From an uncultured Syntrophomonadaceae bacterium (GTDB taxonomy: Bacteria > Bacillota > Dethiobacteria > DTU022 > PWGO01), in the NCBI GenBank assembly GCA_964636865.1, contig CAZWVJ010000006.1, forward strand, positions 24,882-88,881: 64,000 bases of DNA. The letters run 5' to 3'. Positions 1-64,000 of this stretch are shown piece after piece. Below the pieces are notes generated by a model. The model ran no database searches and had not been told where the DNA came from. It worked only from the letters and a program-made list of their open reading frames with translations. Positions within the stretch are counted from its first letter, which is position 1. Each line of letters opens with the position of its first letter. A program made the translations under genes and the position numbers.

Positions 1-370
1 CAGGCAAAGATAACAGGGTTTCTACTTCATGGTAATATAAAAAGGTGGGCAGGTTGCGAGGCTGCCTCGGTGTGGAAACATTTGCCCACTTACCTTCTTT
101 CATTACTCCCTCTCTTTGCAAATACCTAAAAAAAGAACGCACGGAAGAAAGTTTGCGGGCAATAGTCTTACGGTTGTAACCCTTATCCATAAGGTAAGCT
201 AAAAAATGTCGCAAGATCCACTGCCGTTCTACATAATCAGTACTTCCGTATCTCTCCTCCATAAATGCAAGCAGTTGCTCTACGTCCATACGGTAACTCT
301 TTATAGTCATGGATGAAAAGTTTTTTTCCATCTGCATATAATTTATAAAATCCCGAAGGTATTTGTACAC
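1..370 (-). CDS. xerC: Tyrosine recombinase XerC, N-terminal part; the gene continues beyond the window edge
   Basis: The minus-strand frame is open from a GTG at 370 to position 1. It translates to VYKYLRDFINYMQMEKNFSSMTIKSYRMDVEQLLAF..., which matches the XerC/XerD N-terminal core-binding domain. AGGAG lies 7 nt upstream of the GTG. The position fits the conserved xerC-trmFO-topA-dprA order. Confidence 0.7.
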   Translation of the reverse strand, partial: MYKYLRDFINYMQMEKNFSSMTIKSYRMDVEQLLAFMEERYGSTDYVERQWILRHFLAYLMDKGYNRKTIARKLSSVRSFFRYLQREGVMKEGKWANVSTPRQPRNLPTFLYYHEVETLLSLP

Positions 371-412
371 AATCCATCTCCTTTCTGTTAAATATTAGCA
401 TATTAAAAATTG

Positions 413-1732
413 TTATGCAAGCAAGCTTTGACAGACTATTCGAAATTTTTTCAGGGCATCAAGAGAACGATTTACCAGGTAATCACGCCGCTGCTTTTTG
501 GGAATACGCTCTCCGGGGGGTTGAAACATGCCAAAGTTTACATTCATGGGTTGAAAATGCCGCGGATCAGCAGTAGTAATGTATCGGCTCAGAGCACCGA
601 TAGCTGTTTCCGGCGGAAAATCTAAACAAGATTTACCACGGGCAGCAGCTACAGCATTAAGCCCGGCAACCAAACCGGAAGCAGTGGACTCCACATAACC
701 TTCCACTCCGCTTAATTGACCGGCAATGAAAACTTTTTCCGCCTGCTTTAATTCATAGGTGCTCTTCAGAAGGCGGGGGGCATTTAGAAAAGTATTGCGA
801 TGCATCATGCCATAGCGGGCAAATTCGGCCTCTTCAAGCCCCGGAATCATGCGAAATATACGTCTTTGCTCGGGCCATTTCAATTGTGTTTGGAATCCCA
901 CCATATTATAAAGGGTAGCTTCAAGATTATCCTGCCGCAATTGAACCACCGCATATGGCTGTTCTCCCGTTCGTGGATCCGTCAAACCTACCGGCTTCAT
1001 CGGGCCAAATAAAAGGGTATCTCTTCCTCTTACCGCCATTTCTTCCACGGGCATACACCCTTCAAAAAACTTTCTTTCTTCGGTTAGATGGGGGATATAC
1101 TTTTCCCCCGTTACCAGCGCCTCCCAAAAATCATCATACTCCTTTTTGCTCAAAGGGCAGTTAATATAATCCGTCACCTCTTTTTCATAGCGCGATGCTT
1201 GAAAGACGCGATCAAAATTGATGGAGTCCGCCGTTACTATGGGGGCAGCGGCATCATAGAAGTATAAATAATCTTCGCCGATTACAGCATAAAGTGAACG
1301 CGCCAAAGCTTCAGAAGTTAACGGTCCGGTAGCAATTATAAGGGGACGTTCAGAAGGAATAGAATGCACATGTTCCCGCACCACTTTGATATGGGGGTGC
1401 TCTTCTATCCACCGGGTAATAAGGTTGGCAAATGCCTGGCGATCTACCGCTAAAGCTCCTCCTGCAGGAACTTCCGTTTCCAACGCAGCTTTGATAATCA
1501 ATGAGTCCATGCGGCGCAGCTCTTCCTTTAAAAGCCCGGCGGCATTGTGCAAGGATCGCGCCCGTAAAGAATTGCTGCATACCAACTCCGCCAAATAATC
1601 TGTATAATGGGCGGATGTAAACTCCCGCGGCCTCATCTCGTAAAGAAGAATTGAAGCTCCTTTTTCTGCTGCCTGCCAAGCAGCTTCTGCGCCGGCTAAA
1701 CCGCCCCCGATTATGATTATATCAGGTGTCAT
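413..1732 (-). CDS. trmFO: Methylenetetrahydrofolate--tRNA-(uracil-5-)-methyltransferase TrmFO (Gid)
   Basis: 439 aa. N-terminal FAD motif IIIGGGLAGAEAAW, then YEMRP...ELVCSNSLR, which matches TrmFO along its whole length. Sits between topA and xerC as in Bacillus. Confidence 0.9.
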   Translation of the reverse strand: MTPDIIIIGGGLAGAEAAWQAAEKGASILLYEMRPREFTSAHYTDYLAELVCSNSLRARSLHNAAGLLKEELRRMDSLIIKAALETEVPAGGALAVDRQAFANLITRWIEEHPHIKVVREHVHSIPSERPLIIATGPLTSEALARSLYAVIGEDYLYFYDAAAPIVTADSINFDRVFQASRYEKEVTDYINCPLSKKEYDDFWEALVTGEKYIPHLTEERKFFEGCMPVEEMAVRGRDTLLFGPMKPVGLTDPRTGEQPYAVVQLRQDNLEATLYNMVGFQTQLKWPEQRRIFRMIPGLEEAEFARYGMMHRNTFLNAPRLLKSTYELKQAEKVFIAGQLSGVEGYVESTASGLVAGLNAVAAARGKSCLDFPPETAIGALSRYITTADPRHFQPMNVNFGMFQPPGERIPKKQRRDYLVNRSLDALKKFRIVCQSLLA

Positions 1733-1735
1733 ATT

Positions 1736-3820
1736 TTACTTTTCCACCTCGGTTTTATACTTAATATTACTTTCACACGAAGGATCACCGCAGGCTATAA
1801 CATTCTTGTTTTGCTGCACCATAAAATAACCACAGTGAGGACATTTTTGGGGCAGAGGCTTTTTCCATAAGGAGAAAGTGCAATCAGGATAATTATCACA
1901 GCCGTAAAAAGTACGACCCTTGCGGCTGCGTTTTAGTACTATTTCACCCCCGTCTACCGGGCATTTTACCCCGGTTTCCGCATCTACATTTCGGGTGAAT
2001 CGACATTCAGGAAAGCCGGGACAGGCTAAAAATCGTCCAAAACGGCCGTAACGATATACAAGATTACGTTCACATTTTGGACAGGTTTCTTCGCTGTACT
2101 CCGGTTCCAGTTCCACATTTTCCATCTGTTTTTCAGCTGCTTCTACCCTTTGCCGAAAAGGCTCATAAAATTCATTTAAAACATCCTGGCTGTTGAGCTC
2201 TCCCTCCTCAATATCATCGAGTTTATCTTCCATTTTGGCCGTGAACTCAACATCAATTATTTCCGGGAAATAATTCTGCAGTAAATCTATCACTACCTTG
2301 CCTAATTCGGTAGGGATAAACGCCTTATTTTCTATGATCACATAACCGCGGCTGCGTATGGTTTCAATAATGGGAGAATAAGTACTGGGGCGCCCAATTC
2401 CCTTTTCTTCAAGCATTTTTACCAGGGACGCTTCGTTATAGCGGGGCGGAGGTTGAGTAAAATGCTGCTCCGGCATGAGATTTTTTAATCCCAAATTTTC
2501 ACCTTCGGATAAAGAGGGTAATAACTTATCAACTTCTTCCTGGTCTTTATCCTTACGGTAGAGGTACAGATAACCGGAAAATATGATATTACTCCCATTG
2601 GCTCTAAATTTATATTCACCGGCGCTAATATCCACCCTTAACTTGTGTAAAAGGGCCGCCGCTGTTTGACTGGCTAAGAACCGGGTCCAAATTAATTTGT
2701 ATAATTTTAGCTGATCTTTGTTCAAATGCGCTTTTAATTGTTCCGGATCCCGGTTTACATCCGTAGGGCGTATGGATTCATGGGCTTCCTGGGCTTTTTT
2801 GGACGATTTGAACTTATGGGGTTGGGAGGGAACATAGTCAGAGCCCAGATGATATTTAATGTATTCCCGAGTTTGTTTGGCAGCCTCTTCAGAAACTTTT
2901 ACCGAATCAGTGCGGATATAAGTTACCAGGCCTGTCATTCCGCTTTCACCTGTATTCACCCCTTCATAAAGCTGCTGGGCCAATTGCATGGTTTTCCGCG
3001 TAGAAAATCCTAATTTTTGAGAAGCCTCTTGCTGCAAACTGCTGGTAGTAAAAGGAGGTGCAGGTTTTTTCTCCTCCTGGCGGGAAGTGATTTTTTCCAC
3101 CCGGAAGTTTTCGTTTTGTAAATCCTGCACTATTTTTTCTGCTTCCTCTTTATTGTCTATTTTAATTTTTTGTTTGCCCCGCCAACGAAGCTCCGCATTA
3201 AAAGGGGTGGAATCTTTACGCCCGGTCAGGACCGCCTCGATGGTCCAGTACTCTTCGGGAACAAAGGCTTCGATTTCTTTTTCCCTTTCACAAATAAGGT
3301 GAACAGCCACTGATTGGACCCGGCCGGCACTGAGGCCTTTTTTGACATTTTTCCAAAGTAAAGGGCTGATCTGATAGCCAACTAAACGGTCCAATATCCG
3401 GCGGGCTTGCTGTGCTTCCACCCGGTAATTATCAATAAAGCGAGGTTCTTTAAGCGCTTTTTTTACTGCTTCGTTGGTTATTTCGTTAAATTCCACCCGA
3501 TTAGGTTCTTCCGGGTCAAGGTCCAGAGCTCTACCCAGGTGCCAACATATAGCCTCTCCTTCACGGTCAGGGTCGGGGGCAAGCAAGACCCGGTCTACTT
3601 TTTTACTGGCAGATTTGAGTTTTTTCAGGATTTCTCCCCGCCCCCGGATAGTAATGTATTGAGGTTGAAAGTTATTTTCCACATCGATGCCTAATTTACT
3701 TTTGGGCAAATCAATCAAATGACCGTTAGATGCTTCTACCTTATAATTGGAACCTAAAAATTTTTTTATGGTTTTGGCTTTGGTCTGAGATTCTACGATT
3801 AAAAGTGTTTTTTTCTTCAA
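1736..3820 (-). CDS. topA: DNA topoisomerase I
   Basis: 694 aa. Toprim N-terminus LLIVESQTKAKTIKKFLG, DPDREGEAI, and the RRILDRLVGYQISPLLWKKV...SAGRVQSV region. C-terminal Cys4 zinc-ribbon repeats. Confidence 0.95.
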   Translation of the reverse strand: MKKKTLLIVESQTKAKTIKKFLGSNYKVEASNGHLIDLPKSKLGIDVENNFQPQYITIRGRGEILKKLKSASKKVDRVLLAPDPDREGEAICWHLGRALDLDPEEPNRVEFNEITNEAVKKALKEPRFIDNYRVEAQQARRILDRLVGYQISPLLWKNVKKGLSAGRVQSVAVHLICEREKEIEAFVPEEYWTIEAVLTGRKDSTPFNAELRWRGKQKIKIDNKEEAEKIVQDLQNENFRVEKITSRQEEKKPAPPFTTSSLQQEASQKLGFSTRKTMQLAQQLYEGVNTGESGMTGLVTYIRTDSVKVSEEAAKQTREYIKYHLGSDYVPSQPHKFKSSKKAQEAHESIRPTDVNRDPEQLKAHLNKDQLKLYKLIWTRFLASQTAAALLHKLRVDISAGEYKFRANGSNIIFSGYLYLYRKDKDQEEVDKLLPSLSEGENLGLKNLMPEQHFTQPPPRYNEASLVKMLEEKGIGRPSTYSPIIETIRSRGYVIIENKAFIPTELGKVVIDLLQNYFPEIIDVEFTAKMEDKLDDIEEGELNSQDVLNEFYEPFRQRVEAAEKQMENVELEPEYSEETCPKCERNLVYRYGRFGRFLACPGFPECRFTRNVDAETGVKCPVDGGEIVLKRSRKGRTFYGCDNYPDCTFSLWKKPLPQKCPHCGYFMVQQNKNVIACGDPSCESNIKYKTEVEK

Positions 3821-3981
3821 TATTTCCCTGCCTCCTCAAACATTAACCGGATTTAAGATTAAAACGTAATCCCACCCGGGAGTTCTAGAGCAATCTAATT
3901 CTCTTCCTTTAAATTACATTATTTAATATAACATAATATAATATAATATAATACATTAAATAATATTTATTCAAGCATATA

Positions 3982-5085
3982 CTAAATTCGCATAAAATAT
4001 TTTCCCGGCAACTGCCGCACAAAGCCCTTCATTTCCAAGTTCAAAATTAGCTCGCTGAATTTTGACGGCGAAAGATCACCCTCCCGAATTATTTCATCGG
4101 CATGGGTGGGTTGAAAAGATACCAGATTAAGCAAATCTTCTTCCTCTTTTTCTAAAAAGCTCATCTGCCCTGTTTCTTTATGTTCCCCATCTTCATTCTT
4201 GCTGCCCCCGCTTTCAGTTATGGCCAGCCCCACCTCTTCTAAAATATCATCCAAGGCATCCAAAACCTTGGCGCCCTGTTTAATTAAACGATTGCATCCC
4301 CGGCTGTATGGACTGTTGATATTGCCCGGCACGGCAAATACTTCTCTCCCCTGTTCAAGGGCAAAATCTGCCGTAATCAAAGCACCGCTTTTTTCCATGG
4401 CTTCTACTACCACTGTTCCCATAGATAAGCCACTGATAATGCGATTTCGACGGGGAAAATGCTGGGGGATAGGTTTAGTGCCAACGGGAAATTCACTAAT
4501 TACAGCTCCGCTTGTACCGATTTGGTGTTTCAAAAATCGATTTTGAGGAGGATAACACACATCCGCGCCCGAGCCCAACACCGCTATAGTCCGGCCACCA
4601 CCTTCCAGGGCCCCCTTGTGCGCCCAACTATCAATCCCCAAAGCCATTCCGCTTACTACGGTAACTCCTAAATATGCCAGTTCCCGGGCAAATTTCAAGG
4701 CAATTTCCTTACCATAAGCAGTTGCCTTGCGACTGCCCACTATGGCTATTGTTATTTCTCCATTCTTTAGTTCCCCTTCTCCGTAAATAAGCAGGGGCGG
4801 ATAAAATATTTCCTGCAGTAAATCCGGATACTGCGGATCTTCTTCCGTTAAAACCCATATTCCACTGTTTTGTAATTTGTCCCATTCATATTTAACATCG
4901 ATGCGGGACCTTTCCCCGGCAAATTTTTGGGCAAGGGAACCCCAACCATCAACTTTTTGAAGAAAGCTCACAGGAGCTTTCCAAGCCTCAGCAGGATCCG
5001 GTATATACCGCAGCAGGGACTTTATCCTCCGAGGACCCAAATAAGGCACCATGTTAAAAGCATTCAAATATGCTGTTTTCTCCAT
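3982..5085 (-). CDS. dprA: DNA processing protein DprA (Smf)
   Basis: 367 aa. Rossmann-like DprA core IVGSRKATAYGKEIALKFARELAYLGVTVVSGMALGIDSWAHKGALEGGGRTIAVLGSGADVCYPPQN. Lies upstream of topA as in Firmicutes. Confidence 0.9.
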   Translation of the reverse strand: MEKTAYLNAFNMVPYLGPRRIKSLLRYIPDPAEAWKAPVSFLQKVDGWGSLAQKFAGERSRIDVKYEWDKLQNSGIWVLTEEDPQYPDLLQEIFYPPLLIYGEGELKNGEITIAIVGSRKATAYGKEIALKFARELAYLGVTVVSGMALGIDSWAHKGALEGGGRTIAVLGSGADVCYPPQNRFLKHQIGTSGAVISEFPVGTKPIPQHFPRRNRIISGLSMGTVVVEAMEKSGALITADFALEQGREVFAVPGNINSPYSRGCNRLIKQGAKVLDALDDILEEVGLAITESGGSKNEDGEHKETGQMSFLEKEEEDLLNLVSFQPTHADEIIREGDLSPSKFSELILNLEMKGFVRQLPGKYFMRI

Positions 5086-5115
5086 TTATCCCTTCCGCTT
5101 ACTACTCTGTTTATT

Positions 5116-6360
5116 TTAATAGCGGTTTTTATATTCCATGATATGATTTTCCCATGTCCGCAAACATACTTTCTCATCATAAAAATTCACCAGATAATTA
5201 GGAAGTATGGGGGTTTTCCCATAACCTCCAGGACTGTTTAAAATATAAGTAGGAATAGCCAACCCGGAAGTATATCCCCGCAGTTGCTCCATGATTTCAA
5301 TTCCTTCTTCAACCCTGGTGCGGAAATGTGAAGTTCCCTTTACTTCTTTCGCATGAAATATATAATAAGGGCGGACCATTATCCGCAAAAGCTCCTGGTT
5401 CAGTTTGCGCATCACATAAGGATTATCATTTACCCCCCTCAGCAAAACAGCCTGGTTGCCCAGCGCAGCCCCTGCCCTGGTCATTTTCATACAAGCCTCT
5501 CCGGCATCGGGGGTAACCTCCAGAGGGTGGTTAAACTGGGTATTCACATAAAGAGGCATGTGCCGGGACAATATTTCACACAGCTCATCATCCACCCGAT
5601 AAGGAAGTGTAACCGGCGATCTTGTCCCCAATCGTTTAATCTCCACGTGAGGAATATTTTCCAACTCGGTAAGAAGCCAATCAATGGTATCGTTTTCCAG
5701 CATAAACGCATCACCGCCGGTTAGCAAAACATCCCGTATTTCTTCATTGTGGCGGATATAATCGAGGGCTGCTTTCAAAGTCTCTTCAGTTGCATTGGTA
5801 TCCGTCTCCCCAATATCACGCCTTCGCTGGCAGTGACGACAAAACATGGCACACTTGTTGGTTACATTTATGATTAACCGGTCGGGATATCTGCGGGTAA
5901 TTGCCGGAGCAGGAGAGGTATTTTCCTCATCCATGGGATCCATTTCACCAAGGGTATCATAATACTCCATGGCAGTGGGTATGGATTGGCGACGCACCGG
6001 ATCTGCCGGATCATCTTGATCAATAAGGCTCAAATAATACGGAGAGACAGCCCAACGATACCTGGAACCGGTGGTATTAATATCAACCGCCTCTTCCTCA
6101 TCAATATTCAGCAGTTCCCGCAATTTATCCGTATCAACGACTCTATTTGCCAGCTGCCACCTCCAATCAAACCACTCTGTAGAAGAGACACCAAAGGCGG
6201 ACTGTATTTCTGCCTGGTTCTTTTTTATTCGTTCCCAATCTTTATATCCGGAAGGTATCTCCTGCGAAACTTCCAGGTAGTCTTTTATGTTTTCTTTCAG
6301 TTGAGCCGCTCTTGCTAAAGACTTTTCCCTTCTTTGCTTTTCTTGATCTTGCGCCTCCAT
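5116..6360 (-). CDS. kamA: Lysine 2,3-aminomutase (radical SAM, KamA family)
   Basis: 414 aa. KamA-type N-terminal extension and radical-SAM cluster motif CAMFCRHCQRRR (CxxxCxxC). The length and layout are typical of clostridial KamA. Confidence 0.8.
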   Translation of the reverse strand: MEAQDQEKQRREKSLARAAQLKENIKDYLEVSQEIPSGYKDWERIKKNQAEIQSAFGVSSTEWFDWRWQLANRVVDTDKLRELLNIDEEEAVDINTTGSRYRWAVSPYYLSLIDQDDPADPVRRQSIPTAMEYYDTLGEMDPMDEENTSPAPAITRRYPDRLIINVTNKCAMFCRHCQRRRDIGETDTNATEETLKAALDYIRHNEEIRDVLLTGGDAFMLENDTIDWLLTELENIPHVEIKRLGTRSPVTLPYRVDDELCEILSRHMPLYVNTQFNHPLEVTPDAGEACMKMTRAGAALGNQAVLLRGVNDNPYVMRKLNQELLRIMVRPYYIFHAKEVKGTSHFRTRVEEGIEIMEQLRGYTSGLAIPTYILNSPGGYGKTPILPNYLVNFYDEKVCLRTWENHIMEYKNRY

Positions 6361-6848
6361 ATTAATACCTCCAAAATATATTATTTCTATGTATTAAGCA
6401 CAATCAAAAATTTAACTTGTTTATCCCTTAAAACCTGTGCATTGTGCATTAAGTTTTTTTAACACTCTTTTACCACCTAAACAAAGCGTACTCTCATTAG
6501 CTTTTCTAATCTCTGTCAGAATGAGAAGAGTGTAACATAAGCTTTCAAAGTTGTGAACCTTACCTTAGAATCTATGAAAGAAAAAGAAAATATAGCGACC
6601 CAAAATTTTTCAGAGTCTAAATCAATTGCCGTCTTAAATATTAATTAATAAATTATGTGCATATGTGTAAAAAAGAACATCTGATTAACAGCATTTCATC
6701 CCGTTGCAAATATTATTCTTCGGTGGTTTTTATTCTAACATTAAGTGCCTGAGCTTGTTGCAAAACTTCTCGTAAAAAAATATTATAAACAATTAAAATA
6801 ATATTTCCTTCCGGCACTACATGTAATTATAAAAACACCGTATTGGCA

Positions 6849-7235
6849 TTACAGAGAAAATTCGGTAAAAGCTGTTTCTTCCTTAATTTCTTTAATCCGG
6901 TTGAGATGATCAACAAAGACTACCCGCGGCTTGAAATTTTTTAACTCCTCACCTGTCATGCCCGCATAACTTATAATAATTACTTGATCACCGGGCTGAA
7001 CCAGGCGAGCTGCAGCTCCATTTAGGCAAACGTCTCCTTCGCCGGCTGGGCCGGCAATAACGTAAGTCTCTAACCGGGAGCCGTTATTATTGTTGACCAC
7101 CTGCACCTTTTCATAAGGTAAAATGTCTGCCGCTTCCATGAGGGAAGAATCAATTGTAATACTGCCCACATAGTTTAAATTAGCCCCTGTTACCGTGGCC
7201 ACGTGAATTTTTGATTTACACATGAACCTTAACAC
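6849..7235 (-). CDS. panD: Aspartate 1-decarboxylase
   Basis: 128 aa. [23 protein letters not shown]...[15 protein letters not shown]...CLNGAAARL matches the PanD pyruvoyl enzyme almost residue for residue. Confidence 0.95.
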
Positions 7236-7239
7236 TCCA

Positions 7240-8112
7240 TCACACCTCCACTAGTAAATTGTCAATAAGCCTGGCCTGACCAAATTTTACCGCCAACGCC
7301 AGCAAAACCGGCTCTTGAATTTGATCTACTTTTTGCAATTTCTTTTTATCCACTATTTCAACATAATCGGGAGCAGCTAACGGTTCTTGAGACAAGTTTT
7401 GCCACATAAACTTGCGTAGAACCTCGGCATTTCTTTCCCCGGCAATGATTTTTTCCCGGGCAGCAAGGAGAGTTGAATAAATAATCCGGGCAGCTTTCCT
7501 TTCTTCCGGATGCAAGTACTTATTGCGAGAACTCATAGCCACTCCATCATCTTCCCTTACTGTAGGGCAAACGACTATTTCTACATTCATATTAAGATCT
7601 TCAGTCATTTTTTTTATCACCAACGCCTGCTGGGCATCTTTCTGCCCAAAGTATGCTTTGTCGGGCTCAACCAGGTTAAACAGCTTGTTTACCACCGTGG
7701 TAACCCCCCTAAAATGAACGGGCCTGGAAGCGCCGCACAAAACTTCCGTAATTTCTTCTACATTAACATAGGTGAGATAATCCGGAGGGTACATAGCCCT
7801 CACCTCCGGATAAAAAATGAGATCGCACCCTTCCTCTGCCGCTTTTTTCCGGTCACCCTCTAAATCTTGCGGATAATCCTCATAATCTTCTCCCCGCCCA
7901 AATTGAATTGGGTTTACAAATATGCTCATTACCACATAATCTGTTTGTTTTCTCGCCTCCCGCAGGAGAGAAAGATGCCCTTCGTGTAAAAACCCCATAG
8001 TAGGGACTAAACCTATGCTTTGGCCTTCTGATTTTACCCCCTTTACTTCATTTTTTAGTTCTGTTAAATCCCGTATTAACTTCATCTCCACTATATCACC
8101 CAAAAATTTCAA
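7240..8112 (-). CDS. panC: Pantoate--beta-alanine ligase
   Basis: Motifs [17 protein letters not shown] and the HIGH-like nucleotidyltransferase fold. The start is uncertain: the track start at 8112 is a TTG. Alternatives are a GTG near 8092 and an ATG at 8086. Confidence 0.85.
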
Positions 8113-8135
8113 TTATCATATTTTGTGATGAAAAG

Positions 8136-8987
8136 CTATTCCTTCAGCGCTTCTTTAATTTTTTCAAAAATATCTTCCGGCATTTCAAAGCGGTGTTCTT
8201 CAGCCGGAAATTTGCCTTCTTTTACTTCTTGAATATAACTCTGAATTCCTTTTTCCATTTCCGCCCGGGCATTGGCATATTCCTTAACAAACTTCGGGCG
8301 TTTGCCGGTAGTCAAGCCCATCACATCATGATAAACTAAAACCTGCCCGTCACACTGTTCTCCTGCTCCGATGCCTATGGTGGGAATGCCGATAGAACGG
8401 GTAATCAACCCCGCCAACAACCAGGGGACACATTCCAATACAACTCCGAAAGCACCCGCTTCTTCCAGCTTCCTGGCGTCATCAACCATTTTTAAAGCCG
8501 TTTGAATGTCTTTTCCCTGAACCTTGAATCCCCCCATTTGCCCCACAGATTGGGGGGTCAATCCCAGATGTCCCAGCACGGGTATTCCGGCTTCGGTTAT
8601 TCCCCGGACCGCATCAATTATTTCCACACCACCTTCTAATTTGACAGCATCCGCGCCGGTCTCCTGGATTGCTTTTTTCACATTTTCCATTGCCTTTTCT
8701 CTGGTAATCTGGTAAGTCATAAAAGGCATATCAATAATGACCATGGCCTTCTCAACTCCACGCACTACAGCTCGTCCGTGATGAATCATATCTTCCAGGG
8801 TTACCGCCAATGTATTCTGGTAACCCAAAACTACCATGCCCAGCGAATCACCTACCAGAATTATATCTACATCCGCCTGATCAACCAGTTCGGCAGTGGG
8901 ATAATCATACGCCGTAAGCATGGTGATTTTTTCCCCGCTGCTTTTCTTCTCTTTGAGGTCTAAAATCGAAGTTTTACTTTCAGGCAT
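8136..8987 (-). CDS. panB: 3-methyl-2-oxobutanoate hydroxymethyltransferase
   Basis: 283 aa. KITMLTAYDYPTAELVDQADVDIILVGDSLGMVVLGY...TLEDMIHH is the canonical PanB sequence. Confidence 0.95.
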   Translation of the reverse strand: MPESKTSILDLKEKKSSGEKITMLTAYDYPTAELVDQADVDIILVGDSLGMVVLGYQNTLAVTLEDMIHHGRAVVRGVEKAMVIIDMPFMTYQITREKAMENVKKAIQETGADAVKLEGGVEIIDAVRGITEAGIPVLGHLGLTPQSVGQMGGFKVQGKDIQTALKMVDDARKLEEAGAFGVVLECVPWLLAGLITRSIGIPTIGIGAGEQCDGQVLVYHDVMGLTTGKRPKFVKEYANARAEMEKGIQSYIQEVKEGKFPAEEHRFEMPEDIFEKIKEALKE

Positions 8988-9020
8988 TTGGTTACCCTCC
9001 CCATTTAGGTTAAATAAATA

Positions 9021-9896
9021 CTACTCTGTTTCTAAAGCTTTCGTTATCTTATGCCTGCCTTCTGCCGATAAAGTTCCTTTTTCATTGGCCACTAAAGCTG
9101 TATAATTTCCCAACCGGCGATAAACTTCCAGTAATTGGGGCATTTCCTTTTTAATCCGTTCTATATGACTGCCAATTGTATCTGCATCTCCCCGGTCAAT
9201 AGGGCCGGTCAATGCCCGGGGCACTCCTACCCTTTTAACATTAGCAAGGGTTCCCTCGATAAGAGGCATTAACGCCGACAAAGCTTCATCGCGCGGCACC
9301 CCGGAAGTCTCCATCATTTTTAACCCCATATCCAGGAGAGCAACAAAATAATTACAAGACACACACGCTGCAGCATGATACAACGGCTTCATCTCCGTAG
9401 AAATAGTCAGGGCATTACCTTCAAGGGCAACCACAAGCTTTTGCCCCACCTGCAGGGCTTCTTCATCCCCTTCCATGGTAAAATATGTGCCGGGAAGGTT
9501 TTGTAAGCCCGTCTCTGCACTGGGAAATGTCTGTAAGGGATGCATGGAAAGGACATATGCCCCGGCTTCCCGGGCACTTTCCAAAAGGTGAGAGGTATGC
9601 GCCCCGCTGGTGTGTAAAACAACCTGTCCTTTGGAAAAGCCCTCCCTTGAAGCAATTTGTTGACAAACTTCCTCTATAAAACTGTCCGGGGTAGTAATAA
9701 ATATTATGTCTGCCCGGCGAGTAATTTCAACCGGATCAGTAAATTGCTCGGTGGCAAGTTTTGCAGCAGAATGTTGGGCAGATTCCTTAGTCCGACAGCA
9801 AAGGCCTGTGAGAGTATAACCATTGCGTTTCAGGGCCAGGGCCAAAGCCACCCCTACATTTCCCGCGCCTACAATACCAATACGCTCCATTACCAT
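9021..9896 (-). CDS. Rossmann-fold NAD(P)-binding oxidoreductase (DUF2520-like); predicted ketopantoate reductase, first gene of the pan operon
   Basis: 291 aa. N-terminal GxGxxG motif IGIVGAGNVGVALA. Operon context is immediately upstream of panBCD. This family is often annotated as a putative 2-dehydropantoate reductase in Clostridia. The function is inferred from context. Confidence 0.55.
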   Translation of the reverse strand: MVMERIGIVGAGNVGVALALALKRNGYTLTGLCCRTKESAQHSAAKLATEQFTDPVEITRRADIIFITTPDSFIEEVCQQIASREGFSKGQVVLHTSGAHTSHLLESAREAGAYVLSMHPLQTFPSAETGLQNLPGTYFTMEGDEEALQVGQKLVVALEGNALTISTEMKPLYHAAACVSCNYFVALLDMGLKMMETSGVPRDEALSALMPLIEGTLANVKRVGVPRALTGPIDRGDADTIGSHIERIKKEMPQLLEVYRRLGNYTALVANEKGTLSAEGRHKITKALETE

Positions 9897-10197
9897 GCGC
9901 CCAAACCTCTCTTCACAGCGGCGGCTCTTGCCGATTGCCCCTGTTGTTCCTTAAAGTAAAAATACCTTACCCCAGGGGCAAGGTACACTTTGTTAGAAAA
10001 AATAACTTTAATCATTTCAGTACCCTCCGTCCCGGTCCAAATATGGTTCCAAGCAGAGTAAGTTTTTTAAGTCTGTACTTGTTCAACGCTTACCAGCTGC
10101 CGACAGTAACATTTTAACTTAATTTTTCCACCCCCGTCAATAATTTTCATTTACTTTTTTTACCTAAATTTTATGAGCCGGAAAACATACTCCTCAT

Positions 10198-11205
10198 TTA
10201 CTGTCTCATTGAAGTCCATTCGGGGGAGAGACAAACTTTTTCCATAAGGTTCACACCATTCTCCACATCGCCGCCATCAACCATTTCAGAAGCTGTATGA
10301 ACATAACGGCAGGGGATGGACATTACTCCGGAAGGCACTCCTTCACGGCTTATGTGTATAGAACCGGCATCCGTACCGCCCCTTTCTAAAACTTCTAACT
10401 GGTAATCTATTTTATTCTTTTCCGCCGTTTCTATCATCAGACGCCGCACCCGGGGATGACAAATTACTGAAGAATCTTTTACTTTAACCGCAGGTCCTTT
10501 TCCTAAAGATACATCCATGCGCGGCGCTTCCGGCATATCCCCTACCCGGGTAACATCCACAGCCACAGCATAATGAGGAGCCAAACTGTAAGCTGCACTT
10601 TTGGCGCCTCTTAACCCCACTTCTTCTTGCACGGTGAAAACGAAAACCAGTTCCCGGGAAACTTTTTGCCCGTAGAGACGTTTTAACAATTCCACCAGGA
10701 CAACACATCCAATACGATTGTCCATGGCCTTGGCAAGGTATCTTTTACCCAGATCTACAAAGGAATGGTGAAAAACAGCCATATCACCCAGAGAAACTTT
10801 CGCCGCAGCTTCCTCTTTGCTGGAAGCTCCAATATCCAGGTATAGTTTTGACCAGGTTAACTCCTTAAAACTATCTACCTTCTCATGGTACACTGTTCCT
10901 ACAGTTCCGTTTGCAAATATAAATCGCTGGCCTATCAACTGATAAAAAGCTACGCCCCCTACCGAGGATATGCGCAAAAAACCTTTTTCATCAATATGGG
11001 TGATGATCAAACCAATTTCATCCATATGGGCTGCCAACATTAGGCGGGGATCTTTCCCTTTCCTTACTGCCACCAGGTTGCCTAATGGATCTGTAAATAC
11101 TTCATCGGCATAGTCTTTAACTTCTTCATAAATAACTCGGCGGATATCATCTTCAAGACCGGAAGGCCCAAAGGTTCCCGTAAATTTACTAATTAATTTT
11201 TGCAT
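10198..11205 (-). CDS. M42 family (TET/FrvX-type) aminopeptidase, paralogue 1
   Basis: LAAHMDEIGLIITHIDEKGFLRISSVGG and the downstream metal-ligand regions are typical of M42 glutamyl/leucyl aminopeptidases. The start is set at ATG 11205 (MQKLISKF...). The track start at 11229 is a TTG inside the ribosome-binding-like GGAAGGA. Confidence 0.8.
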   Translation of the reverse strand: MQKLISKFTGTFGPSGLEDDIRRVIYEEVKDYADEVFTDPLGNLVAVRKGKDPRLMLAAHMDEIGLIITHIDEKGFLRISSVGGVAFYQLIGQRFIFANGTVGTVYHEKVDSFKELTWSKLYLDIGASSKEEAAAKVSLGDMAVFHHSFVDLGKRYLAKAMDNRIGCVVLVELLKRLYGQKVSRELVFVFTVQEEVGLRGAKSAAYSLAPHYAVAVDVTRVGDMPEAPRMDVSLGKGPAVKVKDSSVICHPRVRRLMIETAEKNKIDYQLEVLERGGTDAGSIHISREGVPSGVMSIPCRYVHTASEMVDGGDVENGVNLMEKVCLSPEWTSMRQ

Positions 11206-11276
11206 GGCTAAGAAACAGACTCCTTCCAATTTATATTTTTAAGCCTATATTTTTTAAGCCAGCCACTTAGTTTCTT

Positions 11277-12311
11277 TCAAACTACGAAAGATTTGAGGAA
11301 TGCGCGGACGAGCTCCAGGGTATGCCGATAATCACTTTCTTTAAGAATAGAAAAGGGTGAATGAATATACCGGCAGGGAACTGATATCACGGCAGTGCGT
11401 GTTCCTTCCCGGGCTAAAGATATGGCCCCGGCATCGGTAAAACCACCGGTAAACCTGCGAAACTGAAAGGGAATTTTGTTTTGCTCCGCCGTCTTCACCA
11501 GTTTTTGCATAAGCTCTCGATCCACCATCACCGATTGATCCATGAAGGTGATAGCGGGACCCTGCCCTAAAGTAGTAGAATACTCGTGATCTTTTGATTC
11601 CGGCACATCGGAAGCCGCCGTTCCTTCAATTACAAGGGCTATTTCAGGGTTTAACGCATAAGCGGCTGTCCTGGCCCCCCGAAAGCCTACCTCTTCCTGC
11701 ACAGTGAAAGCCGCCTGAAAAGGGGGAAGGCCTTTCTGATGATCATGCAGCAGTTCCAACAGGATAGCACAACCCACCCGATCGTCAAAAGCTTTACCCA
11801 TGTAGCAATTATCGCCCAAACTTGTAAAAGCAGACTCGAAAGAAACATAATCCCCGATTTGTACCAATTTTTCCGCTTCTTCTTTTCCTTTGGCTCCGAT
11901 ATCTATAAAGAGGTTTTTAACTTCATAAGGTCGCTTGCGTTCATCCTCTCTCTGCAGATGAACAGCTTTAGCGCCGATAACACCCGGCACACGACCTTTT
12001 CCCACCAGGACGTTTTTGGCCACCAACACTCTATCATCAATACCCCCTACTTTTTTAAAGCGTAGATGCCCTGTTTTTTCTATGGAGCTGATCAAAAGTC
12101 CTACTTCATCCATATGAGCAGCCAGCATGATACGGGGGATTTTTGCAGGGGGAGCAGAACGATTTCCCTTGAAGCCCTTGCCTGCCAGCAAATTGCCCAT
12201 ATAGTCAGTATCTGCCTTAACTCGAGAAGGTAGAGCTTCCCGAATATATTTTCTAACCTCATTTTCATTACCGGAAACTCCGGGAATACCTGAAAGCTCT
12301 TCTAAAAACAT
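11277..12311 (-). CDS. M42 family aminopeptidase, paralogue 2
   Basis: 344 aa. MLAAHMDEVGLLISSIEKTGHLRFKKVGG, the same architecture as its neighbours. A GGGAGG ribosome-binding site lies upstream. Confidence 0.8.
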   Translation of the reverse strand: MFLEELSGIPGVSGNENEVRKYIREALPSRVKADTDYMGNLLAGKGFKGNRSAPPAKIPRIMLAAHMDEVGLLISSIEKTGHLRFKKVGGIDDRVLVAKNVLVGKGRVPGVIGAKAVHLQREDERKRPYEVKNLFIDIGAKGKEEAEKLVQIGDYVSFESAFTSLGDNCYMGKAFDDRVGCAILLELLHDHQKGLPPFQAAFTVQEEVGFRGARTAAYALNPEIALVIEGTAASDVPESKDHEYSTTLGQGPAITFMDQSVMVDRELMQKLVKTAEQNKIPFQFRRFTGGFTDAGAISLAREGTRTAVISVPCRYIHSPFSILKESDYRHTLELVRAFLKSFVV

Positions 12312-12438
12312 CTTACCTGGCCTCCCGATTATTCGATATAGCCACCGCCATATCTAAACAGATTTCTTTTCTGCAAGTGCTCTCCAACAAATAATAGGAA
12401 CATCCCTTACTTCCGCCACGCTTTTCCAAAGAAATTAA

Positions 12439-13509
12439 TCACTCATAACTGCAAACTTCCCCGAGGAAATTTTCATTAACTTCGGTAATAAAATAAGCCA
12501 GCAAGCTTCCCGCCAAATAAATATCTTGAGCATGCACCATTTCTACCGGCGTATGCATATATCGCAACGGAATAGAAAGCAGGGCGCAGGGAACGCCTTC
12601 CCTGCTTACCTGTATAGAACGGGCATCGGTAGGGGTAGCTCCGGGCGAGGGTTCCAAAACATAAGGAATACGAGATTCTTCGGCGAGTTTTTGTAATTTA
12701 TCACTCAATACCTGATGGATATTAGGGCCCACTGCAATAGCAGGGCCTTTACCTAATTCCGCAGTATCTTCCTGGTCTACGCCGGGCATGTTCCCATGGC
12801 AAACATCCACTGCCACCCCAATATCAGGCATAATTTCATAAGTTGAAGTAACTGCCCCCCTGGCTCCTACTTCTTCCTGCACCGTTCCCACAAAATAAAC
12901 ATCCGCCTGGTGGACAAGGCGTTGAAGTTCGCTGGCAGCATAAATTAAGCACATCACACCTGCCCGATCATCCAAAGCCTTACCGGTTAGACAAGAAGAA
13001 TCTTTCATCTGTCTCAAATTGCGGTGAATAGAAATAATATCGCCTACACGCACGATTTCTCGAGTTTGTTCCACCGGCAGTGCTACATCAACATGCATGT
13101 CTTCTATGCGCATTTCTTTTTGTATTTCTGTAGAAGTTACCAGGTGGGGTGATTTGGGTCCGATAACACCAATTAAATCTTTTTTCCCATGTACTATCAC
13201 CGTCTGCCCCCACAAAGTTCGCGGGTCAAATCCACCGATAGGGGTAAACCTTATAAACCCGTGTTCACTTATTTCATTTACCATGAGGCCGATTTCATCC
13301 AGGTGCGCAGAAACAAAAACTTTTTGCCTTTTACGGGATGAGCGGCGAGAAGCTCCTTTTTTATAGGCTACCAGGTTGCCTAACAAATCTCTTTTAATCT
13401 GGTGGACATAAGGTTCTATATGTTTCGCAGCCACCTCCGCCGCTGAGTTCTCTGCACCGGCAACTCCACTGGCTTCCGTCAACTCCTTGAGTATTGCATC
13501 CACTTCCAT
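12439..13509 (-). CDS. M42 family aminopeptidase, paralogue 3
   Basis: FVSAHLDEIGLMVNEISEHGFIRFTPIGG. The start is set at ATG 13509 (MEVDAILKELTEA...), with AAGGG 9 nt upstream. The track start is a GTG. Confidence 0.75.
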   Translation of the reverse strand: MEVDAILKELTEASGVAGAENSAAEVAAKHIEPYVHQIKRDLLGNLVAYKKGASRRSSRKRQKVFVSAHLDEIGLMVNEISEHGFIRFTPIGGFDPRTLWGQTVIVHGKKDLIGVIGPKSPHLVTSTEIQKEMRIEDMHVDVALPVEQTREIVRVGDIISIHRNLRQMKDSSCLTGKALDDRAGVMCLIYAASELQRLVHQADVYFVGTVQEEVGARGAVTSTYEIMPDIGVAVDVCHGNMPGVDQEDTAELGKGPAIAVGPNIHQVLSDKLQKLAEESRIPYVLEPSPGATPTDARSIQVSREGVPCALLSIPLRYMHTPVEMVHAQDIYLAGSLLAYFITEVNENFLGEVCSYE

Positions 13510-13540
13510 AGAAGTCACCCTTTCTCCCGTTTAACCGGAA

Positions 13541-14611
13541 TTACAGGTTTTGCTCTACCTCCCGCAACAAACGGTATACTTTCTCCGCCTGAGCTTCCGT
13601 AAGAGTACCCGCGCCGCAACTTGGCGTAACCATTAACTGCTCTTCCAACAACCGGCGCTCCACGCCATGCGAAACCAGTGTGTCTATGCCCTCTCTCAAT
13701 TTAGCCATAAGTGATTCCGCATTTTCTTCCTCAATTTCTTGCGAAGTAGGGACTATTCCCCAGGAAAGGATACCGCCTCTCTGCAGGAAATCTTTCAATT
13801 GATCAGTGTAGACAAGCATGGAAGAAAAATAGCCATAAGCGTCAAAATTAACCACATCCAAAGGCAAATCAAACAATAAAGACCAGTCTACTCCGGCACA
13901 GCAATGCACACCGGACACCCCCCCGGCATTTTTTATCCCGGTCACCATCTCCTGCACGCTTTGCTGGATAAATTCCCTGCTTAATCCTACATAAGTGGAA
14001 GTTCCATAGCCATAAATAGCAGGATCATCAATAAAAATAAGAACCGGCTTTTGAAAAGCAGCCAACTTCTGCAGTTGCCAGCAAGATTGGTAAGTAAGGG
14101 TTTTAACCAGTATTTCCCGCAGCTGATCATTATAAAAAGCGGCACTTCCGGCAGGGTCTGTTACCTGTAAGCCTATTACCAAAGGCCCGCTTACTTGCCC
14201 CTTAATTACTTCCACTTCCGAGGCTTCCCAGTTTTCCTGCAAAAAAGCATAAAAACCTTCCGCCGTATCAGCGGGAAAAGCAAACATTTCACCAACGTTT
14301 GACTCTGTAAAATTGTTTTCTTCCACCTCTACCAGCGTCTCATAATAATTAAGCACCCGTTCATCCCAGTCGGGGGCATCTGTACGAAAGTAAGGCTTCC
14401 CGTCATCTTCCTCTTCCGAAGTAACTAACCCTGCCTGGACAAGGGGAGCAAGATACTGCCTCACAATGCCCTCGCGAGGGTTTCTGCGGGGCAGTTGAGG
14501 CCAGTGGGGAATATACTGCAGATTTTCTTTAATTAAATTTATGCCTTCGTCTACAGATTGGTGGGGTAAACTTCCGATACCGGTTGCCCTGTGCATTAGT
14601 TTCGTGTGCAA
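13541..14611 (-). CDS. Cobalamin-independent methionine synthase (MetE C-terminal-like / URO-D-like) family protein
   Basis: 356 aa. N-terminal ATGIGSLPH resembles the MetE TTxIGSFP motif. A His-x-Cys motif (VHCCAG) and a C-terminal Cys (TPSCGAG) resemble the MetE zinc ligands. The substrate is not assignable. Confidence 0.5.
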   Translation of the reverse strand: MHTKLMHRATGIGSLPHQSVDEGINLIKENLQYIPHWPQLPRRNPREGIVRQYLAPLVQAGLVTSEEEDDGKPYFRTDAPDWDERVLNYYETLVEVEENNFTESNVGEMFAFPADTAEGFYAFLQENWEASEVEVIKGQVSGPLVIGLQVTDPAGSAAFYNDQLREILVKTLTYQSCWQLQKLAAFQKPVLIFIDDPAIYGYGTSTYVGLSREFIQQSVQEMVTGIKNAGGVSGVHCCAGVDWSLLFDLPLDVVNFDAYGYFSSMLVYTDQLKDFLQRGGILSWGIVPTSQEIEEENAESLMAKLREGIDTLVSHGVERRLLEEQLMVTPSCGAGTLTEAQAEKVYRLLREVEQNL

Positions 14612-14757
14612 AATAAGACCTCCCTATCCTAAACTAAAGTTAGTTCCTTTTGTTTCCTTAATTAACACCAATAGTTTTTTATTCTTTATATATTGGGGGT
14701 TCAAGTTTTATTCACTCCCAAATATTTCCAGATTATTTAGCACCTCTTTAATTTATT

Positions 14758-16386
14758 CTAAGATTCTTCTTTAATTAAATTTAGGATTTTGTTATTTTTA
14801 AAAACTGACGGCATTTCTTTACAAAGCAAACCATATTCAATACTGTCCACCAATGCCATCCAACTTGCTTCAATTATATTTGCGGAAACACCCACCGTAC
14901 TCCAGGCTATTTCATCGTTCTTAGACTCCAATAAAACTCTTACCTGAGCACCGGTGCCATCTCGCGCTTCCAAAACCCTTACTTTGTAGTCCACAAGTTT
15001 GATGTTCTTCATTTCCGGGTATACTTCCTCCATTGCTTTGCGCAGGGCATGGTCCAGAGCATTAACAGGCCCGTTGCCTTCGGCGGCAGTGTGAATTTTC
15101 TTATCACCCACAGAAACTTTGATGGTAGCTTCACAAAGAGCTTCCCCATCTCCGTTTTTCTCTACAATAACCCTAAAACCTTCCAAGTTAAACAAGCTCC
15201 GGTATGCATTCATAACCTTCCAGACCATAAGCTCAAAGGAACCTTCTGCTGCTTCAAATTGGTACCCCTGGTGCTCCATTTCCTTAATTCTCTCTACAAT
15301 CCTTTGGGTTTCCGGAGTTTCTTTCAAAAGCTCAATGTTATTTTGGCGTGCTTTGAAAAGAACATTACTTTTGCCCCCAAGCTCTGATACAAGTATACGC
15401 CGGCGGTTTCCAATTAATTCAGGCTTAAGGTGCTCATAAGTTTCAGGAGCTTTACTTACAGCGTCTACATGCACACCACCCTTGTGGGCAAAAGCATTAA
15501 AGCCCACATAAGGCTGGTCTTCAGAAGGTATCATGTTACATAATTCCGCCACATAATGAGAAATGTCGGTTAGTTTTTTGAGTTTGCTCTTGGAAAGCAC
15601 ATTCATTTTAAGCTTGAACTTCAGGGTAGGGATGATAGTGCATAAATTAGCATTGCCGCATCTTTCCCCATAGCCATTGATAGTACCCTGCACATGCCTT
15701 ATTCCCTCACGCACCGCCATGGTAGAATTAGCCACAGCCATTCCTCCGTCATTATGGACATGAATCCCCAAAGGGGAAGTGATTGTTTTTTTAACTTCCT
15801 TAACGATGCTCTGCATTTCCCAGGGCATGATTCCTCCATTGGTATCACACAGCACTATGAGGTCGGCTCCGTTTTCTGCAGCCACTTCAAGGGTTTTCAG
15901 GGCATATTCGGGATTTTGTTTGTAACCGTCAAAAAAATGTTCAGCATCAAATATTACCTGCTTATCCAGTCCCTTGAAATATTCTATGGTATCACCGATC
16001 ATCTCCAGGTTTTCATTCAGATCGGTTTCCAGGGCATTAGTAACCTGGAAATCCCAGCTCTTCCCAAAGATCGTCACTGTGGCTGTATCAGCTGCCGCGA
16101 TAGCAGCTATATTTTTATCTTCATCAACTTTAATGCCAGGTTTGCGGGTACTGCCAAAAGCAGTAATCCGGCAGTTTTCAAATTTCATTTCTTTTACCGC
16201 TTCAAAAAATTCTATATCCTTGGGATTGGAACCCGGCCAGCCCCCTTCAATATAATCGACCCCCAATTCATCAAGTTTTTCCGCAATTTTAAGCTTATCT
16301 TTAACTGAAAGGGATATACCTTCCCGTTGGGCACCATCCCGCAATGTGGTATCATACAACTCCACTTTTTTCCGTGCTGTAGCCAT
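14758..16386 (-). CDS. cimA: (R)-citramalate synthase / 2-isopropylmalate synthase family (CimA-type)
   Basis: N-terminus KKVELYDTTLRDGAQREGISLSVKDKLKIAEKLDELGVDYIEGGWPGSNPKDIEFF matches CimA closely. About 540 aa with a C-terminal LeuA-dimer regulatory domain. The start is ATG 16386, with AAGGAGG 8 nt upstream. Confidence 0.8.
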   Translation of the reverse strand: MATARKKVELYDTTLRDGAQREGISLSVKDKLKIAEKLDELGVDYIEGGWPGSNPKDIEFFEAVKEMKFENCRITAFGSTRKPGIKVDEDKNIAAIAAADTATVTIFGKSWDFQVTNALETDLNENLEMIGDTIEYFKGLDKQVIFDAEHFFDGYKQNPEYALKTLEVAAENGADLIVLCDTNGGIMPWEMQSIVKEVKKTITSPLGIHVHNDGGMAVANSTMAVREGIRHVQGTINGYGERCGNANLCTIIPTLKFKLKMNVLSKSKLKKLTDISHYVAELCNMIPSEDQPYVGFNAFAHKGGVHVDAVSKAPETYEHLKPELIGNRRRILVSELGGKSNVLFKARQNNIELLKETPETQRIVERIKEMEHQGYQFEAAEGSFELMVWKVMNAYRSLFNLEGFRVIVEKNGDGEALCEATIKVSVGDKKIHTAAEGNGPVNALDHALRKAMEEVYPEMKNIKLVDYKVRVLEARDGTGAQVRVLLESKNDEIAWSTVGVSANIIEASWMALVDSIEYGLLCKEMPSVFKNNKILNLIKEES

Positions 16387-16706
16387 AACTACACCTCCTT
16401 TACATCTCCATGGCATCTGCTATTTAAGCCATTTTTATATTTTTCTTTTTTATTTTTCAAGTCTTATCCCGGTTCGATTAGTTACTCTTTATTTTACTAA
16501 CATAATCAGTAGTATACCGTACTGCCTGTCTCTATACAAGGATATTGGAAAGTTTCCCTTTTTTTTCTTTCATTTTTGTATTTTCCTGATAATAACCAAC
16601 AAATTTTACCATGTTTCCCTAAATGGTTTGAAATTATTTATAGTTAATCCATAATGCAGTTATACTTTAGAGAAGCTCAAATTAATTTTTGACCACGCCT
16701 GAAATT

Positions 16707-17921
16707 TTACATTTTCTTACGCTTTAATTCCACAGCATTATGTGGGCAGACCTCCTGGCAACAATAACAGCGGATACACGAAGAATGATCTATAAATAAA
16801 AGTTCCTGCCCTGCATCGTTTCCATTTTTATTTGCCCTGTCTTTTAAATTTTTGGAATCTTCCATGCAGGTGGAAGCGGGTTGACTAATTATACACCCCA
16901 CGGGGCAATGATCCAGGCAGGTTTTACAATGAGTGCACCGACTGCCAATATGAGGCCAGGGGCGATACAATTCGCGTATTTCCCGCAGGCGGGCGGGCAT
17001 ATATCTCCACAGAAAAGACCAACCACGCCCGGAAGCGCCCTTATCAAAATCCTGCAAGCGCAGTTCCTGAAACGGGCCGGATATTTCTACATCAGAAAGA
17101 TCCTTCTTTAAATATCCCCGTTTTACTGCCGCTTCCAAAACCGAAACTTCACCCGGAACATAACCGACCATACGGGCACAAGCAGCATCAAGCGCCAGGG
17201 CATCCGGTGAAGCCAGAAGAGCACCTAAAGTACGAGGACGCCCGCTTCGCGGCCCTAAGCCTTCCATAGCCACCACTGCATCTACAAGGGAAAGGGAGGG
17301 TTTTATATTCAGGTATAAATCAAGGAGCATATGGCCAAAATCACCAACCCCGGGATGACGGAGATGATAATACCTCTTATAATTACCCGCAATCAGGCCA
17401 TAACAATTTTTCACTGCAGCTGTCAGCCCGGTGAGGGTGTGGGTCTTTAGTTTGGCTATATTGATAATAAGATCCATTTCCATGGCTTCCGCTGAAACGG
17501 CAAATGTAGGACAGGTATGCGCTCCTTCCCAGGTAAGGAATTTTTTTTCTATCAGAGGCATCATTTCAGCTCCCGTATTTTGAACTACCTCCGTTATACC
17601 GCTTACTTCTGCCACTTTTTGTAAACTGCCGTGCATAGAGCTATCGCCTATGTAAGCTTTTCCTCCTGCATTCTGCACAGCTTCAATTACTGCTTGTACC
17701 ACCGCCGGGTGAGTGGTCACAGCATCTGCAGAGGGAGCGGGAGCCAATAAGTTAGGCTTAATAAGAACCCGGGAACCAGGGCTTACATAATTTTCAATCC
17801 CTCCATAATAATGTAATGTTTCCTTTAAAGCCTCATCCACAGTATTTTGCTCATAATTTCTGCAATGTGATATGCTTGCATAGCGAGGTCCCGATTCAAG
17901 ATTTTCTTTTTCCTTGTTCAT
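16707..17921 (-). CDS. DUF362 domain protein with C-terminal 2x[4Fe-4S] ferredoxin domain
   Basis: 404 aa. DUF362-like core (VLIKPNLL...). C-terminal CTHCKTCLDHCPVGC and CIRCYCCQEVCP cysteine clusters. Confidence 0.6.
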   Translation of the reverse strand: MNKEKENLESGPRYASISHCRNYEQNTVDEALKETLHYYGGIENYVSPGSRVLIKPNLLAPAPSADAVTTHPAVVQAVIEAVQNAGGKAYIGDSSMHGSLQKVAEVSGITEVVQNTGAEMMPLIEKKFLTWEGAHTCPTFAVSAEAMEMDLIINIAKLKTHTLTGLTAAVKNCYGLIAGNYKRYYHLRHPGVGDFGHMLLDLYLNIKPSLSLVDAVVAMEGLGPRSGRPRTLGALLASPDALALDAACARMVGYVPGEVSVLEAAVKRGYLKKDLSDVEISGPFQELRLQDFDKGASGRGWSFLWRYMPARLREIRELYRPWPHIGSRCTHCKTCLDHCPVGCIISQPASTCMEDSKNLKDRANKNGNDAGQELLFIDHSSCIRCYCCQEVCPHNAVELKRKKM

Positions 17922-18211
17922 CCTGTTTTAAGCGAAGATACTCCCACTTTTAAGCGATAGCATAAGTGGAAGAGGAATCGCCACTCCTCCTTTCTTTCTA
18001 CCAAGCTTCTAAATTATGAATAAGTTAACAAGTTAACACACAGCGTACCATTAAATATAGCAGGATGGCATAGATTTGACAAAACTACCAATAAAAATTA
18101 AACTTAAGCTGAAATGAGCGGCTGTAATAATATGGAGGCTTAAGTCAAAAATTAATAAAAATTAATTTTTGGTTTTTTATATTTGGAAAGGACAAAAAAT
18201 ATGCCTCCAGG

Positions 18212-18523
18212 ATGGATGGTATATTAATGTTTACTGCAAAAAATGAACAGAAAGAATCTGAAAATCACCACAACAAAAACAGCGGCCGCTGTAACCACTG
18301 CGGAAAAGAATTAATAGAAACAGAAGCACATTCCAAAGTGGTTCGAGATGGCATTTCCACAGATTACATGGCATTACCTTTTATTTATCGCCGCAAGCAG
18401 CTGTGTGAAGTCTGTTTCAAATTTTTTAGCAAGAAAGAACGTTTGGATAGGGTTTTAGCTATTATTGGGCTTATCATAGTGATAACCCTGATTTTCTCGG
18501 TAATGCTTCCCGCATTTTTTTAA
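18212..18523 (+). CDS. Small zinc-ribbon-like tail-anchored membrane protein (hypothetical)
   Basis: 103 aa. CNHCGKE...CEVC pairs of cysteines and a C-terminal hydrophobic helix LAIIGLIIVITLIFSVMLPAFF. It is the lone plus-strand gene between two minus-strand operons. Confidence 0.4.
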   Translation: MDGILMFTAKNEQKESENHHNKNSGRCNHCGKELIETEAHSKVVRDGISTDYMALPFIYRRKQLCEVCFKFFSKKERLDRVLAIIGLIIVITLIFSVMLPAFF

Positions 18524-18634
18524 TAAAACGGTTGCCGGTAATTTGCCCGGTTCTATTACTTCCCTCTCTCATTTAGGAGTCTGCGCCAGAGTGCTTTATT
18601 TTTTTACCCTAAGTCAGCTTGTTTATCCCTTTAA

Positions 18635-20377
18635 TTAGAAATTAAACAAGGTAAAACCAGAGTTCAGCAGCGATTGGGTATAAGAGTGCTCGGGTTGATG
18701 AATTATCCTGGAAGGGGTAGTTTCTTCAACAATGCGGCCGGCCTGCATTACACCGACTCGATCTCCGGCTCTGGCGGCCAATGCCAGGTCATGAGTAATC
18801 AGGAAAAGGGCAAAACCTCTTTCGTTCTGCAGATGCAACAGAAGCTTAATCACTTTGGCCTGAACACTTGCATCCAGTGAAGCGCTGGGCTCATCAGCAA
18901 CGAGCAAGCGGGGCTCCAAAACCAAAGCCCGGGCTAATGCTACCCGCTGTAATTCTCCCCCACTCAGGTGATGGGGATATTCATTTAGAAAGTGGTCATT
19001 AGTAGGCAATTCCACCCATTCCAAAGAGCGGCAAACAGCTTCCCGCCGGCTTTGTTCATCTCCTATTTTTTGAATAATCAGGGGTTCAGCTACCAACTCT
19101 GATACCGTCAAACGGTGACTTAGAGCTTCGCCGGCATTCTGAAAGAGCATTTGCAAATCCCGGCTTAATTCTTTCTTTGCTCTGCCCTTGAAGCGCCGGA
19201 GTTCTGTCCCCTGAAAAAACACTTCCCCTCGAAAAGGGGGATCTACACCGGCCAGGATACGCCCCAGAGTACTTTTCCCAGATCCGCTTTCTCCCACCAG
19301 GGCATAAACTTCTCCTTCTCTTAAATTTATATTTACACCGCTCACCGCCTCCAGATAAGACGATCCGCCGCTTTCGGATACGCCGTTATAACCATTCAGG
19401 CTGTATCGCTGGATTAACCCCTTCCCGCGAAGAATCTCAATCACCCCTCCCCGGTGGCAAGACAGATACCACCCGGAATTAACTTCAGCAGGAGCAGGTT
19501 GAGGGTGTTCCCGAACACAAACTTCTAAAGACTGAGTACAGCGAGGATGAAAAGGGCATCCGCCCGGACGTTCGCTTAAAGAAGGAAATTCTCCGCGAAT
19601 ACCCTGCAATTCCCTGGGGCCATCAAGAGTCGGATAGGCACGCACCAGGGAACGGGTATAGGGATGAAGAGGGGTTTGCAAAAAAGAACTAGTAGGCGCT
19701 TGTTCCAGGATAGAACCGCAATAAAGGACCGCAGTCTGAGAAGCCAGCCTGGCCACAGCTGATAGATCATGAGAAATGACCAGCACTGTCCTTTCCTCGC
19801 TTAATTCTTCCAATAAATCGAGAATTTCCGACTTGGTAAGGGCATCCAGGGAGGATACGGGTTCGTCAAGAATAAGAAGTTCCGGATCCGTAACCAGGGC
19901 CATAGCCAACAAGGCTTTTTGTACTTCACCTCCGCTGAGGGTGAAGGGATATCGATAAAAGAATGATTCCCCCAACCCAACACGGCTTAAAAGCCGGGCA
20001 GCTCTCTGATAAGCTTCTTCTTTTTGGTGGGGAAGTTCTTTCAGGGAAGGTTCCATAACCTGATCAATCAGGGGAATCATAGGAGTGAGCATCTCTCCGG
20101 ACTGCTGCCTGACCATGGAAATGGAAGATCCCCGCACCTTTTCCCACTCCCGTGATGATTTATGCAATAACTCTTCACCCCTGAATTTAACCGAGCCTGT
20201 CACTCTGCCTGCAGACATTCCCATAACTGTAAGCGCCAGGGTGCTTTTTCCCGAACCGGATTCGCCCACTATCCCCCATCTCTCGCCTTTCTTCACGGAC
20301 AAGTTCACCCCGTTCAAAACAGGCAAGTTTCCATGAGAGGTGGGAACTTTTACGGTTAAGTCACTAATCTCCAGCAT
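18635..20377 (-). CDS. ABC transporter ATP-binding protein with two fused ATPase domains (DppD/DppF- or NikD/NikE-like)
   Basis: 580 aa. Two Walker A sites (GESGSGKST twice), two LSGG signature motifs, and oligopeptide/nickel-type C-terminal extensions. Confidence 0.85.
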   Translation of the reverse strand: MLEISDLTVKVPTSHGNLPVLNGVNLSVKKGERWGIVGESGSGKSTLALTVMGMSAGRVTGSVKFRGEELLHKSSREWEKVRGSSISMVRQQSGEMLTPMIPLIDQVMEPSLKELPHQKEEAYQRAARLLSRVGLGESFFYRYPFTLSGGEVQKALLAMALVTDPELLILDEPVSSLDALTKSEILDLLEELSEERTVLVISHDLSAVARLASQTAVLYCGSILEQAPTSSFLQTPLHPYTRSLVRAYPTLDGPRELQGIRGEFPSLSERPGGCPFHPRCTQSLEVCVREHPQPAPAEVNSGWYLSCHRGGVIEILRGKGLIQRYSLNGYNGVSESGGSSYLEAVSGVNINLREGEVYALVGESGSGKSTLGRILAGVDPPFRGEVFFQGTELRRFKGRAKKELSRDLQMLFQNAGEALSHRLTVSELVAEPLIIQKIGDEQSRREAVCRSLEWVELPTNDHFLNEYPHHLSGGELQRVALARALVLEPRLLVADEPSASLDASVQAKVIKLLLHLQNERGFALFLITHDLALAARAGDRVGVMQAGRIVEETTPSRIIHQPEHSYTQSLLNSGFTLFNF

Positions 20378-21215
20378 AAGTCGGCCTCCTCAAACGCGGA
20401 TCCAGAGCAGATTCCAAAGCGTAACCCACCAGGGCAAAAGCAATAATAGTAAAAGATATAGCCAGCGCCGGCGGTAGTAACCACCACAACCAGGCCTCGG
20501 TAAACATAAATTCCCGGGCATAATGCAACATCAGCCCCCAGCTTTTCTGAGTAGGATCAAATATACCCAAAAAAGCCATTCCGGCCTCCATAAATACAGC
20601 CCGGCGCACCATCTGGACAAAATTAACCGCCAAAAGGGGGTAAAGCTCGGGGACCAGGTGACGGGCAGCCACATAACTATTGCCGGCGCCAAAATGCCGG
20701 GCAGCGGCTATATGCCCCTGTCCTCTTAAAGTAAGAACCTGCGCCCATATTATGCGGGCACCCGGGGGCCAAAACAGGAGGGAAAACAATGCTACCAAGG
20801 TAAATTCCCCCGGTTGCACATACGCCGCCACCAAAAGCACTACCAGGAATATGGGAATTACCAGCATGACATCCACCAGGCGCAGGATCAAACGCTCTGC
20901 CCAGCCCCGGAAAATACCGGCTATTAACCCTATACAAAGACTGATCAGGGTAGCAAATAAAGCAGACAGGGTGCCCACCATTAAAGTGGTGCGAGCACCG
21001 TAAAGCAGTTCGCTAAAAATGTCCTGCCCTACTTCATTAGTGCCCAGCAAGTGAGATAAAGAGGGAGAACTCAACGGCTCAGCAACGTAAGCAAAAGGAT
21101 CATAGGGTGCCAGCCAGGCAGCACCAACAGCTGCTACTGCCAGCAAACCGATCATATAGAGGCCTTTGCGGCCCATGCAGTCTTTCTTAAGTTCGTTCCA
21201 ATAATTGACGTGCAT
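20364..21215 (-). CDS. ABC transporter permease (DppC/OppC/NikC family)
   Basis: 283 aa polytopic membrane protein with the binding-protein-dependent transport signature region. It overlaps its neighbours, which indicates translational coupling. The start may instead be the internal M near 21176. Confidence 0.8.
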   Translation of the reverse strand: MHVNYWNELKKDCMGRKGLYMIGLLAVAAVGAAWLAPYDPFAYVAEPLSSPSLSHLLGTNEVGQDIFSELLYGARTTLMVGTLSALFATLISLCIGLIAGIFRGWAERLILRLVDVMLVIPIFLVVLLVAAYVQPGEFTLVALFSLLFWPPGARIIWAQVLTLRGQGHIAAARHFGAGNSYVAARHLVPELYPLLAVNFVQMVRRAVFMEAGMAFLGIFDPTQKSWGLMLHYAREFMFTEAWLWWLLPPALAISFTIIAFALVGYALESALDPRLRRPTYAGD

Positions 21216-22173
21216 CTTTTTCCCTCAATCTGGGATCAATTTTTTGAGAACCCCAATCAGCCAAAAAGTTAAAAAGTAACACACAGACGGTGATCAAGAG
21301 CAAACAACCATGTATGGTAGGATAATCATGATACTGCACAGCCACGTAAAACAGGTGCCCTAATCCGGGATAAGCAAAAACAATTTCTACAAAGAGCACC
21401 CCGGTAAACAACAACCCCACACTCATTCCCAAACGGGTAATAACCGGAGACAAAGCCCCTCTAGCTGCATGCCTGTAGCGAACCAAGCGGTCTCTTAAGC
21501 CTTTGCTCCTGGCTGTAAAAACATAAGGTTTCCCTTTTACATTAATGAGGGCACTCCTCATAAGCAAAAAATTCCGCGGCAGCTGCCCCAGGGTTAAAGT
21601 TAAAGCAGGTAAAAAAAGGTGCCGGGAAATATCCGCCAGGCGGGCCAATCCGGTATAATCCATGTGCGGGGAAGCTCCCCCGGAGATAGGAAATAAAGGC
21701 AGAAAAAAACCCAATAATAGCAAGAGCAAAATGCCCAATACAAATCCCGGCATACCGTTTAGTAACATAACCAGCACCATGGAAACCCGATCAAATTTCA
21801 ATCCCCGCCTCCAGGCAGATTCCACTCCCCAAATGATGCCCAGCACCCCCGAAACTAAAAGGGAAGTAACAACCAGCATAAGCGTCCAGGGCAGAGCACC
21901 TAAGAGCACCTGGGAAACAGGAGCGCGGAAATAGTAGGAATAACCCAAATCTCCTTGGAAAAGGTTTGAAAAGTAAACCACAAATTGTTCCCCTATTGGC
22001 TTATCCAGGCCGTATCTTTCCAGCAGGTAAGATTCCATCTGCGGAGTCATCTCCACCAGCGCGCCTCCGTACATAGCCGAAAGGGGATCCCCGGGCATGA
22101 GACGGGGAATAATAAAGTTCAATATGAGTATAATTAGCAGAGCCAGGGCATAATCTCCGATACGTCTTCTCAA
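21187..22173 (-). CDS. ABC transporter permease (DppB/OppB/NikB family)
   Basis: 328 aa. Six predicted transmembrane helices and a DppB-like N-terminus. Confidence 0.8.
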   Translation of the reverse strand: MRRRIGDYALALLIILILNFIIPRLMPGDPLSAMYGGALVEMTPQMESYLLERYGLDKPIGEQFVVYFSNLFQGDLGYSYYFRAPVSQVLLGALPWTLMLVVTSLLVSGVLGIIWGVESAWRRGLKFDRVSMVLVMLLNGMPGFVLGILLLLLLGFFLPLFPISGGASPHMDYTGLARLADISRHLFLPALTLTLGQLPRNFLLMRSALINVKGKPYVFTARSKGLRDRLVRYRHAARGALSPVITRLGMSVGLLFTGVLFVEIVFAYPGLGHLFYVAVQYHDYPTIHGCLLLITVCVLLFNFLADWGSQKIDPRLREKDARQLLERT

Positions 22174-22257
22174 CTCCGCAAATCTCCTTTCTTCCGAGGT
22201 CTACCGGTTATTCAGCTTTTATTTATTTTTCCGGAATTTAACTGTAATTTAAAGCTT

Positions 22258-23847
22258 CTACCCCTCATCTACCAAAGCCATCTTATTCAAGGGGAGGGGG
22301 GTGCCCACACCTATTCCGTCCCTGGTAAAAAACCAATCCACCGTCTCGTCATAAGCAAAATACCAGGTAGGGTAATGTAAGGTGTAGGAAGGTATTTCTT
22401 CGGCAAAAATGCGCTGCATCTCTTCTGCAAGTTCTTTCCTTTTTGATAAATCCATCTCCCTGGCCTGGCTTTGCAGCGCTTCTTTAAGGGGAGGATAATC
22501 ATAACGGGTATTCAAATGGGGAGAAGCTTTCCCTAACATAAACCTCCAAAATATTTCCGGATCTCCTCCCAGGCCGCCATGAGCAGTAATAGCCATGTCA
22601 TAATTCCAATCCCTTATACGATTATCAACCACGTTTCTTTCGGCACTCCTGGTTTCTATCTTAAGCCCTAACTCTTCCAGTTGCCCGGCCACTATTTCGG
22701 CTTCCCGGGAATAATCCGCCGCAGTTAAAAGCTCCAAGGACAAGGGCTCTCCATCTTCATCTTCGAATTCTTCACCCCGGAAGGAATAGCCCATTTCTTC
22801 AATCATACGGCGAGCTTTTTCCATATTTTGCTCATAGTCCGGAAGAGCATCTTCACCGGCAAACCAATAGCTGTCAGGGGAAATCATGCCCGGGCTTCCG
22901 GGAATTCCGTGGCCACGCAAAGCTCTTTCCACCAGGTTCTCCAGGTCTATTGCCCGCGCTACCGCCTGTCGAAATTCTAATTGGTCAAAAGGCTCCCGGG
23001 TATGGTTAAACATAAGTTTCAGGTTAAAGTCGTGCTCCCCCTGGACCACTTCATAACCTGCATTTTCCAGAGTTTCTTTTGCTTCAGCTTCTACCATTGC
23101 ATAATTTACATCGCCCCGCTGCAATGCCAAATGAGGATCGCTTACTTTAATGAACATTAATTGCTCTACCAGAGGCTCACCCAGATAATACTCCGGATTT
23201 GCCTCGTAACGATAAAGTCCCTCTTCTCTCCGGTATTTTTCCAGTTCGTAGGGTCCTGTACCTATCGCTGCTTCCGCAGTAGTAAATTCTTCCGGTTCAT
23301 CCACTTCTTCCCATATATGGCGCGGCAGAATAGGCATTACTCCCGCCACATTATTCAAAAAAGGTGCATAAGGTTCTTCCAGGTATATTTTAACTGTGTG
23401 CTCATCCAATTTTTCAATATCTTTAATTTTCTCTATTTGCGCCCAATGCGAGGGATGCTTCTCATAATACTCGTAGGTAAAAACCACATCTGCGGCAGAA
23501 AAAGATTCCCCATCATGCCAATTTACTCCTTCCCTAAGACTAAAGGTATAGCTAAGTTCATCTTCCGCAAAAGACCAATCTTTGGCCAGGGCCTCAGTAA
23601 AACCCTCGCTGTCTTTCCATACCAGTGTATCAAATAGGTAAGACAGGCGAAGATATCCCGGACCCCGGGGATAAGAAGTATAAGGCGTAGGGTAACCCCA
23701 ATCACCGTCTTCATCGCCGATAATATAGGTTTCGGCAGAAGTATCTTCCGCAGGCGAACTTGAACAGGATATTCCTGTAACTGCCAGAACAACAATTAAT
23801 AATGTGGCCAGGCCGATTACAAGTTTGTTTTTCATTATAAACTTCAC
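22258..23847 (-). CDS. ABC transporter substrate-binding protein, SBP family 5 (peptide/nickel type), probable lipoprotein
   Basis: 529 aa. N-terminal signal peptide ending ...LAVTGISCSS. Family-5 solute-binding protein fold length. It is the first structural gene of the importer operon. Confidence 0.8.
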   Translation of the reverse strand: MKFIMKNKLVIGLATLLIVVLAVTGISCSSSPAEDTSAETYIIGDEDGDWGYPTPYTSYPRGPGYLRLSYLFDTLVWKDSEGFTEALAKDWSFAEDELSYTFSLREGVNWHDGESFSAADVVFTYEYYEKHPSHWAQIEKIKDIEKLDEHTVKIYLEEPYAPFLNNVAGVMPILPRHIWEEVDEPEEFTTAEAAIGTGPYELEKYRREEGLYRYEANPEYYLGEPLVEQLMFIKVSDPHLALQRGDVNYAMVEAEAKETLENAGYEVVQGEHDFNLKLMFNHTREPFDQLEFRQAVARAIDLENLVERALRGHGIPGSPGMISPDSYWFAGEDALPDYEQNMEKARRMIEEMGYSFRGEEFEDEDGEPLSLELLTAADYSREAEIVAGQLEELGLKIETRSAERNVVDNRIRDWNYDMAITAHGGLGGDPEIFWRFMLGKASPHLNTRYDYPPLKEALQSQAREMDLSKRKELAEEMQRIFAEEIPSYTLHYPTWYFAYDETVDWFFTRDGIGVGTPLPLNKMALVDEG

Positions 23848-23907
23848 TCCTTCATAGTTTGTTCAAGGGGATCCGGCAGCCTCAAAATCCCGGTAACTTA
23901 AAAAAAT

Positions 23908-24501
23908 CTAAATGCAGTCCGGGCAAGCAAATTTGCCCTGCTTAACCCTTGCCCTTGGTTCCATAACTCCTTCTCCACAAAAAGCACACTGAATAGTTTC
24001 AAAAATGCGTGCTTTGGGAGGTATATCCAGCGGAACTGTTTGCACTTCCATAATATTTTCCAGGGGTTCCTGAAGCATTTTATCAGTGAGCTGTTGGTGC
24101 AGTTCCTGAAACCGGCGTTTCTCTTCCGGTGAAACCTCCTCCGTAAAAACTATTTTCCTTAATTCCGCCCACTCCGGTGGCGCTAAATTATTAAGGGCAT
24201 CATACTTTAAAACACACCGTATCCCTTTATCCCGGCTTCTTACTCCAAAAGTAAAAGCTTGTTTTCCCAAGTCACGGTAAATAAAATTACCTTTGCCAAA
24301 AGTACAACCGGTGAGCACTTGCACAGCATCAGCACCGCAAGCATCAGTTTCTACTATGGCCACCAATTCCTCGTCTTCTGATCTTTCTTGGTCCAAGCGC
24401 TTAAGGGCTTCCTGGGCAGCTCGGTAACCCATGGCTAATCCCGGGCATGTGTGCCCATGAAAATCTACAACTTTTTCCCACGGAGACATTTCATTACACA
24501 A
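23908..24501 (-). CDS. FmdE-family protein (formylmethanofuran dehydrogenase subunit E-like domain) with C-terminal zinc ribbon
   Basis: Motif FHGHTCPGLAMGYRAA is the FmdE family hallmark. The C-terminus has CAFCGEG...CPDC. It sits after the fba terminator and 60 nt upstream of the ABC importer, so it is probably the operon leader. Confidence 0.7.
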   Translation of the reverse strand: MCNEMSPWEKVVDFHGHTCPGLAMGYRAAQEALKRLDQERSEDEELVAIVETDACGADAVQVLTGCTFGKGNFIYRDLGKQAFTFGVRSRDKGIRCVLKYDALNNLAPPEWAELRKIVFTEEVSPEEKRRFQELHQQLTDKMLQEPLENIMEVQTVPLDIPPKARIFETIQCAFCGEGVMEPRARVKQGKFACPDCI

Positions 24502-24675
24502 GTCGATTCCTCCTTATCAATTAACAATTGTTTAAGCAACTAATTAGTGTTACTTTTCTTTAATATCGTAACACATATTGAGCAAAAACAAAAGTTTTTT
24601 ATCATTTTTTTATTAACTTTTTTATTAACGAAAAAGATTTTGCTCACAGCGATATATTTTTCAGCACCAAACACA

Positions 24676-24712
24676 AAAATCCCCTTTATTAATACGTAAT
24701 AAAGGGGATTTT
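24676..24712 (-). terminator. Rho-independent terminator downstream of fba (potentially bidirectional)
   Basis: Perfect inverted repeat AAATCCCCTTTATT / AATAAAGGGGATTT with a 7-nt loop. It is flanked by A/T runs on both sides. It lies about 30 nt beyond the fba stop. Confidence 0.7.
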
Positions 24713-24743
24713 TGCACATTTTTTGCAAATATTATCCTAAATT

Positions 24744-25673
24744 TTAAGCCTTATTTTCGCAGCCTAAAACATTAATAATTTTATGTTTTACTACCTCACT
24801 AATAGCCTCTCGAGCGGGGCGAAGATACTTTCGCGGGTCAAAGTCGCCGGGATTTTCACCCATATGCTCTCTGATCTTGGCCGTAAATGCAAGCCGTAGA
24901 TCGGTATCAATATTTATTTTGCAAACAGCCATCTGCGACGCTTTTCTCAACATATCCTCCGGAACCCCTTGAGCGCCGGATATATTGCCGCCATATTTGT
25001 TTATCTTCTCCACATACTCAGGCATTACCGAAGAAGCGCCATGTAACACTATAGGGAAGCCCGGCACTCTTTTCTGAATTTCCTCCAGAATATCGAACCG
25101 AAGTGTTGGTTCTCCCTTAAATTTATAAGCCCCGTGACTGGTACCTATAGCTATGGCCAGGGAATCTACCCCGGTTCTTTCCACAAATTCTTGCACTTCA
25201 TCAGGGTCAGTAAATAAAGCATCTTCTTCAGAAACATTAACCGCATCTTCAATACCGGCCAGGCGCCCCAGCTCTCCTTCCACTACTACACCCCTTTCAT
25301 GGGCATAGTCTACTACCCTTTTGGTTATTTCAATATTTTCTTCAAACGAATAATGTGAACCATCGATCATGACAGAGGAAAAACCGCCATCAATAACCGC
25401 TTTGCATATCTCGAAACTTTCTCCGTGATCCAGATGTAAGCATACAGGCAAGTTCGTTTCTTCCAGGGCTGCTTCCACCAGCTTCATCAAATAAGTGTGG
25501 TTGGCATACTTCCTAGCTCCCGCCGAAACTTGCAAAATTAACGGCGCATTTAATTCCTTGGCCGACTCGGTGATACCCTGGATAATTTCCATGTTATTCA
25601 CATTAAATGCTCCAATAGCGTAACCACCATCATAAGCCTTTTTGAACATTTCTTCTGAATTAACAATGGGCAT
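24744..25673 (-). CDS. fba: Class II fructose-1,6-bisphosphate aldolase
   Basis: 309 aa. Matches class II FBA throughout (GAFNVNN...LDHG...HGASS...). Colinear with Bacillus FbaA. Confidence 0.9.
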   Translation of the reverse strand: MPIVNSEEMFKKAYDGGYAIGAFNVNNMEIIQGITESAKELNAPLILQVSAGARKYANHTYLMKLVEAALEETNLPVCLHLDHGESFEICKAVIDGGFSSVMIDGSHYSFEENIEITKRVVDYAHERGVVVEGELGRLAGIEDAVNVSEEDALFTDPDEVQEFVERTGVDSLAIAIGTSHGAYKFKGEPTLRFDILEEIQKRVPGFPIVLHGASSVMPEYVEKINKYGGNISGAQGVPEDMLRKASQMAVCKINIDTDLRLAFTAKIREHMGENPGDFDPRKYLRPAREAISEVVKHKIINVLGCENKA

Positions 25674-25940
25674 GATTATCAGCTCCTTTTAATATAATAT
25701 CTTCATATTCAAAACTATAATGTAAAATTTTGACCTCTTTTTCTTCTTTTCATACTTTAATCATAAGTACTGGCTGTTTAATTTTCAACCATTTCTCACA
25801 ATCTGTCCGTAAGCCTACAATTTATTAACCCTGACACTGCAATCGCTATTATATATTCCAATTTCAAAAGGAGAGGATTCCATGTTATATTTTTGATAAT
25901 TGGCCTTCTGAAATTAATATTAACTCATTTAAGTTAATCT

Positions 25941-26363
25941 TTAACGGTTTATATTTCTTTTAATATCTTTTACTTCATAGTAAATATAAAATAATAACAA
26001 GATAATTTCCAGGTATATTCTAAAAAGAATTATAACGATGAGAGCGCCAAGAGGAGCAAATATCAAGGCAGCAATAAAATTTCCCCAGTTGCCATAAGGG
26101 CCAAGGGCAGCACCCAGGGCACTTATAATTATAGCCAGAGCCGCAAGTCCAATGCCCACAACCCCCAGGATGAAAACCACCCGGATTACATTGGGGGTAA
26201 CCATTTCCTTTATGTCAAAATCAAACAAGGAAGTAAAAAATTTTTTGCTTCCCGGCTCTGAAGCCGAGAATTCACCCGGTTTACTATCAGAAACGCCGCA
26301 AGTCGGACAAAAAGTTTCATCCGGAAACTCTTCATTACATTTACTGCAGTAAGCCACTGTCAA
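25941..26363 (-). CDS. Zinc-ribbon + DUF4282-type membrane protein (hypothetical)
   Basis: 140 aa. N-terminal CSKCN...CPTCG zinc ribbon. DUF4282-like segment FFTSLFDFDIKEMVTPNVIRVVFILG followed by two hydrophobic helices. Confidence 0.5.
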   Translation of the reverse strand: MTVAYCSKCNEEFPDETFCPTCGVSDSKPGEFSASEPGSKKFFTSLFDFDIKEMVTPNVIRVVFILGVVGIGLAALAIIISALGAALGPYGNWGNFIAALIFAPLGALIVIILFRIYLEIILLLFYIYYEVKDIKRNINR

Positions 26364-26752
26364 ACCTCCCCTTAAATTCTATTATCGTTTCTTTTATTTC
26401 CCCGAGCAATTATAGTTATGAAAAAAATTATTTTTCCATCAGTTATAGATTTTTTAATATCTTATCAGTTGATTCCTCTTCTCTGTGTTATTATACAAAC
26501 CCTTTTTCTTCTAATAAATTAAGACATGAAAAATAACAATTATTACTATACTACTGGAAAAGCTGCCAGATGGATATTTATATGTCAAGACGACACCAAT
26601 GGGAAAATGAAGTAAAAGACTACCAAATACTAAAATACTATATGCTAACCCCGCATTTGAATCCATCATAGGGCTAAAAAAAGAAGAACTCGTGGACAAA
26701 AGTTTTTCGGAAATAATAGTAGAAGAACAACTACAAACAAATAAAATAAGTA

Positions 26753-26923
26753 TTAATGGAGAGGATAAAAAGGCATACCTTTGGTGTTTCCAAAATACTG
26801 GAACATTTTGGTACTTCCACAATCATTGCATACAACGTTTAGCCCTTTTTCTTTTTCTGCAACAGTCGCCCTTACCTCTTTTGTTTGGCGGCAATCCTCA
26901 CAAATAAAATCATAAACAGGCAT
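26753..26923 (-). CDS. FmdB-family zinc-ribbon protein (putative regulatory protein)
   Basis: 56 aa. MPVYDFICEDCRQTKEV...CNDCGS matches the FmdB signature MP-x-YE/DF-x-C-x-x-C...C-x-x-CG. AAGGAGG lies 7 nt upstream of ATG 26923. The 71-aa track ORF begins at an upstream alternative start. Confidence 0.65.
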   Translation of the reverse strand: MPVYDFICEDCRQTKEVRATVAEKEKGLNVVCNDCGSTKMFQYFGNTKGMPFYPLH

Positions 26924-26986
26924 ACAACAACCTCCTTTGATTTTAATAATTATCCACGAACCAAACATTTTAAAAAGCAGCGCTTG

Positions 26987-28534
26987 TTACTTCTCTTCCA
27001 TTTGCTTCATAATCTCTTCCCCTATAGCGTTTGCGCCACCAAATATAAATACATGGGGAAGTAAATCTGATGATAATGAATTCAGATAATCAACCACTGA
27101 CAGGGGCATATCTGTAGGTCCGGCAAGCAACATCGGAGCTTCAAGGGTAGCCGCATAGGCTCCACCGCTTAAAGCGTCGGGAAAATCTAAACCACTGGCA
27201 ATGGTAACATTAGAAGGCCCCTCAAAAAACCTTTCCGCTAAATTCACCGCAGTCTCCCACCGATTATTCCCCGCAATACGCTCACCGGCACCGGATTCTT
27301 CATATACTTCCTCACTGAGAACAGAGGCGCCTCCCACAACATAGACCTCCTCTAAATCATCCTTATAGCTTCTCAAAAATTCCTCCGTCTTTACATCCAA
27401 AGAGGAAGAAGGAGACAGCAAAGTTATACCTCCCCCGCTGGCAGCCACACTGGAGACAGCTAACGCATCAGGAAAATTCTCTCCCGTAGCCATAAAAACA
27501 GGAAAATTGCCTTCCTCCTTTTTCAAAAACTTTTTCCCTACCTTCACCGCAGTTTCATAACGATCGTTCCCGGCAAGCCTTTTCACTTCATAATCATAGT
27601 TTTCTTCTATCTCATATTGAACCTCCGCAGAAATAGCTGCATCACCGCCTAAAATATAAACAGTGCCATCAGACCGTAGTACACGTTCTATTTCTGCAGC
27701 AGTATCATCATGCAACCTATCCGCAGGGGTAAGCAAAAGAGGGCCATTGCTGTGATAAGCAAAGGGGCTCCCCGCCAAAGCATCGGAAAATTCATCTCCC
27801 CGTGCCAAAACCACCGCATCCGCCGATTGAGAATTGGGAAACGCTTCCCGGCTTATCTCCATCGCCGTCCGGTAGCGCGATTCTCCGAAAATACGATTCT
27901 TTGATTTAACAGATACAAGGACCTCCGTTCTTAATAACCCCCGGAGAAAATCATTAACAATACTTTCTCCATAAGTTGAAGACGGAGCCCATCTACCTCC
28001 GAGTTCTTCTACATATTTAATTGTCCCGGCCCAACTGGTAGTCAATACTACATAATATCTTCCATGGGGTTCACCCACAGGGTCAATATCTACATAAGCT
28101 CCAATATGATTAAAATGGCCACGGACGCCATCTTCCGGAGTGTCGAATTTTTCATGAGCGTCAGGGCAATCACAGGGCCCTCCCTCTGCTGTTTTGATGC
28201 CGGCCCAATTGTTAAAACAAGGCTCCACGACGCCGCCATATCTACCAAAAGCTGTTTCCTTGGCTGACTGCGCATAGAGAACTTCCGGCCTGATACCCAT
28301 TAACCTGCCATACTCCCAGTAAGTTGGCGCAATATCTATAAACCTCTGGTGAGCATCCCTGCTTTGAGCCCATTTTTGCGCTTGAGAAACAGAAATTTCC
28401 GGTTCACCTATTATAGGAGTTTTAGAAGAACAAACATTAATTTCTTCAGTCCATAAAACCTCATGCCCTAAAGCCAGGGAAAAAAATAGGGCTACCACAC
28501 AAATAATTAAAGTGTAACTTATTTTTTTTACCAT
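26987..28534 (-). CDS. Cell-wall hydrolase: N-terminal mannosyl-glycoprotein endo-beta-N-acetylglucosaminidase (GH73-like) domain + 3 CWB2 cell-wall-binding repeats
   Basis: 515 aa. Signal peptide. Glucosaminidase motif SAKETAFGRY...NNWAGIK. Three repeats of the ...NRYETAV...FPDALAGS...type (CWB2, as in clostridial Cwp proteins). Confidence 0.7.
   Translation of the reverse strand: MVKKISYTLIICVVALFFSLALGHEVLWTEEINVCSSKTPIIGEPEISVSQAQKWAQSRDAHQRFIDIAPTYWEYGRLMGIRPEVLYAQSAKETAFGRYGGVVEPCFNNWAGIKTAEGGPCDCPDAHEKFDTPEDGVRGHFNHIGAYVDIDPVGEPHGRYYVVLTTSWAGTIKYVEELGGRWAPSSTYGESIVNDFLRGLLRTEVLVSVKSKNRIFGESRYRTAMEISREAFPNSQSADAVVLARGDEFSDALAGSPFAYHSNGPLLLTPADRLHDDTAAEIERVLRSDGTVYILGGDAAISAEVQYEIEENYDYEVKRLAGNDRYETAVKVGKKFLKKEEGNFPVFMATGENFPDALAVSSVAASGGGITLLSPSSSLDVKTEEFLRSYKDDLEEVYVVGGASVLSEEVYEESGAGERIAGNNRWETAVNLAERFFEGPSNVTIASGLDFPDALSGGAYAATLEAPMLLAGPTDMPLSVVDYLNSLSSDLLPHVFIFGGANAIGEEIMKQMEEK
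26990..27890. repeat. Approximately 0.9-kb direct repeat, copy A (CWB2-repeat coding region of the glucosaminidase)
   Basis: Long runs of near-identical nucleotides shared with 28563-29480 (for example ccaccgcttaaagc[a/g]tcgggaaaatctaaaccactggcaa...). Antisense pseudo-ORFs 27710-27904 and 29298-29486 are also mirrored. Confidence 0.8.
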
Positions 28535-28559
28535 AAGAAAGCTCCTTGTATTTTGATTT

Positions 28560-30794
28560 TTAATACAATACTCTTACCAATTTAGCATAAATTATGTCTA
28601 AAACACTTTCCCTTATAGCATTTGAACCACCATATATATTTACTGCGGGTAAATTCGGATTTTTTGTTTCTAAATGAGCCATAACGGCTTCGGAAAGATT
28701 ATCAAGCCCGGTAAGCACCACCGGAGCTTCAAGAGTAGCCGCATGGGCTCCACCGCTTAAAGCATCGGGAAAATCTAAACCACTGGCAAAGGTAACATCG
28801 GAAGGTTCCTCAAAGAACCTTTCCGCCAACTTCACCGCAGTTTCCCACCGATTATTCCCCGCAATACGCTCACCGGCTCCGCATTGTTCATATACTCTCT
28901 CACTGAGGGCAGAGGTACCTCCCACAACATAGACCTCTTCTAAATCATCCTCATAGCTTACCAAAAATTCTGCTGCCTTCACCTCCAGTGACGAAGAAGA
29001 GGAAAGCAATATTATGCCCCCCCGACTGGCAGCAGCACTGGCCACAGCTAATGCATCAGGGAAATTCTCTCCCGTGGCCATAAAAACAGGAAAACTGCCT
29101 TCCTTATCTTCCAAAAACTTTTCCGCTATCTTAACAGCAGTTTCACAACGATCATCACCGGCAAGCCTTTTAACTTCATGATTAAAGTTTTCTTCTATCT
29201 CATCTTGAACTTCCGCAGAAATAGCAGCATCACCGCCTAAAATATAAACAGTACCATCAGACTGCAGAACACGTTCTATCTCATCAGCAGTATCATTATG
29301 CAATCTATCCTCAGGGGTAAGCAAAAGTGGGCCATTACTGTGATAAGCAAACGGACTACCCGCCAGAGCATCGGGAAAGTCATCTCCCCGCGCCAATACC
29401 ACCACCTCTGCCGATTGAGAATTAGAAAAAGCTTCCCGGCTTATTTCCACTGCAGTCCGGTAACGATTATCTCCATGAATACGTGAAACATCCGCAGTTT
29501 TAATAAAATGTTCCATTAAATGTTCCACACCATCTCTTATTTCAGAAAATTTATCATACAAATTATTCCCCGGGCAGCTTGTATTGCCTACATCTCTATG
29601 ACCGCATATGCGAGGAACATTATTTTTACCTCCTATGCTGGCTGAACCCAGTGGAGTTAGTGAATACTGGCTAAAACGCCAGGCAATTAATTTTTCCAGG
29701 CTGGACAAAGCCTCACCGGTGGGGTAGCCGGAATCAATCGCACTATAACCCGGTTGAAACTGCCCTATTAATGAAATCCCAACACTGGCCTGATTATTCC
29801 CCGAGCCGGCATGCGCTCCCTGCACATCCTGAAATTCCAGGTTATAATTTTCCCGGCCTTCATAAATGTTACCTTCATGGTCTATAAGAAAGTTATAACC
29901 GATATCCCACCAGTCTCTATTAATCGCATGATGATACCAAATATTTCTGACAACCTGCTCGGGGTTAGAAGGCTCGTTTTCAGTAGCAGTATGATGGATC
30001 ACAGCATGAGATACGTCTATAATGGGATATTCGGAAGGATCTCTGTAATTACCATCATCTTCATCTTTGCTTAAATCTCCTCCCCACTCTTCTCTCCTGA
30101 TAATATTAGGCATATTATTATAAGAAGTAGATAAGGGAAACAGCAAAGGCCTGATAGAACTCGCCAGAGTGGCATCATTCAAAGATAACTCTTCATCCTT
30201 TGTATTGCTTTTAGGTTTGTCATCTTTTTCTAAAGAGCCATCGGCTACTGAAACCTTTATATGATCAATTTCTTCATTTGCAGGAAGCTTAAACAATATT
30301 TCAAAAGAAGTATGAGGAGTATCTCCTTTTGTTAAATATAAATCAGACCAGCGCAAACCGGATGGGTTTTCCTCCGTCCGGCTATCCAAAACTAACTCAT
30401 GCCATTTTCCATACTGCCCGTTATTTTCTTTAGTGCGCACCTTGATCATATATTCTTCGAGGTTTAAAGATTCATCTACGGTGGAATCTGAGGAAGACTC
30501 CCCTCCTATTCCTATGCTTAAACCTGTAAAGGGAATCTCTGATTTACGTTCAAATCTATATGGCTTATCTTTCTCATATCCTTCCTGTAAAAACCATTTA
30601 AAATCCGCAGAAGGCATACCTGTTTTTTCTTCATTCAATTCAACCAAAGGATCACCGGCTTCTTGATATCCATCTGTATGCTTGCTAGCAGCTTCCACCG
30701 GTTCTATAATAATTATAATTAATAAAACTAAAGCTATACAATAACAAAACTTGAATTTTTTTAGGTAATTCAAGCCAAGCTCCTCCTTTTTCAT
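28560..30794 (-). CDS. Cell-wall hydrolase: N-acetylmuramoyl-L-alanine amidase (Amidase_2/PGRP) domain + 3 CWB2 repeats
   Basis: 744 aa. Signal peptide. Amidase_2 motifs (HHTATEN...GYNFLIDHEGNIYEGR...CGHRDVGNTSCPG). The C-terminal 300 aa are about 85-90% identical to the C-terminus of the adjacent glucosaminidase. Confidence 0.7.
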   Translation of the reverse strand: MKKEELGLNYLKKFKFCYCIALVLLIIIIIEPVEAASKHTDGYQEAGDPLVELNEEKTGMPSADFKWFLQEGYEKDKPYRFERKSEIPFTGLSIGIGGESSSDSTVDESLNLEEYMIKVRTKENNGQYGKWHELVLDSRTEENPSGLRWSDLYLTKGDTPHTSFEILFKLPANEEIDHIKVSVADGSLEKDDKPKSNTKDEELSLNDATLASSIRPLLFPLSTSYNNMPNIIRREEWGGDLSKDEDDGNYRDPSEYPIIDVSHAVIHHTATENEPSNPEQVVRNIWYHHAINRDWWDIGYNFLIDHEGNIYEGRENYNLEFQDVQGAHAGSGNNQASVGISLIGQFQPGYSAIDSGYPTGEALSSLEKLIAWRFSQYSLTPLGSASIGGKNNVPRICGHRDVGNTSCPGNNLYDKFSEIRDGVEHLMEHFIKTADVSRIHGDNRYRTAVEISREAFSNSQSAEVVVLARGDDFPDALAGSPFAYHSNGPLLLTPEDRLHNDTADEIERVLQSDGTVYILGGDAAISAEVQDEIEENFNHEVKRLAGDDRCETAVKIAEKFLEDKEGSFPVFMATGENFPDALAVASAAASRGGIILLSSSSSLEVKAAEFLVSYEDDLEEVYVVGGTSALSERVYEQCGAGERIAGNNRWETAVKLAERFFEEPSDVTFASGLDFPDALSGGAHAATLEAPVVLTGLDNLSEAVMAHLETKNPNLPAVNIYGGSNAIRESVLDIIYAKLVRVLY
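28563..29480. repeat. Approximately 0.9-kb direct repeat, copy B (CWB2-repeat coding region of the amidase)
   Basis: Paralogous copy of 26990-27890 at an estimated 85-90% nucleotide identity. Confidence 0.8.
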
Positions 30795-30920
30795 TAACCT
30801 TACTATAAATAAACTTCCTGACTATAGCTTAACCATGCATCTTTTACTTTCTTTCAAATAATCCAAATATATTCCCTCCGGGTGGAAACCCCTACATCAA
30901 TCACTTACAAATATACCATT

Positions 30921-30957
30921 TTAAAAAGCTGGAAGCTTAGCTATTAAAGCTTCCAGC
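30921..30957 (-). terminator. Rho-independent terminator immediately 3' of tRNA-Leu
   Basis: Inverted repeat AGCTGGAAGCTT / AAGCTTCCAGC with an 8-nt loop. On the minus strand it is followed by CTTTTT. It starts 2 nt after the tRNA CCA end. Confidence 0.6.
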
Positions 30958-30958
30958 C

Positions 30959-31045
30959 TGGTGCGAGCGAAGGGACTTGAACCCCCACGGGCGAATGCCC
31001 ACTAGGTCCTGAACCTAGCGCGTCTGCCGATTCCGCCACGCTCGC
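30959..31045 (-). tRNA. tRNA-Leu(CAG): tRNA-Leu (anticodon CAG), CCA encoded
   Basis: Reverse complement reads GCGAGCGUGGCGGAAUCGGCAGACGCGCUAGGUUCAGGACCUAGUGGGCAUUCGCCCGUGGGGGUUCAAGUCCCUUCGCUCGCACCA. The 7-bp acceptor stem is GCGAGCG/CGCUCGC. The anticodon stem CUAGG/CCUAG carries loop UUCAGGA, giving anticodon CAG. There is a long variable arm GGGC...GCCC and a T-loop GGUUCAAGUCC. Total length 87 nt. Confidence 0.9.
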
Positions 31046-31258
31046 CCAATGTTATTATATTCTATAGCTTAGCTTTTTCGTACAGTATACATCATACTTT
31101 CCATAAATGCAATAAACAGTCTTACTTCCTTCCCTAACCTAATATTATCATTTAAATAATTCACCTACAAATATTACACTCATAGATGGGTAATTAATCT
31201 ATCTTTTCCTGAGATAACCCCCTGGATAACAACACAATCAAACATTTTTTTAGTATTA

Positions 31259-32206
31259 TTATTTTGACATGCCCAGGTATTTATAAGGAAATTTTATATT
31301 ATACGGTGAAACTATTTTCAAAGCTTTTTCCATTACCTGAAATTTTAAAGGAAATTTTTCCATGTTTTTGGTTTCACCGTCAATTTGTACGGGCATGGTA
31401 TCATCTTCACAATTGATAACCAATTCTTTTGCCTTATCTAGATGAATGCCGTTCATCCAGGTAAATTTTCTGGCAAATGTTAGTACTCCCATAACAACTT
31501 TCCGCGGGTTGCTAATGGGATCTACAATTTCAAAGTCCAATAACCCATCATCAATTTTTGCCTGGGGGGCAATGCAAAGCTGCCCTCCATAAAAACGTCC
31601 GTTTGCCACTACCGTTAAAAAAGTTTCTTTGGTTTGCACTTCTCTATTGTCCAATCGATATGATACAGCCCGGGGAGGAAAATTAATGTGCTGGAAACAA
31701 GCAGAAACATAGCCCGGATAGCCCTTTAACCAATAATTATCGTCAGTGGCCGTTTGAGAGACCTGCGCATCAAAACCAACTCCAACCGCATTTAAAAATA
31801 TGTTGTCGTTAACCTTGCCCAGGTCCATCTCTATCACCGGCCAATAAAACAAGCCTTTCAAAGCAAGTATGGCATTATGAGGCACCCTCACCGAACGGCG
31901 GAAACCGTTTGCCGTCCCCCCTGCGATAAGTCCAAGGATATTTTTTTCCAGGTCTATGCCATTAACTGCTTCTTTCAAAGTGCCGTCTCCGCCAACGACT
32001 ACAATGAGTTCCGCTCCGTCTCTACTTGCCCGCGCTGCCGTTTTAGTTACATCTCCCTCATCATCACCGCTAAAATAAACTTCGTAGTTAACACCTTTTT
32101 CACGCAAGTAAGATTCTATAGTATTCCACGTCTTCCCACCTCTTCCTCCTCCGGAATGAGGGTTCACCACAAAAGAAGTCTTATATGGAAAACTTTTGGT
32201 TTTCAT
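31259..32206 (-). CDS. Diacylglycerol kinase catalytic domain lipid kinase (DagK/YegS/BmrU family)
   Basis: 315 aa. NPHSGGGRGG...IVVVGGDGTLKEAVNGI matches the DAGK_cat family. Confidence 0.75.
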   Translation of the reverse strand: MKTKSFPYKTSFVVNPHSGGGRGGKTWNTIESYLREKGVNYEVYFSGDDEGDVTKTAARASRDGAELIVVVGGDGTLKEAVNGIDLEKNILGLIAGGTANGFRRSVRVPHNAILALKGLFYWPVIEMDLGKVNDNIFLNAVGVGFDAQVSQTATDDNYWLKGYPGYVSACFQHINFPPRAVSYRLDNREVQTKETFLTVVANGRFYGGQLCIAPQAKIDDGLLDFEIVDPISNPRKVVMGVLTFARKFTWMNGIHLDKAKELVINCEDDTMPVQIDGETKNMEKFPLKFQVMEKALKIVSPYNIKFPYKYLGMSK

Positions 32207-32250
32207 TTTTCCCCTCCCTCCTATTCTTTGGCTCAGGAAAAAATTAACAA

Positions 32251-33108
32251 TTACCTTTCGTCTTCATCCGATTCTTCGTCCGATTCGATATTATTTTGAC
32301 TGCCGAGGTCTATGTTACCAAGATCTTCACTGCCTCCGTTCAAAATTTCACCAACTGAGCTACCCGGAGAAGATATTCCTCCCAATAAATGTTTAAACTC
32401 CATGGGCAGGGGAAAAGCAATTAAGTTTCCTTGCTGAGAAGCTACTTCCGGCAAAGACCGTAGTAAGCGGACAAACATACCCCCTTCTTGGGAAGAAAGT
32501 ATCTTAGCTGCTTCTGTTAATCTTTGCGAAGCTTGCTTTTCTCCCTCGGCTTGAATTACTATAGCCCGCCTTTCCCGTTCTGCAGAAGCTTGCCTGGAAA
32601 TGGCCTTTTGCAAGGCTTCCGGTATAACCACGTCTTTTATTTCCACTGCTGTAACTTTAATACCCCAATTGTCGGTGGCTTCGTCCAAAATCTGCTGGAT
32701 TTTCTGATTAAGTTTATCCCTTTCACTTAACAATTCATCTAATTCTGCCTGTCCAGCTACGCTCCGAAGCGTAGTTTGGGACATTTGGGCAGTAGCTACA
32801 CGAAATTCTTCTACATTAACTACGGACCTGTTAGGATCTACCACCCGATAATAAACTACTGCATTAACACTGCAAGTAACATTATCGCGGGTAATAACTT
32901 CCTGGGTAGGCACATCAAGGGTAACGATGCGTAGAGATACCCGGACTACCTTGTCTAATATGGGAATTACGATAACCACACCGGGACCTTTCTGCGCTAT
33001 GAGGTGACCCAGCCTAAAAATAACCAACCTTTCATACTCCTTCACAACTTTAATAGCTGATGCCAGAAACACAAGAATAATAATTACTACAATCAAACTG
33101 ACTTCCAT
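32251..33108 (-). CDS. SPFH/Band-7 (stomatin-like) membrane protein
   Basis: 285 aa. N-terminal transmembrane helix. SPFH core (TQEVITRDNVTCSVNAVVYYRVVDP...). Coiled-coil region and acidic tail. Confidence 0.8.
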   Translation of the reverse strand: MEVSLIVVIIILVFLASAIKVVKEYERLVIFRLGHLIAQKGPGVVIVIPILDKVVRVSLRIVTLDVPTQEVITRDNVTCSVNAVVYYRVVDPNRSVVNVEEFRVATAQMSQTTLRSVAGQAELDELLSERDKLNQKIQQILDEATDNWGIKVTAVEIKDVVIPEALQKAISRQASAERERRAIVIQAEGEKQASQRLTEAAKILSSQEGGMFVRLLRSLPEVASQQGNLIAFPLPMEFKHLLGGISSPGSSVGEILNGGSEDLGNIDLGSQNNIESDEESDEDER

Positions 33109-33230
33109 TAATAATCAACCTCCTTTTTGCCAGATATTTGACTTGCCCGACCTTTTTATAGAAGATTTCCAAGGCCCATTTTAAAGTAACATGAATTAGC
33201 TTTGATATTTTGACGCGCCGATTACAAATA

Positions 33231-34628
33231 TTACTGCTCAGAAACATTATCAGTAGAAGATTTAACCAGTAAAATTAATCCTTCTTTGCCAACTACCTCA
33301 ACTTCCTGGCCGCCGGGCAAACTCACTTCCCCCACATTCCGGGCGTTCCAAAGTTCCCCCTTAACTTTCACCATACCCGATTCTGAAGGGGGAATTTCAT
33401 CCACCACCTTGCCTTTTTCCGGGCCATAGAAAAATTTAGCTTCCTCGCGCCGATTTCTGCGCGAACTAATAACCCGCTGGACCACTACCAACATAATGAT
33501 GGAAATTCCGATTACAACTCCAATTACCGTTATTCGAAAAGCTTCCACCCAATCAGGAGCCATCAGGGGTTCCAGGGGAAGCAAAATGGATCCCACTAAA
33601 AGCGAAATAGCTCCTCCTATGCCCAATATACCAAAACCAGCAGTAAATATCTCTCCTACAATTAATCCCACTCCCAGGACCATAAGAACTATACCGGTGG
33701 TATTGGTATCAAAAAGCCCCATACCATAAATACCAATAACCAGCATTATTCCTCCCAAAATTTCCGGCACAAAAGTCCCCGGCATGCTAAGCCCGGTGTA
33801 AACACCCATAATGCCCAGCATAAGAAGAATAAAGGCTATCTGGGGATTACCTACCCAATCTTGAAAATTTTCCCTGGGATTCATACTGACATTACGGAGA
33901 GGGACTCCCTCTGTTTCCAGGGTTATAGTTTGGCCTCTTTTTTCCACTTCCATGCCTTCTAAATCTATCATAAGCTCCTGCAGAGATGCAGATACCAAAT
34001 CGGCTATTCCTTTCTCCACTGCTTCATCGTTATCCAATACCAGGTTCTCCGTAACAAATCTTTCCGCCACATCTTCGGGGCGACCGCTTTCCCTGGCAAT
34101 ACTGCGGATATGACCGGCTAAAAGCTGCGCAGTCTTATCATCTGCAGGCTCACCTTCTCCTTCGGGAGCCATGGAAACCGGCTCAGCTGCTCCCACAGTA
34201 GTTCCCGGTGACATGGCCGCCACATCACCGCTTAAAAGTAAAAATGCTCCGGCAGAAGCCGCAATGGCACCGGAAGGCGCCACATAAACTATTACCGGAA
34301 CATCTGTACCGCGCATAACTTTATTTAACTCCAGGGTAGCATCTACCAACCCACCGGGGGTATCCAAAACTATAATTACAGCATTTGCTCCTTCCCGGGC
34401 AGCTTCCTCAATTTGACGGCGCACGAATGAAGCAGTACCGGCAGTGATCATGGCGTGATCTTCTATAGGGATGACATAAACCACTTCTTCTCCAGGTTCA
34501 TTCGTATCAACAGTATCTGCGTATAGGGCATTGTCTCCCGGAATTGCCTGAAAAGCAATTAACGCAAGCATCAATACTACCCATGAAATGGCAAAAATTG
34601 CTCGCAGCCGCATAAAACCTACTCCCAT
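33231..34628 (-). CDS. NfeD-family membrane-bound serine protease (ClpP-class; stomatin operon partner)
   Basis: 465 aa. N-terminal transmembrane helix, ClpP-like protease domain, polytopic membrane segment and C-terminal OB-fold NfeD domain (VKGELWNARN...). The classic NfeD-SPFH gene pair. Confidence 0.75.
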   Translation of the reverse strand: MGVGFMRLRAIFAISWVVLMLALIAFQAIPGDNALYADTVDTNEPGEEVVYVIPIEDHAMITAGTASFVRRQIEEAAREGANAVIIVLDTPGGLVDATLELNKVMRGTDVPVIVYVAPSGAIAASAGAFLLLSGDVAAMSPGTTVGAAEPVSMAPEGEGEPADDKTAQLLAGHIRSIARESGRPEDVAERFVTENLVLDNDEAVEKGIADLVSASLQELMIDLEGMEVEKRGQTITLETEGVPLRNVSMNPRENFQDWVGNPQIAFILLMLGIMGVYTGLSMPGTFVPEILGGIMLVIGIYGMGLFDTNTTGIVLMVLGVGLIVGEIFTAGFGILGIGGAISLLVGSILLPLEPLMAPDWVEAFRITVIGVVIGISIIMLVVVQRVISSRRNRREEAKFFYGPEKGKVVDEIPPSESGMVKVKGELWNARNVGEVSLPGGQEVEVVGKEGLILLVKSSTDNVSEQ

Positions 34629-34752
34629 TCTTATACATATGAGTTTATATAGGTGCGCTTATAAACTCTATGTTGATTACCCCTCTCCTCTTAGGCCGGA
34701 TACAATCATTTTATTACTTTTTTTAATTTAAAACAACTACAATAAGCTTGCC

Positions 34753-35205
34753 TCAATAACCCAACCACTTAGCAGACATCTGCTCGTATTCATAAATTTC
34801 TTCCTGATGAAAGAAAAGGTCAAGTTCACGTTGAGCGCTCTCGGGGCTGTCAGAGCCATGCACCAGGTTATTGCTTACAAATAAAGCCAGGTCTCCTCGA
34901 ATTGTCCCCGGCGCCGCCTTTTGGGGGTCGGTTGGCCCCATTAGATTACGGACCCCGCTAATTACGTTTTCCCCCTGCCAGGCCATAGCCACCAGGGGCC
35001 CTGAAGTTATAAATTCTTCCAAGGAGGGATAAAAATCTTTATCGCGATGCTCTGCATAATGCCTTGCAGCCATATCTTCATCCATCCAGAGCATCTTTAA
35101 ACCTACCATCTGGAATCCTTTTTTTTCAAGCCTGGATATCACATCCCCAACCAATCCACGCTGTACCCCGTCCGGTTTAATTAATACCAGTGTCTTTTCC
35201 GTCAT
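34753..35205 (-). CDS. ndk: Nucleoside-diphosphate kinase
   Basis: 150 aa. LVLIKPDGVQRGLVGDVISRLEKKGF...NLVHGSDS with the catalytic His region. Confidence 0.9.
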   Translation of the reverse strand: MTEKTLVLIKPDGVQRGLVGDVISRLEKKGFQMVGLKMLWMDEDMAARHYAEHRDKDFYPSLEEFITSGPLVAMAWQGENVISGVRNLMGPTDPQKAAPGTIRGDLALFVSNNLVHGSDSPESAQRELDLFFHQEEIYEYEQMSAKWLGY

Positions 35206-35317
35206 TTATGCATATACCTCCTTTAGCTTTACATCCACATTCAATTAAAGAACATGAATTTTGATCCATCCATTAGTTAGCTATGAGTCAAATTGAGAAT
35301 CTACTTGTTTTTTTATT

Positions 35318-36232
35318 CTAATAAATTATAACCGGGTTATCATCTTCTATGATTCTATGTTCCTCTTCCAAGGCCCGCCGTATATTTTTAGGTATGGAAA
35401 ACATGCTCAGGTGAGTTTCCCCATCATAATATTTCAACTCTAATCCATTTTTTTCTAGATGCTTGTCAACTTCTGCCGGGACTACCTCACCGGGATCCCT
35501 ATCCTGCGAGGCCAAGATGAACCCCCAGGAAGAATCAAATGAAGGAATAAAAGTATGATAGGTATGTACAAAATTAAAACAACATTCCAGGGTATTTTTT
35601 ACTGCTGCATGGGAACTCAAAAGGGGCAAACTTAAAGAACCGGATTGCAAGGACAATGCTCCTCCCGGATTTAACCTTTTAATTAGTATGTTATAAAATT
35701 CTCGGGTAAAAAGAAGATAAGAAGGCCCTTCGTCAACCGGCTCTGTTAAGTCACTTATAATAACATCAAAGCAGCGATCATTTTCCTCAAGGTATTGACG
35801 GGCGTCCATGTGTAGCAGTTCCACTCTTTTATCGCTAAAACTGTTTTCATGCCAGGCGGGAAGATTTTCACGGCAGATATCTACTACTTCTTTATCTAGA
35901 TCCACCATTACAATGCTTTCGATAGAAGGATACTTTAACAATTCACGCAAAACAGCCCCCTCGCCACCTCCCATAATCAAAGCTTCCTTTGGAAGTGTAG
36001 GGTGTATTAGTATAGCAGGATGAACCAAAATTTCGTGATAAACATATTCATCCAATTCCGATGATTGAATCTTTCCATCCAAAACAAGACATCTGCCAAA
36101 TGCATAAGTGTCTACTATATCTACTCTCTGAAAAGCAGTACTGCCACTGTAAATATGTTGTTTGACTCCATACATATACCCGTGATATGGACTGGCATAA
36201 TCTATGAGCCAATTCCATTCCGGTATTCCCAC
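35318..36232 (-). CDS. speE: Spermidine synthase (polyamine aminopropyltransferase)
   Basis: 304 aa. LVLDGKIQSSELDEYVYHEILVHP...IMGGGEGAVLRELLKY...VDLD... is the canonical SpeE sequence. Confidence 0.85.
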   Translation of the reverse strand: MGIPEWNWLIDYASPYHGYMYGVKQHIYSGSTAFQRVDIVDTYAFGRCLVLDGKIQSSELDEYVYHEILVHPAILIHPTLPKEALIMGGGEGAVLRELLKYPSIESIVMVDLDKEVVDICRENLPAWHENSFSDKRVELLHMDARQYLEENDRCFDVIISDLTEPVDEGPSYLLFTREFYNILIKRLNPGGALSLQSGSLSLPLLSSHAAVKNTLECCFNFVHTYHTFIPSFDSSWGFILASQDRDPGEVVPAEVDKHLEKNGLELKYYDGETHLSMFSIPKNIRRALEEEHRIIEDDNPVIIY

Positions 36233-36551
36233 ATCCCAACCCCCTTGTTTAGCAGCTGATAAAAAAATATATTTAATATAAATAAAAATGATACTACTTT
36301 AATATCATTTTTATTTAGTCATGACCACTGATTTTCTTCATTAATTATACTTAATTATATCTATATTAGGAATTATAAGCAACCATTACAATTTCTTCCT
36401 TCAATTGGAAGCACGTAAAAAATTTTCTTTTTTTAGTATAAAAAAATGGCTTTTCCCCTGGTAAATACCTTCCATGCTAGCAAACTGCAAAGCAAGAAAT
36501 TACCCCTGTGTATAAGATAGCGGCCATAACTGACCACTAGGCAGCCTTCAA

Positions 36552-36935
36552 TCAATAACCTGCCGCAGTTTTATGTTCTACATTATAATCAAAAATGCCG
36601 CGCTTAATTTCCCTGGCCGTCATATTTTCAGCGGAAAACCGATGTTTGAGGTAATTACAAGAAACCCAGGGATCCACAGTTTCGCCGCAGGTAAATATAT
36701 CTACGGCTGCATAACCGAGCTCCGGCCAGGTATGAATGGTAAGATGGGATTCCGATATAACAACTACGCCGCTTAATCCCTGGGGCGAAAATTCATGAAA
36801 CACAGCCTCACGAACTTCTGCGCCGGCTTCTTTTGCAGCCCGCACCATATTATTCTTGACACCGGCTACATCATCCAGCACATTTTCGGGGCATCCATAA
36901 AATTCTACCAAAACATGACGGCCCAAAGCGCTCAT
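36552..36935 (-). CDS. speH: S-adenosylmethionine decarboxylase proenzyme (small class-1a form)
   Basis: 127 aa. [11 protein letters not shown]...[27 protein letters not shown] contains the ES/H self-processing site. Matches Bacillus SpeH/SpeD closely. Confidence 0.85.
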
Positions 36936-37275
36936 TTTAATACCTCCTTTATGAGAAATTTAACTTTAAACGAAGATGCAAATTTTAGGAAGCAACAATC
37001 TATATTTTAACAAACTCAACCAAAAATTCAATAATCTGCAAAAAGACAGTTTAAAAATATCATCTTTCATCTTTTCAAAGATATTTTGGCAATAATTAGG
37101 CTTTGGGAAAAGATTTGCAAAGAAAAACTGGACAAAATAAAAGAATAGCTGTATAAATGCAAGTAATTTCACGGTATGGTAAAATGTATTGCAAAACATT
37201 AAAAAAAATCTTGAAAGGCAATAATCAGTATCCCGGGAATGAACACAAAACGGCCTTTTAATTGGAGTGATTGAA

Positions 37276-39423
37276 ATGTTTCCCAAAGAAAAAACAAATG
37301 TCCATTCCTTTTTTTCTTTCTCGTTAGCCGGGTGCGATTTTCCCGGCTGGAACCCCGGTTTATTCAATACAGTTGCAGCGATAATAAGGGTAACAACTAT
37401 AGCAATAGTAATTATTGCCGTATTAACAGCTATTAGCAGCAATTCTATCTCACGGGCTATAGCCTCTGAGCCGGAAGATAAACAAATACACTTTAGCATT
37501 TTACACACTAATGACGAACATTCGGCATTAATCCCTCACGGAACGGCTATCGACCATCACCCGGAAAAAGAAAATCCTGCCAGGGGAGGCATGGCGCGCC
37601 TGGCTTATAAAGTCAACCGGATCAAAGAAGAAAAAGAAGCCATAGATGAAGAAGTTATGCTGGTTAATGCCGGTGACTTTATGGGAGGAACTATTTACAA
37701 CTGGCTCGTCTTTGATGGCTATGCTCCTGAACTGGATTTGTTGCAGCAGATAGGTTTTGACCTCGTAGCCATTGGCAACCACGAATTTGATCACGGGCCG
37801 GACTTGCTGGCAGATTACCTCAAAACCGCCGGCCACCCCGATGCGGGGGAAAATACTACCTTGCTTGCCACTAACACCGTCATACCCGATGATCACCCCC
37901 TGGAGAATGTAGGCATAGAAAAAACACACGTAAAAAAACTTGACCCGGGACCTAAGATAGGTTTTTTCAGTTTGATGGGCTATGATGCCATGAGGGTAAT
38001 AGTGGAATCAGGACCGGTAGATTTTATGGATCCGCATAAATCCGCGCGGGAAGCTATTTCCTTTTTAAGGGAAGAAAAAGAAGTTGACCTGGTAGTAGCC
38101 GTTAATCATTCAGGCATAACAGAAGATCGGGAACTGGCAGAAGACGTATCTGGAATTGATATTATAGTAGGCGGCCACAGCCATACCGCTATGGAAAAAC
38201 CCGAAATTATAGAAGATACCCTAATTGTGCAAGCCGGAGCACATCTGGAATATCTGGGAATTTTGGAGCTTACCTATAATCCGGAAAGTGGGGAAGTAAG
38301 ACCTCGTAATGAGGTCACGGGAACACCTTACTTGATCCCTCTAGATCATACGGTACCGCAGGATCCGGAAATAGCCTCTTCTGTGGATAAGTTTACAGAA
38401 AAATTAGAACGGATGATTTACGAACTTACCGGCGGAAACTTCAAAGACATACTTGAACCTTTTGCTACATCGGAATTTAAACTGCCCAACCAGCCTTATA
38501 ACTCTGAAAATCAACTCGGTAACCTTGTTACCGATGCAATGCGCCTGGTAGTGGAAGAAAAAACAGGCGAGGAAGTAGATTTTGCTTTTCAGGGCAGCGG
38601 CATTATTCGCAGTGAATTAGTTCCCGGCTCTGCCGATCACTCTCGGGACCTTATTTCTATTTATGACGTTACAGAGGCTGTAGCTATAGGAAGCGGGCCG
38701 GCAGGAACTCCCGGATTTCCTTTGGCCTCAGCCTATCTTACGGGGGAAGAAATTAAAGATATCCTGGAAATCTCACCCCTTGCCAGTCAATATATGGGGG
38801 ATAACTATTTCCTCCAGGTTTCGGGTTTGCGCTACGCTTATTACCCCGAGCGATTAATCCTTTTTCATATTCCCGGCATCGATTTGCCTTTTCCTTCATT
38901 TCAAGCCGTTAGTAATGTGGAAAAATACACCGAAGAAGGGCCTCAAACCGCCAAAGATGAGGATTTTGCCTCCCTGGAAATAGATGATGAAAAGTTGTAT
39001 CACATTGTCACTGATTACATCCTTTTGGAAAGAGCCGTTCCGGAAGCCAATTCCCTAATACCGTGGCTTTCCATAGAACCAAAAGACAGCGATGGCAAAC
39101 CCATAGAAAACTTTGAAGATTGCATTGTCCGGGTAGACGGAGAAGATTTTAAAGTTTGGGAAACTGTGCTGGAATACATAGACGCCCAACCTCAAACGGA
39201 TAATTCTTCCGAATTACCGCAGATAGATCCTTATTATGAAGAGACCATGGGGCGCATAAATACCGAGAGCAACACCGGTCCGCTAACATGGATAGGGGTT
39301 TATCTGGCAACTTTGTACACAATTTCCCCCTGGTTATACTTACTCCCTGCTGCTATCATTTTCGGCATTGTATTTAAATTAACACGACGGCGTATCCGCA
39401 AACAAAGCCATAAAAACAATTAA
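37276..39423 (+). CDS. Membrane-anchored bifunctional metallophosphatase/5'-nucleotidase (UshA/YfkN-like)
   Basis: Calcineurin-like motifs HTNDEH, NAGDFMGG and GNHEFDHG, plus a 5'-nucleotidase C-terminal domain. There are N-terminal and C-terminal hydrophobic anchors. The start is ATG 37276, with GGAG 8 nt upstream. The track start at 37267 is a GTG. Confidence 0.75.
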   Translation: MFPKEKTNVHSFFSFSLAGCDFPGWNPGLFNTVAAIIRVTTIAIVIIAVLTAISSNSISRAIASEPEDKQIHFSILHTNDEHSALIPHGTAIDHHPEKENPARGGMARLAYKVNRIKEEKEAIDEEVMLVNAGDFMGGTIYNWLVFDGYAPELDLLQQIGFDLVAIGNHEFDHGPDLLADYLKTAGHPDAGENTTLLATNTVIPDDHPLENVGIEKTHVKKLDPGPKIGFFSLMGYDAMRVIVESGPVDFMDPHKSAREAISFLREEKEVDLVVAVNHSGITEDRELAEDVSGIDIIVGGHSHTAMEKPEIIEDTLIVQAGAHLEYLGILELTYNPESGEVRPRNEVTGTPYLIPLDHTVPQDPEIASSVDKFTEKLERMIYELTGGNFKDILEPFATSEFKLPNQPYNSENQLGNLVTDAMRLVVEEKTGEEVDFAFQGSGIIRSELVPGSADHSRDLISIYDVTEAVAIGSGPAGTPGFPLASAYLTGEEIKDILEISPLASQYMGDNYFLQVSGLRYAYYPERLILFHIPGIDLPFPSFQAVSNVEKYTEEGPQTAKDEDFASLEIDDEKLYHIVTDYILLERAVPEANSLIPWLSIEPKDSDGKPIENFEDCIVRVDGEDFKVWETVLEYIDAQPQTDNSSELPQIDPYYEETMGRINTESNTGPLTWIGVYLATLYTISPWLYLLPAAIIFGIVFKLTRRRIRKQSHKNN

Positions 39424-39472
39424 TAATACCGGAAGAAGTTTGGTAGGAGCTTATTAATCCAAATTTAACTAT

Positions 39473-40402
39473 TTATTTCAGAGAAGCCACCTGGCGCCGG
39501 AGCCCATACCGCAAATCCACCCGGGGATCAAACCCCAGTAACTTCCGGGCAGAGGAAGTATCAGCAAAAGTGTGGCGAGGATCGCCTTTTTGGGGTTGTT
39601 GGAATTCAACCCTGGCCTTTCGTTCCGTGAGCTCTTCCAGTATGGCAATAACTTGATTCACCGTTACCTGAGATCCTCCACCAACATTAAAAATTTTACC
39701 TTCTACACCTGTAACATCAGCCGCCGCAAGGTTGGCATCTACTGCGTCGTCAATATATGTAAAATCGCGGGTCTGCTCCCCATCACCGTAAACATAAAGG
39801 GGACGATTTTCCAAAAGGGAGCGAATAAATATATTAAAAGCCATATCAGGCCTCTGGCCGGGCCCGTATACTGTAAAATAACGCAGCGACACAACAGGAA
39901 CATTATAATTGTAATAATAGAGGTTTCCCAAGTGCTCACCGGCTAACTTGGAAACACCATAAGGAGACACCGGTTGAGGATATGCGTTTTCCGAAACCGG
40001 AAGTTCCGCCACTTCCCCATAAATCGAGGAAGAGGAAGCATATACAAACTTTTCTAACGGAATGAACCTGCATACTTCCAACAGCTTCTGCGTAGCCAGA
40101 ATATTATTATGAGTGTAAGCATCAAAACTTTTTCCCCAGCTTTTCCTTACTCCTGCCTGGGCTGCCTGGTGAAAAACAACCCCTACCCCTTCCAATTCTC
40201 TTTCGGAAAGCTCAGCAACATCCATATCTAAAAGGGTAAAATTACTGTAATTCCGTAAATCCTTAATATTGGCCTCCTTCAATCTACGGTCATAATAGTC
40301 GGTAAAATTATCTACGCCGATAACCCGGCTTTCCCCGTGCAAAAGAGCCCTGGCCAGATGAGAACCAATAAAGCCAGCTGCGCCGGTAACCAAGTATTTC
40401 AC
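39473..40402 (-). CDS. NAD-dependent nucleotide-sugar epimerase/dehydratase (UDP-glucuronate/UDP-glucose 4-epimerase-like)
   Basis: 309 aa. N-terminal VTGAAGFIGSHL and the short-chain dehydrogenase YxxxK region. Confidence 0.75.
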   Translation of the reverse strand: MKYLVTGAAGFIGSHLARALLHGESRVIGVDNFTDYYDRRLKEANIKDLRNYSNFTLLDMDVAELSERELEGVGVVFHQAAQAGVRKSWGKSFDAYTHNNILATQKLLEVCRFIPLEKFVYASSSSIYGEVAELPVSENAYPQPVSPYGVSKLAGEHLGNLYYYNYNVPVVSLRYFTVYGPGQRPDMAFNIFIRSLLENRPLYVYGDGEQTRDFTYIDDAVDANLAAADVTGVEGKIFNVGGGSQVTVNQVIAILEELTERKARVEFQQPQKGDPRHTFADTSSARKLLGFDPRVDLRYGLRRQVASLK

Positions 40403-40445
40403 TATTCGTCCTCCCTTAAAAAGCAGTTATTTCCCTCGTTTTTAT

Positions 40446-40994
40446 TCACAGATAAAGAACTTCCCCCTTAAGAACTCCATTTTCTTGCCAAAGGCGCCCA
40501 CAAGAGGGATAATTCCTGCCCCGCGGTTGTACCGGAGAACCGGGATTAAACAATAAAACTCCTTTTAAGTATTCATGAATAGGGAAATGAGTATGACCAA
40601 AGATAACGCCGCTTAACGGGTAATGTGCAGATGCAAATGCCTCATAAGCTTGTTTGGAGGCCTCTCTACTTCTGCCCCGACCGTGCATCAACCCTATGTA
40701 TATACCGCCTGCCGAAACAATTTTCATATTTCCCAGTTTTTGGTACAAACGCATAGAATCCATATTACCGGCAACCGCTTCCACCGGAGCAATAGCCTTT
40801 AATTCATCTATAATCTTTTCCTCTTCCAGATCACCCGCATGTAAAATAAAGTCGGCTCCCTCCAAAAGGCGAAAAATCTTTGGGGGCAAAGAACGGGCAC
40901 GAGCGGGCACGTGAGTATCGGAAATTACGCCAATCCATCCTCCCGCAGATAAGGTGTGTTCCACTACCACAAAATCTTCCATACCGGCTATCAC
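40446..40994 (-). CDS. Metallophosphoesterase (YfcE/MJ0936 family)
   Basis: 182 aa. GVISDTHVP...HAGDL...GHTH motifs. Confidence 0.7.
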   Translation of the reverse strand: MIAGMEDFVVVEHTLSAGGWIGVISDTHVPARARSLPPKIFRLLEGADFILHAGDLEEEKIIDELKAIAPVEAVAGNMDSMRLYQKLGNMKIVSAGGIYIGLMHGRGRSREASKQAYEAFASAHYPLSGVIFGHTHFPIHEYLKGVLLFNPGSPVQPRGRNYPSCGRLWQENGVLKGEVLYL

Positions 40995-41086
40995 CCTTTA
41001 AACAGATAATAAAAACTCACTCAATAGAAGGAGACCTCTTCATAGTTATAAAGAACCATAAAGATTCAAAAATTTGGTCGCTCTGT

Positions 41087-41626
41087 TTAAAAATAAGGTT
41101 TTTCCCACTCATCAAGGTAAACCATCTCTTCAAGTTCCATGCGAGGGCGGGGCTGTGGTTCCTTAGCGGGAAAGCCCACCGGCGTCATAGCTACAACTTT
41201 ATATTCCGGAGGAACATTACAGGCACTTCGAGCTGTGCCCTCATCAAACATAGCCACCCAACAGGTCCCGAGGCCGTGCGCATGTGCAGCCAACATTAAC
41301 TGCTGCATAGCCAGACCGGTGTCCAGTAAATAATATTCTTTACCATCAAGCTTTCCGGAAGCATCGGGATCACCGCAAACCACTATCGCCACCGGAGCAT
41401 CTACCAAAGCTTTCACCGCCGGATTACCCTCATATAAAGATTCCGCCAATTTCTTTTTCTTTTCCGAATCACGCACTACGATAAAGCGCCAGCACTGCAG
41501 ATTTTTCCACGAAGGCGCCTGACGTGCTGCTTCAAGCAGATCATTTATAAGATCCGATGAAACCTCCTTGTTAGTATCATACTTACGTACACTCCGCCTA
41601 TTTTCCAGAGCCGTCCGAATATCCAT
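41087..41626 (-). CDS. Nitroreductase family protein
   Basis: ALENRRSVRKY...APSWKNLQCWRFIVV matches the nitroreductase fold. The start is ATG 41626 (MDIRTALEN...), with AGGAGG upstream. The longer track ORF begins at an upstream alternative start. Confidence 0.7.
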   Translation of the reverse strand: MDIRTALENRRSVRKYDTNKEVSSDLINDLLEAARQAPSWKNLQCWRFIVVRDSEKKKKLAESLYEGNPAVKALVDAPVAIVVCGDPDASGKLDGKEYYLLDTGLAMQQLMLAAHAHGLGTCWVAMFDEGTARSACNVPPEYKVVAMTPVGFPAKEPQPRPRMELEEMVYLDEWEKPYF

Positions 41627-42035
41627 ACTTACCCCTCCTGTCTCCTGTTTTCTTAAATCACAGCGGCAAATAAACTTCCTTAATTTAGCCGGAAAGTGAA
41701 ATACTTTCTTAACAAACATACTAATACATTAAGCCCTACCCGTAAAGTAATAAAGAAATATTGCTGTTAACTGCCATCCTAAGCTAATTTATAAAGCAAG
41801 AAGTTGAACATTTTGAAGAAATTATAAAAAAAATTTGCTATATATGTAGAAATATTGATCAAATTATGTTAAAATCTATAAACAATTTAATATCTAAAAA
41901 AATTCTTTATATAATCCAAATACATAGTAACACATAGTAGCAAATTAAAAGCACTGTCAGAAAAAATTCCGGCATGTTTTGCAATCGTTAATCTTGGCAA
42001 AACTCTTTTTTAAAAAGGAGGAGAGCTTAGAAAAA

Positions 42036-44276
42036 ATGATAAAGAAGAAGCAAATACCTTTAAATTTTGCCATTCTTGTTTATGTTTTTTTGATTTTAGC
42101 TTTCCTGTTTATCCTTGGTCATAATGAGATTATAGGGAATAAAATAGCAAGCACCGCATCCACAGCAAATATACACACTGAAATTCAGGAGAAGCTGGAT
42201 AAAGGCAAAGATTCAGTAGAGGCTATAATATTACTCGAAGAAAAAGCCAATACCGCAAAAGTATCGCAAGCAGTAAGGGAGCATGTCCGCCCCTTTGCCA
42301 GTGGAGAACAAATTAAAACCATGAGTTGCCGGGCAGTAGTAACTTCTCTTCAAAACACCGCAAAGAAAACCCAAGAACCCCTTTTGGATTACTTGCAAAG
42401 TGAAAAGGAAGAAAATAAGGTAGATAAAATTAAAGAGTTTTTTATAGTAAACGCCATTTATGTGAAAGCCGATTCTACAGTAATAGAAGCACTTTCCCAT
42501 GATTCGGCAGTAGATAAAATTATACCCAACTTAACTTTTAAGCTTCAGCAGGAAGAAATCTCGACAGATAAAACTTCTCCCACTGACGTCCAACCTTCCG
42601 AAGATAACCTGGAATGGGGTATTGAAAGAATAAATGCCCACCGGGTTTGGAATGAATTTGATATAGACGGGGAAGGAATCGTGATAGGTATTTTGGATAC
42701 AGGGGTGAATTGGGAACACGAAGCCTTGAAAGAGAAATGGCGGGGATATTGCCCTGACGGCAACCATGATCCAACATACAGCTGGTATGATGCCAAATAT
42801 GGTAAAAATATGCCGGTAGATGTAAGTGAGCACGGTACCCACGTTGCGGGCACTGCCGTAGGTGCTGATCCGGATGGCAAAAATAAAATTGGTGTGGCAC
42901 CCGGCTCACAGTGGATAGCGGCAAATGCTTTTAATAACAATGAGAGTGCTGAGTACAGTGACCTCATAGAAGCTGGAGAGTACCTTCTTGCTCCAGATGG
43001 CAACCCGGATAAGTCTCCGGATATCATTACCAATGCCTGGGGAGGACCTTGGCGTGACAACCCGATTTTCAGGGAAGTGATCCAGAGATGGCGGGATGCC
43101 GGGATTTTCCCGGTAGTAGCTGCCGGTAACACCCGCAATGGAGCACACAAAGGCTCCATCTTACTTCCGGGTATTTACCCGGAAAGTATAACCGTGGGGG
43201 CCACTAACAGCAATGATCGGCGAGCGGATTGGTCCAACCGGGGTCCGGCAAAGTATTATCCCGAAGAATTAAAACCCAACATTTCCGCCCCGGGGAATAA
43301 TATTCGTTCAGCAACAAAAGGCATCGCCGGCTACGATTATAAAAGCGGCACTTCAATGGCTACCCCTCATGTTGCGGGAGCAGCAGCCTTGTTACTTTCC
43401 TACGACCAAGGCTTATCTGTGGAAAAAGTAGAAGAAACTCTCTTCTCTACCGCTACTCCCCGGACAGATGAGGATTACGATGACTATCCCAATTACGGCT
43501 ATGGGTACGGCATTGTTAACGCTGCAGCAGCAATAGATTCCTTGCACTACGAAGTCACTATCGAGGATGATGGACTGGAAGAAGTTATACGCCAAAAGTT
43601 GGACAAAGAAAACAATGAAGACTATCTGGAATACGTTTTAACCAGAATAGACATGGAGCAGTTGGAAGAACTGGACCTCAGCGGAAAAACTATTGAAAGC
43701 CTGGCAGGGCTGGAATATGCTATAAACTTGGAAAATCTTTACCTGGGGAAAGATAAACCTGTTCCTGTCATAATGACCTACTTAGAAATTGCTTCTAATA
43801 ATATATTTGTCAGTACCAATGAAACCGACAAAGAAGAAATAATTAAACTCAATGTAATTCCCGGCAACGCTGACATACATGATATTACGTGGACATCAAA
43901 TGATCCTTTTATGGCCGAAGTTGCAAATTTTGAAGAAGATAATAAATCTACAATTTATCCTCGGGCAACAGGCTCTACGGAAATTATTAATAAAGTTAAA
44001 AGTGTAACCCTTGAGGGAAAAGAAAGTATTCATGAAACTACCTGCAAAATAGAAGTTATTAAGTATGGAGATGTAACTGGAGACGGTAACATAAAAGTAG
44101 CTGATTCCATTAATATTTTAAGACATGTTGTAGAAATTAAAAAACTTGAGGGGTGTTATAAAGAAGCCGCTCTGGTAGCAGATAATAACAATGAGAATGT
44201 CTCCTCTAAAGATGCTTTAACTATCTTGCGATACCTCGTTGGACGTCAGGAAGAACTTCCGGTTGGGGTAAATTAA
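42036..44276 (+). CDS. Secreted S8 subtilisin-like serine peptidase with I9 propeptide, LRR segment, Ig-like region and C-terminal type-I dockerin
   Basis: Catalytic triad regions GILDTGV (Asp), HGTHVAGT (His) and GTSMATPHVAGAAALL (Ser). The N-terminus has a signal/transmembrane anchor. LRR-like LEELDLSGKTIESLAGLEYAINLENLYLG. C-terminal duplicated dockerin segments GDVTGDGNIKVADSINILRHVV and ADNNNENVSSKDALTILRYLVG. The start is ATG 42036. Confidence 0.8.
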   Translation: MIKKKQIPLNFAILVYVFLILAFLFILGHNEIIGNKIASTASTANIHTEIQEKLDKGKDSVEAIILLEEKANTAKVSQAVREHVRPFASGEQIKTMSCRAVVTSLQNTAKKTQEPLLDYLQSEKEENKVDKIKEFFIVNAIYVKADSTVIEALSHDSAVDKIIPNLTFKLQQEEISTDKTSPTDVQPSEDNLEWGIERINAHRVWNEFDIDGEGIVIGILDTGVNWEHEALKEKWRGYCPDGNHDPTYSWYDAKYGKNMPVDVSEHGTHVAGTAVGADPDGKNKIGVAPGSQWIAANAFNNNESAEYSDLIEAGEYLLAPDGNPDKSPDIITNAWGGPWRDNPIFREVIQRWRDAGIFPVVAAGNTRNGAHKGSILLPGIYPESITVGATNSNDRRADWSNRGPAKYYPEELKPNISAPGNNIRSATKGIAGYDYKSGTSMATPHVAGAAALLLSYDQGLSVEKVEETLFSTATPRTDEDYDDYPNYGYGYGIVNAAAAIDSLHYEVTIEDDGLEEVIRQKLDKENNEDYLEYVLTRIDMEQLEELDLSGKTIESLAGLEYAINLENLYLGKDKPVPVIMTYLEIASNNIFVSTNETDKEEIIKLNVIPGNADIHDITWTSNDPFMAEVANFEEDNKSTIYPRATGSTEIINKVKSVTLEGKESIHETTCKIEVIKYGDVTGDGNIKVADSINILRHVVEIKKLEGCYKEAALVADNNNENVSSKDALTILRYLVGRQEELPVGVN

Positions 44277-44308
44277 AAAATCAGTATCAAAATAATCTAT
44301 GTGGAAAC

Positions 44309-45604
44309 TTACTCTTCTTCATTTTCTTCCTCATCTTCTACTTGGTCATCTTTTTCCGAAGCATCCTCTTCCTCGTCTCCATAACCATTCTCACTGCCAT
44401 TTTCGGCATCATCTTCTTCTGCTTCTTCACCTTCAAATTCTTCATCCACCGAATTGTTTTCGTTTTCTTCTACCTCTAATTCTCCTTCCGGCTCAGGTTC
44501 CGGTTCAGGCGGGGGATCATACTCAACTTCAGGTTCACTCTCTTCTTCTACCGGTGGAACTTCTTCTTGCGGTGTAACTCTTTGACCGGGGAGAGGTTTC
44601 TGCGGTCTCTTCTCTACTGCTACCCCAAAAACATCTTCAATCAATTCTACTCTTTTTTCTTCATCCACTACCAGGTACCAAATACCGCGTGCATCATGCT
44701 GACCACTTCCTTCAAAAGTGTAGGCATCAATTTCGGAAGTATCTATTTCCATCCCATACAGCGCTAACGCCCCCATCTGGGAAACCGAAAGGTTTGTGTC
44801 CACATGTTCCTGCAAAGATCTATATATCTCGGGAACTTGTTTTAGCTTGCCCCTATCTTTCATTTGTTCAAAAGCTTCTATCATTATATTTTGCTGTCTC
44901 TCCATTCTGGCAAAGTCATGATCCATATGTCGGGCCCGAAGATACTCCATAAATTTATCTCCGTCCAATTTCTGAAATCCCTCGTGGACGACTATCTCGC
45001 CCCGGCCGGCATGAGAGCGCACCGTAACATCAACATCATAATATATGCCGCCCACGGTATCGATAATTTCTACCACACCATCCATATCCAGAACTACATA
45101 ATAATGCATGGGCACTCCACCCAGGAAATTTTGGATGGTTCTCACAGTGGTTTTAATCCCGTTTAAATGAGGATCTTGAGCTCCCGGGTTCCGATAGCCG
45201 TACCCATACGCATGGTTAATTTTGTCATGTCCATCTTGACCATAAATTTCCACATAAGTATCTCGCTGAATACTAATTATAGAAACATCTTTAGTTTCAA
45301 AATTAATAGAGAGCACCATGATAGTGTCCGGACGATAAGCTCCATTTCCGTACTCATCATCACGGGAAGCTTTCCGGTCAAAACCCAAAAGGGCAAAATT
45401 AATAATATTTTTGTCAAAGTTACGGGCAACTTCGCTTTCCCAATCTACCATGGAATCTCCATTTTCCTGAGGTTGTAAAATCCTGAGTGTATCCTGCATG
45501 TGGTTATAAACCGTAGCCCCGGCTAGTATAAGAACCACTGCACAAGCCACTACAATTAAAATAATTCTTATTATTTTCTGTTTCCGAGTTCTTTTTCGTT
45601 TCAT
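44309..45604 (-). CDS. LytR-CpsA-Psr (LCP) family cell-wall glycopolymer phosphotransferase with long acidic C-terminal tail
   Basis: 431 aa. N-terminal transmembrane helix, LCP core (...RPDTIMVLSIN...IISIQRDTYVEI...). The last approximately 120 aa are Glu/Asp/Pro-rich low complexity. Confidence 0.75.
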   Translation of the reverse strand: MKRKRTRKQKIIRIILIVVACAVVLILAGATVYNHMQDTLRILQPQENGDSMVDWESEVARNFDKNIINFALLGFDRKASRDDEYGNGAYRPDTIMVLSINFETKDVSIISIQRDTYVEIYGQDGHDKINHAYGYGYRNPGAQDPHLNGIKTTVRTIQNFLGGVPMHYYVVLDMDGVVEIIDTVGGIYYDVDVTVRSHAGRGEIVVHEGFQKLDGDKFMEYLRARHMDHDFARMERQQNIMIEAFEQMKDRGKLKQVPEIYRSLQEHVDTNLSVSQMGALALYGMEIDTSEIDAYTFEGSGQHDARGIWYLVVDEEKRVELIEDVFGVAVEKRPQKPLPGQRVTPQEEVPPVEEESEPEVEYDPPPEPEPEPEGELEVEENENNSVDEEFEGEEAEEDDAENGSENGYGDEEEDASEKDDQVEDEEENEEE

Positions 45605-46049
45605 TTACTTCTGCCCCCCATCTTTGCCTATTAAATCATAAGTCTGGCAATGTAAGGTTGATAGGGCCATTATGTAACAAATAGGTAATATAAAATTATA
45701 GCTATTATCATTATTCTTGTTTTTCATATTATCTTCCCTTACTCTTAAACAAAATAATTATTAACTAAATACTTCCCCAATAGATATTACGGAAATTTTT
45801 ATTATTTTCTTTTTACTTAAAGACTTTAAAGGCTTATAATCCTCACTTAACTCTTTCTTAATTTGTTCCTTATGATTAAAAATATCATTAAAAAAATCTT
45901 ATCTTCAAATAAAAAGGTTAATATATAATGTTATATAGTTTAATCTACAATATGGATTAATCCTGCATATTTCATCTTAAAATATCATAACATATAAACC
46001 TATATCTACACTTATATGTTAAAAAAGTTTAATGCTGGCAGCTTATTCT

Positions 46050-47429
46050 TTAGCAGCCTATGCCCAGGTAAGTAAATCCGCAATTCTGCATCTCTTCGCC
46101 GGAAAGATAATTACGCCCATCAATAAATATCGCCTGGCGCATAGTTTCCGCCAGATCCTGCCAGGGCACATGCAAAAAATGCTCCCAGTCAGTTAAAAGA
46201 ACCAATGCATCACTTTCCCGAGCTGTTTCTTCCACCGTGGAAGCATAAGTTATATCTTGATGGGGAAAATTCTGACGGTAGTTTTCCAATGCTACCGGAT
46301 CATAAACCTTAATACTGGCACCCATCTCCAATAATTCAGCAATAATTTCAATAGCCGGGGATTCCCGAATATCATCGGTATTGGGTTTGAAAGCCAGGCC
46401 TAAAATACCTATAGTACTGCCGCGAATTACCTTTAAAGAAGCCTGTAGTTTCTCTACAATCCTTTTGCGCTGTTTATGATTTATCTCTACAGCCGCTGAA
46501 GTAATAGGCATATCCACTCCATACTGTTTACCGGTAAAGAGAATTGACCGCGTATCCTTGGGAAAACAACTACCACCCCAACCTACACCGGCATTTAAAA
46601 ACCCCGACCCAATCCGCTTATCCAGGCCTATCCCTTTGGCCACTTCTCGAATATCCGCTCCCACACGCTCGGCAATGCCGGAAAATTCATTGATAAATGA
46701 AATCTTCATGGCTAAAAAGGCATTGGAAGCATATTTAATGAGTTCCGCGCTGGTAGGTGCTGTAGTGACAAAAGCAGGCATTCCGTAGCTTTCCGGGCGA
46801 GGAACTAGCCGGGGCGGCGTAAAAGTTTGCTCCAATATGGGAGCATACATCTGGCGTAGCACATTTACCGCTTGCAGCTCATCTGCTCCTATCACAATCC
46901 GATCCGGATAAAAAGTATCATGCAGAGCCGCGCCTTCACGCAAAAATTCAGGATTGGAAGCTACACTGTAATTACCTTCAAGCCCTCTCTTCCTTAGCTC
47001 TTCTTTGATTACCGTATCTACACGGCTGGCCGTGCCAATGGGAACCGTAGACTTGTTTACCACCACCAGGAATTTTTCCGGCGCTATAGTGTCTCCTATT
47101 TCCCTGGCTACATTTTCTACATAAGTAAGGTCGGTATCTCCGTTATACTTGGCAGGAGTACCCACTGCAATAACCACTACATCAGAATCCGGCAAACTAT
47201 CCGGCAGGTTTCCGGAAAAAGATAAATTTGCAGCAGCTTCGACTAAAAGCTCTTCCACACCCGGCTCATAAATAGTAGCTGTACCATTTTTTAGTTTTTC
47301 AACCACTTCCGGATTTTTATCTACACAGGTAACACGGTGCCCCAAATAAGCAAGCGCCACGCCGGTAGTTAGGCCCACATACCCGGTGCCCACAATGGTT
47401 ATGGCAAGTTTTTCGCTTTTCATAGTCAT
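46050..47429 (-). CDS. ugd: UDP-glucose 6-dehydrogenase / nucleotide-sugar dehydrogenase
   Basis: 459 aa. N-terminal IVGTGYVGLTTGVALA NAD-binding motif and catalytic Cys region (GGSCFPKD). Confidence 0.85.
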   Translation of the reverse strand: MTMKSEKLAITIVGTGYVGLTTGVALAYLGHRVTCVDKNPEVVEKLKNGTATIYEPGVEELLVEAAANLSFSGNLPDSLPDSDVVVIAVGTPAKYNGDTDLTYVENVAREIGDTIAPEKFLVVVNKSTVPIGTASRVDTVIKEELRKRGLEGNYSVASNPEFLREGAALHDTFYPDRIVIGADELQAVNVLRQMYAPILEQTFTPPRLVPRPESYGMPAFVTTAPTSAELIKYASNAFLAMKISFINEFSGIAERVGADIREVAKGIGLDKRIGSGFLNAGVGWGGSCFPKDTRSILFTGKQYGVDMPITSAAVEINHKQRKRIVEKLQASLKVIRGSTIGILGLAFKPNTDDIRESPAIEIIAELLEMGASIKVYDPVALENYRQNFPHQDITYASTVEETARESDALVLLTDWEHFLHVPWQDLAETMRQAIFIDGRNYLSGEEMQNCGFTYLGIGC

Positions 47430-47632
47430 GGAATATTAATACTCCTTTCCAAAAATTCTAAATTTCTGTATTCTATTATAATTTCCGTAATGATTATTTA
47501 CAACCTCCTGCCTTTCTGCGAGAAATACGGCTTAAATATCTGCCTGAGTTCATTTTTTATTTCTTGCCTTAAGTTTACCTAATAAAATTACCCACTTCTT
47601 TTTTTACCCAAAGGAAACTGTATCTTTTTTAT

Positions 47633-48457
47633 CTATCGCAAACGCCGGTACCCCCATTCTTTAACAAAAAAAGGCATGAGTCGGAAAGCTAAGGTAGAAA
47701 ATTTAAGCACATTTAAGCGAGGTGACCATGTATTGTACTTATAACGAGCCCTCAGCTGACGTATTAAATTATCTTTTTCTGAAGATCGACTGACAGTTTC
47801 GCCGGTACGAAAATATTGCAGAGGTTCGGTAAGATTGTTGATAACCACATTTTCCCGCAATGCCCGCGCCCAGAGTTCTATATCCTGCTGGGTAAAAAAA
47901 TGCACATTATATAAACCAATACGAGCAAAGACAGAGCGGCGAAATATTACAGAAGAATGCACCAGGGGGCTGCGATAATGAAAAAAAGCTTCTATGTGGG
48001 GTTTATCTGCAGGCATTTTGCGCAAAAAACAATTCTCATTCGAAGGGTCTTTTTTGAATTCCCAGGCAGAGGTACCCAAAATATCTACTTCCGGATGCTT
48101 TTCCATAAATGTTAATTGCTTCTCAAGCCTTTCAGGATGCGCAATATCATCAGCATCCATCCTGGCATAATAAGGAGTTGTCGTATAAAGGATTGAGTAG
48201 TTAAGCGCATAAGGAAGCCCTTCATTTTGGGGAATTCTCAAAAGCTGAATATTTTCATTACCCCGCACATAACTTTCGACCAGGCGGGCAAGATTATCAC
48301 TAATGGGGCCGTCCTGGATAAGATGGATACTTTCAGGCAACAAAGTTTGCTTGAGAATAGAATCTACAGCTTCCTGAAATTGCTCGGTATTGCTTCCCCT
48401 ATAAAAAGGTATCCCTACCGTTATTCCCGAGCGATTAACGGCAAAATTTCTCTTCAT
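47633..48457 (-). CDS. Family 2 glycosyltransferase
   Basis: 274 aa. GT-A fold motifs (ITVGIPFYRG...DAD). Sits in a cell-wall polysaccharide context. Confidence 0.7.
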   Translation of the reverse strand: MKRNFAVNRSGITVGIPFYRGSNTEQFQEAVDSILKQTLLPESIHLIQDGPISDNLARLVESYVRGNENIQLLRIPQNEGLPYALNYSILYTTTPYYARMDADDIAHPERLEKQLTFMEKHPEVDILGTSAWEFKKDPSNENCFLRKMPADKPHIEAFFHYRSPLVHSSVIFRRSVFARIGLYNVHFFTQQDIELWARALRENVVINNLTEPLQYFRTGETVSRSSEKDNLIRQLRARYKYNTWSPRLNVLKFSTLAFRLMPFFVKEWGYRRLR

Positions 48458-48836
48458 AAACTACCTCTCTTTCCCATTCCGCCAACTTAATTTAACTAAA
48501 ATTTAAGTAAGAATTCTCTCACCTCTAAGCAGAACTTAGTTAGGAGATGAATTGCCAGTTGTTAACTAATTTTTTTACTCTCCATCTTCCCCGTCAAATA
48601 TCCTACATCATCTACAAGAGCTATTTCTATAACGACAGCCAAAACCCTCTTAATAAGACACTTCTTAATTTTTTACTCCCGTATTATTTTGCAAGGAAGC
48701 TTTTGGATCGTTATATTAGGCAAAGCATTTAGAAAGCTTTTGCCGATTGACTTATAATGCTAATTTATGCTATTATTTTAGGGGTTTAAATGAGTTATAT
48801 TAAAAAAAGAAAAAATTAAAATAAAAGGAGGAAAAT

Positions 48837-50654
48837 ATGAGTCAGTATAAAGAAAACTCAATTGCAGCGGTTTTTCAGAACAATGCTCAAAAGCTTAAAG
48901 GCAAAACTTATGCTTCTTATCGTAAAAACGGAGAGTACACGGATATTTCCTGGAACGAAATGAACAAAATGGTTAAAAATCTTTCTTATTACCTTATTTC
49001 CAAAGGCATTGCCAAAGGGGATAAGGTTTCTATTTTTGCGGCCAACCGTTACGAATGGCATATGGCAGCTCTTGCTATAACCTCCATAGGCGCAGTGGAT
49101 GTCCCTATTTACTCTACCAATTCCTCAGAAGAAGCAGAATATGTGCTTGAACATTCAGACGCCAAGATGTGTTTGGTGGGCAATAACGATCAATTGGAAC
49201 GAGTCCTTAAAGTTAGGGACAACCTTCCATTGGTGGAAGAATATATTGTATTTGATGAATATAAAGGCAGTGCGGAAGGTGTGAAAACGCTGGGTCAGGT
49301 TTTAAAAGAAGGTGAAGCCAACCCGGCTGAAGAAGAGTTTGATTCCAGGTTAAAATCCATCGAGCCCAACGATCTTTCTACCCTCATTTACACTTCGGGA
49401 ACTACAGGAAAACCCAAAGGAGTTATGCTTACACACAATAATCTTTATTCCAATGTGGCAAACACATTCTACGAAATGAGAGACCGCAATACCGGCGAAT
49501 ATCTAATTACCGAAAACGACGTTTTTCTTTCTTTTCTGCCCCTTTCTCACTCATTGGAAAGAACAGCAGGTTTTCACGGGGCGGTATATGCCGGCGCTAA
49601 AACAGCTTTTGCCTGGGATATAAACACAATTATGGATGACCTGGCAGAAGTAAGACCTACTATCATTATTTGCGTGCCCCGCATTTATGAGAAAATCCAC
49701 GCCGGCATTTACGCGAAGCTGGATGACGCCTCGAACTTGAAGAAAAAAATGTTTACTTTCGCATCCGGACAAGCCAAAAAGAATCTCGAGAAAGTATGCC
49801 GCAACCAGGAAATAACCAGCTTTAGATACAAGCTTGCCGATAAATTGGTGTTTAGCAAATTAAAGGAAACCCTGGGCATGGATCGCTTAAGATATGCCAT
49901 TTCCGGCGGTGCTCCTCTTGCGCCTAGTGACGCAGAATTTTTTATCGGGATGGGACTCAAAATTCTTGAAGGATTCGGGCTTACCGAGACTTCTCCTATC
50001 CTCACTTTCAATCGTCCGTGGTATATAAAGGTTGGCACTGTGGGACAGCCAATTAAAGATACCGAAATTAAAATCGGCGATGACGGGGAAGTCATGGCAA
50101 GGGGACCACAAATTATGGCCGGCTACTATAAAAACGAGGCTGCCACAAAAGAAGCAATAACACCCGAAGGTTTTTATTGCACCGGCGATGTTGGAGCCAT
50201 TGATGAAGAAGGCTTTTTGAAAATCACCGGCCGCATAAAAGATATTATTGTCACTGCCGGCGGAAAAAATATCTCCCCGCAAAATATTGAAAACAATATC
50301 AAAGAATCTCGTTATGTAGAGCAACTAGCCATCATCGGAGATAAGCGCAAGTTCCTCTCTGCTCTCATAGTGCCGGCTTTCCCTGAACTTGAGTCCTGGG
50401 CCAAGCAACAAGGAATCTCTTACTCGAACACGAATGAACTGCTACAAAACCCACAGGTTCAAGATCTATACCGAAAAGAAATTGATGAAAAGACAAAAGA
50501 ATTTGCCCGGGTAGAGCAGATACGTAAATTTACCCTGATCAATGCCGAGTGGACGCAGGAAACGGGAGAACTTACTCCTACCCAGAAGGTGAAAAGAAAA
50601 GTCATCCAGGAAAAATACCACGACTTGATCGAGAAAATGTACGCCGAAGAATAA
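48837..50654 (+). CDS. Long-chain fatty-acid--CoA ligase (AMP-binding enzyme family)
   Basis: 605 aa. AMP-binding signature YTSGTTGKPKGVMLTHNNL. The C-terminal region is typical of LC-FACS-like ligases. Confidence 0.8.
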   Translation: MSQYKENSIAAVFQNNAQKLKGKTYASYRKNGEYTDISWNEMNKMVKNLSYYLISKGIAKGDKVSIFAANRYEWHMAALAITSIGAVDVPIYSTNSSEEAEYVLEHSDAKMCLVGNNDQLERVLKVRDNLPLVEEYIVFDEYKGSAEGVKTLGQVLKEGEANPAEEEFDSRLKSIEPNDLSTLIYTSGTTGKPKGVMLTHNNLYSNVANTFYEMRDRNTGEYLITENDVFLSFLPLSHSLERTAGFHGAVYAGAKTAFAWDINTIMDDLAEVRPTIIICVPRIYEKIHAGIYAKLDDASNLKKKMFTFASGQAKKNLEKVCRNQEITSFRYKLADKLVFSKLKETLGMDRLRYAISGGAPLAPSDAEFFIGMGLKILEGFGLTETSPILTFNRPWYIKVGTVGQPIKDTEIKIGDDGEVMARGPQIMAGYYKNEAATKEAITPEGFYCTGDVGAIDEEGFLKITGRIKDIIVTAGGKNISPQNIENNIKESRYVEQLAIIGDKRKFLSALIVPAFPELESWAKQQGISYSNTNELLQNPQVQDLYRKEIDEKTKEFARVEQIRKFTLINAEWTQETGELTPTQKVKRKVIQEKYHDLIEKMYAEE

Positions 50655-50678
50655 TCAAGCTTCACTCATATAAAAAAA

Positions 50679-50717
50679 GGTGTTAAAGGGGACGGTTCCT
50701 TTTGACACCTTTTTTTT
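50679..50717 (+). terminator. Rho-independent terminator after the acyl-CoA ligase; copy 1 of a recurring palindromic element
   Basis: GGTGTTAAAGG-ggacggtt-CCTTTTGACACC followed by T8. It begins 25 nt after the stop codon. Confidence 0.65.
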
Positions 50718-50779
50718 GGGTTCTTTCGGGATGAGAGTGACAGTGGGGACGGGGCAATTTTGTCACAAAGTTGCTCTCT

Positions 50780-50813
50780 GCCAAAGGGAACGGTTCCTTT
50801 TGGCAGCTTTTTT
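50780..50813 (+). terminator. Second hairpin + T-tract (copy 2 of the same element family)
   Basis: GCCAAAGG-gaacggtt-CCTTTTGGC, then agc and T6. It shares the core GGAACGGTTCCTTTTG with copy 1. Confidence 0.45.
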
Positions 50814-50845
50814 GGGGTACCAAATGCAACCGCCCCCTTTGCTGC

Positions 50846-51340
50846 CTATTTTTTCTTATTCTTATTTTTACTCTTTTTCTTATTCTTATTACCGGAGTTG
50901 TTTTTTGATTTCGCTTTTTGCTGAGAGTTATTATTGGAAGTGCCGGAGCTATTTTTCATAGTATTGCTGTTGTTCTGTTTCTGCTTTTTCTTCTGCTGGT
51001 TTTCCAAGGCCCTCTTCTGCTGTCTGGTGAGATTTTTCTCCTTGGTACGGTTGTTATAAACCTTGTAGCCGGCAGCTCCAACGGCCAGTCCCCCTGCTAA
51101 CACCAAAAAGGGCCAAGCAGCCATCATATCCGTTTCTGCTTCTGTCTCATATTGGGGTTCATCTGGCTCAGGAGTTTCTGTGTCTTCGGATTCTTCCACA
51201 GTCCCCGGATCAGGTATTATTCCATCCTCACCTTCTTCTAAGCATGCCGCACAAGCCATTAATACTCCCGCAGCGAAAATTAAAGCCACCGTAATGAGGC
51301 AACGTTCCCAGATTTTCAACTTTCGAGGATTTTCTTTCAT
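50846..51340 (-). CDS. Small membrane protein with acidic ectodomain and Lys/Asn-rich C-terminal tail (hypothetical)
   Basis: 164 aa. Two hydrophobic helices flank an E/D/T/P-rich loop. The C-terminal 50 aa are K/N/Q/S low complexity. A GGAGGA ribosome-binding site lies upstream. It is the last gene of the His-rich ABC module. Confidence 0.45.
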   Translation of the reverse strand: MKENPRKLKIWERCLITVALIFAAGVLMACAACLEEGEDGIIPDPGTVEESEDTETPEPDEPQYETEAETDMMAAWPFLVLAGGLAVGAAGYKVYNNRTKEKNLTRQQKRALENQQKKKQKQNNSNTMKNSSGTSNNNSQQKAKSKNNSGNKNKKKSKNKNKKK

Positions 51341-51410
51341 TATTACTTATCCTCCAGTTCAAAGAAATAATATAGACCTCGAAAACCTTCTACAAGTAAT
51401 CTCTTTGAAA

Positions 51411-52208
51411 TTAATCCATTCTGGCCATCTCATTGGACCACTCAAAATACTCATCCCAAAGAGCTATTACATCTTCCCTGTATGCAGAAAGGTTTTCTTC
51501 TTCTCCTTCCTCCATGAGTTCATTGATTTCTTCTGCCAGTTCTTTTACTTCTTTTAATATCCCCAAAAGAGGCTCAAAAGAATCTACTCCATACCCTTCC
51601 ACTTGATTGATAAGGGCTTCTATTTCACCTATGTCTATCTGTTCCATCTCCTCTTCGGGCGTTTCCTCGGCGGTATAGGCTTGCATTTCGTTCATGACTC
51701 CCAGAAATTCCATCCCCACTCCATCTGCAGTGAGCATAGCATATTCCTGCAGCGACTGGGGCATTTCATCTTTATCCGCAACCTTCAGGTCATTCACATG
51801 TATACGGAAAGGGGTAGTGTAACCGAATTCATCGGTTTTTTCCTCTACTTCCAACTCGCCGCTAACAGTCACCGGTTCTTCGGTAAATTCAATAGAATCA
51901 CCCGCCGGAGCCATGGCAGGTATGGCAGAAACCGGAATGTCGGTACCAGGTATGCAGTAAGGACACTCTACCATGGGAGCGTTGGTCAAGTAAATAAAAC
52001 TACCGTCCAGCGGTGACTGCATAGCCATAAAACCGGTCATGGATACATTATCTCCATCCAGTTCCTTTACCCTCTGTGAAATGTTAAAGTCTTCATCCCA
52101 CAGCTCGGCAAATTGGAGGTGGGCGCTCTCCCCCGGTTCTCCCTCACATCCTGCTGCAAGCAATAAAACAATTGTAGTGAGAATTATCAGTATTTTTTTC
52201 ATATTCAA
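51411..52208 (-). CDS. Lipoprotein of unknown function (CxxC-containing, acidic C-terminal half)
   Basis: 265 aa. Lipobox LLLAAGC. The mature domain contains ECPYCIPG. The C-terminus is Glu-rich. Its start is 3 nt after the upstream FtsX permease stop. Confidence 0.5.
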   Translation of the reverse strand: MNMKKILIILTTIVLLLAAGCEGEPGESAHLQFAELWDEDFNISQRVKELDGDNVSMTGFMAMQSPLDGSFIYLTNAPMVECPYCIPGTDIPVSAIPAMAPAGDSIEFTEEPVTVSGELEVEEKTDEFGYTTPFRIHVNDLKVADKDEMPQSLQEYAMLTADGVGMEFLGVMNEMQAYTAEETPEEEMEQIDIGEIEALINQVEGYGVDSFEPLLGILKEVKELAEEINELMEEGEEENLSAYREDVIALWDEYFEWSNEMARMD

Positions 52209-52210
52209 CT

Positions 52211-53656
52211 CTATTCTACCTCCAAGGGGTCATGTTTGTAAACAGGAAAAATAGAAATTATCGCTGAAATTACAATAATCGCAAAAACAAGGAGCACCAG
52301 GATAAATTCTCCCGGGTAATGTTTAGCCGGGTCTATCATTATGCCCATTCTGTCTGCCGTAAAATTATTGATCAAGTAAAGCCCTCCGTAGCTTATCAAA
52401 AACGAGATGACGATACTCACCACGGAAATAATTACCGTCTGCAGGACAAACAGGGAAAAAATGGTTTTCCTTTTTATGCCCAGCAAGCGCATGATCAAAA
52501 TATCTTTTTTGCTGTCCTCCACAAATGAGGCCGTGGTCACGTAAATTACTACTGCTGCCATAAACACTATAATAGCGGCTAGAGCAATCAATACATCCCG
52601 CCCCAGGTTAAGGTTGTCCATTAGATCCCTTAAAACAGTGGTCGGATTGACCGCTTGCACGCCGGGCTTTTCATCAAACTGAGACTTCAGCTCCATATGA
52701 GCAGCAAGCCCTTCTGTGTTCACAATTACCGATACCAGGTCGCCGGTAACTTTTTCATCGTGGTCGTGGTTATGAGCGTGGTCATCATCATGGCTGTGAT
52801 CATCATGGTCATTGTGGTCATGGCCGTGCTCATCATCGTGGGTATGTTCGTCTGCATCGTTGTGGTCATCATCGTGATCATGGTCGTGTCCGTTGTGGTA
52901 ATGGTCATCGTGGTCATGGTGATCATCATGGTCATGATCGTTGTGTTCATCGTCGTGTTCGTGGTCTTCATGCTCGTGTTCGTCATGCTCTTCATGGTCG
53001 TGGTCATGATCGTCATGCTCATGTTCGTGGTCGTCATTACAATCGTCGTGGTCATGGTCGTGAATTACCCAAACGCTTTCGGCAGTCGTAAAGATAACAT
53101 TGTCCGAAGCCGTCCCGCTCCGGTCAAGAATCCCTACTACTTCGTATTCAAACTCGTCATGAACATGTCCGTTTTCTCCAAAACCATGCACTCCTACAAA
53201 AATTTCGCCTATCTCTAAAACTCCCGCATCAGCCACATTGTAGCCGATTACAGCTTCTTCGGTCTCCTCAAACATTTCGCCTGCCTTCAACCCATAATCC
53301 TGCAGGTATCCCGGGACTGTGCCAATAATGGGAATCCCCTGATAGGAATCTCCGGCAGCCATGGGATAGGCTTCCCTTACTGAGGGATTGGCTTTTAGTT
53401 CTTCATAGTATTTGTAAGGAATCGTCCCCAGCGGACTTTCCGTGAAAAACATGCTGGAAAAAACTAGTTCCAAGGGGCTACCTTCGGGACCCACAATGGT
53501 ATCATAGTATCCCGCCGTTGAAATAATGCCTTCCTCTACTTGATGAGCAGTATTATAAGTGATCAACGCAATGGTGGTACACAATATAACCGCTATGCAA
53601 GCAAGCAATGCCCGGGTGAACCTGGTCCGAAGATTTTTTAGCGCAAATTTAATCAT
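52211..53656 (-). CDS. FtsX/MacB-family ABC transporter permease with approximately 100-aa His/Asp/Glu-rich insert in the extracytoplasmic domain
   Basis: 481 aa. N-terminal transmembrane helix, large extracytoplasmic (MacB_PCD-like) domain and C-terminal FtsX four-helix bundle. The insert HDHDHDDCNDDHEHEHDDHDHDHEEHDEHEHEDHEHDDEHNDHDHDDHHDHDDHYHNGHDHDHDDDHNDADEHTHDDEHGHDHNDHDDHSHDDDHAHNHDHDEK lies between the periplasmic domain halves. Confidence 0.8.
   Translation of the reverse strand: MIKFALKNLRTRFTRALLACIAVILCTTIALITYNTAHQVEEGIISTAGYYDTIVGPEGSPLELVFSSMFFTESPLGTIPYKYYEELKANPSVREAYPMAAGDSYQGIPIIGTVPGYLQDYGLKAGEMFEETEEAVIGYNVADAGVLEIGEIFVGVHGFGENGHVHDEFEYEVVGILDRSGTASDNVIFTTAESVWVIHDHDHDDCNDDHEHEHDDHDHDHEEHDEHEHEDHEHDDEHNDHDHDDHHDHDDHYHNGHDHDHDDDHNDADEHTHDDEHGHDHNDHDDHSHDDDHAHNHDHDEKVTGDLVSVIVNTEGLAAHMELKSQFDEKPGVQAVNPTTVLRDLMDNLNLGRDVLIALAAIIVFMAAVVIYVTTASFVEDSKKDILIMRLLGIKRKTIFSLFVLQTVIISVVSIVISFLISYGGLYLINNFTADRMGIMIDPAKHYPGEFILVLLVFAIIVISAIISIFPVYKHDPLEVE
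52726..53055. repeat. Low-complexity (CAY/GAY)n codon repeat that encodes the His/Asp tract
   Basis: The plus strand reads GTGGTCRTGRTCATCATG... for about 330 bp. It generates spurious long ORFs on both strands (52655-53218 plus and 52726-53055 minus). Confidence 0.85.
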
Positions 53657-54309
53657 TATTTCCCCACCTCGCTTAATTCAGCATTCAGTTCCGACATCTC
53701 TATAAAGACGTCAAAATGATCTTTCATATCATAATCATGGGAAACGGTTATTACCGGTATATCAAATTTCTGCGCGTAACCTGCCGTCAAGGACATGATC
53801 TCATCGGCTATCTTCTTATTCAGGTTACCGGTGGGTTCATCCGCCAGTAATACAAGGGGATCTTTGATGAGAGCCCTGGCAATAGCCACACGCTGTTTTT
53901 CTCCCACCGAAAGGGTGGTAACTTTCTTTTTCTTTTTAGGCAAAATCCCCATGATTTCAAGCATTTTATCAATATCCAGTGTTTTCCTTAATTCCAATTC
54001 CAGAAGCTTCAAGTTATCTTCTACGGTCATCTGGTCAAGCAGACGGAAGTCCTGGAAAACGTACCCCACGGAACTCAGGCGGTACTCATCCCGCTTTACG
54101 GGCGTCCACCCGGTAATATCTCTCCCATTGACCACAACTTCCCCGGCATCAGCAGGAATCACGCCGGCAATAATGTTTAGCAGGGTAGATTTTCCACATC
54201 CCGAAGGACCAAAAACGAGGTAGCTTACCCCCTTTTCAAATGTGTATTCGGGAATGTCAATAATTTTTTCATTGTCATAGCTTTTTTGCAGGTTTTTGAT
54301 ATAGATCAT
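53656..54309 (-). CDS. ABC transporter ATP-binding protein (MacB/LolD-type, partner of the FtsX permease)
   Basis: 217 aa. Walker A GPSGCGKST, signature LSVGEKQRV and Walker B LLADEPT. The stop overlaps the permease start (ATGA). Confidence 0.85.
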   Translation of the reverse strand: MIYIKNLQKSYDNEKIIDIPEYTFEKGVSYLVFGPSGCGKSTLLNIIAGVIPADAGEVVVNGRDITGWTPVKRDEYRLSSVGYVFQDFRLLDQMTVEDNLKLLELELRKTLDIDKMLEIMGILPKKKKKVTTLSVGEKQRVAIARALIKDPLVLLADEPTGNLNKKIADEIMSLTAGYAQKFDIPVITVSHDYDMKDHFDVFIEMSELNAELSEVGK

Positions 54310-54469
54310 GATTTACCCCCTTTTTTACCTTCCTAAAGTTATTTGTTGCAACTCTTAAAAGGAAAGAATCAAATAGAACATTGCTCAACATTGATCACGT
54401 TTCTTACCTTTAGAGCCTTCTTTTACTTACGTCTTAACTTTTCTTATTTTTCTTCCAAATAATAACAAA

Positions 54470-54506
54470 AGGTGTCAAAAGGAACCGTCCCCTCGGTACC
54501 TTTTGG
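54470..54506 (-). terminator. Hairpin + T-rich tract immediately after znuA (copy 3, inverted, of the recurring element)
   Basis: CAAAAGGAACC-gtcccctc-GGTACCTTTTG. On the minus strand it is followed by ACACCTTTTGTTATTATTT. It contains the reverse complement of the copy-1 core (GGTGTCAAAAGGAACCGTCCCC). Confidence 0.5.
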
Positions 54507-54516
54507 GGTAATGAAA

Positions 54517-55491
54517 TTAGCCAAGGGCTTCCTCCAATTTCATGGTGTTATATAAAAGAAGTTCTATATAGGAATTTCTATTTTCCAGGTCTTCTCCGCC
54601 TAAAGGATCAAGGTAAGCGACCTCGCCCCCGATTTCTTCCGCCAACTGCTTAGCTACTGCCGGGTTAAGCTGGGGTTCGCAAAAAATCACGCAGGCGCCG
54701 ATTTCCTCTGCGACACCAACCAGTTCAGCCATCCAGGCGGCAGAAGGCTCCTGGCCAGGATAAGGCGCTATAACCGCTGCCTCCTCCAGGCCATACCGGT
54801 CCGCAAAATACTTCCAGGCAGAGTGATAGGTAATAAATTGATTGCTATAAAAGTCGGAAACTTTTTTTTCAATCTCGGCATGGGCCTGCGTCAACTGCTG
54901 CGTATAAAGCTCCCGCTGATCGCTGAAATAATCTTCCTTCGCCGGTTCTGCTTCCGCAAGGACTTTTTCGAGCTTGGGCAAGACTTCATCCCTGACCAGT
55001 AGAGGATCCAACCAAATATGGGGATCACCCCCTTCCTTTTTACACGTGGAGGAATGGTCGGAATTGGCAGTTTCCTCATAGAATTTAGATGGAGAAGACG
55101 CTTCCTTGAGCTGAACTCCCTCGGTTAACTCTACTACTTCCAGATCAGAGGGGGCGGCCTCTATCACCTCAGCAGCCCAATCGTCAAGTCCTCCTCCCAC
55201 GTGAACAAATACGTCCGCTCCGGACATCTTTTTCATTTGCTCCACTGTAGGATCAAAAGTGTGAGGACTGGCACCGGAAGGAAGAAGGTAACTCACTTCT
55301 ACTTCTTTCCCACCGATATTCCGGACGATGTCGGCAAGGGGGAAAATTGTGGTAACTACTTTAACACTCTCTTGCTCATTAACACCCCGGGTATTCTCAT
55401 CACAACCGCATACCCAGAAATTAAGGGAAAATAAAGCAACTAATATTATTAATACTGCCGGTTGAAACTTGCGCATTTTTATCACTCTCAA
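54517..55491 (-). CDS. znuA: Metal (zinc-type) ABC transporter substrate-binding lipoprotein, ZnuA/TroA family
   Basis: 324 aa. Lipobox ...LNFWVCGC. Cluster-9 solute-binding protein fold with DPHIWLDP and a flexible acidic/His loop. Context with znuB, znuC and a Fur-family regulator. Confidence 0.8.
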   Translation of the reverse strand: MRVIKMRKFQPAVLIILVALFSLNFWVCGCDENTRGVNEQESVKVVTTIFPLADIVRNIGGKEVEVSYLLPSGASPHTFDPTVEQMKKMSGADVFVHVGGGLDDWAAEVIEAAPSDLEVVELTEGVQLKEASSPSKFYEETANSDHSSTCKKEGGDPHIWLDPLLVRDEVLPKLEKVLAEAEPAKEDYFSDQRELYTQQLTQAHAEIEKKVSDFYSNQFITYHSAWKYFADRYGLEEAAVIAPYPGQEPSAAWMAELVGVAEEIGACVIFCEPQLNPAVAKQLAEEIGGEVAYLDPLGGEDLENRNSYIELLLYNTMKLEEALG

Positions 55492-55508
55492 TTTTTATTG
55501 AAATTTAT

Positions 55509-55525
55509 TTTCAATTTTTCTCATT
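55509..55525. promoter_or_regulatory. 17-bp AT-rich near-palindrome just upstream of znuA (candidate Fur-family/Zur operator)
   Basis: TTGAAATTTATTTTCAA has one mismatch from perfect dyad symmetry. It is 18 nt upstream of the znuA start codon. Confidence 0.3.
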
Positions 55526-55696
55526 TTATAATATTAGCTTCTCTTATGTCAATGCCTTTGAAGTAAATATTAAATGATAATAATTATCAATAATTATAAA
55601 AAAACACCTATAACCTATATCTCTTAGCCATTCTCATTTAAAATATTAAATTATATAGGTCCGGGCATAATATAGCTGCAAGTATGATAGCTTAAC

Positions 55697-56149
55697 TTAA
55701 CTGGAAGCGGAACAATGGGGGCAAAGCCCGTAGGCCACCGTAGAATGGGAGTAAATCTTAAACCTGGTGGACGATTCAATATCTTCCACCAGATGTTTGA
55801 AATTGCAGTTGCCAAACTCTACAATACGCTTGCATTCCATGCACACCAGGTGATGGTGATGGTCTTCGGGAAGGATTATTTCATAACGTTGGCGGCCCTC
55901 GGGAAGTTCCAGGGTGTTAACTATATTCAACTGACGAAGCAGATCCATGGTTCGATAAACCGTAGCCACTCCTATACCGGGGTAATCTTTACTCACCTCA
56001 GAATACAGATCATCAATATCCGGATGCCCTTCGGTATGGATCAAAAATTCAATAATGGCCAGGCGGGGTCCTGTTATTTTATAACCATGGTTCTTAATTT
56101 CATTCTTTATTTTTTCCAACAAAGGCCTAAGCCGTGAATTATTTGCCAT
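55697..56149 (-). CDS. zur: Fur-family metalloregulator (probable Zur)
   Basis: 150 aa. Winged-helix N-terminus, HHHH motif, CxxC pairs (CMEC, CPHC). Embedded in the znu locus. Confidence 0.75.
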   Translation of the reverse strand: MANNSRLRPLLEKIKNEIKNHGYKITGPRLAIIEFLIHTEGHPDIDDLYSEVSKDYPGIGVATVYRTMDLLRQLNIVNTLELPEGRQRYEIILPEDHHHHLVCMECKRIVEFGNCNFKHLVEDIESSTRFKIYSHSTVAYGLCPHCSASS

Positions 56150-56268
56150 TTTTTCCCTTTACTTTCCTTATTTGAATAAAGTAATTGCTATGCTAACCAA
56201 TATTAATATACAACAGAATTAGGCTTAATTAAAGGGTAAAATTAACAATACTTCCAGCTGTCGTTTTT

Positions 56269-57072
56269 TTACCTTTTGTACAACCACGAAAGGCCAAACA
56301 AAACGGTCATGGTAAGCACAATTGAAGCTCCCGAAGGAACATTGAGATAATATGAAATTACCAATCCCCCCAGGCAACCCATCATACCAACCACTACCGC
56401 AATAACAAGCAAAGAGCGGTAATGCCGGGAAAGTCGGTAACCTGTGGCAGCGGGAATGACCAGCAAAGCTGCAGCCAGTACTATACCCACCACCTGCACA
56501 GAAACCATTATGGTAACACCCACAGCTGCCATTAAAGCAAGATAAAGCGGAGTTACAGGCAGGCCACCAGCCACAGCCGCCTCTTCATCAAAACAAATGG
56601 CCAGCAACTCTCTAAAAAATAAAAGGAGGAAAGCCAGCACTACTACCATGGCTACAGCCAGAATAACGAGATCTTGCCGAGACACCGCCAGAATGTTTCC
56701 GAAAAGCAGGGAAAAAAGTTCAGGATAATACCCCCGGGCATAGCTGATAATCCCAATGCCCAAAGCCATACCGGAAGAAAAGAATATCCCGATGATGGTG
56801 TCTTCATTGATACGGGTACTACGGCTAATCTGACCGGTAATTACGGCTACAGCCACCGCAAAAATGCTGCCGGTAAAAACAGGACTTACACCCGAAACCA
56901 GCCCTATGGCAATGCCCCCCAGGGCAGAATGGGATACCCCTACCCCCAGAAAAGAAAGCCGCTTCATTACCACAAAAAAAGAAACTAAAGAACACAACAG
57001 CCCGATCATAATCGCAGCCAGCAAAGCATGTTGCATAAAAGTAAAAGAAAACATCTCAATCATGGTGTTCAT
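56269..57072 (-). CDS. znuB: Metal ABC transporter permease (ABC-3/ZnuB family)
   Basis: 267 aa polytopic membrane protein typical of ZnuB/MntB permeases. It overlaps the upstream ATPase gene by 17 nt. Confidence 0.8.
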   Translation of the reverse strand: MNTMIEMFSFTFMQHALLAAIMIGLLCSLVSFFVVMKRLSFLGVGVSHSALGGIAIGLVSGVSPVFTGSIFAVAVAVITGQISRSTRINEDTIIGIFFSSGMALGIGIISYARGYYPELFSLLFGNILAVSRQDLVILAVAMVVVLAFLLLFFRELLAICFDEEAAVAGGLPVTPLYLALMAAVGVTIMVSVQVVGIVLAAALLVIPAATGYRLSRHYRSLLVIAVVVGMMGCLGGLVISYYLNVPSGASIVLTMTVLFGLSWLYKR

Positions 57073-57805
57073 CTCCCGCCCTTAAATAGTCAAATTGGCA
57101 TTGATACGCATCCTCCAGTTGGGAGCTATGCAAAACATCCGCCGGGTTGCCGTGAATATGCATATACCTGTTAATACATATTAACGAAGTGGCATAAGGG
57201 ATTATGCCGGTGAGTTCATGATAGATAAGCAAAACGGTCATTTGACGTTCTCGCTTCAAGCGGTCCAACAGCTCCATGAAAGATTGTTTGGCCGGAAAAT
57301 CCAGGCCGGCTACCGGTTCATCCAGGAAAAGAATGCGAGGCTGATGAACCATGGCTCTGGCCAAAAGGACCCGCTGCTGCTCTCCTCCGGAAAGTTCCGG
57401 GAAAGGACGGTTGATATAGTTTTCCATCCCCACATCCCTTAACACTTCTTTAACCTTAAGTTCAAGGTTTTTAGACCTCTGTAAAATAGCAGGCGTTTTC
57501 AGGGAAAGAAGTCCCATGGAGACCACATCTCTCACCGAAACGGGGAAACGCTGCTCGTAAGTATGACGCTGGGGCAAGTAACCGATAATATTTTTTGTTT
57601 TCCCAAGTTGATGGGCCGGTTTACCCAGTATCAAAACCCTGCCACTGCGTGTTGGTATTAAACCCAGTAACATCCGCAAAAGAGTGGTCTTCCCTGCTCC
57701 ATTAGGGCCGATTATACCTACTACATCTCCTTGATTGACCTGAAAATTAATATCACTTAAGACCTCTTTCTTGTTTAATTCTACATAGGCGTTTTCTACT
57801 GAAAT
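57056..57805 (-). CDS. znuC: Metal ABC transporter ATP-binding protein (ZnuC-like); the start codon is unresolved
   Basis: Walker A GPNGAGKTTL, signature LSGGEQQRV and Walker B LFLDEP. The reading frame is open upstream to a stop at 57884-57886. The only ATG/GTG/TTG in that stretch is the TTG at 57679 chosen by the track, and it lies inside the Walker A motif. The upper coordinate given here is a provisional ATT codon (encoding LISVENAYVEL...). Confidence 0.55.
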   Translation of the reverse strand: MSVENAYVELNKKEVLSDINFQVNQGDVVGIIGPNGAGKTTLLRMLLGLIPTRSGRVLILGKPAHQLGKTKNIIGYLPQRHTYEQRFPVSVRDVVSMGLLSLKTPAILQRSKNLELKVKEVLRDVGMENYINRPFPELSGGEQQRVLLARAMVHQPRILFLDEPVAGLDFPAKQSFMELLDRLKRERQMTVLLIYHELTGIIPYATSLICINRYMHIHGNPADVLHSSQLEDAYQCQFDYLRAGDEHHD

Positions 57806-58165
57806 GAGCGGGGTATAATCTTTGTCTTTAGGTATCTTAAAAGCAGCGATAAAAAACTCCCCTCTCCAAATATAATCATGATTTCACAACCAGCCGTTCA
57901 TCCATTTAATATTAACAATTCTAACTATTAAAAGCAAAGGAACCGATTATGCTGGGAGTGCGGTTAATATAGCTGCCAAAGGGTTCTTTTTATTTATTAT
58001 TCCCATTTATCTACTAAAATTATACACACCCAATATGCGCCCACTCAGCACCTTCCTAATAATGAAAACTTCCATTGTTACCATAGGGATATTTCAAGTG
58101 GGGATAGAGATTATCTCATCAATTTTCCAGGCCTGATTTCAATGCCCTTTGCATTTGCAATAGGA

Positions 58166-59149
58166 TCACCCGGGAAGAAGTCGATACATCGCTGCAGCTG
58201 CTCTCCGGATAACCTCCACCTTTCGCGAACGTAGAGGCATCCGGGGGTATGCGCCGGAAACTACTTCCAACCACTTTTCCGGATTAGATGCATTAAGTAT
58301 TCCTTCCAGGCTAAATATAGCAATGTCTTGGACGCCTGCTTCCAGGGCAGCTTCAATATCCGGAAGCATTTCTTCCGGATATTGATAATAAGGCTCATTT
58401 CCCAATTTTCCGGTGGAAGTCAGCCCCACCGAAACAGCAGCCCGTTTTCCCAATACAGCCTTTATATTCAAGCAAAGCAAATAAAGATACCAGCGCGCAT
58501 CTCCGAGGCTAATAAATTCCCGGGACATCCCCGTAATCAAAGTATTGTACTGCATAAAAGAAATAACATCCCAATTTACAGGGCTTAAAGGGGTTTCCAG
58601 GTAATCCTGTAATTTCACCGATCCTTTCATAATATCGATTTCCAGCAGAGGAATGGCGGGGACAATAGTTTGGCACCCTTGCATCATAATATAATCTTGC
58701 AAATCTCGATATGTTTCAACTGCCCGATTAAAGCGCTCCCGGTTTCTGTTAGAATTGAAAATTTGCCACATCTTGCCGGCTTTTTGTAACCCCTCAGCAC
58801 TGCTGATCTCTGTGTGTTGATAATAAGGGGGTTCCAAATCTACTGCCAGCCAAGGAATTTTCACCCCTTCTTTATCCGCCCATTTAAAAATCTCTTTTAC
58901 ATAAGACGCAAACTCTTCGCAGTTTCTTTCGTTGGGCCAGTAACCTTGCTCATCGCTCATAGTCGGCCATAAGGCAGGTTCAAGTCCTGCGTCCCTATAT
59001 TTTCTCATAAGCTTTGCATAATCTTTCCCCAAATTACCGCGGGAAACAGCAATGCAGGGATTTACTCCATAATGCTGCAGTAGATATACTACTTCCGACT
59101 TGATTAACTCACCCGGGGGAAGAAATTCCGCCCACGCCCTCAAGATCAT
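58166..59149 (-). CDS. Hypothetical protein (possibly glycoside-hydrolase-like TIM barrel)
   Basis: 327 aa. No recognisable signature motif. Alternating beta/alpha character. Function unknown. Confidence 0.35.
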   Translation of the reverse strand: MILRAWAEFLPPGELIKSEVVYLLQHYGVNPCIAVSRGNLGKDYAKLMRKYRDAGLEPALWPTMSDEQGYWPNERNCEEFASYVKEIFKWADKEGVKIPWLAVDLEPPYYQHTEISSAEGLQKAGKMWQIFNSNRNRERFNRAVETYRDLQDYIMMQGCQTIVPAIPLLEIDIMKGSVKLQDYLETPLSPVNWDVISFMQYNTLITGMSREFISLGDARWYLYLLCLNIKAVLGKRAAVSVGLTSTGKLGNEPYYQYPEEMLPDIEAALEAGVQDIAIFSLEGILNASNPEKWLEVVSGAYPRMPLRSRKVEVIRRAAAAMYRLLPG

Positions 59150-59584
59150 GCTTCATTTTCTCCATTCCTACTAGGATAAGTTTTAATAAGTTTTAATTTT
59201 TTGTATTTGATTATTATATTTGAATATTAACGCAATATTTTTACATAATATTTATTGGAAAACCGGGATTTATAAATCATTTTAAAGTAATTCGAGTAAT
59301 TGCAAATAATATCCTGCCGGGCTTACTCGCATAACTTTAACCAGGTTTTCCCCTTTAACCGGATTCAAGTAGGGAAAAAGTGCTCAAAAAAAGCATTAAA
59401 AAGTCATTAATAATACATAATATTTGGGTGTGTATAATTTTAATCAATAAACAGGAATAGTAAATGAAAAGAGATCTCCGGCGGCTATTTAAACCGTACT
59501 CCCCGTAAAAAGCCTGAAGAGGGCTCAAAAGTTTCTTCAAGCACTACGGATAGTCCTGCTATTACTGCAGGAATTTTGACTTAA

Positions 59585-59613
59585 TTGACAACACCGGTTT
59601 TTAATTTTAAAAT
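59585..59613 (+). promoter_or_regulatory. Sigma-70-like promoter for the GerMN lipoprotein gene
   Basis: -35 TTGACA at 59585-59590, a 17-nt spacer and -10 TAAAAT at 59608-59613. It lies about 100 nt upstream of ATG 59717. Confidence 0.4.
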
Positions 59614-59716
59614 ATAGTGGCACCGATAATTAGAAGTAAGAATATGTAAGCTTTTACTTATAAATCTAAAACAGAAATAAGAAAATTTACACTCTACTCT
59701 AAAGGAAGTGAAGGAA

Positions 59717-60349
59717 ATGTATCTTAAGAAATGTACGAAAACAAAATTATTCTTTATTTCTTTAATTACCGTCTTTTTTCTTTTTACCGTATGCACCGGC
59801 TGTGATGAGAATGATATAAGTGATGAATTTGCTCACGATAGTAATGAATTTACCCATGATACCGAAGATGAAGAACCTATTATTCAGTTTGATGAAGAAG
59901 ATGAGTTAACTTTAACTGTAAAGGTTTTTTTCGGAGATAAAGAAGCAATAGAAGCAGACAAACCGGATGAATATGAATATGTGAGCCCGGTTTACCGCCG
60001 CATACCTTTTACTCCCGATATCGACAAAGCCATGCACAAAACCGTAGAAAGCCTCATTGAAGGCCCAAAATCGGAAGAAGAGAACAAAGTAGCTATAATA
60101 TCCGACAAAGCAAAAGTTCTTGACATTAAGCGAGAAGATAATACCGTTATTATTAATTTTTCTGAAGAAGTTTTAACAGATGCCCCTACCGATAACAGTC
60201 AAAGAGGCACTACTTTTCAGGAATCCATAGTATTCACCTTAACCCAATTTCCCACTGTTGATAATGTACTTGTAGAAGTGGAAGGTGAACCCTGGAATCA
60301 AGAGGGACGTTCAGTATGGGAAGATCCTCTTAGTCGAGATAGTTTCTAG
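59717..60349 (+). CDS. GerMN-domain lipoprotein (sporulation/germination-associated family)
   Basis: Lipobox FTVCTGC. The acidic N-terminal linker is followed by GerMN-like segments (...TVESLIEGPKSEEENK...VLDIKREDNTVIINFSEEV...VDNVLVEVEGEPW). The start is ATG 59717, with AAAGGAAG 8 nt upstream. The track start is a GTG. Confidence 0.55.
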   Translation: MYLKKCTKTKLFFISLITVFFLFTVCTGCDENDISDEFAHDSNEFTHDTEDEEPIIQFDEEDELTLTVKVFFGDKEAIEADKPDEYEYVSPVYRRIPFTPDIDKAMHKTVESLIEGPKSEEENKVAIISDKAKVLDIKREDNTVIINFSEEVLTDAPTDNSQRGTTFQESIVFTLTQFPTVDNVLVEVEGEPWNQEGRSVWEDPLSRDSF

Positions 60350-60481
60350 ATTTCATAATAATTATAGATCGTCATTCATTTTTGTTTGATGCCATGTAAC
60401 ATTTTTTATAAGTTATTTTTCACGAAAAAATATTTACATAATAGCAAGCCAGCGGGATAGATACCGGGAGTTTTCCGAAAG

Positions 60482-61231
60482 TTAATATACCTCCCCTCCA
60501 GGTGAATAATCCGGCCAATTTACCATTTGGTCGGGTTTTTGGTGTACCACAGCTCCGTCTTCCCGCCAAAAGTCCCAGTTTTCTTGAGAAATTTTCCAAT
60601 TACCATAACGAAACTGCAAGTATTCATCCCATTTCTCAGGAATAAATACCTCAAAATTTTCATCATAAATAATATGATCAAAAAAATGCGCTGGTATCCA
60701 CCAGGTAGCCACCACGCGCCGTACATTCCAAGGCCACCTGCTAATATCTGTAGTGACAAGCTTATTACGAACCCTCCGGCGTACACCGTTAAACAAAAAG
60801 TATATATACTGACTTCCCCGAAAAGAAAAAGGATTGCCAATTGCTTTACTGGCAGGGCACCAGGCCCAATCTCCATACCTCCGAAAAAACATTATATGCA
60901 CAGGTATTTTATGCGGATGTAAAAAACGGTATTGATAAACCAATCCTTTGTAACACCAAATTGTAACATTATACCCTTCAGATTTAAAAACAGGTAAAAT
61001 GTCATATAATATTTTTTCATTCTCAATCCACATTTGAATATCTATATCTTTTTCATTGTCAAATAATTTTCCTTCCCGCATCAATGCCAAAAGAACTCCA
61101 CTATCTATACTATAAGGAACCTCATAATTATTTAATATTTGGGTAAATGAAAGATATTCAACGTTTTTTTTCTGTTTGTTCCTGTTCATAAGCAGCTTAT
61201 TCATAAAAGAGGTAACTCCTAACTCTTTCAA
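60482..61231 (-). CDS. LicD-family nucleotidyltransferase-fold protein (phosphocholine/phosphoalditol transferase-like)
   Basis: 249 aa. ...GVLLALMREGKLFDNEKDIDIQMW... matches the LicD motif GxLLGxxRHxGFIPWDDDIDI. Confidence 0.55.
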   Translation of the reverse strand: MKELGVTSFMNKLLMNRNKQKKNVEYLSFTQILNNYEVPYSIDSGVLLALMREGKLFDNEKDIDIQMWIENEKILYDILPVFKSEGYNVTIWCYKGLVYQYRFLHPHKIPVHIMFFRRYGDWAWCPASKAIGNPFSFRGSQYIYFLFNGVRRRVRNKLVTTDISRWPWNVRRVVATWWIPAHFFDHIIYDENFEVFIPEKWDEYLQFRYGNWKISQENWDFWREDGAVVHQKPDQMVNWPDYSPGGEVY

Positions 61232-61543
61232 AATTTAATTATGATATTTTAAACAAAAGAAGTTTAAAATTGACTCATCTATATATTATAATAAATTATA
61301 ACTATTAGTAAAAATTAATTTAGTTATTTGGCAACTGAACATTTTGTATCCGGACAAAGTTAATCACAATCTGCAACATATTTCAATATTGAGTAATATA
61401 ATGATTTAAGGAAAAATAGACATGATAGGGTAAGTTTTAGGAGAACATTGGCAAGCTAAAATATTCCGTAATTCTTAAAATAACGGAGATAATTAAATAT
61501 ATTTTTCAAAAAAATGGGATAGGAGGGCTAACTAAACACCCAA

Positions 61544-63967
61544 ATGAAAGAAATAAAAAAAGCGGAAAAAAGAATCAATTCCCTGCAGTATAAATTAATG
61601 AATTTGGGATTTACCTCCCGTGCTCCTTCAGATCTAAAAAAAATAATTGAAAACACTTACAGTCAATATGAAAAAAGGTTAGCTGCAAGATTGCTCACCC
61701 TATGGTACAGCGGCCTACGCTCAGAAGAAGGAGCCAGGAAATGCCTGGAAATTCTTCCTCTGGCATTAGATGGAGAAACCGATTCTGAAATTAGGTGGAA
61801 AACAGCAATCATGGAGGCCGAATGCCTGGAAGTGCTAAAAAATACCGATCAGGCTAAAATGGTTATTAGCCGGGAGCTTGCCACCCATGAAAACGCTAAC
61901 TTGTACCTGGCCGCTGCAAACCTTGAACCTTCCATATTCAAGCGCATAGAGTGGATAAACAAAGCCCTGGCCCTTTATGAACTCTCTCCTATTACCTGTA
62001 AACCTTCTAAAGAAATAGATGCTTTTGATTGTTTACACCCAGAGTACTTTCAAACAAATATGCCTAAAATAAAAATGGATGAAACCACACCCAAAGTATC
62101 AGTAATTCTCCCTGTTTATAATGCGCAAAGAATAATAAAAACTGCATTAAACTCCCTGCTTTCTCAAACCTGGGGCAATTTAGAAATTCTGGTGGTAGAT
62201 GATGGCAGTGATGATGCCACTTCCCAAATAGTAGAAGATCATTCTAACCATGACTCCAGAATAAATTTAATAGAAAATAAAGAAAACAAAGGACCATATG
62301 TGGCAAGAAACACTGCTCTTAGTTTAGCCACGGGTGATTTGGTTTGCTGCCATGATGCCGATGATTGGTCTCATCCCCAAATGATAGAAAAACAAGTTTT
62401 GCATTTGATGCAAAATCCTGATGTTATGGCCAATACTTCTCAACAAGCGCGAGTAAGCCCTGAATTAAAATTTCATAGGCGTTATAGATATGGTTATTAC
62501 GTGCTTAATAATTTACCTTCATTTATGTTCCGGCGCAAACCAATAATGGAAGCCCTCGGATACTGGGACAGTATTCGATTTAGCGCTGATTCAGAACTCA
62601 TGCGCCGCATTAAAAAAGTATTTGGCAAAAATACGGTAGTAAATTTGCATACAGGGCCTCTTTGTTTCCAACGCCAGCACGAAAGTTCTCTCACAGGTAA
62701 TAAATATTTTGGAGCAGAATATTACTACTTTGGGGCAAGAAAGGAATATTACGAAGCTCAGCTTTATCATCACAAGCATGCGCCTTCACTTAATTATGAG
62801 TTTCCCCAGTTTGAACGCCCCTTTCCCGTCCCCGAACCCATGTGGCCAATCCGCGAAATAAGCAATTCTAAAAAACGGCATTTTGATATAGTTTACGCAG
62901 CTGACTTTCGTGTTTCCGATAGTAATACCAGAAGTATAGAAGAAGAAATTAAAGCCCAGAAAAACAAAGGCCTGCGGACCGGCCTGATTCAAATGGCCCG
63001 TTACCACATTAAACCCCAAAAACATATTGCCCCTTTAATAAGAGAATTGATTGACGGGGATAAGGTACAGATCCTGGTTTACGGTGAAGAAATTACCTGC
63101 GAACTATTATTTATATACGGACCAACCGTTCTTCAGGAATGGCAGAAATATATACCCCGGATAGAAGCAAAAAAAATCCACGTTATTGCAGACAAACCTC
63201 CGGCAGCATCAAAAAACAACTTAAACAAACCGGTTAAAACAGGTTATATTTTTAACCACTGCCAACAGCAGCTACAAGACTATTTTAGCAATAATGGCAT
63301 CTGGCACCCAATAAGTCCTTTAATAAGAAAAGCTTTACTTAAAAAACCTGAGGATTTTAATTCGGCAAGTTTAAGTGATAAAGATTGGCTGCCCGTTATT
63401 GATGTAAACCGGTGGCAGCGCGAATCCACTAAATGGCGCGGGGAAAAAATAATTATTGGCAGGTATTCCCAAAATCAAAAAAACAAATGGCCTGCTGACC
63501 CGGAAACTTTGCTTAAAGTTTATCCTGAAGACGACCAGTATGAAATCCATATTCTGGGAGGAGTTAAGGTGCCCAGGCGCATCCTGGGAGGTAAATTACC
63601 TGCAAACTGGCATGTTTTTAAATCAGGGAAAATATTGCCTGAAGATTTTTTGGCCAACCTGGATATTTTTGTATATTATCCTCATCCCCAAAAGGCCTTT
63701 ACCACGGGAAGGGCTATTTTAGAAGCCATGGCTTCAGGTGTGCCTGTGATATGCCCGCCGCTTTTTTGTGAGTTATTTGGTGATGCCCCCATTTACGCAG
63801 AACCTTCAGAAGTCAAAATGTATATTGATTGGCTGTCAAACGATAGCTCAGCCTATGAAGCTAGAACAGCCAGGGCAAAACAATTTGTGCAAGATCATTT
63901 TAACCCGAACAAACATCTTTCAAGATTACACTGCCTGCAAAAGGGTAATTCTTTATTTCATAAATAA
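61544..63967 (+). CDS. Large multidomain glycosyltransferase: helical N-terminal region + GT2 (GT-A) domain + C-terminal GT4-like (GT-B) domain
   Basis: 807 aa. GT2 motifs VSVILPVYNAQRII...ILVVDDGSDDAT...HDADD. The C-terminus has ...TTGRAILEAMASGVPVICPP, typical of group-1 glycosyltransferases. Confidence 0.7.
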   Translation: MKEIKKAEKRINSLQYKLMNLGFTSRAPSDLKKIIENTYSQYEKRLAARLLTLWYSGLRSEEGARKCLEILPLALDGETDSEIRWKTAIMEAECLEVLKNTDQAKMVISRELATHENANLYLAAANLEPSIFKRIEWINKALALYELSPITCKPSKEIDAFDCLHPEYFQTNMPKIKMDETTPKVSVILPVYNAQRIIKTALNSLLSQTWGNLEILVVDDGSDDATSQIVEDHSNHDSRINLIENKENKGPYVARNTALSLATGDLVCCHDADDWSHPQMIEKQVLHLMQNPDVMANTSQQARVSPELKFHRRYRYGYYVLNNLPSFMFRRKPIMEALGYWDSIRFSADSELMRRIKKVFGKNTVVNLHTGPLCFQRQHESSLTGNKYFGAEYYYFGARKEYYEAQLYHHKHAPSLNYEFPQFERPFPVPEPMWPIREISNSKKRHFDIVYAADFRVSDSNTRSIEEEIKAQKNKGLRTGLIQMARYHIKPQKHIAPLIRELIDGDKVQILVYGEEITCELLFIYGPTVLQEWQKYIPRIEAKKIHVIADKPPAASKNNLNKPVKTGYIFNHCQQQLQDYFSNNGIWHPISPLIRKALLKKPEDFNSASLSDKDWLPVIDVNRWQRESTKWRGEKIIIGRYSQNQKNKWPADPETLLKVYPEDDQYEIHILGGVKVPRRILGGKLPANWHVFKSGKILPEDFLANLDIFVYYPHPQKAFTTGRAILEAMASGVPVICPPLFCELFGDAPIYAEPSEVKMYIDWLSNDSSAYEARTARAKQFVQDHFNPNKHLSRLHCLQKGNSLFHK

Positions 63968-64000
63968 ACCAAAAATAATTATATTTCTTTTATTTACAAT

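What the first reader, a model, noticed from the sequence alone, without database searches (positions are those of the whole stretch)
23908..24580. FmdE-family zinc-finger protein as leader gene of a Dpp/Nik-type ABC importer, preceded by a GTGTTAC-N14-GTAACAC dyad
After the fba terminator, the first gene of the importer operon is an FmdE-domain protein (FHGHTCPGLAMG motif plus C-terminal Cys4 ribbon). The operon order on the minus strand is family-5 solute-binding protein, two permeases and a fused double ATPase. FmdE domains have no established function outside formylmethanofuran dehydrogenase operons. Placement with a peptide/nickel-class importer suggests a metallochaperone or substrate-delivery role. 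The promoter region carries two 7-bp inverted half-sites separated by 14 nt (GTGTTAC...GTAACAC, 24547-24574), reminiscent of NikR-type operators (two half-sites with a 16-nt spacer). No nikR gene is in the window. A second dyad, GAGCAAAA...TTTTGCTC, lies upstream.
Basis: partly seen in the sequence, partly recalled or inferred. Interest (0 to 1): 0.5.

Follow-up and report, generated by a model that had tools for sequence, protein, structure and literature searches.

The report
NikR-controlled nickel importer with FmdE-like partner
This is a five-gene operon for a probable nickel uptake pump, switched by a textbook NikR-type nickel-repressor site, whose first gene is an FmdE-family metal-binding protein. 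Related genomes show this orphan family repeatedly attached to nickel/cobalt-regulated importers, which gives it a testable role.

Summary
An FmdE-family ORF (23908-24501, minus strand) keeps the His15/His17/Cys19/Cys55 metal site and a C-terminal Cys4 zinc finger. It leads an operon of a family-5 binding protein, two permeases and a fused double ATPase.

The dyad at 24547-24574 exactly matches the published NikR signal GTGTTAC-[N13/14]-GTAACAC. It is unique in the window. It survives in orthologous operons at 95% to 63% protein identity, while flanks and spacer length change.

Across 160 non-redundant FmdE-like loci:
- GTAACAC/GTGTTAC is the most enriched upstream 7-mer.
- 13 loci carry a full site with at most 2 mismatches, against 0.19 expected.
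- Three loci have nikR next door.
- Three close relatives carry a cobalamin riboswitch instead of, or as well as, the NikR-type site. That is the classic nickel/cobalt split.
- About half of FmdE-like genes sit beside an ABC importer of one of two unrelated classes.

General linkage of FmdE genes to metal transporters was published in 2010. I found no paper making the NikR/riboswitch link.

E. coli NikA ligand residues are not conserved, the second dyad is chance, and nikR is not in the window. The chaperone role of the FmdE-like protein remains an inference.

The parts
24674..24714 (-). Terminator hairpin of the upstream fba gene (18-bp stem, GGGG core, then a T-run). It marks the upstream boundary of the importer operon.
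24586..24591 (-). Candidate -35 hexamer TTGTTT. It is found by eye, matches only 3 of 6 consensus positions, and lies 18 nt from the -10.
   Evidence: Sequence. Conserved in L081. It was NOT picked up by the consensus scan, so it is inferred.
24562..24567 (-). Candidate -10 hexamer GATATT, lying inside the spacer of the dyad.
   Evidence: The spacers of the orthologous sites also hold -10-like hexamers (CATAAT, TAAAAT, TATAAC). Inferred.
24547..24574 (.). NikR-type operator GTGTTAC-N14-GTAACAC. It overlaps the candidate -10 and the likely transcription start.
   Evidence: Unique in the window, 0 of 100 shuffles. Exact match to the published consensus. Conserved in relatives. Enrichment statistics.
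24509..24515 (-). Ribosome-binding site AAGGAGG, 7 nt before the TTG start.
23908..24501 (-). FmdE-family protein, 197 aa, cytoplasmic (no signal peptide). It has an N-terminal alpha+beta domain with His15/His17/Cys19/Cys55 and a C-terminal Cys172/Cys175/Cys193/Cys196 treble-clef zinc finger.
   Evidence: AlphaFold model pLDDT 91. Foldseek TM-score 0.80 to 2GVI.
22258..23847 (-). Family-5 extracellular solute-binding protein with a lipoprotein-like signal (...LAVTGISC).
   Evidence: Pfam SBP_bac_5 at 1.6e-68. Best NCBIfam model is nickel_nikA at 143 bits, far below its 393-bit cut-off. PDB relatives.
21187..22173 (-). Permease 1 (NikB/DppB-like).
   Evidence: Best NCBIfam model is Opp2B 'nickel ABC transporter permease', 236 bits against a 350-bit cut-off.
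20364..21215 (-). Permease 2 (NikC/DppC-like). It overlaps permease 1 by 29 nt.
18635..20377 (-). Fused double ATPase (NikD-NikE-like, with an oligo_HPY domain). It overlaps permease 2 by 14 nt.

Best explanation
This is a nickel-repressed operon for a Nik-type ABC importer with an extra cytoplasmic component.

1. When nickel is sufficient, a NikR repressor encoded elsewhere in the genome binds GTGTTAC-N14-GTAACAC. The site straddles the -10 box and the transcription start, so binding blocks transcription.
2. When nickel is scarce, five proteins are made.
3. The lipoprotein binding protein captures nickel outside the cell, probably as a small chelate complex. The two permeases and the fused ATPase bring it in.
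4. The first gene product is an FmdE-family dimer with a solvent-exposed His2Cys2 site in a wide cleft and a structural zinc finger. It acts on the cytoplasmic side as the first acceptor of the imported metal. It takes the metal, or strips it from its chelator, and buffers or hands it on to nickel-enzyme maturation systems.

Shown here: gene content, conserved metal ligands, fold, operator identity and conservation, conserved gene linkage, nikR adjacency in other loci, and the cobalamin-riboswitch variants.

Inferred: NikR binding, nickel as the substrate, and the acceptor/chaperone role of the FmdE-like protein.
For: Operator:
- It matches the published NikR signal exactly and is unique in the window.
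- The 95% relative keeps both half-sites with N13 instead of N14.
- Relatives at 68-63% identity keep them with 0-2 mismatches in upstream regions that otherwise share no evident similarity by eye.
- 13 of 160 non-redundant upstream regions carry a site with at most 2 mismatches, against a mean of 0.185 (maximum 2) in 200 shuffles. With at most 1 mismatch it is 7 against 0.02.
- There are 17 sites in 45.5 kb upstream of FmdE starts, against 14 in the other 1.42 Mb.
- GTAACAC/GTGTTAC is the top-ranked of all 7-mers upstream of FmdE-like genes: 15 loci against 1.43 expected, P 4e-11.

Independent links to nickel and cobalt:
- nikR (NikR_C + RHH_1) lies beside FmdE-like genes in L109, L146 and L026.
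- Cobalamin riboswitches precede the same operon in L001, L092 and L093. This reproduces the NikR versus B12-riboswitch split. From my own recollection of Rodionov et al. 2006 (not readable here), that split was used to separate nickel from cobalt transporters.

FmdE-like protein:
- The ligands His15/His17/Cys19/Cys55 are invariant.
- They are the residues that hold mixed Zn/Ni in 2GLZ and Zn in 2GVI.
- The only significant structural neighbours are the three FmdE structures.
- 73 of 139 loci with enough flank place the gene beside an ABC importer.

The best-scoring NCBIfam models for the binding protein and permease 1 are nickel models.
Against: - No nikR is in the window, and the rest of the genome could not be searched.
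- The NikR consensus used is itself a computational prediction for another phylum.
- No consensus sigma-70 promoter is detected on the minus strand. The promoter is assigned by eye.
- The binding protein scores far below the NikA equivalog cut-off. It is as close to AppA, Lmo0135 and DppA as to NikA or NikZ. It lacks NikA Arg97, Arg137, Trp398 and Tyr402.
- FmdE crystal structures show mainly zinc at the N-terminal-domain site. The nickel in 2GLZ may come from Ni-affinity purification.
- Riboswitch-linked relatives suggest cobalt for part of the family.
- FmdE-linked Peripla_BP_2 proteins resemble TM0189 (2ETV, substrate unknown) and, more distantly, HI_1472 (3PSA), which I recall as the molybdate-binding protein MolA. 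They are no closer to a known nickel binder.
- About half of FmdE-like genes have no transporter neighbour.
Confidence: 0.55

Rival explanations
1. The importer and its FmdE-like partner handle cobalt, or both nickel and cobalt, rather than nickel specifically. The NikR-type site would then reflect cross-regulation.
For: Cobalamin riboswitches (118-126 bits) lie 300-420 nt upstream of the orthologous operon in L001, L092 and L093, on the same strand. No ORF of 60 aa or more lies between in L092. L092 carries both the riboswitch and a one-mismatch NikR-type site.
Against: The window, L081, L084, L088 and L090 have the NikR-type site and no riboswitch. From my own recollection of the nickel/cobalt transporter literature (not read here), members under NikR are assigned to nickel and those under B12 riboswitches to cobalt.
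Confidence: 0.15
2. The operon is an ordinary peptide or other small-molecule Dpp/Opp-type importer. The FmdE-like protein is a zinc enzyme acting on the imported compound, and the dyad belongs to an unrelated regulator.
For: The best solved relatives of the binding protein are AppA, Lmo0135 and DppA. NikA ligand residues are absent. All Nik equivalog cut-offs for the binding protein and permeases are missed. An unidentified ligand, apparently thioester-linked to the active-site Cys, was seen in 2GVI, which suggests chemistry rather than simple metal carriage.
Against: The match to the NikR signal is exact and conserved. nikR is adjacent in three loci. Linkage to two unrelated importer classes is hard to explain by a shared organic substrate.
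Confidence: 0.1
3. The FmdE-like protein is itself the DNA-binding regulator. Its zinc finger recognises the dyad, its His2Cys2 site senses the metal, and it autoregulates the operon.
For: The dyad co-occurs with FmdE-like genes. The 2010 structure paper raised transcriptional regulation or metal sensing as possible roles of the zinc finger.
Against: The same signal was derived from nikMNQO/nikKMLQO promoters, for which the 2004 paper's site table lists transporter genes only and no FmdE-like gene. Bona fide nikR genes sit beside FmdE-like genes. In the crystal structures the zinc finger is packed onto the partner subunit's N-terminal domain, which looks like a structural role. Most FmdE-like genes (147 of 160) have no such site.
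Confidence: 0.06
4. The FmdE-like protein regulates the pump after translation. When loaded with metal it docks on the ATPase or permease and shuts import down, instead of carrying metal onward.
For: It is co-expressed as the first gene with importers of two different classes. There is a precedent: according to the title and abstract returned, the H. pylori metallochaperone SlyD controls nickel uptake, which in that organism relies on NixA and the NiuBDE ABC transporter (PMC7840056).
Against: There is no direct evidence either way. No fusions to transporter domains were seen among the best 120 homologues.
Confidence: 0.12

Closest known systems
E. coli NikABCDE importer with its NikR repressor
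   Same: Both have a family-5 binding protein, two permeases and two ATPase domains. Both have an inverted-repeat operator with two half-sites separated by roughly two helical turns, placed at the promoter, giving repression when nickel is plentiful.
   Different: - The half-site sequence is GTGTTAC, not GTATGA(T).
- The ATPases are fused.
- nikR is not adjacent.
- There is an extra FmdE-like first gene.
- NikA Arg97, Arg137, Trp398 and Tyr402 are not conserved.
- Equivalog score cut-offs are missed for the binding protein and both permeases.
Predicted NikR regulon of delta-proteobacteria (nikMNQO/nikKMLQO; Rodionov et al. 2004, PMC545781)
   Same: The operator consensus is identical, GTGTTAC-[N13/14]-GTAACAC, including the tolerated 13/14 spacer. 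It lies tens to about 180 nt before the start codon.
   Different: The regulated transporter there is the CbiMNQO-like class, not a binding-protein-dependent Nik/Dpp type. The host here is most likely a member of the Bacillota (closest relatives). No FmdE-like gene was reported in that regulon.
FmdE family structures 2GLZ, 2GVI and 3D00 (Axelrod et al. 2010, PMC2954224)
   Same: The fold is the same (TM-score 0.80 to 2GVI), as are the His/His/Cys/Cys site at identical positions and the C-terminal treble-clef zinc finger. That paper already noted that most family members lie beside metal-ion transporter genes.
   Different: That work named no metal, no regulator and no transporter class. The NikR-operator, nikR-adjacency and cobalamin-riboswitch evidence is added here.
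Formylmethanofuran dehydrogenase subunit E proper (fmdECB/fwd operons of methanogens)
   Same: Same Pfam family.
   Different: No fmd/fwd catalytic genes are in or beside this operon. Only 13 of 208 family members were next to such genes in 2010. FmdE is absent from the solved enzyme complex.
Cytoplasmic nickel metallochaperones (HypA, SlyD, UreE)
   Same: This is a functional analogy only: small cytoplasmic proteins with a His/Cys nickel site. HypA also has a structural Cys4 zinc site (own knowledge). SlyD acts on a nickel importer.
   Different: There is no sequence or fold relationship. Those proteins are encoded with their client enzymes, not as the first gene of importer operons.
Peripla_BP_2/FecCD-type nickel importers (H. 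pylori NiuBDE / CeuE-FecDE)
   Same: The second importer class linked to FmdE-like genes has this architecture. Some copies carry NikR-type sites (L029, L038, L058, L151) or an adjacent nikR (L146, L026).
   Different: The FmdE-linked binding proteins are close to TM0189 (2ETV, E 1e-102 to 1e-124) and only marginally similar to CeuE/NiuB (4INO, E 9e-4). This class is not present in the window.

Membership tests
FmdE family (Pfam PF02663) | Significant match to the family profile. | tested here: met
   E 7.6e-45, 152.7 bits against a 22.9-bit cut-off, covering profile positions 1-132 of 133.
FmdE family (Pfam PF02663) | N-terminal-domain metal site His-x-His-x-Cys plus a distal Cys (His15/His17/Cys19/Cys55 in 2GLZ). 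| tested here: met
   H15, H17, C19 and C55 are invariant in 20 aligned homologues. They align residue for residue with 2GLZ and 2GVI. The ligand list is in PMC2954224.
FmdE family (Pfam PF02663) | Alpha+beta core fold plus a C-terminal treble-clef zinc finger (two-domain subtype). | tested here: met
   AlphaFold model pLDDT 91.1. Foldseek: 2GVI at E 3.8e-14 and TM 0.80, 2GLZ, 3D00, and nothing else significant. C172, C175, C193 and C196 are invariant.
Formylmethanofuran dehydrogenase subunit E (functional sense) | Encoded with, and co-transcribed with, the fmd/fwd catalytic subunits. | tested here: not met
   The operon partners are ABC importer genes. The only FwdF-like score nearby is a ferredoxin-domain match of 28 bits against a 375-bit cut-off.
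NikABCDE-type nickel ABC importer | Family-5 binding protein, two permeases and two ATPase domains in one operon. | tested here: met
NikABCDE-type nickel ABC importer | Equivalog-level similarity to NikA, NikB and NikC. | tested here: not met
   nikA 143 bits against 393, nikB 175 against 447, nikC 150 against 358. The nickel models are nevertheless the best-scoring for the binding protein and permease 1.
NikABCDE-type nickel ABC importer | Equivalog-level similarity to NikD/NikE. | tested here: inconclusive
   NikE 354 bits against 333 and NikD 349 against 319. However, these whole-protein scores sum two ATPase domains, and the Dpp and Opp ATPase models score higher.
NikABCDE-type nickel ABC importer | E. 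coli NikA residues contacting the Ni-chelate (Arg97, Trp100, Arg137, Trp398, Tyr402, His416). | tested here: not met
   Only Trp100 is conserved. A His lies two positions from His416 in the close clade only. An invariant HGG motif sits at the NikA 397 position in all 23 FmdE-linked binding proteins.
NikABCDE-type nickel ABC importer | Transports nickel. | not testable with these tools
   Needs uptake or binding assays.
NikR operator | Two inverted 7-nt half-sites, GTGTTAC and GTAACAC, with a 13- or 14-nt spacer. | tested here: met
   Exact match with N14 against the consensus in PMC545781. The 95% orthologue has N13.
NikR operator | Conserved in front of orthologous genes, beyond what composition explains. 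| tested here: met
NikR operator | A nikR gene is present in the same genome, and NikR binds the site. | not testable with these tools
   nikR is absent from the 64-kb window and the rest of the genome is unavailable. nikR does lie beside FmdE-like genes in L109, L146 and L026.

The most novel reading that the evidence does not exclude
Two-domain FmdE-family proteins are a widespread, unrecognised class of cytoplasmic nickel/cobalt-handling partners of chelate-type ABC importers in anaerobes. The family has thousands of clusters and three orphan crystal structures. These proteins are co-regulated with the pump by NikR or by cobalamin riboswitches, and they receive or extract the metal at the inner face of the membrane. 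If true, 'FmdE' in methanogen fmd operons would be a special case of a general metal-delivery protein.
Probability: 0.4. Interest if true: 0.7.

Novelty: new variant of a known kind. Interest (0 to 1): 0.5.

Why it matters
Nickel is essential for the CO dehydrogenase/acetyl-CoA synthase, hydrogenases and methyl-CoM reductase of anaerobes. Little is known about what happens to nickel between the importer and the enzyme-specific maturation factors.

The FmdE family has had solved structures since 2006 and a misleading name, but no function. Here its genes turn out to carry the most enriched upstream motif matching the NikR signal, to sit beside nikR, and in sister lineages to follow cobalamin riboswitches. 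That turns a vague 'near metal transporters' note into a specific hypothesis: a nickel/cobalt acceptor coupled to import.

The hypothesis is cheaply testable by metal binding, uptake with and without the gene, and NikR footprinting. It would also correct the annotation 'formylmethanofuran dehydrogenase subunit E', which is widely propagated in non-methanogens.

Tried and rejected
- **Riboswitch or structured leader in the window.** There is no Rfam match above noise in 23800-24800. The 59-nt leader folds no better than shuffles (z = -1.4).
- **Second dyad TGAGCAAAA/TTTTGCTCA.** It is at chance level and not conserved.
- **nikR in the window.** None was found.
- **NikA-type ligand residues in the binding protein.** They are not conserved. 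The invariant WHDG motif is, from my recollection, a general family-5 signature, so it is not evidence for metal binding.
- **Other 7-mers enriched upstream (GATATGA, ATGAATG, GAATGCA).** These are the N-terminal coding sequence of a closely related clade whose start codon lies upstream of my estimate, so they are an artefact.
- **Cobalamin or Moco riboswitches in front of FmdE-Peripla_BP_2 operons.** None was found. Two cobalamin riboswitches lie after such operons.
- **DUF362/ferredoxin gene 16707-17921 as part of the system.** It is present after the operon in the 95% relative but not in the 68% relative. It is separated from the operon by an oppositely oriented ORF, so I left it out.
- **Literature.** No paper in the searchable library links FmdE with NikR, nickel import or riboswitches. 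Rodionov et al. 2006 (J Bacteriol) and Benanti & Chivers 2010 could not be read. The supplement of the archaeal fusion paper gave nothing on the FmdE-regulator fusion.
- **First crude gene caller.** It lost the FmdE ORF in 19 GC-rich loci. I replaced it with tblastn-anchored analyses.
Full report
**1. The observation**

The ORF at 23908-24501 (minus strand) encodes a 197-aa protein. It carries the motif DFHGHTCPGLAMG and a C-terminal CxxC...CxxC. Pfam assigns it to FmdE (E 7.6e-45), with a weak C4 zinc-finger match at residues 165-196.

The TTG start is preceded by AAGGAGG. Homologues begin with the same MC(N/M)E residues.

Directly downstream on the same strand are a family-5 solute-binding protein with a lipoprotein-like signal, two permeases that overlap each other, and a 580-aa protein with two ABC ATPase domains. 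Upstream lies a class-II fructose-bisphosphate aldolase gene, ending in a strong hairpin terminator.

The dyad GTGTTAC-N14-GTAACAC sits at 24547-24574. It is the only copy in the window, and none appears in 100 shuffles. No known RNA element is present in the leader.

15% of shuffles of this 25%-GC spacer produce a 9-mer inverted repeat. The arms are not kept in a relative whose protein is 95% identical.

**2. The dyad is a NikR-type operator**

The sequence matches, letter for letter, the NikR-binding signal that Rodionov and co-workers derived for delta-proteobacterial nickel transporter promoters. That signal is GTGTTAC-[N13/14]-GTAACAC, described as an inverted repeat of 27-28 bp (PMC545781).

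The closest relatives are soda-lake metagenome and MAG contigs with the same fba-FmdE-importer order. They carry GTGTTAC-N13-GTAACAC. Both half-sites are intact and the spacer is one base shorter, which is within the published tolerance.

More distant orthologous operons keep the site in upstream regions that otherwise share no evident similarity by eye:

| Locus | Protein identity | Site |
|---|---|---|
| L084 | 68% | GTGaTAC-N14-GTAACAC |
| L088 | 68% | GTGTTAC-N13-GTAgCAt |
| L090 | 64% | exact, N14 |
| L091 | 63% | two mismatches |
| L092 | 63% | one mismatch |

In each case the spacer contains a -10-like hexamer: GATATT, TAAAAT, CATAAT or TATAAC. In the window the best promoter candidate is TTGTTT-18-GATATT. 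This is a by-eye assignment, and the consensus scan found no minus-strand promoter. It would place one half-site against the -10 and the other at the transcription start.

**3. Statistics over a wider set**

I collected 166 loci encoding relatives of the FmdE-like protein. Eighty came from one genome per species, 80 from metagenomes and 6 from exact-protein look-ups.

- Sites with at most two mismatches, 13/14 spacing and either orientation occur 17 times in the 45.5 kb lying within 300 bp upstream of FmdE starts. They occur 14 times in the remaining 1.42 Mb.
- After removing duplicates, 13 of 160 upstream regions carry such a site, against a mean of 0.185 (maximum 2) in 200 dinucleotide-preserving shuffles. 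With at most one mismatch it is 7 against 0.02.
- In an unbiased count of all 7-mers in the 250 bp upstream of these genes, GTAACAC/GTGTTAC ranks first: 15 loci against 1.43 expected, P 4e-11.
- The other apparently enriched words turned out to be conserved N-terminal coding sequence of one clade.

The sites are not confined to the window's clade. They also precede FmdE-like genes linked to a different importer class, in a syntrophomonad MAG (L029), two Methanolobus genomes (L038, L058) and a metagenome contig with an exact match placed right after a TTGACA (L151).

**4. Independent links to nickel and cobalt**

Bona fide nikR genes, with the NikR_C nickel-binding domain plus a ribbon-helix-helix domain, lie next to FmdE-like genes in three loci:
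- L109: nikR, a small ORF, FmdE-like, family-5 binding protein, permease.
- L146: nikR, FmdE-like, FecCD permease, ATPase, Peripla_BP_2.
- L026: nikR about 1.7 kb upstream.

Three of the window's closer relatives carry a cobalamin riboswitch (118-126 bits) 300-420 nt upstream of the FmdE-like gene on the same strand. These are L001, L092 and L093, at 58-63% identity. No ORF of 60 aa or more lies between in L092. L092 has the riboswitch and a one-mismatch NikR-type site.

The window and L081, L084, L088 and L090 have no riboswitch. Members under NikR alongside sister members under B12 riboswitches is, as I recall the comparative genomics of nickel/cobalt transporters (Rodionov et al. 2006, not readable here), the pattern used to separate nickel from cobalt transporters within one family. 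The window's copy falls on the nickel side.

**5. The FmdE-like protein**

An alignment of 20 homologues from Desulfotomaculia, Moorella, Negativicutes and others shows these residues as invariant: H15, H17, C19, C55, C66, and the four zinc-finger cysteines C172, C175, C193 and C196.

By sequence the protein matches only three solved structures: 2GLZ, 2GVI and 3D00. A confident AlphaFold model (pLDDT 91) finds the same three and nothing else significant (TM 0.80 to 2GVI).

The paper on those structures (PMC2954224) reports the following:
- The proteins form intertwined dimers.
- A solvent-accessible tetrahedral metal site is formed by His15, His17, Cys19 and Cys55. It holds mixed zinc and nickel in 2GLZ and zinc in 2GVI.
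- The site lies at the bottom of a cleft large enough for a sizeable ligand.
- An unidentified ligand is apparently thioester-linked to the site cysteine in one crystal form.
- The C-terminal domain is a treble-clef zinc finger.

The metal, the regulator and the transporter classes are not.

**6. Gene linkage measured here**

Of 161 non-redundant loci:
- 35 place the FmdE-like gene beside a family-5 (Nik/Dpp-type) importer. In almost every case it lies immediately upstream of the binding-protein gene.
- 38 place it beside a Peripla_BP_2/FecCD/ATPase importer.
- 22 contigs are too short to tell.
- About 66 show neither.

That is 73 of 139 informative loci. The family-5 linkage occurs in Bacillota, Desulfobacterota, Chloroflexota and a Methanomethylovorans archaeon.

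The two importer classes are unrelated in sequence. From my own knowledge, both typically import metals as chelate complexes. This is why I favour a role for the cytoplasmic partner in receiving or releasing metal from an imported complex.

The FmdE-linked Peripla_BP_2 proteins form a tight subfamily around T. maritima TM0189 (2ETV, E down to 1e-124), whose substrate is unknown. They are only distantly similar to HI_1472 (3PSA), which I recall as the molybdate-binding protein MolA, and to H. pylori CeuE/NiuB.

**7. The binding protein**

Among solved structures it is about equally distant from B. subtilis AppA, Listeria Lmo0135, DppA, C. jejuni NikZ and E. coli NikA.

Its best NCBIfam model is nickel_nikA, but at 143 bits against a 393-bit cut-off. 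Permease 1 is best matched by a nickel permease model, also below its cut-off.

I aligned it with E. coli NikA, fetched from MG1655, and 22 other FmdE-linked binding proteins.
- NikA Arg97, Arg137, Trp398 and Tyr402 are not conserved.
- Trp100 is conserved.
- A His lies two residues from NikA His416, but only in the window's clade.

All 23 FmdE-linked proteins share an invariant HGG motif at the NikA 397 position and an invariant His177. These are candidates for a different metal site, nothing more. It is therefore a Nik-like importer by architecture and regulation, not an orthologue of E. coli NikA.

**8. Mechanism proposed**

NikR, encoded outside the window, represses the operon when nickel is plentiful by occupying the site across the -10 and the transcription start. 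Under nickel limitation the importer and the FmdE-like protein are made together. The importer brings in nickel, probably as a chelate. The FmdE-like dimer takes it at its His2Cys2 cleft and passes it on.

Anatomy, conservation and co-regulation are shown here. NikR binding, nickel as the substrate and the acceptor role are inferred. Four rivals are weighed in the rival-explanations section: cobalt or dual specificity, a peptide importer with an unrelated regulator, FmdE itself as the regulator, and FmdE as a metal-dependent brake on the pump.

**9. Novelty and verdict**

The transporter and the operator are new members of known kinds. The FmdE-transporter adjacency is published. What I could not find in the searchable literature is the specific tie of the FmdE family to NikR sites, nikR genes and cobalamin riboswitches.

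I rate the whole as a new variant of a known kind: a Nik-type importer with a conserved cytoplasmic FmdE-family component. Interest is moderate. It is not astonishing, but it gives an orphan family a concrete, cheaply testable function.

Noticed in passing
L001 9-195; L092 3517-3702; L093 3426-3615: Cobalamin riboswitches lie 300-420 nt upstream of the orthologous FmdE-importer operon. Two terminator-like hairpins lie between. In L092 a NikR-type site sits downstream of the riboswitch, which suggests a possible tandem B12 plus nickel control region.
   Followed up: partly
L004, L005, L022, L061, L072, L080, L109 (TrmO_N-like); L006, L016, L018, L020, L033, L041, L058 (class-I methyltransferase): Small TrmO_N-domain proteins and SAM-methyltransferase-like genes recur next to FmdE-like genes. 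In L109 a small ORF (1801-2193; tblastn-similar to TrmO_N proteins, no Pfam hit at E <= 1e-4) lies between nikR and the FmdE-like gene. A 2024 paper reports FmdE fused to a tRNA-methyltransferase domain in archaea (PMC11237513). Why a SAM-binding partner accompanies a metal-import accessory is unexplained.
   Followed up: partly
L029, about 50-190 nt upstream of the FmdE-like start: Three GTAACAC half-sites occur in one upstream region: GTGgCAC-N14-GTAACAC, then two more GTAACAC copies 13 nt apart in direct orientation. This may be a compound operator.
   Followed up: no
L092 2-3419: A second, paralogous permease-permease-fused-ATPase set (about 40% identical to the window's) lies immediately upstream of the riboswitch-FmdE-importer operon. 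This is a tandem pair of related importers.
   Followed up: no
L012 13772-13981; L079 11791-11974: Cobalamin riboswitches lie downstream of FmdE-Peripla_BP_2-FecCD-ATPase operons (about 0.3 kb after the operon in L079, about 2 kb in L012), presumably controlling the next gene. So these nickel-type loci neighbour B12/cobalt loci.
   Followed up: no
L054 6242-7348 and six similar loci: A 368-aa protein carries a partial FmdE domain (residues 201-260) after an unannotated 200-residue N-terminal region. It is encoded next to a canonical FmdE-like gene and a Peripla_BP_2 importer.
   Followed up: no
window 16707-17921 (minus strand): A DUF362 protein with a C-terminal 2x[4Fe-4S] ferredoxin domain follows the operon, beyond an oppositely oriented 103-aa ORF (18212-18523). 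The same arrangement occurs in the 95% relative but not in the 68% relative.
   Followed up: partly
window 26987-28534 and 28560-30794 (minus strand): Two adjacent large secreted proteins share a nearly identical C-terminal region of about 290 residues (RIFGESRYRTAMEISREAF... repeats). They look like a recent tandem duplication of cell-wall-binding repeat modules. The second also has an amidase-like middle part.
   Followed up: no
window 23908-24501 and homologues: Cys2, directly after the initiator Met, is present in 11 of 20 aligned homologues and in 2GLZ. It may be an additional N-terminal metal ligand, as with the N-terminal motif of HypA. Not examined.
   Followed up: no
whole window: The closest contigs come from what appear to be soda-lake sediment metagenomes and MAGs (SL_8KL_010_SED, GCA_003553635.1, GCA_003563065.1), and the next relatives are Syntrophomonadaceae and Desulfotomaculia. 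The source is therefore probably an uncultured haloalkaliphilic anaerobic member of the Bacillota.
   Followed up: partly

Follow-up and report, generated by a model that had tools for sequence, protein, structure and literature searches.

How do two adjacent genes with unrelated catalytic domains come to encode C-terminal wall anchors that are alike at the level of DNA, and does such a pair, lying next to a tRNA gene, belong to its host chromosome or to a mobile element? Genes A and B raise this question in the 64-kb stretch of DNA analyzed here (64,000 nt, hereafter the window), which comes from an uncultured soda-lake Firmicute whose nearest relative is labeled "Syntrophomonadaceae bacterium" (one 40%-identical homologue of the amidase is labeled Dethiobacteria). 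We consider it likely that the locus is a chromosomal autolysin operon whose anchors have been homogenized by gene conversion, and the pair is best read as an ordinary autolysin operon rather than a mobile element. The domain calls made in the first-pass annotation (GH73-like glucosaminidase, Amidase_2 and triple CWB2) all score above their Pfam cut-offs, and the features discussed below are collected in Table 1.

Table 1. Features of the hydrolase locus, by position in the window.
Feature	Positions	Strand	Description or basis
FmdB-family CxxC zinc-ribbon gene, 56 aa	26753-26923	minus	NCBIfam TIGR02605, 37.3 bits
Gene A	26987-28534	minus	ORF, 515 aa; GH73-like glucosaminidase with three C-terminal CWB2 repeats
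A anchor, three CWB2 repeats, 302 aa	26990-27895	minus	Pfam CW_binding_2 PF04122, 192.6 bits
A-specific diverged tail of CWB2 repeat 3	26990-27119	minus	nt/aa identity, dS
Homogenized repeat, copy in A	27120-27895	minus	776 nt ungapped
A catalytic domain, about aa 38-205	27920-28423	minus	Pfam PF01832, aa 70-192
Gene B	28560-30794	minus	ORF, 744 aa from ATG; Amidase_2 amidase with three CWB2 repeats
B anchor, three CWB2 repeats, 307 aa	28563-29483	minus	Pfam CW_binding_2 PF04122, 197.2 bits
B-specific diverged tail, second half of CWB2 repeat 3 plus C-terminal extension	28563-28707	minus	nt/aa identity, dS
Homogenized repeat, copy in B	28708-29483	minus	CWB2 repeats 1, 2 and first half of repeat 3
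B Amidase_2 catalytic domain	29565-30014	minus	Pfam PF01510, 65.6 bits, aa 261-410
B N-terminal domain, ~aa 40-180 of the 737-aa form	30234-30656	minus	Family alignment A3, AF2, Foldseek
tRNA-Leu(CAG)	30959-31045	minus	ARAGORN; Rfam 52.7 bits

Gene B is built, in order, of a predicted signal peptide, a conserved N-terminal domain predicted to be a β-sandwich, Amidase_2 and the three CWB2 repeats. Gene callers begin it at a TTG at 30773 (giving 737 aa), which is probably the true start; this codon is preceded by GGAGG (a ribosome-binding site as read from the sequence), and the database proteins P0001 and P0002 begin at the same TTG. Basic residues and then a hydrophobic run open the protein, with VEA/AS as a possible cleavage site in the translation. 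The N-terminal domain has no Pfam family and is kept beside Amidase_2 in homologues with CWB2, T9SS-sorting or Big_5 C-termini, with W60, F82, T83, W124, W142, H154, A177 and D178 invariant in alignment A3; the AF2 model (pLDDT 70-90, in the 30234-30656 segment only) points to a β-sandwich, and Foldseek returns weak matches (E about 2e-3) to the jelly rolls of C-CPE, CBM4 and ephrin-LBD. The Amidase_2 domain (gathering cut-off 26 bits) matches PGRP3 (E = 8e-18) and T7 lysozyme (E = 7e-5) in the PDB by sequence. Residues H260/H261 (VIHHTAT), H392 and C400 (GHRDV..TSCPG), which we take by motif, after T7 lysozyme, to be the zinc ligands, are invariant in 14 homologues (alignment A3). Retention of these His, His and Cys ligands would mark a catalytic form as opposed to one that serves recognition only, and B is a putative zinc amidase of the PGRP/T7-lysozyme type that would cut the MurNAc-L-Ala bond.

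The catalytic domain of A has a modest Pfam score (35.6 bits against a gathering cut-off of 30.2) and no PDB match by sequence. Its AF2 model (pLDDT 90) was compared with the PDB using Foldseek; 14 of the 16 top matches are GH73 enzymes, all of them weak (LytB, TM0633, Auto, Acp, SagB, AtlE, Atl and AtlA; best LytB 7pj4, E = 7.6e-3, TM 0.50), the other two being the glucosaminidase domain of a C. difficile endolysin and a T6SS effector complex. Given this modest score and these weak E-values, we take the domain as a putative divergent GH73 subfamily. Glu93 in the motif KETAFG (a candidate for the catalytic residue) and Thr94 are invariant across 25 homologues, and the protein presumably acts as an N-acetylglucosaminidase on the glycan strand. 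Here too the N-terminus opens with basic residues that give way to a hydrophobic stretch, with ALG/HE as a possible cleavage site read from the translation; since residues 7-32 are modeled as one helix, A could instead be an uncleaved, membrane-tethered anchor and not secreted.

Gene A starts 25 nt past the stop codon of B, and the spacer holds a ribosome-binding site for A (AAGGAG, 7 nt upstream of the start) and no terminator; this short distance makes co-transcription of B and A probable. The FmdB-family gene starts 63 nt downstream of the A stop codon, a position kept in a sister lineage (synteny with the relatives L002 and L003), and may form a third cistron. One flank of the pair encodes NDK, NfeD, SPFH and DAGK, the other DUF4282, FBP aldolase, FmdE and an ABC solute-binding protein (SBP_bac_5), and a Pfam scan of ten neighboring ORFs yields housekeeping families only; A and B are the only CWB2 genes in the 64-kb window. 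Both proteins would be exported via their signal-like N-termini, and the triple-CWB2 module would hold each non-covalently on the wall, in the manner of the C. difficile Cwp proteins and of B. subtilis LytC. The pair had initially been described as an autolysin or endolysin-like duo; the signal-like N-termini, the non-covalent anchors and the lack of a phage context favor the former term.

Both anchors score well above the CW_binding_2 cut-off of 24.9 bits, and by sequence B matches Cwp8 (5j6q, E = 1e-29), Cwp6 (E = 6e-26) and SlpH in the PDB, the first two being its best hits there. Binding of CWB2 modules to one common polymer of the wall is established for C. difficile, and by analogy an anionic secondary cell-wall polymer would be the ligand of both anchors here. 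The two anchor proteins are 73% identical over 306 aa (E = 7e-139). At the DNA level, 27120-27895 and 28708-29483 form direct repeats 1.59 kb apart that align ungapped over 776 nt at 85.6% identity (112 positions differ), within the 85-90% first estimated. The repeat is thus real, at 0.78 kb rather than the 0.9 kb first given; the full 0.9-kb modules are only 81% identical because their last ~130 nt are just 52.8% identical. No perfect run exceeds 35 nt, so that "near-identical" overstates the likeness, and such short runs together with 14% divergence would make the repeat a poor recombination substrate at present, contrary to the role initially proposed for it.

The similarity between the two modules ends abruptly. 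A maximum chi-square test places a breakpoint at module nt 776, with 85.6% identity before it and 52.8% after (reached in 0 of 1000 permutations), and the synonymous distances differ accordingly on its two sides: the body has dS = 0.41 (dN/dS 0.19-0.23), and the tails dS about 0.9 and dN about 0.7. The tails share 31% of their amino acids, equal to the identity between CWB2 modules of unrelated genomes. They are nevertheless homologous, and such anciently diverged tails imply that A and B both already had a full anchor before their bodies became alike.

A second, younger tract is found in the sister soda-lake lineage (L002, L003 and L008), which shares its gene order and tRNA-Leu with the window at ~91% nucleotide identity, with a dS of 0.24-0.31 between the orthologues of the two. 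Here the anchors of A' and B' are 95-98% identical along ~560 nt, with a dS of 0.056, far under the orthologue value. Site patterns change along the module: nt 17-575 hold 15 concerted sites and 0 orthology sites, and in nt 585-780 the pattern is reversed, with 11 orthology and 0 concerted (Fisher p = 1.3e-7 in the homogenized part, 3e-15 overall). The donor pattern is a mosaic, and the two lineages close enough for such an analysis do not fix the number or direction of conversion events. In the window genome, the body dS exceeds the orthologue dS and no tract is closer between paralogues than between orthologues; for this reason it is only the breakpoint and dS heterogeneity that argue for conversion there.

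These patterns support gene conversion as the origin of the likeness at the 3' ends. Acting on genes in tandem, it would explain why the anchors are alike in DNA: non-reciprocal homologous recombination, presumably of RecA type, would have overwritten CWB2 repeats 1, 2 and half of 3, and the last ~45 codons of each anchor would have kept their old, gene-specific sequence. Judged by dS, the homogenization in the window genome is older than that in the sister lineage; the last event in the former would predate the split, and the further ~560-nt conversion in the latter would have come later. The same tandem, amidase first and glucosaminidase second, occurs in the distant relative L011 (amidase 37% identical), where the CWB2 anchors are only 56% identical as proteins (DNA matches are short, ~74%); this makes the tandem old and the high identity in the window genome secondary. 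Of the "recent domain shuffling or gene conversion" first suggested, conversion is therefore supported by the sharp breakpoint, the heterogeneous dS and the younger sister tract, and "recent" is not, given a dS above that of orthologues and a tandem shared with so distant a relative.

Could the likeness have arisen in another way? A recent partial duplication or domain shuffling, in which a GH73 domain acquired a copy of the anchor of B (or the anchor passed the other way) and the copies then simply diverged, would fit a similarity that sets in, on its 5' side, just where the CWB2 module starts, and shuffling is common in this family: homologues of the A catalytic domain, 50-71% identical, are fused to SLH, dockerin, Amidase_2/3 or Cu_amine_oxidN1. 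The 3' edge, however, lies inside CWB2 repeat 3, away from any domain boundary, and the homologous, long-diverged tails, the young tract of the sister lineage and the tandem in L011 all count against such a transfer, which we regard as improbable. Purifying selection on a shared ligand-binding surface, acting without recombination, draws on the low dN/dS of the body and on the common wall polymer that CWB2 modules bind; selection at the protein level cannot, however, lower dS from about 0.9 to 0.41 (or to 0.056 in the sister lineage), gives no account of so abrupt a shift at a single nucleotide, and is at odds with adjacent CWB2 genes in L011 and L004 that are just 33-56% identical, leaving this reading very unlikely.

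An artefact of assembly, with the repeat duplicated, collapsed or made chimeric, merits consideration in that the source is a MAG-type contig, all data are short-read metagenome assemblies in which repeats are liable to mis-joining, the contigs of two relatives end within the repeat (L003 starts there, L008 ends there), and the A' anchor of L002 contains N bases. Against this, 112 of the 776 positions separate the two window copies, each copy continues in frame from a catalytic domain of its own within an intact ORF, and three independent assemblies of the sister lineage show the arrangement and agree to at least 99.7%, L003 carrying both anchor copies on a single contig (98.5% identical over 200 nt); an artefact is accordingly the least probable reading of all. 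We give hardly more credence to the idea that the genes encode endolysins, or came in as cargo of a genomic island or a prophage remnant, by integration at the tRNA-Leu 3' end. The pair does lie just downstream of that end (the tRNA gene is 164 nt upstream of the B ATG, a placement first seen as a typical hotspot), and Amidase_2-GH73 fusions of about 360 aa among the homologues resemble phage lysins. Yet the tRNA 3' end has no att-like repeat elsewhere in the 64 kb (up to 3 mismatches allowed), and no integrase or phage gene was found by Pfam among the ten neighboring ORFs, in agreement with the first-pass annotation, which had seen neither an integrase nor an att-like repeat. The pair has the GC content of its flanks (0.41-0.45), tRNA, B, A and flanks are collinear with the sister lineage, with the tRNA in the same position in L002 and L008, and signal-like N-termini with S-layer-type anchors are typical of host autolysins. 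The tRNA gene is followed by a hairpin, GCTGGAAGCTT...AAGCTTCCAGC plus TTTTT, read from the sequence as a terminator at about 30922-30957, and would be a separate transcription unit outside the hydrolase system.

The proposed autolysin operon with anchors homogenized by gene conversion has partial counterparts in known systems. The vegetative autolysins of B. subtilis are the amidase LytC (CwlB, lytABC) and the glucosaminidase LytD, a pairing of activities like that proposed for B and A, and LytC and LytB share CWB2-type wall-binding repeats in one operon (a LytC-named CWB2 protein, P0039, is among our database matches); LytC, however, has an Amidase_3 domain with an N-terminal anchor, and LytD lies at another locus and has repeats of another kind, whereas A and B are adjacent and use one anchor type. 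In S. aureus Atl and S. epidermidis AtlE, whose GH73 domains are among the fold matches of A, an amidase and a GH73 glucosaminidase likewise share wall-targeting repeats, but within one polypeptide that is cleaved into two enzymes and through GW/SH3b-like repeats binding lipoteichoic acid. In the C. difficile Cwp family (Cwp6 amidase 5j72, Cwp8 5j6q) and the SlpA HMW subunit, a triple CWB2 module also serves as non-covalent anchor on a variable functional domain; Cwp6 differs in having Amidase_3 where B has Amidase_2, A and B both have the anchor at the C-terminus, and the identity of their anchors to those of Cwp proteins is low. The literature searched held no report of DNA-level homogenization between adjacent cwp genes. 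Paralogues in bacteria are known to evolve in concert through gene conversion, as tufA/tufB do in Salmonella, and the likeness extends to homogenization of part of the genes, similarity within a genome above that between species, and sharp tract boundaries; in the present case, the conversion covers only the shared domain of otherwise unrelated genes in tandem. The architectures themselves are already catalogued, both NALAA-2+CWB2 and GHF-73+CWB2 appearing in the tables of a review (Vermassen et al, 2019, PMC6403190) that addresses neither tandem pairs nor anchors evolving in concert.

The understanding of autolysins is unchanged by this locus. What the site-pattern statistics document is concerted evolution of a wall-anchor domain common to two otherwise unrelated adjacent hydrolase genes. 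An unlikely extension is that repeated conversion of the anchor body, each time sparing the last ~45 codons, is selected and not incidental, in that both hydrolases would keep pace with a single fast-evolving secondary wall polymer while the spared tail of repeat 3 serves an enzyme-specific function (positioning or partner contact). If so, an adaptive anchor change in one gene would spread to the other, and tandem anchor conversion would be a general route by which Firmicutes retarget sets of surface enzymes together. For annotators, such repeats are not to be taken for recent duplications or mobile elements, and in phylogenies of CWB2 proteins the anchor and catalytic domains have separate histories. 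In MAG assembly, contig breaks are to be expected at such repeats, and two relatives' contigs break exactly there.

The paired cell-wall hydrolases with shared CWB2 anchor DNA described in the first-pass annotation were confirmed by ORFs, Pfam, local alignment and blastn. Two minus-strand ORFs, separated by a spacer of 25 nt, encode a GH73-like glucosaminidase (gene A) and an Amidase_2 amidase (gene B), each carrying a C-terminal triple-CWB2 anchor, referred to hereafter as the module (CW_binding_2 x3 in Pfam, 192.6 bits in A and 197.2 bits in B); tblastn and blastn returned no other CWB2 genes in the 64-kb window. Both translations open with a basic, then hydrophobic signal-like segment. Database gene calls of B and its orthologue start at a TTG at 30773 with GGAGG upstream (giving 737 aa), and an AAGGAG ribosome-binding site lies 7 nt 5′ of the ATG of A. 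No terminator was found in the B–A spacer, a scan for promoter and terminator consensus sequences did not rise above shuffles, and co-transcription of B and A is likely.

Features of the A/B region and segments of the anchor module (A′ and B′, counterparts in the sister lineage; codon and module positions are counted within the module).
Feature	Coordinates	Strand	Properties
Gene A	26987-28534	-	515 aa; Pfam Glucosaminidase PF01832, 35.6 bits (cut-off 30.2), aa 70-192
Gene B	28560-30794	-	744 aa; Pfam Amidase_2 PF01510, 65.6 bits, aa 261-410
B N-terminal domain	30234-30656	-	aa about 40-180, about 140 aa; conserved, no Pfam family
tRNA-Leu(CAG)	30959-31045	- (as A, B)	own hairpin and T-run 3′ of it, read from the sequence
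Shared block, A vs B	27120-27895 vs 28708-29483		776 nt, ungapped
Body, A vs B	codons 6-259		dS 0.41, dN 0.09
Tail, A vs B	codon 260 to end		dS about 0.9, dN 0.71
Module, four sequences	nt 17-575		0 orthology sites, 15 concerted sites; A′ vs B′ 95-98% identical, dS 0.056
Module, four sequences	nt 585-780		11 orthology sites, 0 concerted sites
Module, four sequences	tail		46 orthology sites, 0 concerted sites

The repeat common to A and B consists of one block (local alignment, blastn) with 85.6% identity, such that an earlier estimate of 85–90% DNA identity holds for the block but not for the full 0.9-kb modules, which are 81% identical; with a longest perfect match of 35 nt, the description “near-identical” was too strong. 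At the protein level, identity is 73% across 306 aa. In a maximum chi-square analysis the breakpoint falls at module nt 776, where identity drops from 85.6% to 52.8% (matched by 0/1000 permutations), and Nei–Gojobori estimates differ between the homogenised body and the diverged 3′ tail. The two tails share 31% protein identity, no closer than CWB2 modules of unrelated genomes. The position of the breakpoint, inside CWB2 repeat 3 and off any domain boundary, implies that both genes possessed full anchors before most of one was overwritten by the other gene's copy.

Genome-collection and metagenome scans, together with exact-protein look-ups, converged on a single sister lineage, assembled independently three times: L002 (a contig from JGI soda-lake sediment), L003 (PUKQ01000117, which carries the label “Syntrophomonadaceae bacterium” B1Sed10_75) and L008. 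The scans yielded no further close relatives, and the conversion analysis is limited to these two lineages. Sister and window DNA are ~91% identical and collinear from NfeD to the ABC transporter, tRNA-Leu, B and A included, with an orthologue dS of 0.24–0.31 across the catalytic parts. When site patterns in the anchors were scored over A, B, A′ and B′, the concerted sites fell within a single tract, save for a sixteenth at nt 12, just 5′ of it (Fisher test, p = 1.3e-7 inside the homogenised part and p = 3e-15 overall). Paralogues far closer than orthologues in a bounded tract are the standard mark of post-split gene conversion, and since A′ and B′ display exactly this relationship, conversion of the sister-lineage anchor tract after the lineages separated is supported. 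Donor states in this tract form a mosaic of A-type and B-type runs, suggestive of multiple events or of patchy repair.

Chimeric assembly as the source of the likeness of A′ and B′ is argued against by the three sister assemblies, concordant at 99.7% or better, and by L003, a single contig that holds both copies (98.5% identity across 200 nt). Two contigs end within the B′ anchor (L003 at position 1, L008 at position 6439; module nt about 372–430), and these ends, from independent assemblies, lie no more than ~60 nt apart inside the 98%-identical repeat. They represent a repeat-induced contig break, and MAGs of the sister-lineage group may consequently lose one of the two genes.

Gene conversion, as originally proposed, is thus upheld by the breakpoint, the contrast in dS between body and tail, and the concerted sites of the sister lineage. 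Its supposed recency is not: the window body dS of 0.41 exceeds orthologue dS, placing the last homogenisation there before the split, conversion being old in the window genome and more recent in the sister lineage. The tandem itself is also old, with the high anchor identity of the window lineage a secondary feature, because a distant relative (L011, amidase only 37% identical) has the same order of amidase-CWB2 then glucosaminidase-CWB2 with diverged anchors (56% protein identity, DNA matches short and ~74%), and a second (L004) has three neighbouring CWB2 genes without a long DNA repeat. As a control for generality, DNA-level homogenisation was absent at both distant loci. The CWB2 modules of both L011 tandem genes (4302–8530) contain long Asn/Asp/Glu-rich low-complexity loop insertions that the window proteins lack; one of these, in the amidase, follows the first helix of repeat 1 and is 32 aa long. 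In L004, two tandem c-di-GMP-I riboswitch aptamers (2330–2441 and 2656–2742), scoring 74.9 and 85.4 bits against a gathering score of 35, lie ahead of the CWB2 gene trio (S8 protease, Amidase_2 amidase, CWB2-SH3), an arrangement that hints at c-di-GMP control of such surface-enzyme clusters; the window has no c-di-GMP-I riboswitch.

The neighbouring tRNA-Leu had been regarded as an integration hotspot, and a mobile origin was considered on this basis. The tRNA 3′ end is not repeated (as an att site would be) elsewhere in the window, mismatches allowed; the GC content of the A/B region resembles its surroundings, the sister lineage has the tRNA-Leu and both counterparts at the same place, and the flanking genes encode NDK, NfeD, SPFH, a DAGK/YegS-type kinase, an FmdB zinc ribbon, DUF4282, class II FBP aldolase, FmdE and the solute-binding protein of an ABC system (SBP_bac_5). 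Nothing was found in favour of a mobile origin or of the endolysin-like role also suggested for the duo, and an autolysin pair is the preferred reading. Taken together, A and B are best described, from sequence, as an ordinary chromosomal autolysin pair in which gene conversion has homogenised the CWB2 anchors common to both. By analogy, the pair would be functionally comparable to B. subtilis LytC/LytD and staphylococcal Atl, and anchored in the manner of the C. difficile Cwp proteins. A cell-wall hydrolase review (PMC6403190) already lists the overall architecture of each protein; the literature searched yielded no report linking gene conversion with CWB2 or with autolysin cell-wall binding.

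The leader of ~150 nt running from the tRNA-Leu terminator to the B start (30774–30925) is ~96% identical to that of the sister lineage despite ~25% difference at synonymous sites, suggesting a conserved promoter or regulatory leader. Folding gave no evidence of structure (z = -0.19), and the tRNA was the sole Rfam match (whole window at gathering score; 30700–31300 by E-value). In the sister lineage, the zinc-ribbon gene and DUF4282 are separated by a signalling gene of 600 aa with PAS-PAS-HD/HD_5 (HD-GYP-like) architecture (L002 7880–9496), of which ~1.6 kb is missing at window 26519–26746, leaving ~210 nt at 84% identity; this reflects either deletion in the window genome or insertion in the sister lineage. 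A dubious 103-aa ORF without a Pfam match (26511–26822) adjoins the remnant.

The catalytic domain of A belongs to a well-conserved subfamily, 50–71% identical in many Firmicutes, in which E93 of the motif KETAFG is invariant and homologues are fused to SLH, dockerin, Cu_amine_oxidN1, Amidase_2 or Amidase_3. A PDB sequence search with this domain found no relative. Its predicted model is confident (pLDDT 90) and GH73 enzymes comprise 14/16 of the top fold matches, though these are weak (best, LytB 7pj4, E = 7.6e-3, TM 0.50). The domain (27896–28534) also resembles TftA, a hormogonium morphoprotein of cyanobacteria, over the C-terminal part of the latter (NCBIfam, 53 bits, below the cut-off of 500), a sub-threshold match that would make the GH73 subfamily of A common to TftA.

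The B amidase retains the His, His, Cys motif positions and matches PGRPs and T7 lysozyme. Its N-terminal domain carries the motifs PSA.F.W, FTGLSVGW, PE.NPSGLYWS.LY and VSVADAS and co-occurs with Amidase_2 in proteins whose C-termini are CWB2, T9SS-sorting (PF18962) or Big_5, the named CWB2-anchored homologues coming from Dethiobacteria, Chloroflexota and Nocardioidaceae. The predicted structure of the first 430 aa of B was poor except at residues 40–180 (pLDDT 51.9). The domain itself is predicted as a beta-sandwich, with CBM-like fold matches that are weak and only suggestive, and is a candidate for a new module with a wall-binding or regulatory role.

What the first reader, a model, noticed from the sequence alone, without database searches (positions are those of the whole stretch)
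44040..44276. Type-I dockerin module at the C-terminus of an LRR-containing subtilase
The last approximately 70 residues contain the duplicated calcium-binding segment pattern of type-I dockerins (GDVTGDGNIKVADSINILRHVV and ADNNNENVSSKDALTILRYLVG). Dockerins imply a cohesin-bearing scaffoldin elsewhere in the genome. A dockerin on a protease that also has LRR and Ig-like regions suggests recruitment of a peptidase into a cell-surface multiprotein complex, which is uncommon outside cellulolytic clostridia.
Basis: partly seen in the sequence, partly recalled or inferred. Interest (0 to 1): 0.5.

Follow-up and report, generated by a model that had tools for sequence, protein, structure and literature searches.

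The report
Dockerin tail on a secreted subtilase
A secreted subtilisin-type protease from a soda-lake anaerobe really does end in a dockerin module, most likely a tether to a cell-surface cohesin protein, but such protease–dockerin fusions are already known and no partner was found in the DNA available.

Summary
The gene (window 42036..44276, +, 746 aa from the ATG) ends in a dockerin at 44064..44237. Pfam alone is marginal (22.2 bits against a cutoff of 22.9). Four other lines agree: PDB sequence hits are all dockerins (best E=4e-7, the C. thermocellum S8-protease double dockerin); 6 of 8 homologous C-termini match Dockerin_1; the best AF2 model matches only dockerins (TM 0.78/0.83); and dN/dS is about 0.2.

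The interpretation needs three corrections.
- **Second Ca2+ loop:** it is degenerate, with Ala at position 1 where 93% of dockerins have Asp.
- **The "LRR":** it is only an internalin-like cap plus about two repeats. The Ig-like domain is weakly supported.
- **Rarity:** dockerins on proteases outside cellulolytic clostridia are not rare. The profile matches 44,838 cluster representatives, and S8–dockerin fusions were catalogued in 2008.

No cohesin lies in the window or in about 10 kb of extra flanks. The whole genome could not be searched. A homologous S8–dockerin gene elsewhere sits directly upstream of two membrane-anchored cohesin proteins and an LRR lipoprotein. That supports simple cell-surface tethering over a scaffoldin-based complex. 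Verdict: a new member of a known kind, of modest interest.

The parts
42036..44276 (+). Complete gene for a 746-aa pre-pro-subtilase with a C-terminal dockerin. It is a stand-alone transcription unit: the upstream gene is divergent and the downstream LytR_CpsA_Psr gene is convergent.
   Evidence: ORF. ATG start supported by the SD sequence at 42016-42024 and by the exact 746-aa product on record. Neighbour orientations.
41887..41915 (+). Promoter-like site (TTAATA-17-TATAAT), about 120 nt upstream of the start codon.
   Evidence: Consensus scan, 10 of 12 matches. This is a pattern match only, not evidence of function.
42036..42119 (+). N-terminal signal peptide or signal anchor (MIKKKQIPLNFAILVYVFLILAFLFILG).
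   Evidence: Read directly from the sequence: a KKK n-region followed by a hydrophobic stretch of about 19 residues. Inferred; no signal-peptide predictor was available.
42366..42545 (+). I9-like propeptide segment (aa 111-170) within the pro-region (about aa 29-200).
   Evidence: Pfam Inhibitor_I9 E=0.005, 17.8 bits, below the cutoff of 21.2. The region is conserved in all close homologues.
42669..43511 (+). Peptidase S8 catalytic domain (aa 212-492) with triad D221 (DTG), H266 (HGTH) and S440 (GTSMA).
   Evidence: Pfam PF00082 E=3.8e-58. Triad motifs located. dN/dS 0.08.
43545..43763 (+). Internalin-type LRR N-cap plus about two LRR repeats (aa 504-576). This is a truncated LRR stub.
   Evidence: PDB phmmer against internalin B cap and first LRRs, E=1.2e-4. 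LRR_4 E=0.0076, below cutoff. 57% identity over 54 aa to the start of P0002's full LRR domain. dN/dS about 0.4.
43776..44051 (+). All-beta, probably Ig-like (Big_2-like) domain (aa 581-672), immediately preceding the dockerin with no linker.
   Evidence: Big_2 E=0.05, below cutoff, but the segment aligns to the clear Big_2 domain of P0003 (E=2.3e-14). The AF2 model is all-beta here with pLDDT about 60-73, and Foldseek hits are Ig-like domains, including 2l04, deposited as the Ig-like C-terminal domain of the lambda tail tube protein. Low confidence.
44064..44237 (+). Dockerin module (aa 677-734): two loop-helix segments joined by a short linker helix.
   Evidence: dN/dS 0.20 against the 91% orthologues.
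44070..44105 (+). First 12-residue Ca2+-binding loop, DVTGDGNIKVAD. Near-canonical: D1, T3, D5, G6, I8, K9, D12.
   Evidence: Register statistics against 566 dockerin loops: T3 in 11%, K9 in 1.1%, the other positions are the majority residues.
44178..44213 (+). Second 12-residue loop, ADNNNENVSSKD. Degenerate: A1, N3, N5, E6, V8, S9, D12.
   Evidence: Position 1 is Ala in 0.4% and Asp in 93% of 545 loops. E6 occurs in 3%, against Gly in 79%. The orthologue P0001 has AYNNDGNVSSKD, which also has Ala at position 1.

Best explanation
The gene encodes a secreted pre-pro-subtilisin (S8) whose C-terminal extension ends in a genuine dockerin module.

The most likely mechanism has four steps:
- The enzyme is exported through its N-terminal signal sequence and matures by removal of the I9-like propeptide (inferred).
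- The dockerin binds a cohesin domain on a cell-envelope-anchored protein encoded elsewhere in the genome (inferred by homology).
- This tethers the active protease to the producer's own surface.
- There it would cut extracellular proteins into peptides (inferred).

The partner is more likely a simple anchoring protein with one cohesin than a multi-cohesin scaffoldin. The system is therefore surface display of a protease, not a cellulosome.

The truncated LRR cap and the Ig-like domain serve as spacer or auxiliary binding elements. The second Ca2+ site of the dockerin is probably weakened, so binding probably relies mainly on one functional loop-helix face.

Shown: the domain identities, the intact catalytic triad, purifying selection on the dockerin, and cohesin neighbours in a homologue. 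Inferred: secretion, the existence of a cohesin partner in this genome, and surface tethering.
For: **Dockerin identity.**
- Pfam matches the full length of the Dockerin_1 profile.
- The top PDB sequence hits are all dockerins. The best is the double dockerin of the C. thermocellum S8 protease Clo1313_0689 (E=4e-7).
- 6 of 8 homologous C-termini match Dockerin_1 on their own (best E=1e-10).
- The family profile retrieves PF00404 proteins down to E=2e-20.
- The AF2 model has pLDDT 84.6 and pTM 0.76 with a helix-linker-helix layout.
- Foldseek: the top 30 hits are all dockerins, with TM 0.78/0.83 to 4uyq_B.

**The module is maintained.** dN/dS is 0.20 in the dockerin against 0.18 for the whole gene.

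**Tethering role.**
- Homologous S8 proteases carry other wall-anchoring modules at the same C-terminal position: CWB2 in P0006, P0007 and L019, and SLH in P0008.
- Homologue P0011 (S8 plus a canonical dockerin) is followed on the same strand by three genes, in two independent assemblies. The first is a 290-aa protein with signal peptide, cohesin, linker and TM anchor. The second is a 1214-aa protein with a cohesin, repeats and a TM anchor. The third is an LRR lipoprotein.
- The LRR stub of the target is homologous to that lipoprotein and to the fused LRR domain of P0002.

**Active, exported enzyme.** The triad is intact and the N-terminus looks like a signal sequence.
Against: - No cohesin was found in the 64-kb window or in the extra flanks on the 171-kb contig. 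None lies next to the related soda-lake dockerin protease in L017 either. The rest of the genome could not be searched.
- Pfam Dockerin_1 is just below its gathering threshold.
- Loop 2 lacks the near-invariant Asp-1 and the Gly-6, so Ca2+-dependent folding or binding may be impaired.
- Only one of the five AF2 models was confident, and the MSA had only 8 rows.
- The homologue with adjacent cohesins is distant: 41% identity in the S8 domain and 58% GC against 43% here.
- The literature notes that dockerin presence alone does not establish function (PMC9012536).
Confidence: 0.5

Rival explanations
1. Orphan dockerin-like module. The fold is a dockerin, but this genome has no cohesin. The module acts as a small (semi-)Ca2+-binding stabilising tail, or it binds something else such as a cell-wall polymer or substrate.
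For: No cohesin in the window or flanks. The second Ca2+ loop is degenerate. The related soda-lake dockerins of P0003 and P0004 have even more degenerate loops. The module class is extremely abundant (44,838 representatives). The literature says these domains occur in many organisms with unclear function (PMC9012536). Free Ca2+ is limiting in soda lakes (PMC6780208).
Against: The helices that form the cohesin-binding face are well conserved (DxxxILRxxV). Purifying selection is as strong as in the rest of the gene. A family member has cohesin genes immediately adjacent. Only about 75 kb of a genome that is presumably several Mb was inspected.
Confidence: 0.3
2. The protease is a subunit of a large cellulosome-like multi-enzyme complex assembled on a multi-cohesin scaffoldin.
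For: Dockerin-bearing peptidases are genuine cellulosome components in C. thermocellum, R. flavefaciens and the soda-lake species C. alkalicellulosi (PMC6780208; PMC12484212). A second, different dockerin-bearing S8 protease (P0003/L017) co-occurs in the same two datasets with the same GC content. This hints at more than one dockerin protein in the organism.
Against: The window holds only one dockerin and no cohesin, CBM or glycoside-hydrolase-with-dockerin gene. The nearest named genome is a Syntrophomonadaceae MAG, not a known cellulolytic lineage. The only visible partners in this protease family are membrane-anchored proteins with one Pfam Cohesin match each. Co-occurrence in a metagenome does not show that two genes share a genome.
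Confidence: 0.12
3. Not a real domain. The similarity is a chance EF-hand-like resemblance in a low-information C-terminal tail.
For: The Pfam score is below the gathering cutoff. Calmodulins appear among the weak PDB hits. Four of the five AF2 models had low confidence.
Against: All of the strongest sequence and fold hits are dockerins, not generic EF-hands, and calmodulin-type hits have TM of about 0.3 or less. The homologous position in related proteases scores Dockerin_1 at E=1e-10 and 35.6 bits in L022. The module is conserved under purifying selection.
Confidence: 0.03

Closest known systems
C. thermocellum Clo1313_0689 S8 protease with a double-dockerin module (dDoc_0689; PDB 8x39/8x3a; Chen et al. 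2024, as described in review PMC12484212)
   Same: It is an S8 subtilisin-type protease carrying C-terminal dockerin(s), and it is the best PDB sequence hit (E=4e-7) and a top fold hit. Its proposed role is to anchor the protease to the cell surface through the cohesin of a cell-bound scaffoldin, not to join the enzyme complex.
   Different: The target has one dockerin, not a tandem pair, and its second Ca2+ loop is degenerate. An LRR stub and an Ig-like domain sit between the protease and the dockerin. The host is a non-cellulolytic-type soda-lake anaerobe (nearest genome a Syntrophomonadaceae MAG) with no cellulosome genes in view. The partner cohesin is unknown.
Uncharacterised operon of S8-dockerin, two TM-anchored cohesin proteins and an LRR lipoprotein, found here in L012/L013 (protein P0011)
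   Same: Same S8 subfamily: 41% identity, with the same propeptide and core motifs. The dockerin is at the C-terminus, and an LRR module of the same type is associated with it.
   Different: In L012 the cohesin genes are adjacent and the dockerin loops are canonical. In the target no cohesin is adjacent, the LRR is reduced to a fused stub, and loop 2 is degenerate. The organisms differ (58% against 43% GC).
Non-cellulosomal dockerin/cohesin modules of diverse bacteria and archaea (Peer et al. 2009, as cited in PMC9012536; S8-dockerin architectures in Halobacterium NP_280653.1 and in accession NP_691157.1, PMC2605481)
   Same: A dockerin fused to a subtilase in an organism not known to degrade cellulose, with no scaffoldin evident.
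   Different: Those are catalogue entries with different accessory domains (PA, tandem dockerins). None is reported with the combination of LRR stub, Ig-like domain and dockerin.
Type I dockerins of classical cellulosomal enzymes and adaptor scaffoldins (e.g. A. cellulolyticus ScaB dockerin 4uyq_B; C. thermocellum Xyn10B 1ohz_B)
   Same: The same fold and two-segment layout: TM 0.78/0.83 to 4uyq_B and 29-37% identity over 57-73 aligned columns.
   Different: Those have two canonical Ca2+ loops and known cohesin partners, and they recruit glycoside hydrolases or scaffoldins. Here loop 2 is degenerate and the cargo is a protease.

Membership tests
Dockerin (Pfam PF00404 Dockerin_1) | Profile match at or above Pfam's gathering score | tested here: inconclusive
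   22.2 bits against a cutoff of 22.9 for the isolated 78-aa segment, covering profile positions 1-56 of 57 (E=1.6e-4). Only 14.6 bits in the whole protein. Homologous C-termini pass: best E=1e-10, and L022 scores 35.6 bits.
Dockerin (Pfam PF00404 Dockerin_1) | Significant sequence similarity to experimentally characterised dockerins | tested here: met
   phmmer against the PDB: 8x39_A E=4.1e-7, 4uyq_B E=1.4e-4, followed by about 15 further dockerins.
Dockerin (Pfam PF00404 Dockerin_1) | Module of about 60-70 aa made of two tandem loop-helix (F-hand) segments joined by a linker, with the three-helix dockerin fold | tested here: met
   AF2 model: helices at 20-30, 38-43 and 56-66, pLDDT 84.6 (1 of 5 models). 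Foldseek: the top 30 PDB hits are all dockerins, with TM up to 0.78/0.83.
Dockerin (Pfam PF00404 Dockerin_1) | Canonical Ca2+-ligand residues (positions 1, 3, 5, 9, 12) in both 12-residue loops | tested here: inconclusive
   Loop 1 is D/T/D/K/D: acceptable, though K9 is rare. Loop 2 is A/N/N/S/D: Asp-1 is missing (Ala in 0.4% against Asp in 93% of 545 loops) and Gly-6 is replaced by Glu. 12% of reference second loops are also non-canonical.
Dockerin (Pfam PF00404 Dockerin_1) | Ca2+-dependent binding to a cohesin | not testable with these tools
   This needs binding assays or co-folding with a candidate cohesin, and no candidate was identified.
Cohesin-dockerin system in this genome | At least one cohesin (PF00963) protein encoded by the same genome | not testable with these tools
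   Only the 64-kb window and about 10 kb of flanks could be inspected. No cohesin was found there by Pfam or by a six-frame scan with a cohesin HMM.
Cellulosome / multi-enzyme scaffoldin complex | A scaffoldin with multiple cohesins plus many dockerin-bearing carbohydrate-active enzymes | tested here: not met
   Within the sequence available there is one dockerin, no cohesin, no CBM and no glycoside hydrolase with a dockerin. A genome-wide census was not possible.
Type I dockerin (sub-type) | Specific binding to type I cohesins, or phylogenetic placement with type I dockerins; no X-module dyad | not tested
   The nearest solved structures are type-I-class (4uyq, 1ohz, 2ccl, 4dh2), but no phylogeny or binding test was done. 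An Ig-like domain abuts the dockerin without a linker, so an X-Doc-like dyad cannot be excluded.
Peptidase S8 (subtilase) | Subtilase fold with the catalytic triad in the order Asp-His-Ser | tested here: met
   PF00082 E=3.8e-58 over the full profile. D221 (DTG), H266 (HGTH) and S440 (GTSMA).
Leucine-rich repeat domain (internalin type) | A tandem array of LRR units forming a solenoid | tested here: inconclusive
   Only the cap plus about two repeats are present. InlB cap and LRR1-2 score E=1.2e-4 and LRR_4 scores E=0.0076, below cutoff. Homologue P0002 has the full array, and the target diverges after the first repeat or two. The AF2 model of this part is unreliable.
Bacterial Ig-like domain group 2 (Big_2, PF02368) | Profile match at or above the gathering score, or a Big_2 beta-sandwich fold | tested here: inconclusive
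   E=0.05, 14.0 bits against a cutoff of 22.8. The segment aligns at 28% to the clear Big_2 domain of P0003. The low-confidence all-beta model gives generic Ig-like hits.

The most novel reading that the evidence does not exclude
The target belongs to a minimal, non-cellulosomal cohesin-dockerin 'protease display' system found in anaerobic Firmicutes. In this system an S8 protease docks onto single-cohesin, membrane-anchored proteins and works together with an LRR module. The LRR module is a separate lipoprotein in L012, is fused in P0002, and is vestigial here. In the soda-lake lineage the dockerin has lost one canonical Ca2+ site, as also seen in P0003 and P0004. This could be an adaptation to Ca2+-poor alkaline brines that gives Ca2+-independent or single-site docking.
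Probability: 0.15. Interest if true: 0.5.

Novelty: new member of a known kind. Interest (0 to 1): 0.25.

Why it matters
If the tethering model is right, this is one more case of cohesin-dockerin pairs used outside cellulose degradation, here to display a protease on the surface of a soda-lake anaerobe. That would bear on how such organisms scavenge protein and peptides. The window also encodes an oligopeptide ABC transporter and tandem M42 aminopeptidases.

The degenerate second Ca2+ loop in a Ca2+-poor habitat is a small, testable question about whether dockerin function depends on Ca2+.

The S8-dockerin / anchored-cohesin / LRR operon found in a relative gives a concrete candidate family of partners to look for. 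None of this changes current understanding, because protease-dockerin fusions and non-cellulosomal dockerins are established.

Tried and rejected
- **Word-indexed homologue search with the target and P0001 dockerins (A2).** Only 5 candidates shared words and none scored. One failed attempt came from an out-of-range E-value.
- **The same search with the more diverse alignment A3.** It returned almost only short gene fragments, with no architectures and no cohesin.
- **Literature search for '8X39'.** All hits were irrelevant. PMC3035643 (Peer 2009) and PMC10949318 (Chen 2024) are not held, so both are cited only through papers that cite them.
- **Exact look-ups with wrong inputs.** The TTG-start version of the protein failed. 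One minus-strand end gene failed because I trimmed the start codon instead of the stop, and one GTG-start plus-strand ORF was simply not on record. The first two were corrected; for the right end a different gene was used. The same coordinate slip affected the minus-strand ORFs sent to Pfam. They lost residue 1 and kept the stop, which does not change domain calls.
- **Walking along the 171-kb source contig.** Look-ups are restricted to window proteins, so only about 5 kb was gained on each side.
- **AF2 model of the LRR-stub plus Ig-like region.** pLDDT was 48, so its fold search is only indicative.
- **Top 150 hits of the exhaustive representative search.** They were multi-dockerin proteins and told me nothing about partners.
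- **P0055 neighbourhood.** No cohesin.
- **Weak cohesin-like hit in L019.** It turned out to be a second S8 protease with CarboxypepD_reg repeats, not a cohesin.
- **Considered and rejected.** Reading the module as a generic EF-hand or calmodulin-like domain: those PDB hits have E>0.2 and TM of about 0.3 or less.
Full report
**What is there.** The finding lies at the 3' end of a single + strand gene. The ORF listing gives 41979..44276 from a TTG, but the real start is the ATG at 42036. An AAGGAGGAG Shine-Dalgarno sequence lies at 42016-42024. The 91%-identical homologue P0001 starts at the same Met. The exact 746-aa product is on record in NCBI, ENA and Logan assemblies (P0121). All residue numbers below use the 746-aa protein.

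**Origin.** The source contig is ENA ERZ27266004 k141_356924 (171,316 bp). The window covers roughly positions 82-146 kb of it. The nearest named genome is the MAG 'Syntrophomonadaceae bacterium isolate B1Sed10_75', at 91% protein identity for this gene. Orthologues occur in the JGI sample SL_8KL_010_SED, whose name I read as a soda-lake sediment, and in several SRR16248xxx runs, always with the same neighbours. The window is therefore chromosomal DNA of an uncultured anaerobic Firmicute related to that MAG. The habitat and the relationship are inferences.

**Architecture of the protein.**
- **N-terminus:** MIKKKQ followed by a hydrophobic stretch of about 19 residues, which looks like a signal peptide or anchor (read from the sequence).
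- **Pro-region:** a weak I9-like match at aa 111-170 (E=0.005).
- **Catalytic domain:** Peptidase_S8 at aa 212-492 (E=3.8e-58) with D221, H266 and S440.
- **aa 504-576:** resembles the internalin B N-cap plus its first repeats (PDB E=1.2e-4; LRR_4 E=0.0076). It is 57% identical over 54 aa to the start of the long LRR domain of homologue P0002. After about two repeats the similarity stops, so the 'LRR' is a truncated stub.
- **aa 581-672:** all-beta. Big_2 scores only E=0.05, although the segment aligns to a clear Big_2 domain of P0003 (E=2.3e-14). The AF2 model is poor (pLDDT 48 overall, about 60-73 in this half) and hits only generic Ig-like domains. One of these is 2l04, deposited as the Ig-like C-terminal domain of the lambda tail tube protein. 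'Ig-like' is plausible but not established.
- **aa 677-734 (window 44064-44237):** the dockerin.

**Is it a dockerin?**
- **Pfam alone is marginal.** The match covers the whole profile (1-56 of 57) but scores 22.2 bits against a cutoff of 22.9 for the isolated segment, and 14.6 bits in the full protein.
- **PDB sequence search.** phmmer places only dockerins at the top: 8x39 E=4.1e-7, 4uyq_B E=1.4e-4, then the Cel5A, Xyn10B, Cel9 and CelS dockerins. Calmodulins appear only at E>0.2. 8x39 is the double dockerin of Clo1313_0689, which is itself deposited as a serine protease.
- **Homologous C-termini.** The same position in related S8 proteases is a dockerin. 6 of 8 aligned C-termini hit Dockerin_1 on their own (best E=1e-10). 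L022 scores 35.6 bits. A profile of these C-termini retrieves PF00404-annotated proteins down to E=2e-20.
- **Predicted fold.** AF2 on the 78-aa segment gave one confident model out of five (pLDDT 84.6, pTM 0.76), with loop-helix, short linker helix, loop-helix. In Foldseek against the PDB the top 30 hits are all dockerins (TM 0.78/0.83 to 4uyq_B), while EF-hand proteins score TM of about 0.3 or less.
- **Selection.** Between the target and its 91% orthologues the dockerin has dN/dS of about 0.20, from about 17 synonymous and 14 non-synonymous differences. The whole gene gives 0.18 and the S8 core 0.08. The module is therefore maintained, not decaying. The counts are small, and the three orthologues are nearly identical to each other, so this is effectively one comparison.
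- **Conclusion.** I regard the dockerin assignment as about 90% secure.

**The Ca2+ loops.** I anchored on the conserved Asp-12 of each loop and compared the target with about 550 dockerin modules fetched. This reference set is biased toward the query profile.
- **Loop 1 (DVTGDGNIKVAD):** it has the majority residue at positions 1, 5, 6 and 12. T3 occurs in 11% of loops and K9 in 1.1%.
- **Loop 2 (ADNNNENVSSKD):** it has Ala at position 1, where 93% have Asp and only 0.4% have Ala. It has Glu at position 6, where 79% have Gly. The orthologue P0001 reads AYNNDGNVSSKD, also with Ala-1.

From established EF-hand and F-hand chemistry (my own knowledge), loss of the position-1 carboxylate should weaken or abolish the second site. 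The related soda-lake proteases P0003 and P0004 have even more degenerate loops, whereas P0011 is canonical. A cellulosome paper on a soda-lake Clostridium notes that free Ca2+ is limiting in soda lakes (PMC6780208). A link between habitat and loop degeneracy is therefore conceivable but untested.

**Context and the cohesin question.** The gene stands alone: the upstream nitroreductase gene is divergent and the downstream LytR_CpsA_Psr gene is convergent. A Pfam scan of 41 window ORFs found no cohesin and no second dockerin. Six-frame scans with a dockerin HMM and with a cohesin HMM built from L012 also found nothing else in the window. The extra flanks visible on the source contig hold xerC-hslVU-codY on one side and LicD, CTP-transferase and ABC-F genes on the other, with no cohesin or dockerin.

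**What the relatives show.** This S8 subfamily carries different C-terminal modules at the same position:
- Dockerin: the target, P0003/L017, P0004, P0011 and L022.
- CWB2: P0006, P0007 and L019.
- SLH: P0008.
- A full LRR domain: P0002.

CWB2 and SLH are cell-wall anchors. The window's own organism uses CWB2 for two adjacent peptidoglycan hydrolases. Exchange of such modules at one position argues that the dockerin here is also a localisation device.

The homologue P0011 is the most telling case. It has an S8 domain and a canonical dockerin, and in two independent assemblies three genes follow it on the same strand:
- a 290-aa protein with a signal peptide, one cohesin (51 bits), a Pro/Gly/Asp-rich linker and a C-terminal TM helix;
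- a 1214-aa protein with an N-terminal cohesin (46 bits), many repeats of about 90 aa and a C-terminal TM helix;
- a 197-aa LRR lipoprotein.

That lipoprotein is homologous to the LRR domain of P0002 (about 40% identity, E=7e-16) and, more weakly, to the target's stub (30% over 71 aa). In this family, then, the dockerin can have membrane-anchored cohesin partners, each with one Pfam Cohesin match, and an LRR companion. No such genes adjoin the target or the soda-lake relative L017.

A second, different dockerin-bearing S8 protease (P0003/L017, 55-60% identical) co-occurs with the target or its orthologue in two datasets: Logan SRR16248214 and JGI SL_8KL_010_SED. Its GC content is the same. This is compatible with two dockerin proteins in one organism but does not prove it.

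**Mechanism.** The best-supported reading is a secreted subtilase tethered to the producer's envelope by dockerin-cohesin binding. [quoted passage not shown] Its authors propose surface anchoring and not integration into the enzyme complex (review PMC12484212). I give this 0.5. The rivals are an orphan dockerin-like tail with no cohesin (0.3), a true scaffoldin-based multi-enzyme complex (0.12), and a chance resemblance (0.03).

**Novelty.** Subtilase-dockerin architectures in non-cellulolytic prokaryotes were listed in 2008 (PMC2605481). Dockerin-bearing peptidases are known in several cellulosomes. Cohesin and dockerin modules are known in many non-cellulolytic bacteria and archaea (PMC9012536). 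The profile built here matches 44,838 cluster representatives at E<=1e-3. The claim that this is uncommon is therefore wrong. The target is a new member of a known kind with some unusual details: the vestigial LRR cap, an Ig-like domain abutting the dockerin without a linker, and the degenerate second loop.

Noticed in passing
L012 10001-17409 (also L013 8174-15582): An apparent operon in an unrelated organism with about 58% GC. It encodes an S8 protease with a canonical dockerin, a 290-aa protein (signal peptide, cohesin, linker, TM anchor), a 1214-aa protein (cohesin, about ten repeats, TM anchor), and a 197-aa LRR lipoprotein. It looks like a minimal non-cellulosomal cohesin-dockerin system for displaying a protease, and I found no description of it.
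   Followed up: partly
window 10198-14611 (- strand): Three tandem M42 glutamyl-aminopeptidase paralogues (10198-11229, 11277-12311, 12439-13518), followed by a 356-aa ORF with no Pfam match (13541-14611). An oligopeptide ABC transporter (SBP_bac_5, two permeases, fused ATPase) lies at 18635-23847. Together with the secreted subtilase this suggests a peptide-scavenging lifestyle.
   Followed up: no
window 26987-30794 (- strand): Two adjacent cell-wall hydrolases, each anchored by three CWB2 repeats: a glucosaminidase at 26987-28534 and an Amidase_2 at 28560-30794. This shows the organism uses CWB2 for wall attachment. Homologues of the target protease in other lineages carry CWB2 in place of the dockerin.
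   Followed up: partly
window 44309-45604 (- strand): The convergent LytR_CpsA_Psr gene ends only 32 bp from the protease stop codon. Its product has an extremely acidic, Glu/Asp-rich C-terminal tail of about 100 residues (EEEDASEKDDQVEDEEENEEE...).
   Followed up: no
L017 1-2960 and L029 370-3774: A second dockerin-bearing S8 protease (P0003, 1134 aa) with Flg_new_2, Big_2 and Big_5 domains and very degenerate Ca2+ loops. It co-occurs with the target or its orthologue in the same two datasets at the same GC content. It may be a paralogue in the same organism.
   Followed up: partly
window 50846-52208 (- strand): Two unannotated genes next to a MacB/FtsX-type ABC exporter. One is a 265-aa acidic lipoprotein (lipobox LLLAAGC). 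The other is a 164-aa membrane protein with a long Lys/Asn-rich low-complexity tail. Neither has a Pfam match.
   Followed up: no
window 61544-63967 and L008 1-5127: A large GT2 plus GT1-like glycosyltransferase (807 aa). Just beyond the window's right end lie two LicD-family genes and a CTP-transferase. This looks like a cell-wall glycopolymer decoration cluster, near the UDP-glucose dehydrogenase, GT2 and LytR_CpsA_Psr genes at 44309-48457.
   Followed up: no
window 25673-26987 and 36232-37267: Two stretches of more than 1 kb without any ORF of 150 aa or more and without an Rfam match at gathering threshold. In related contigs (L001 and L003) an AdoMet decarboxylase gene of about 127 aa is called between the spermidine synthase gene and the 5'-nucleotidase gene; that interval matches the second stretch.
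   Followed up: no
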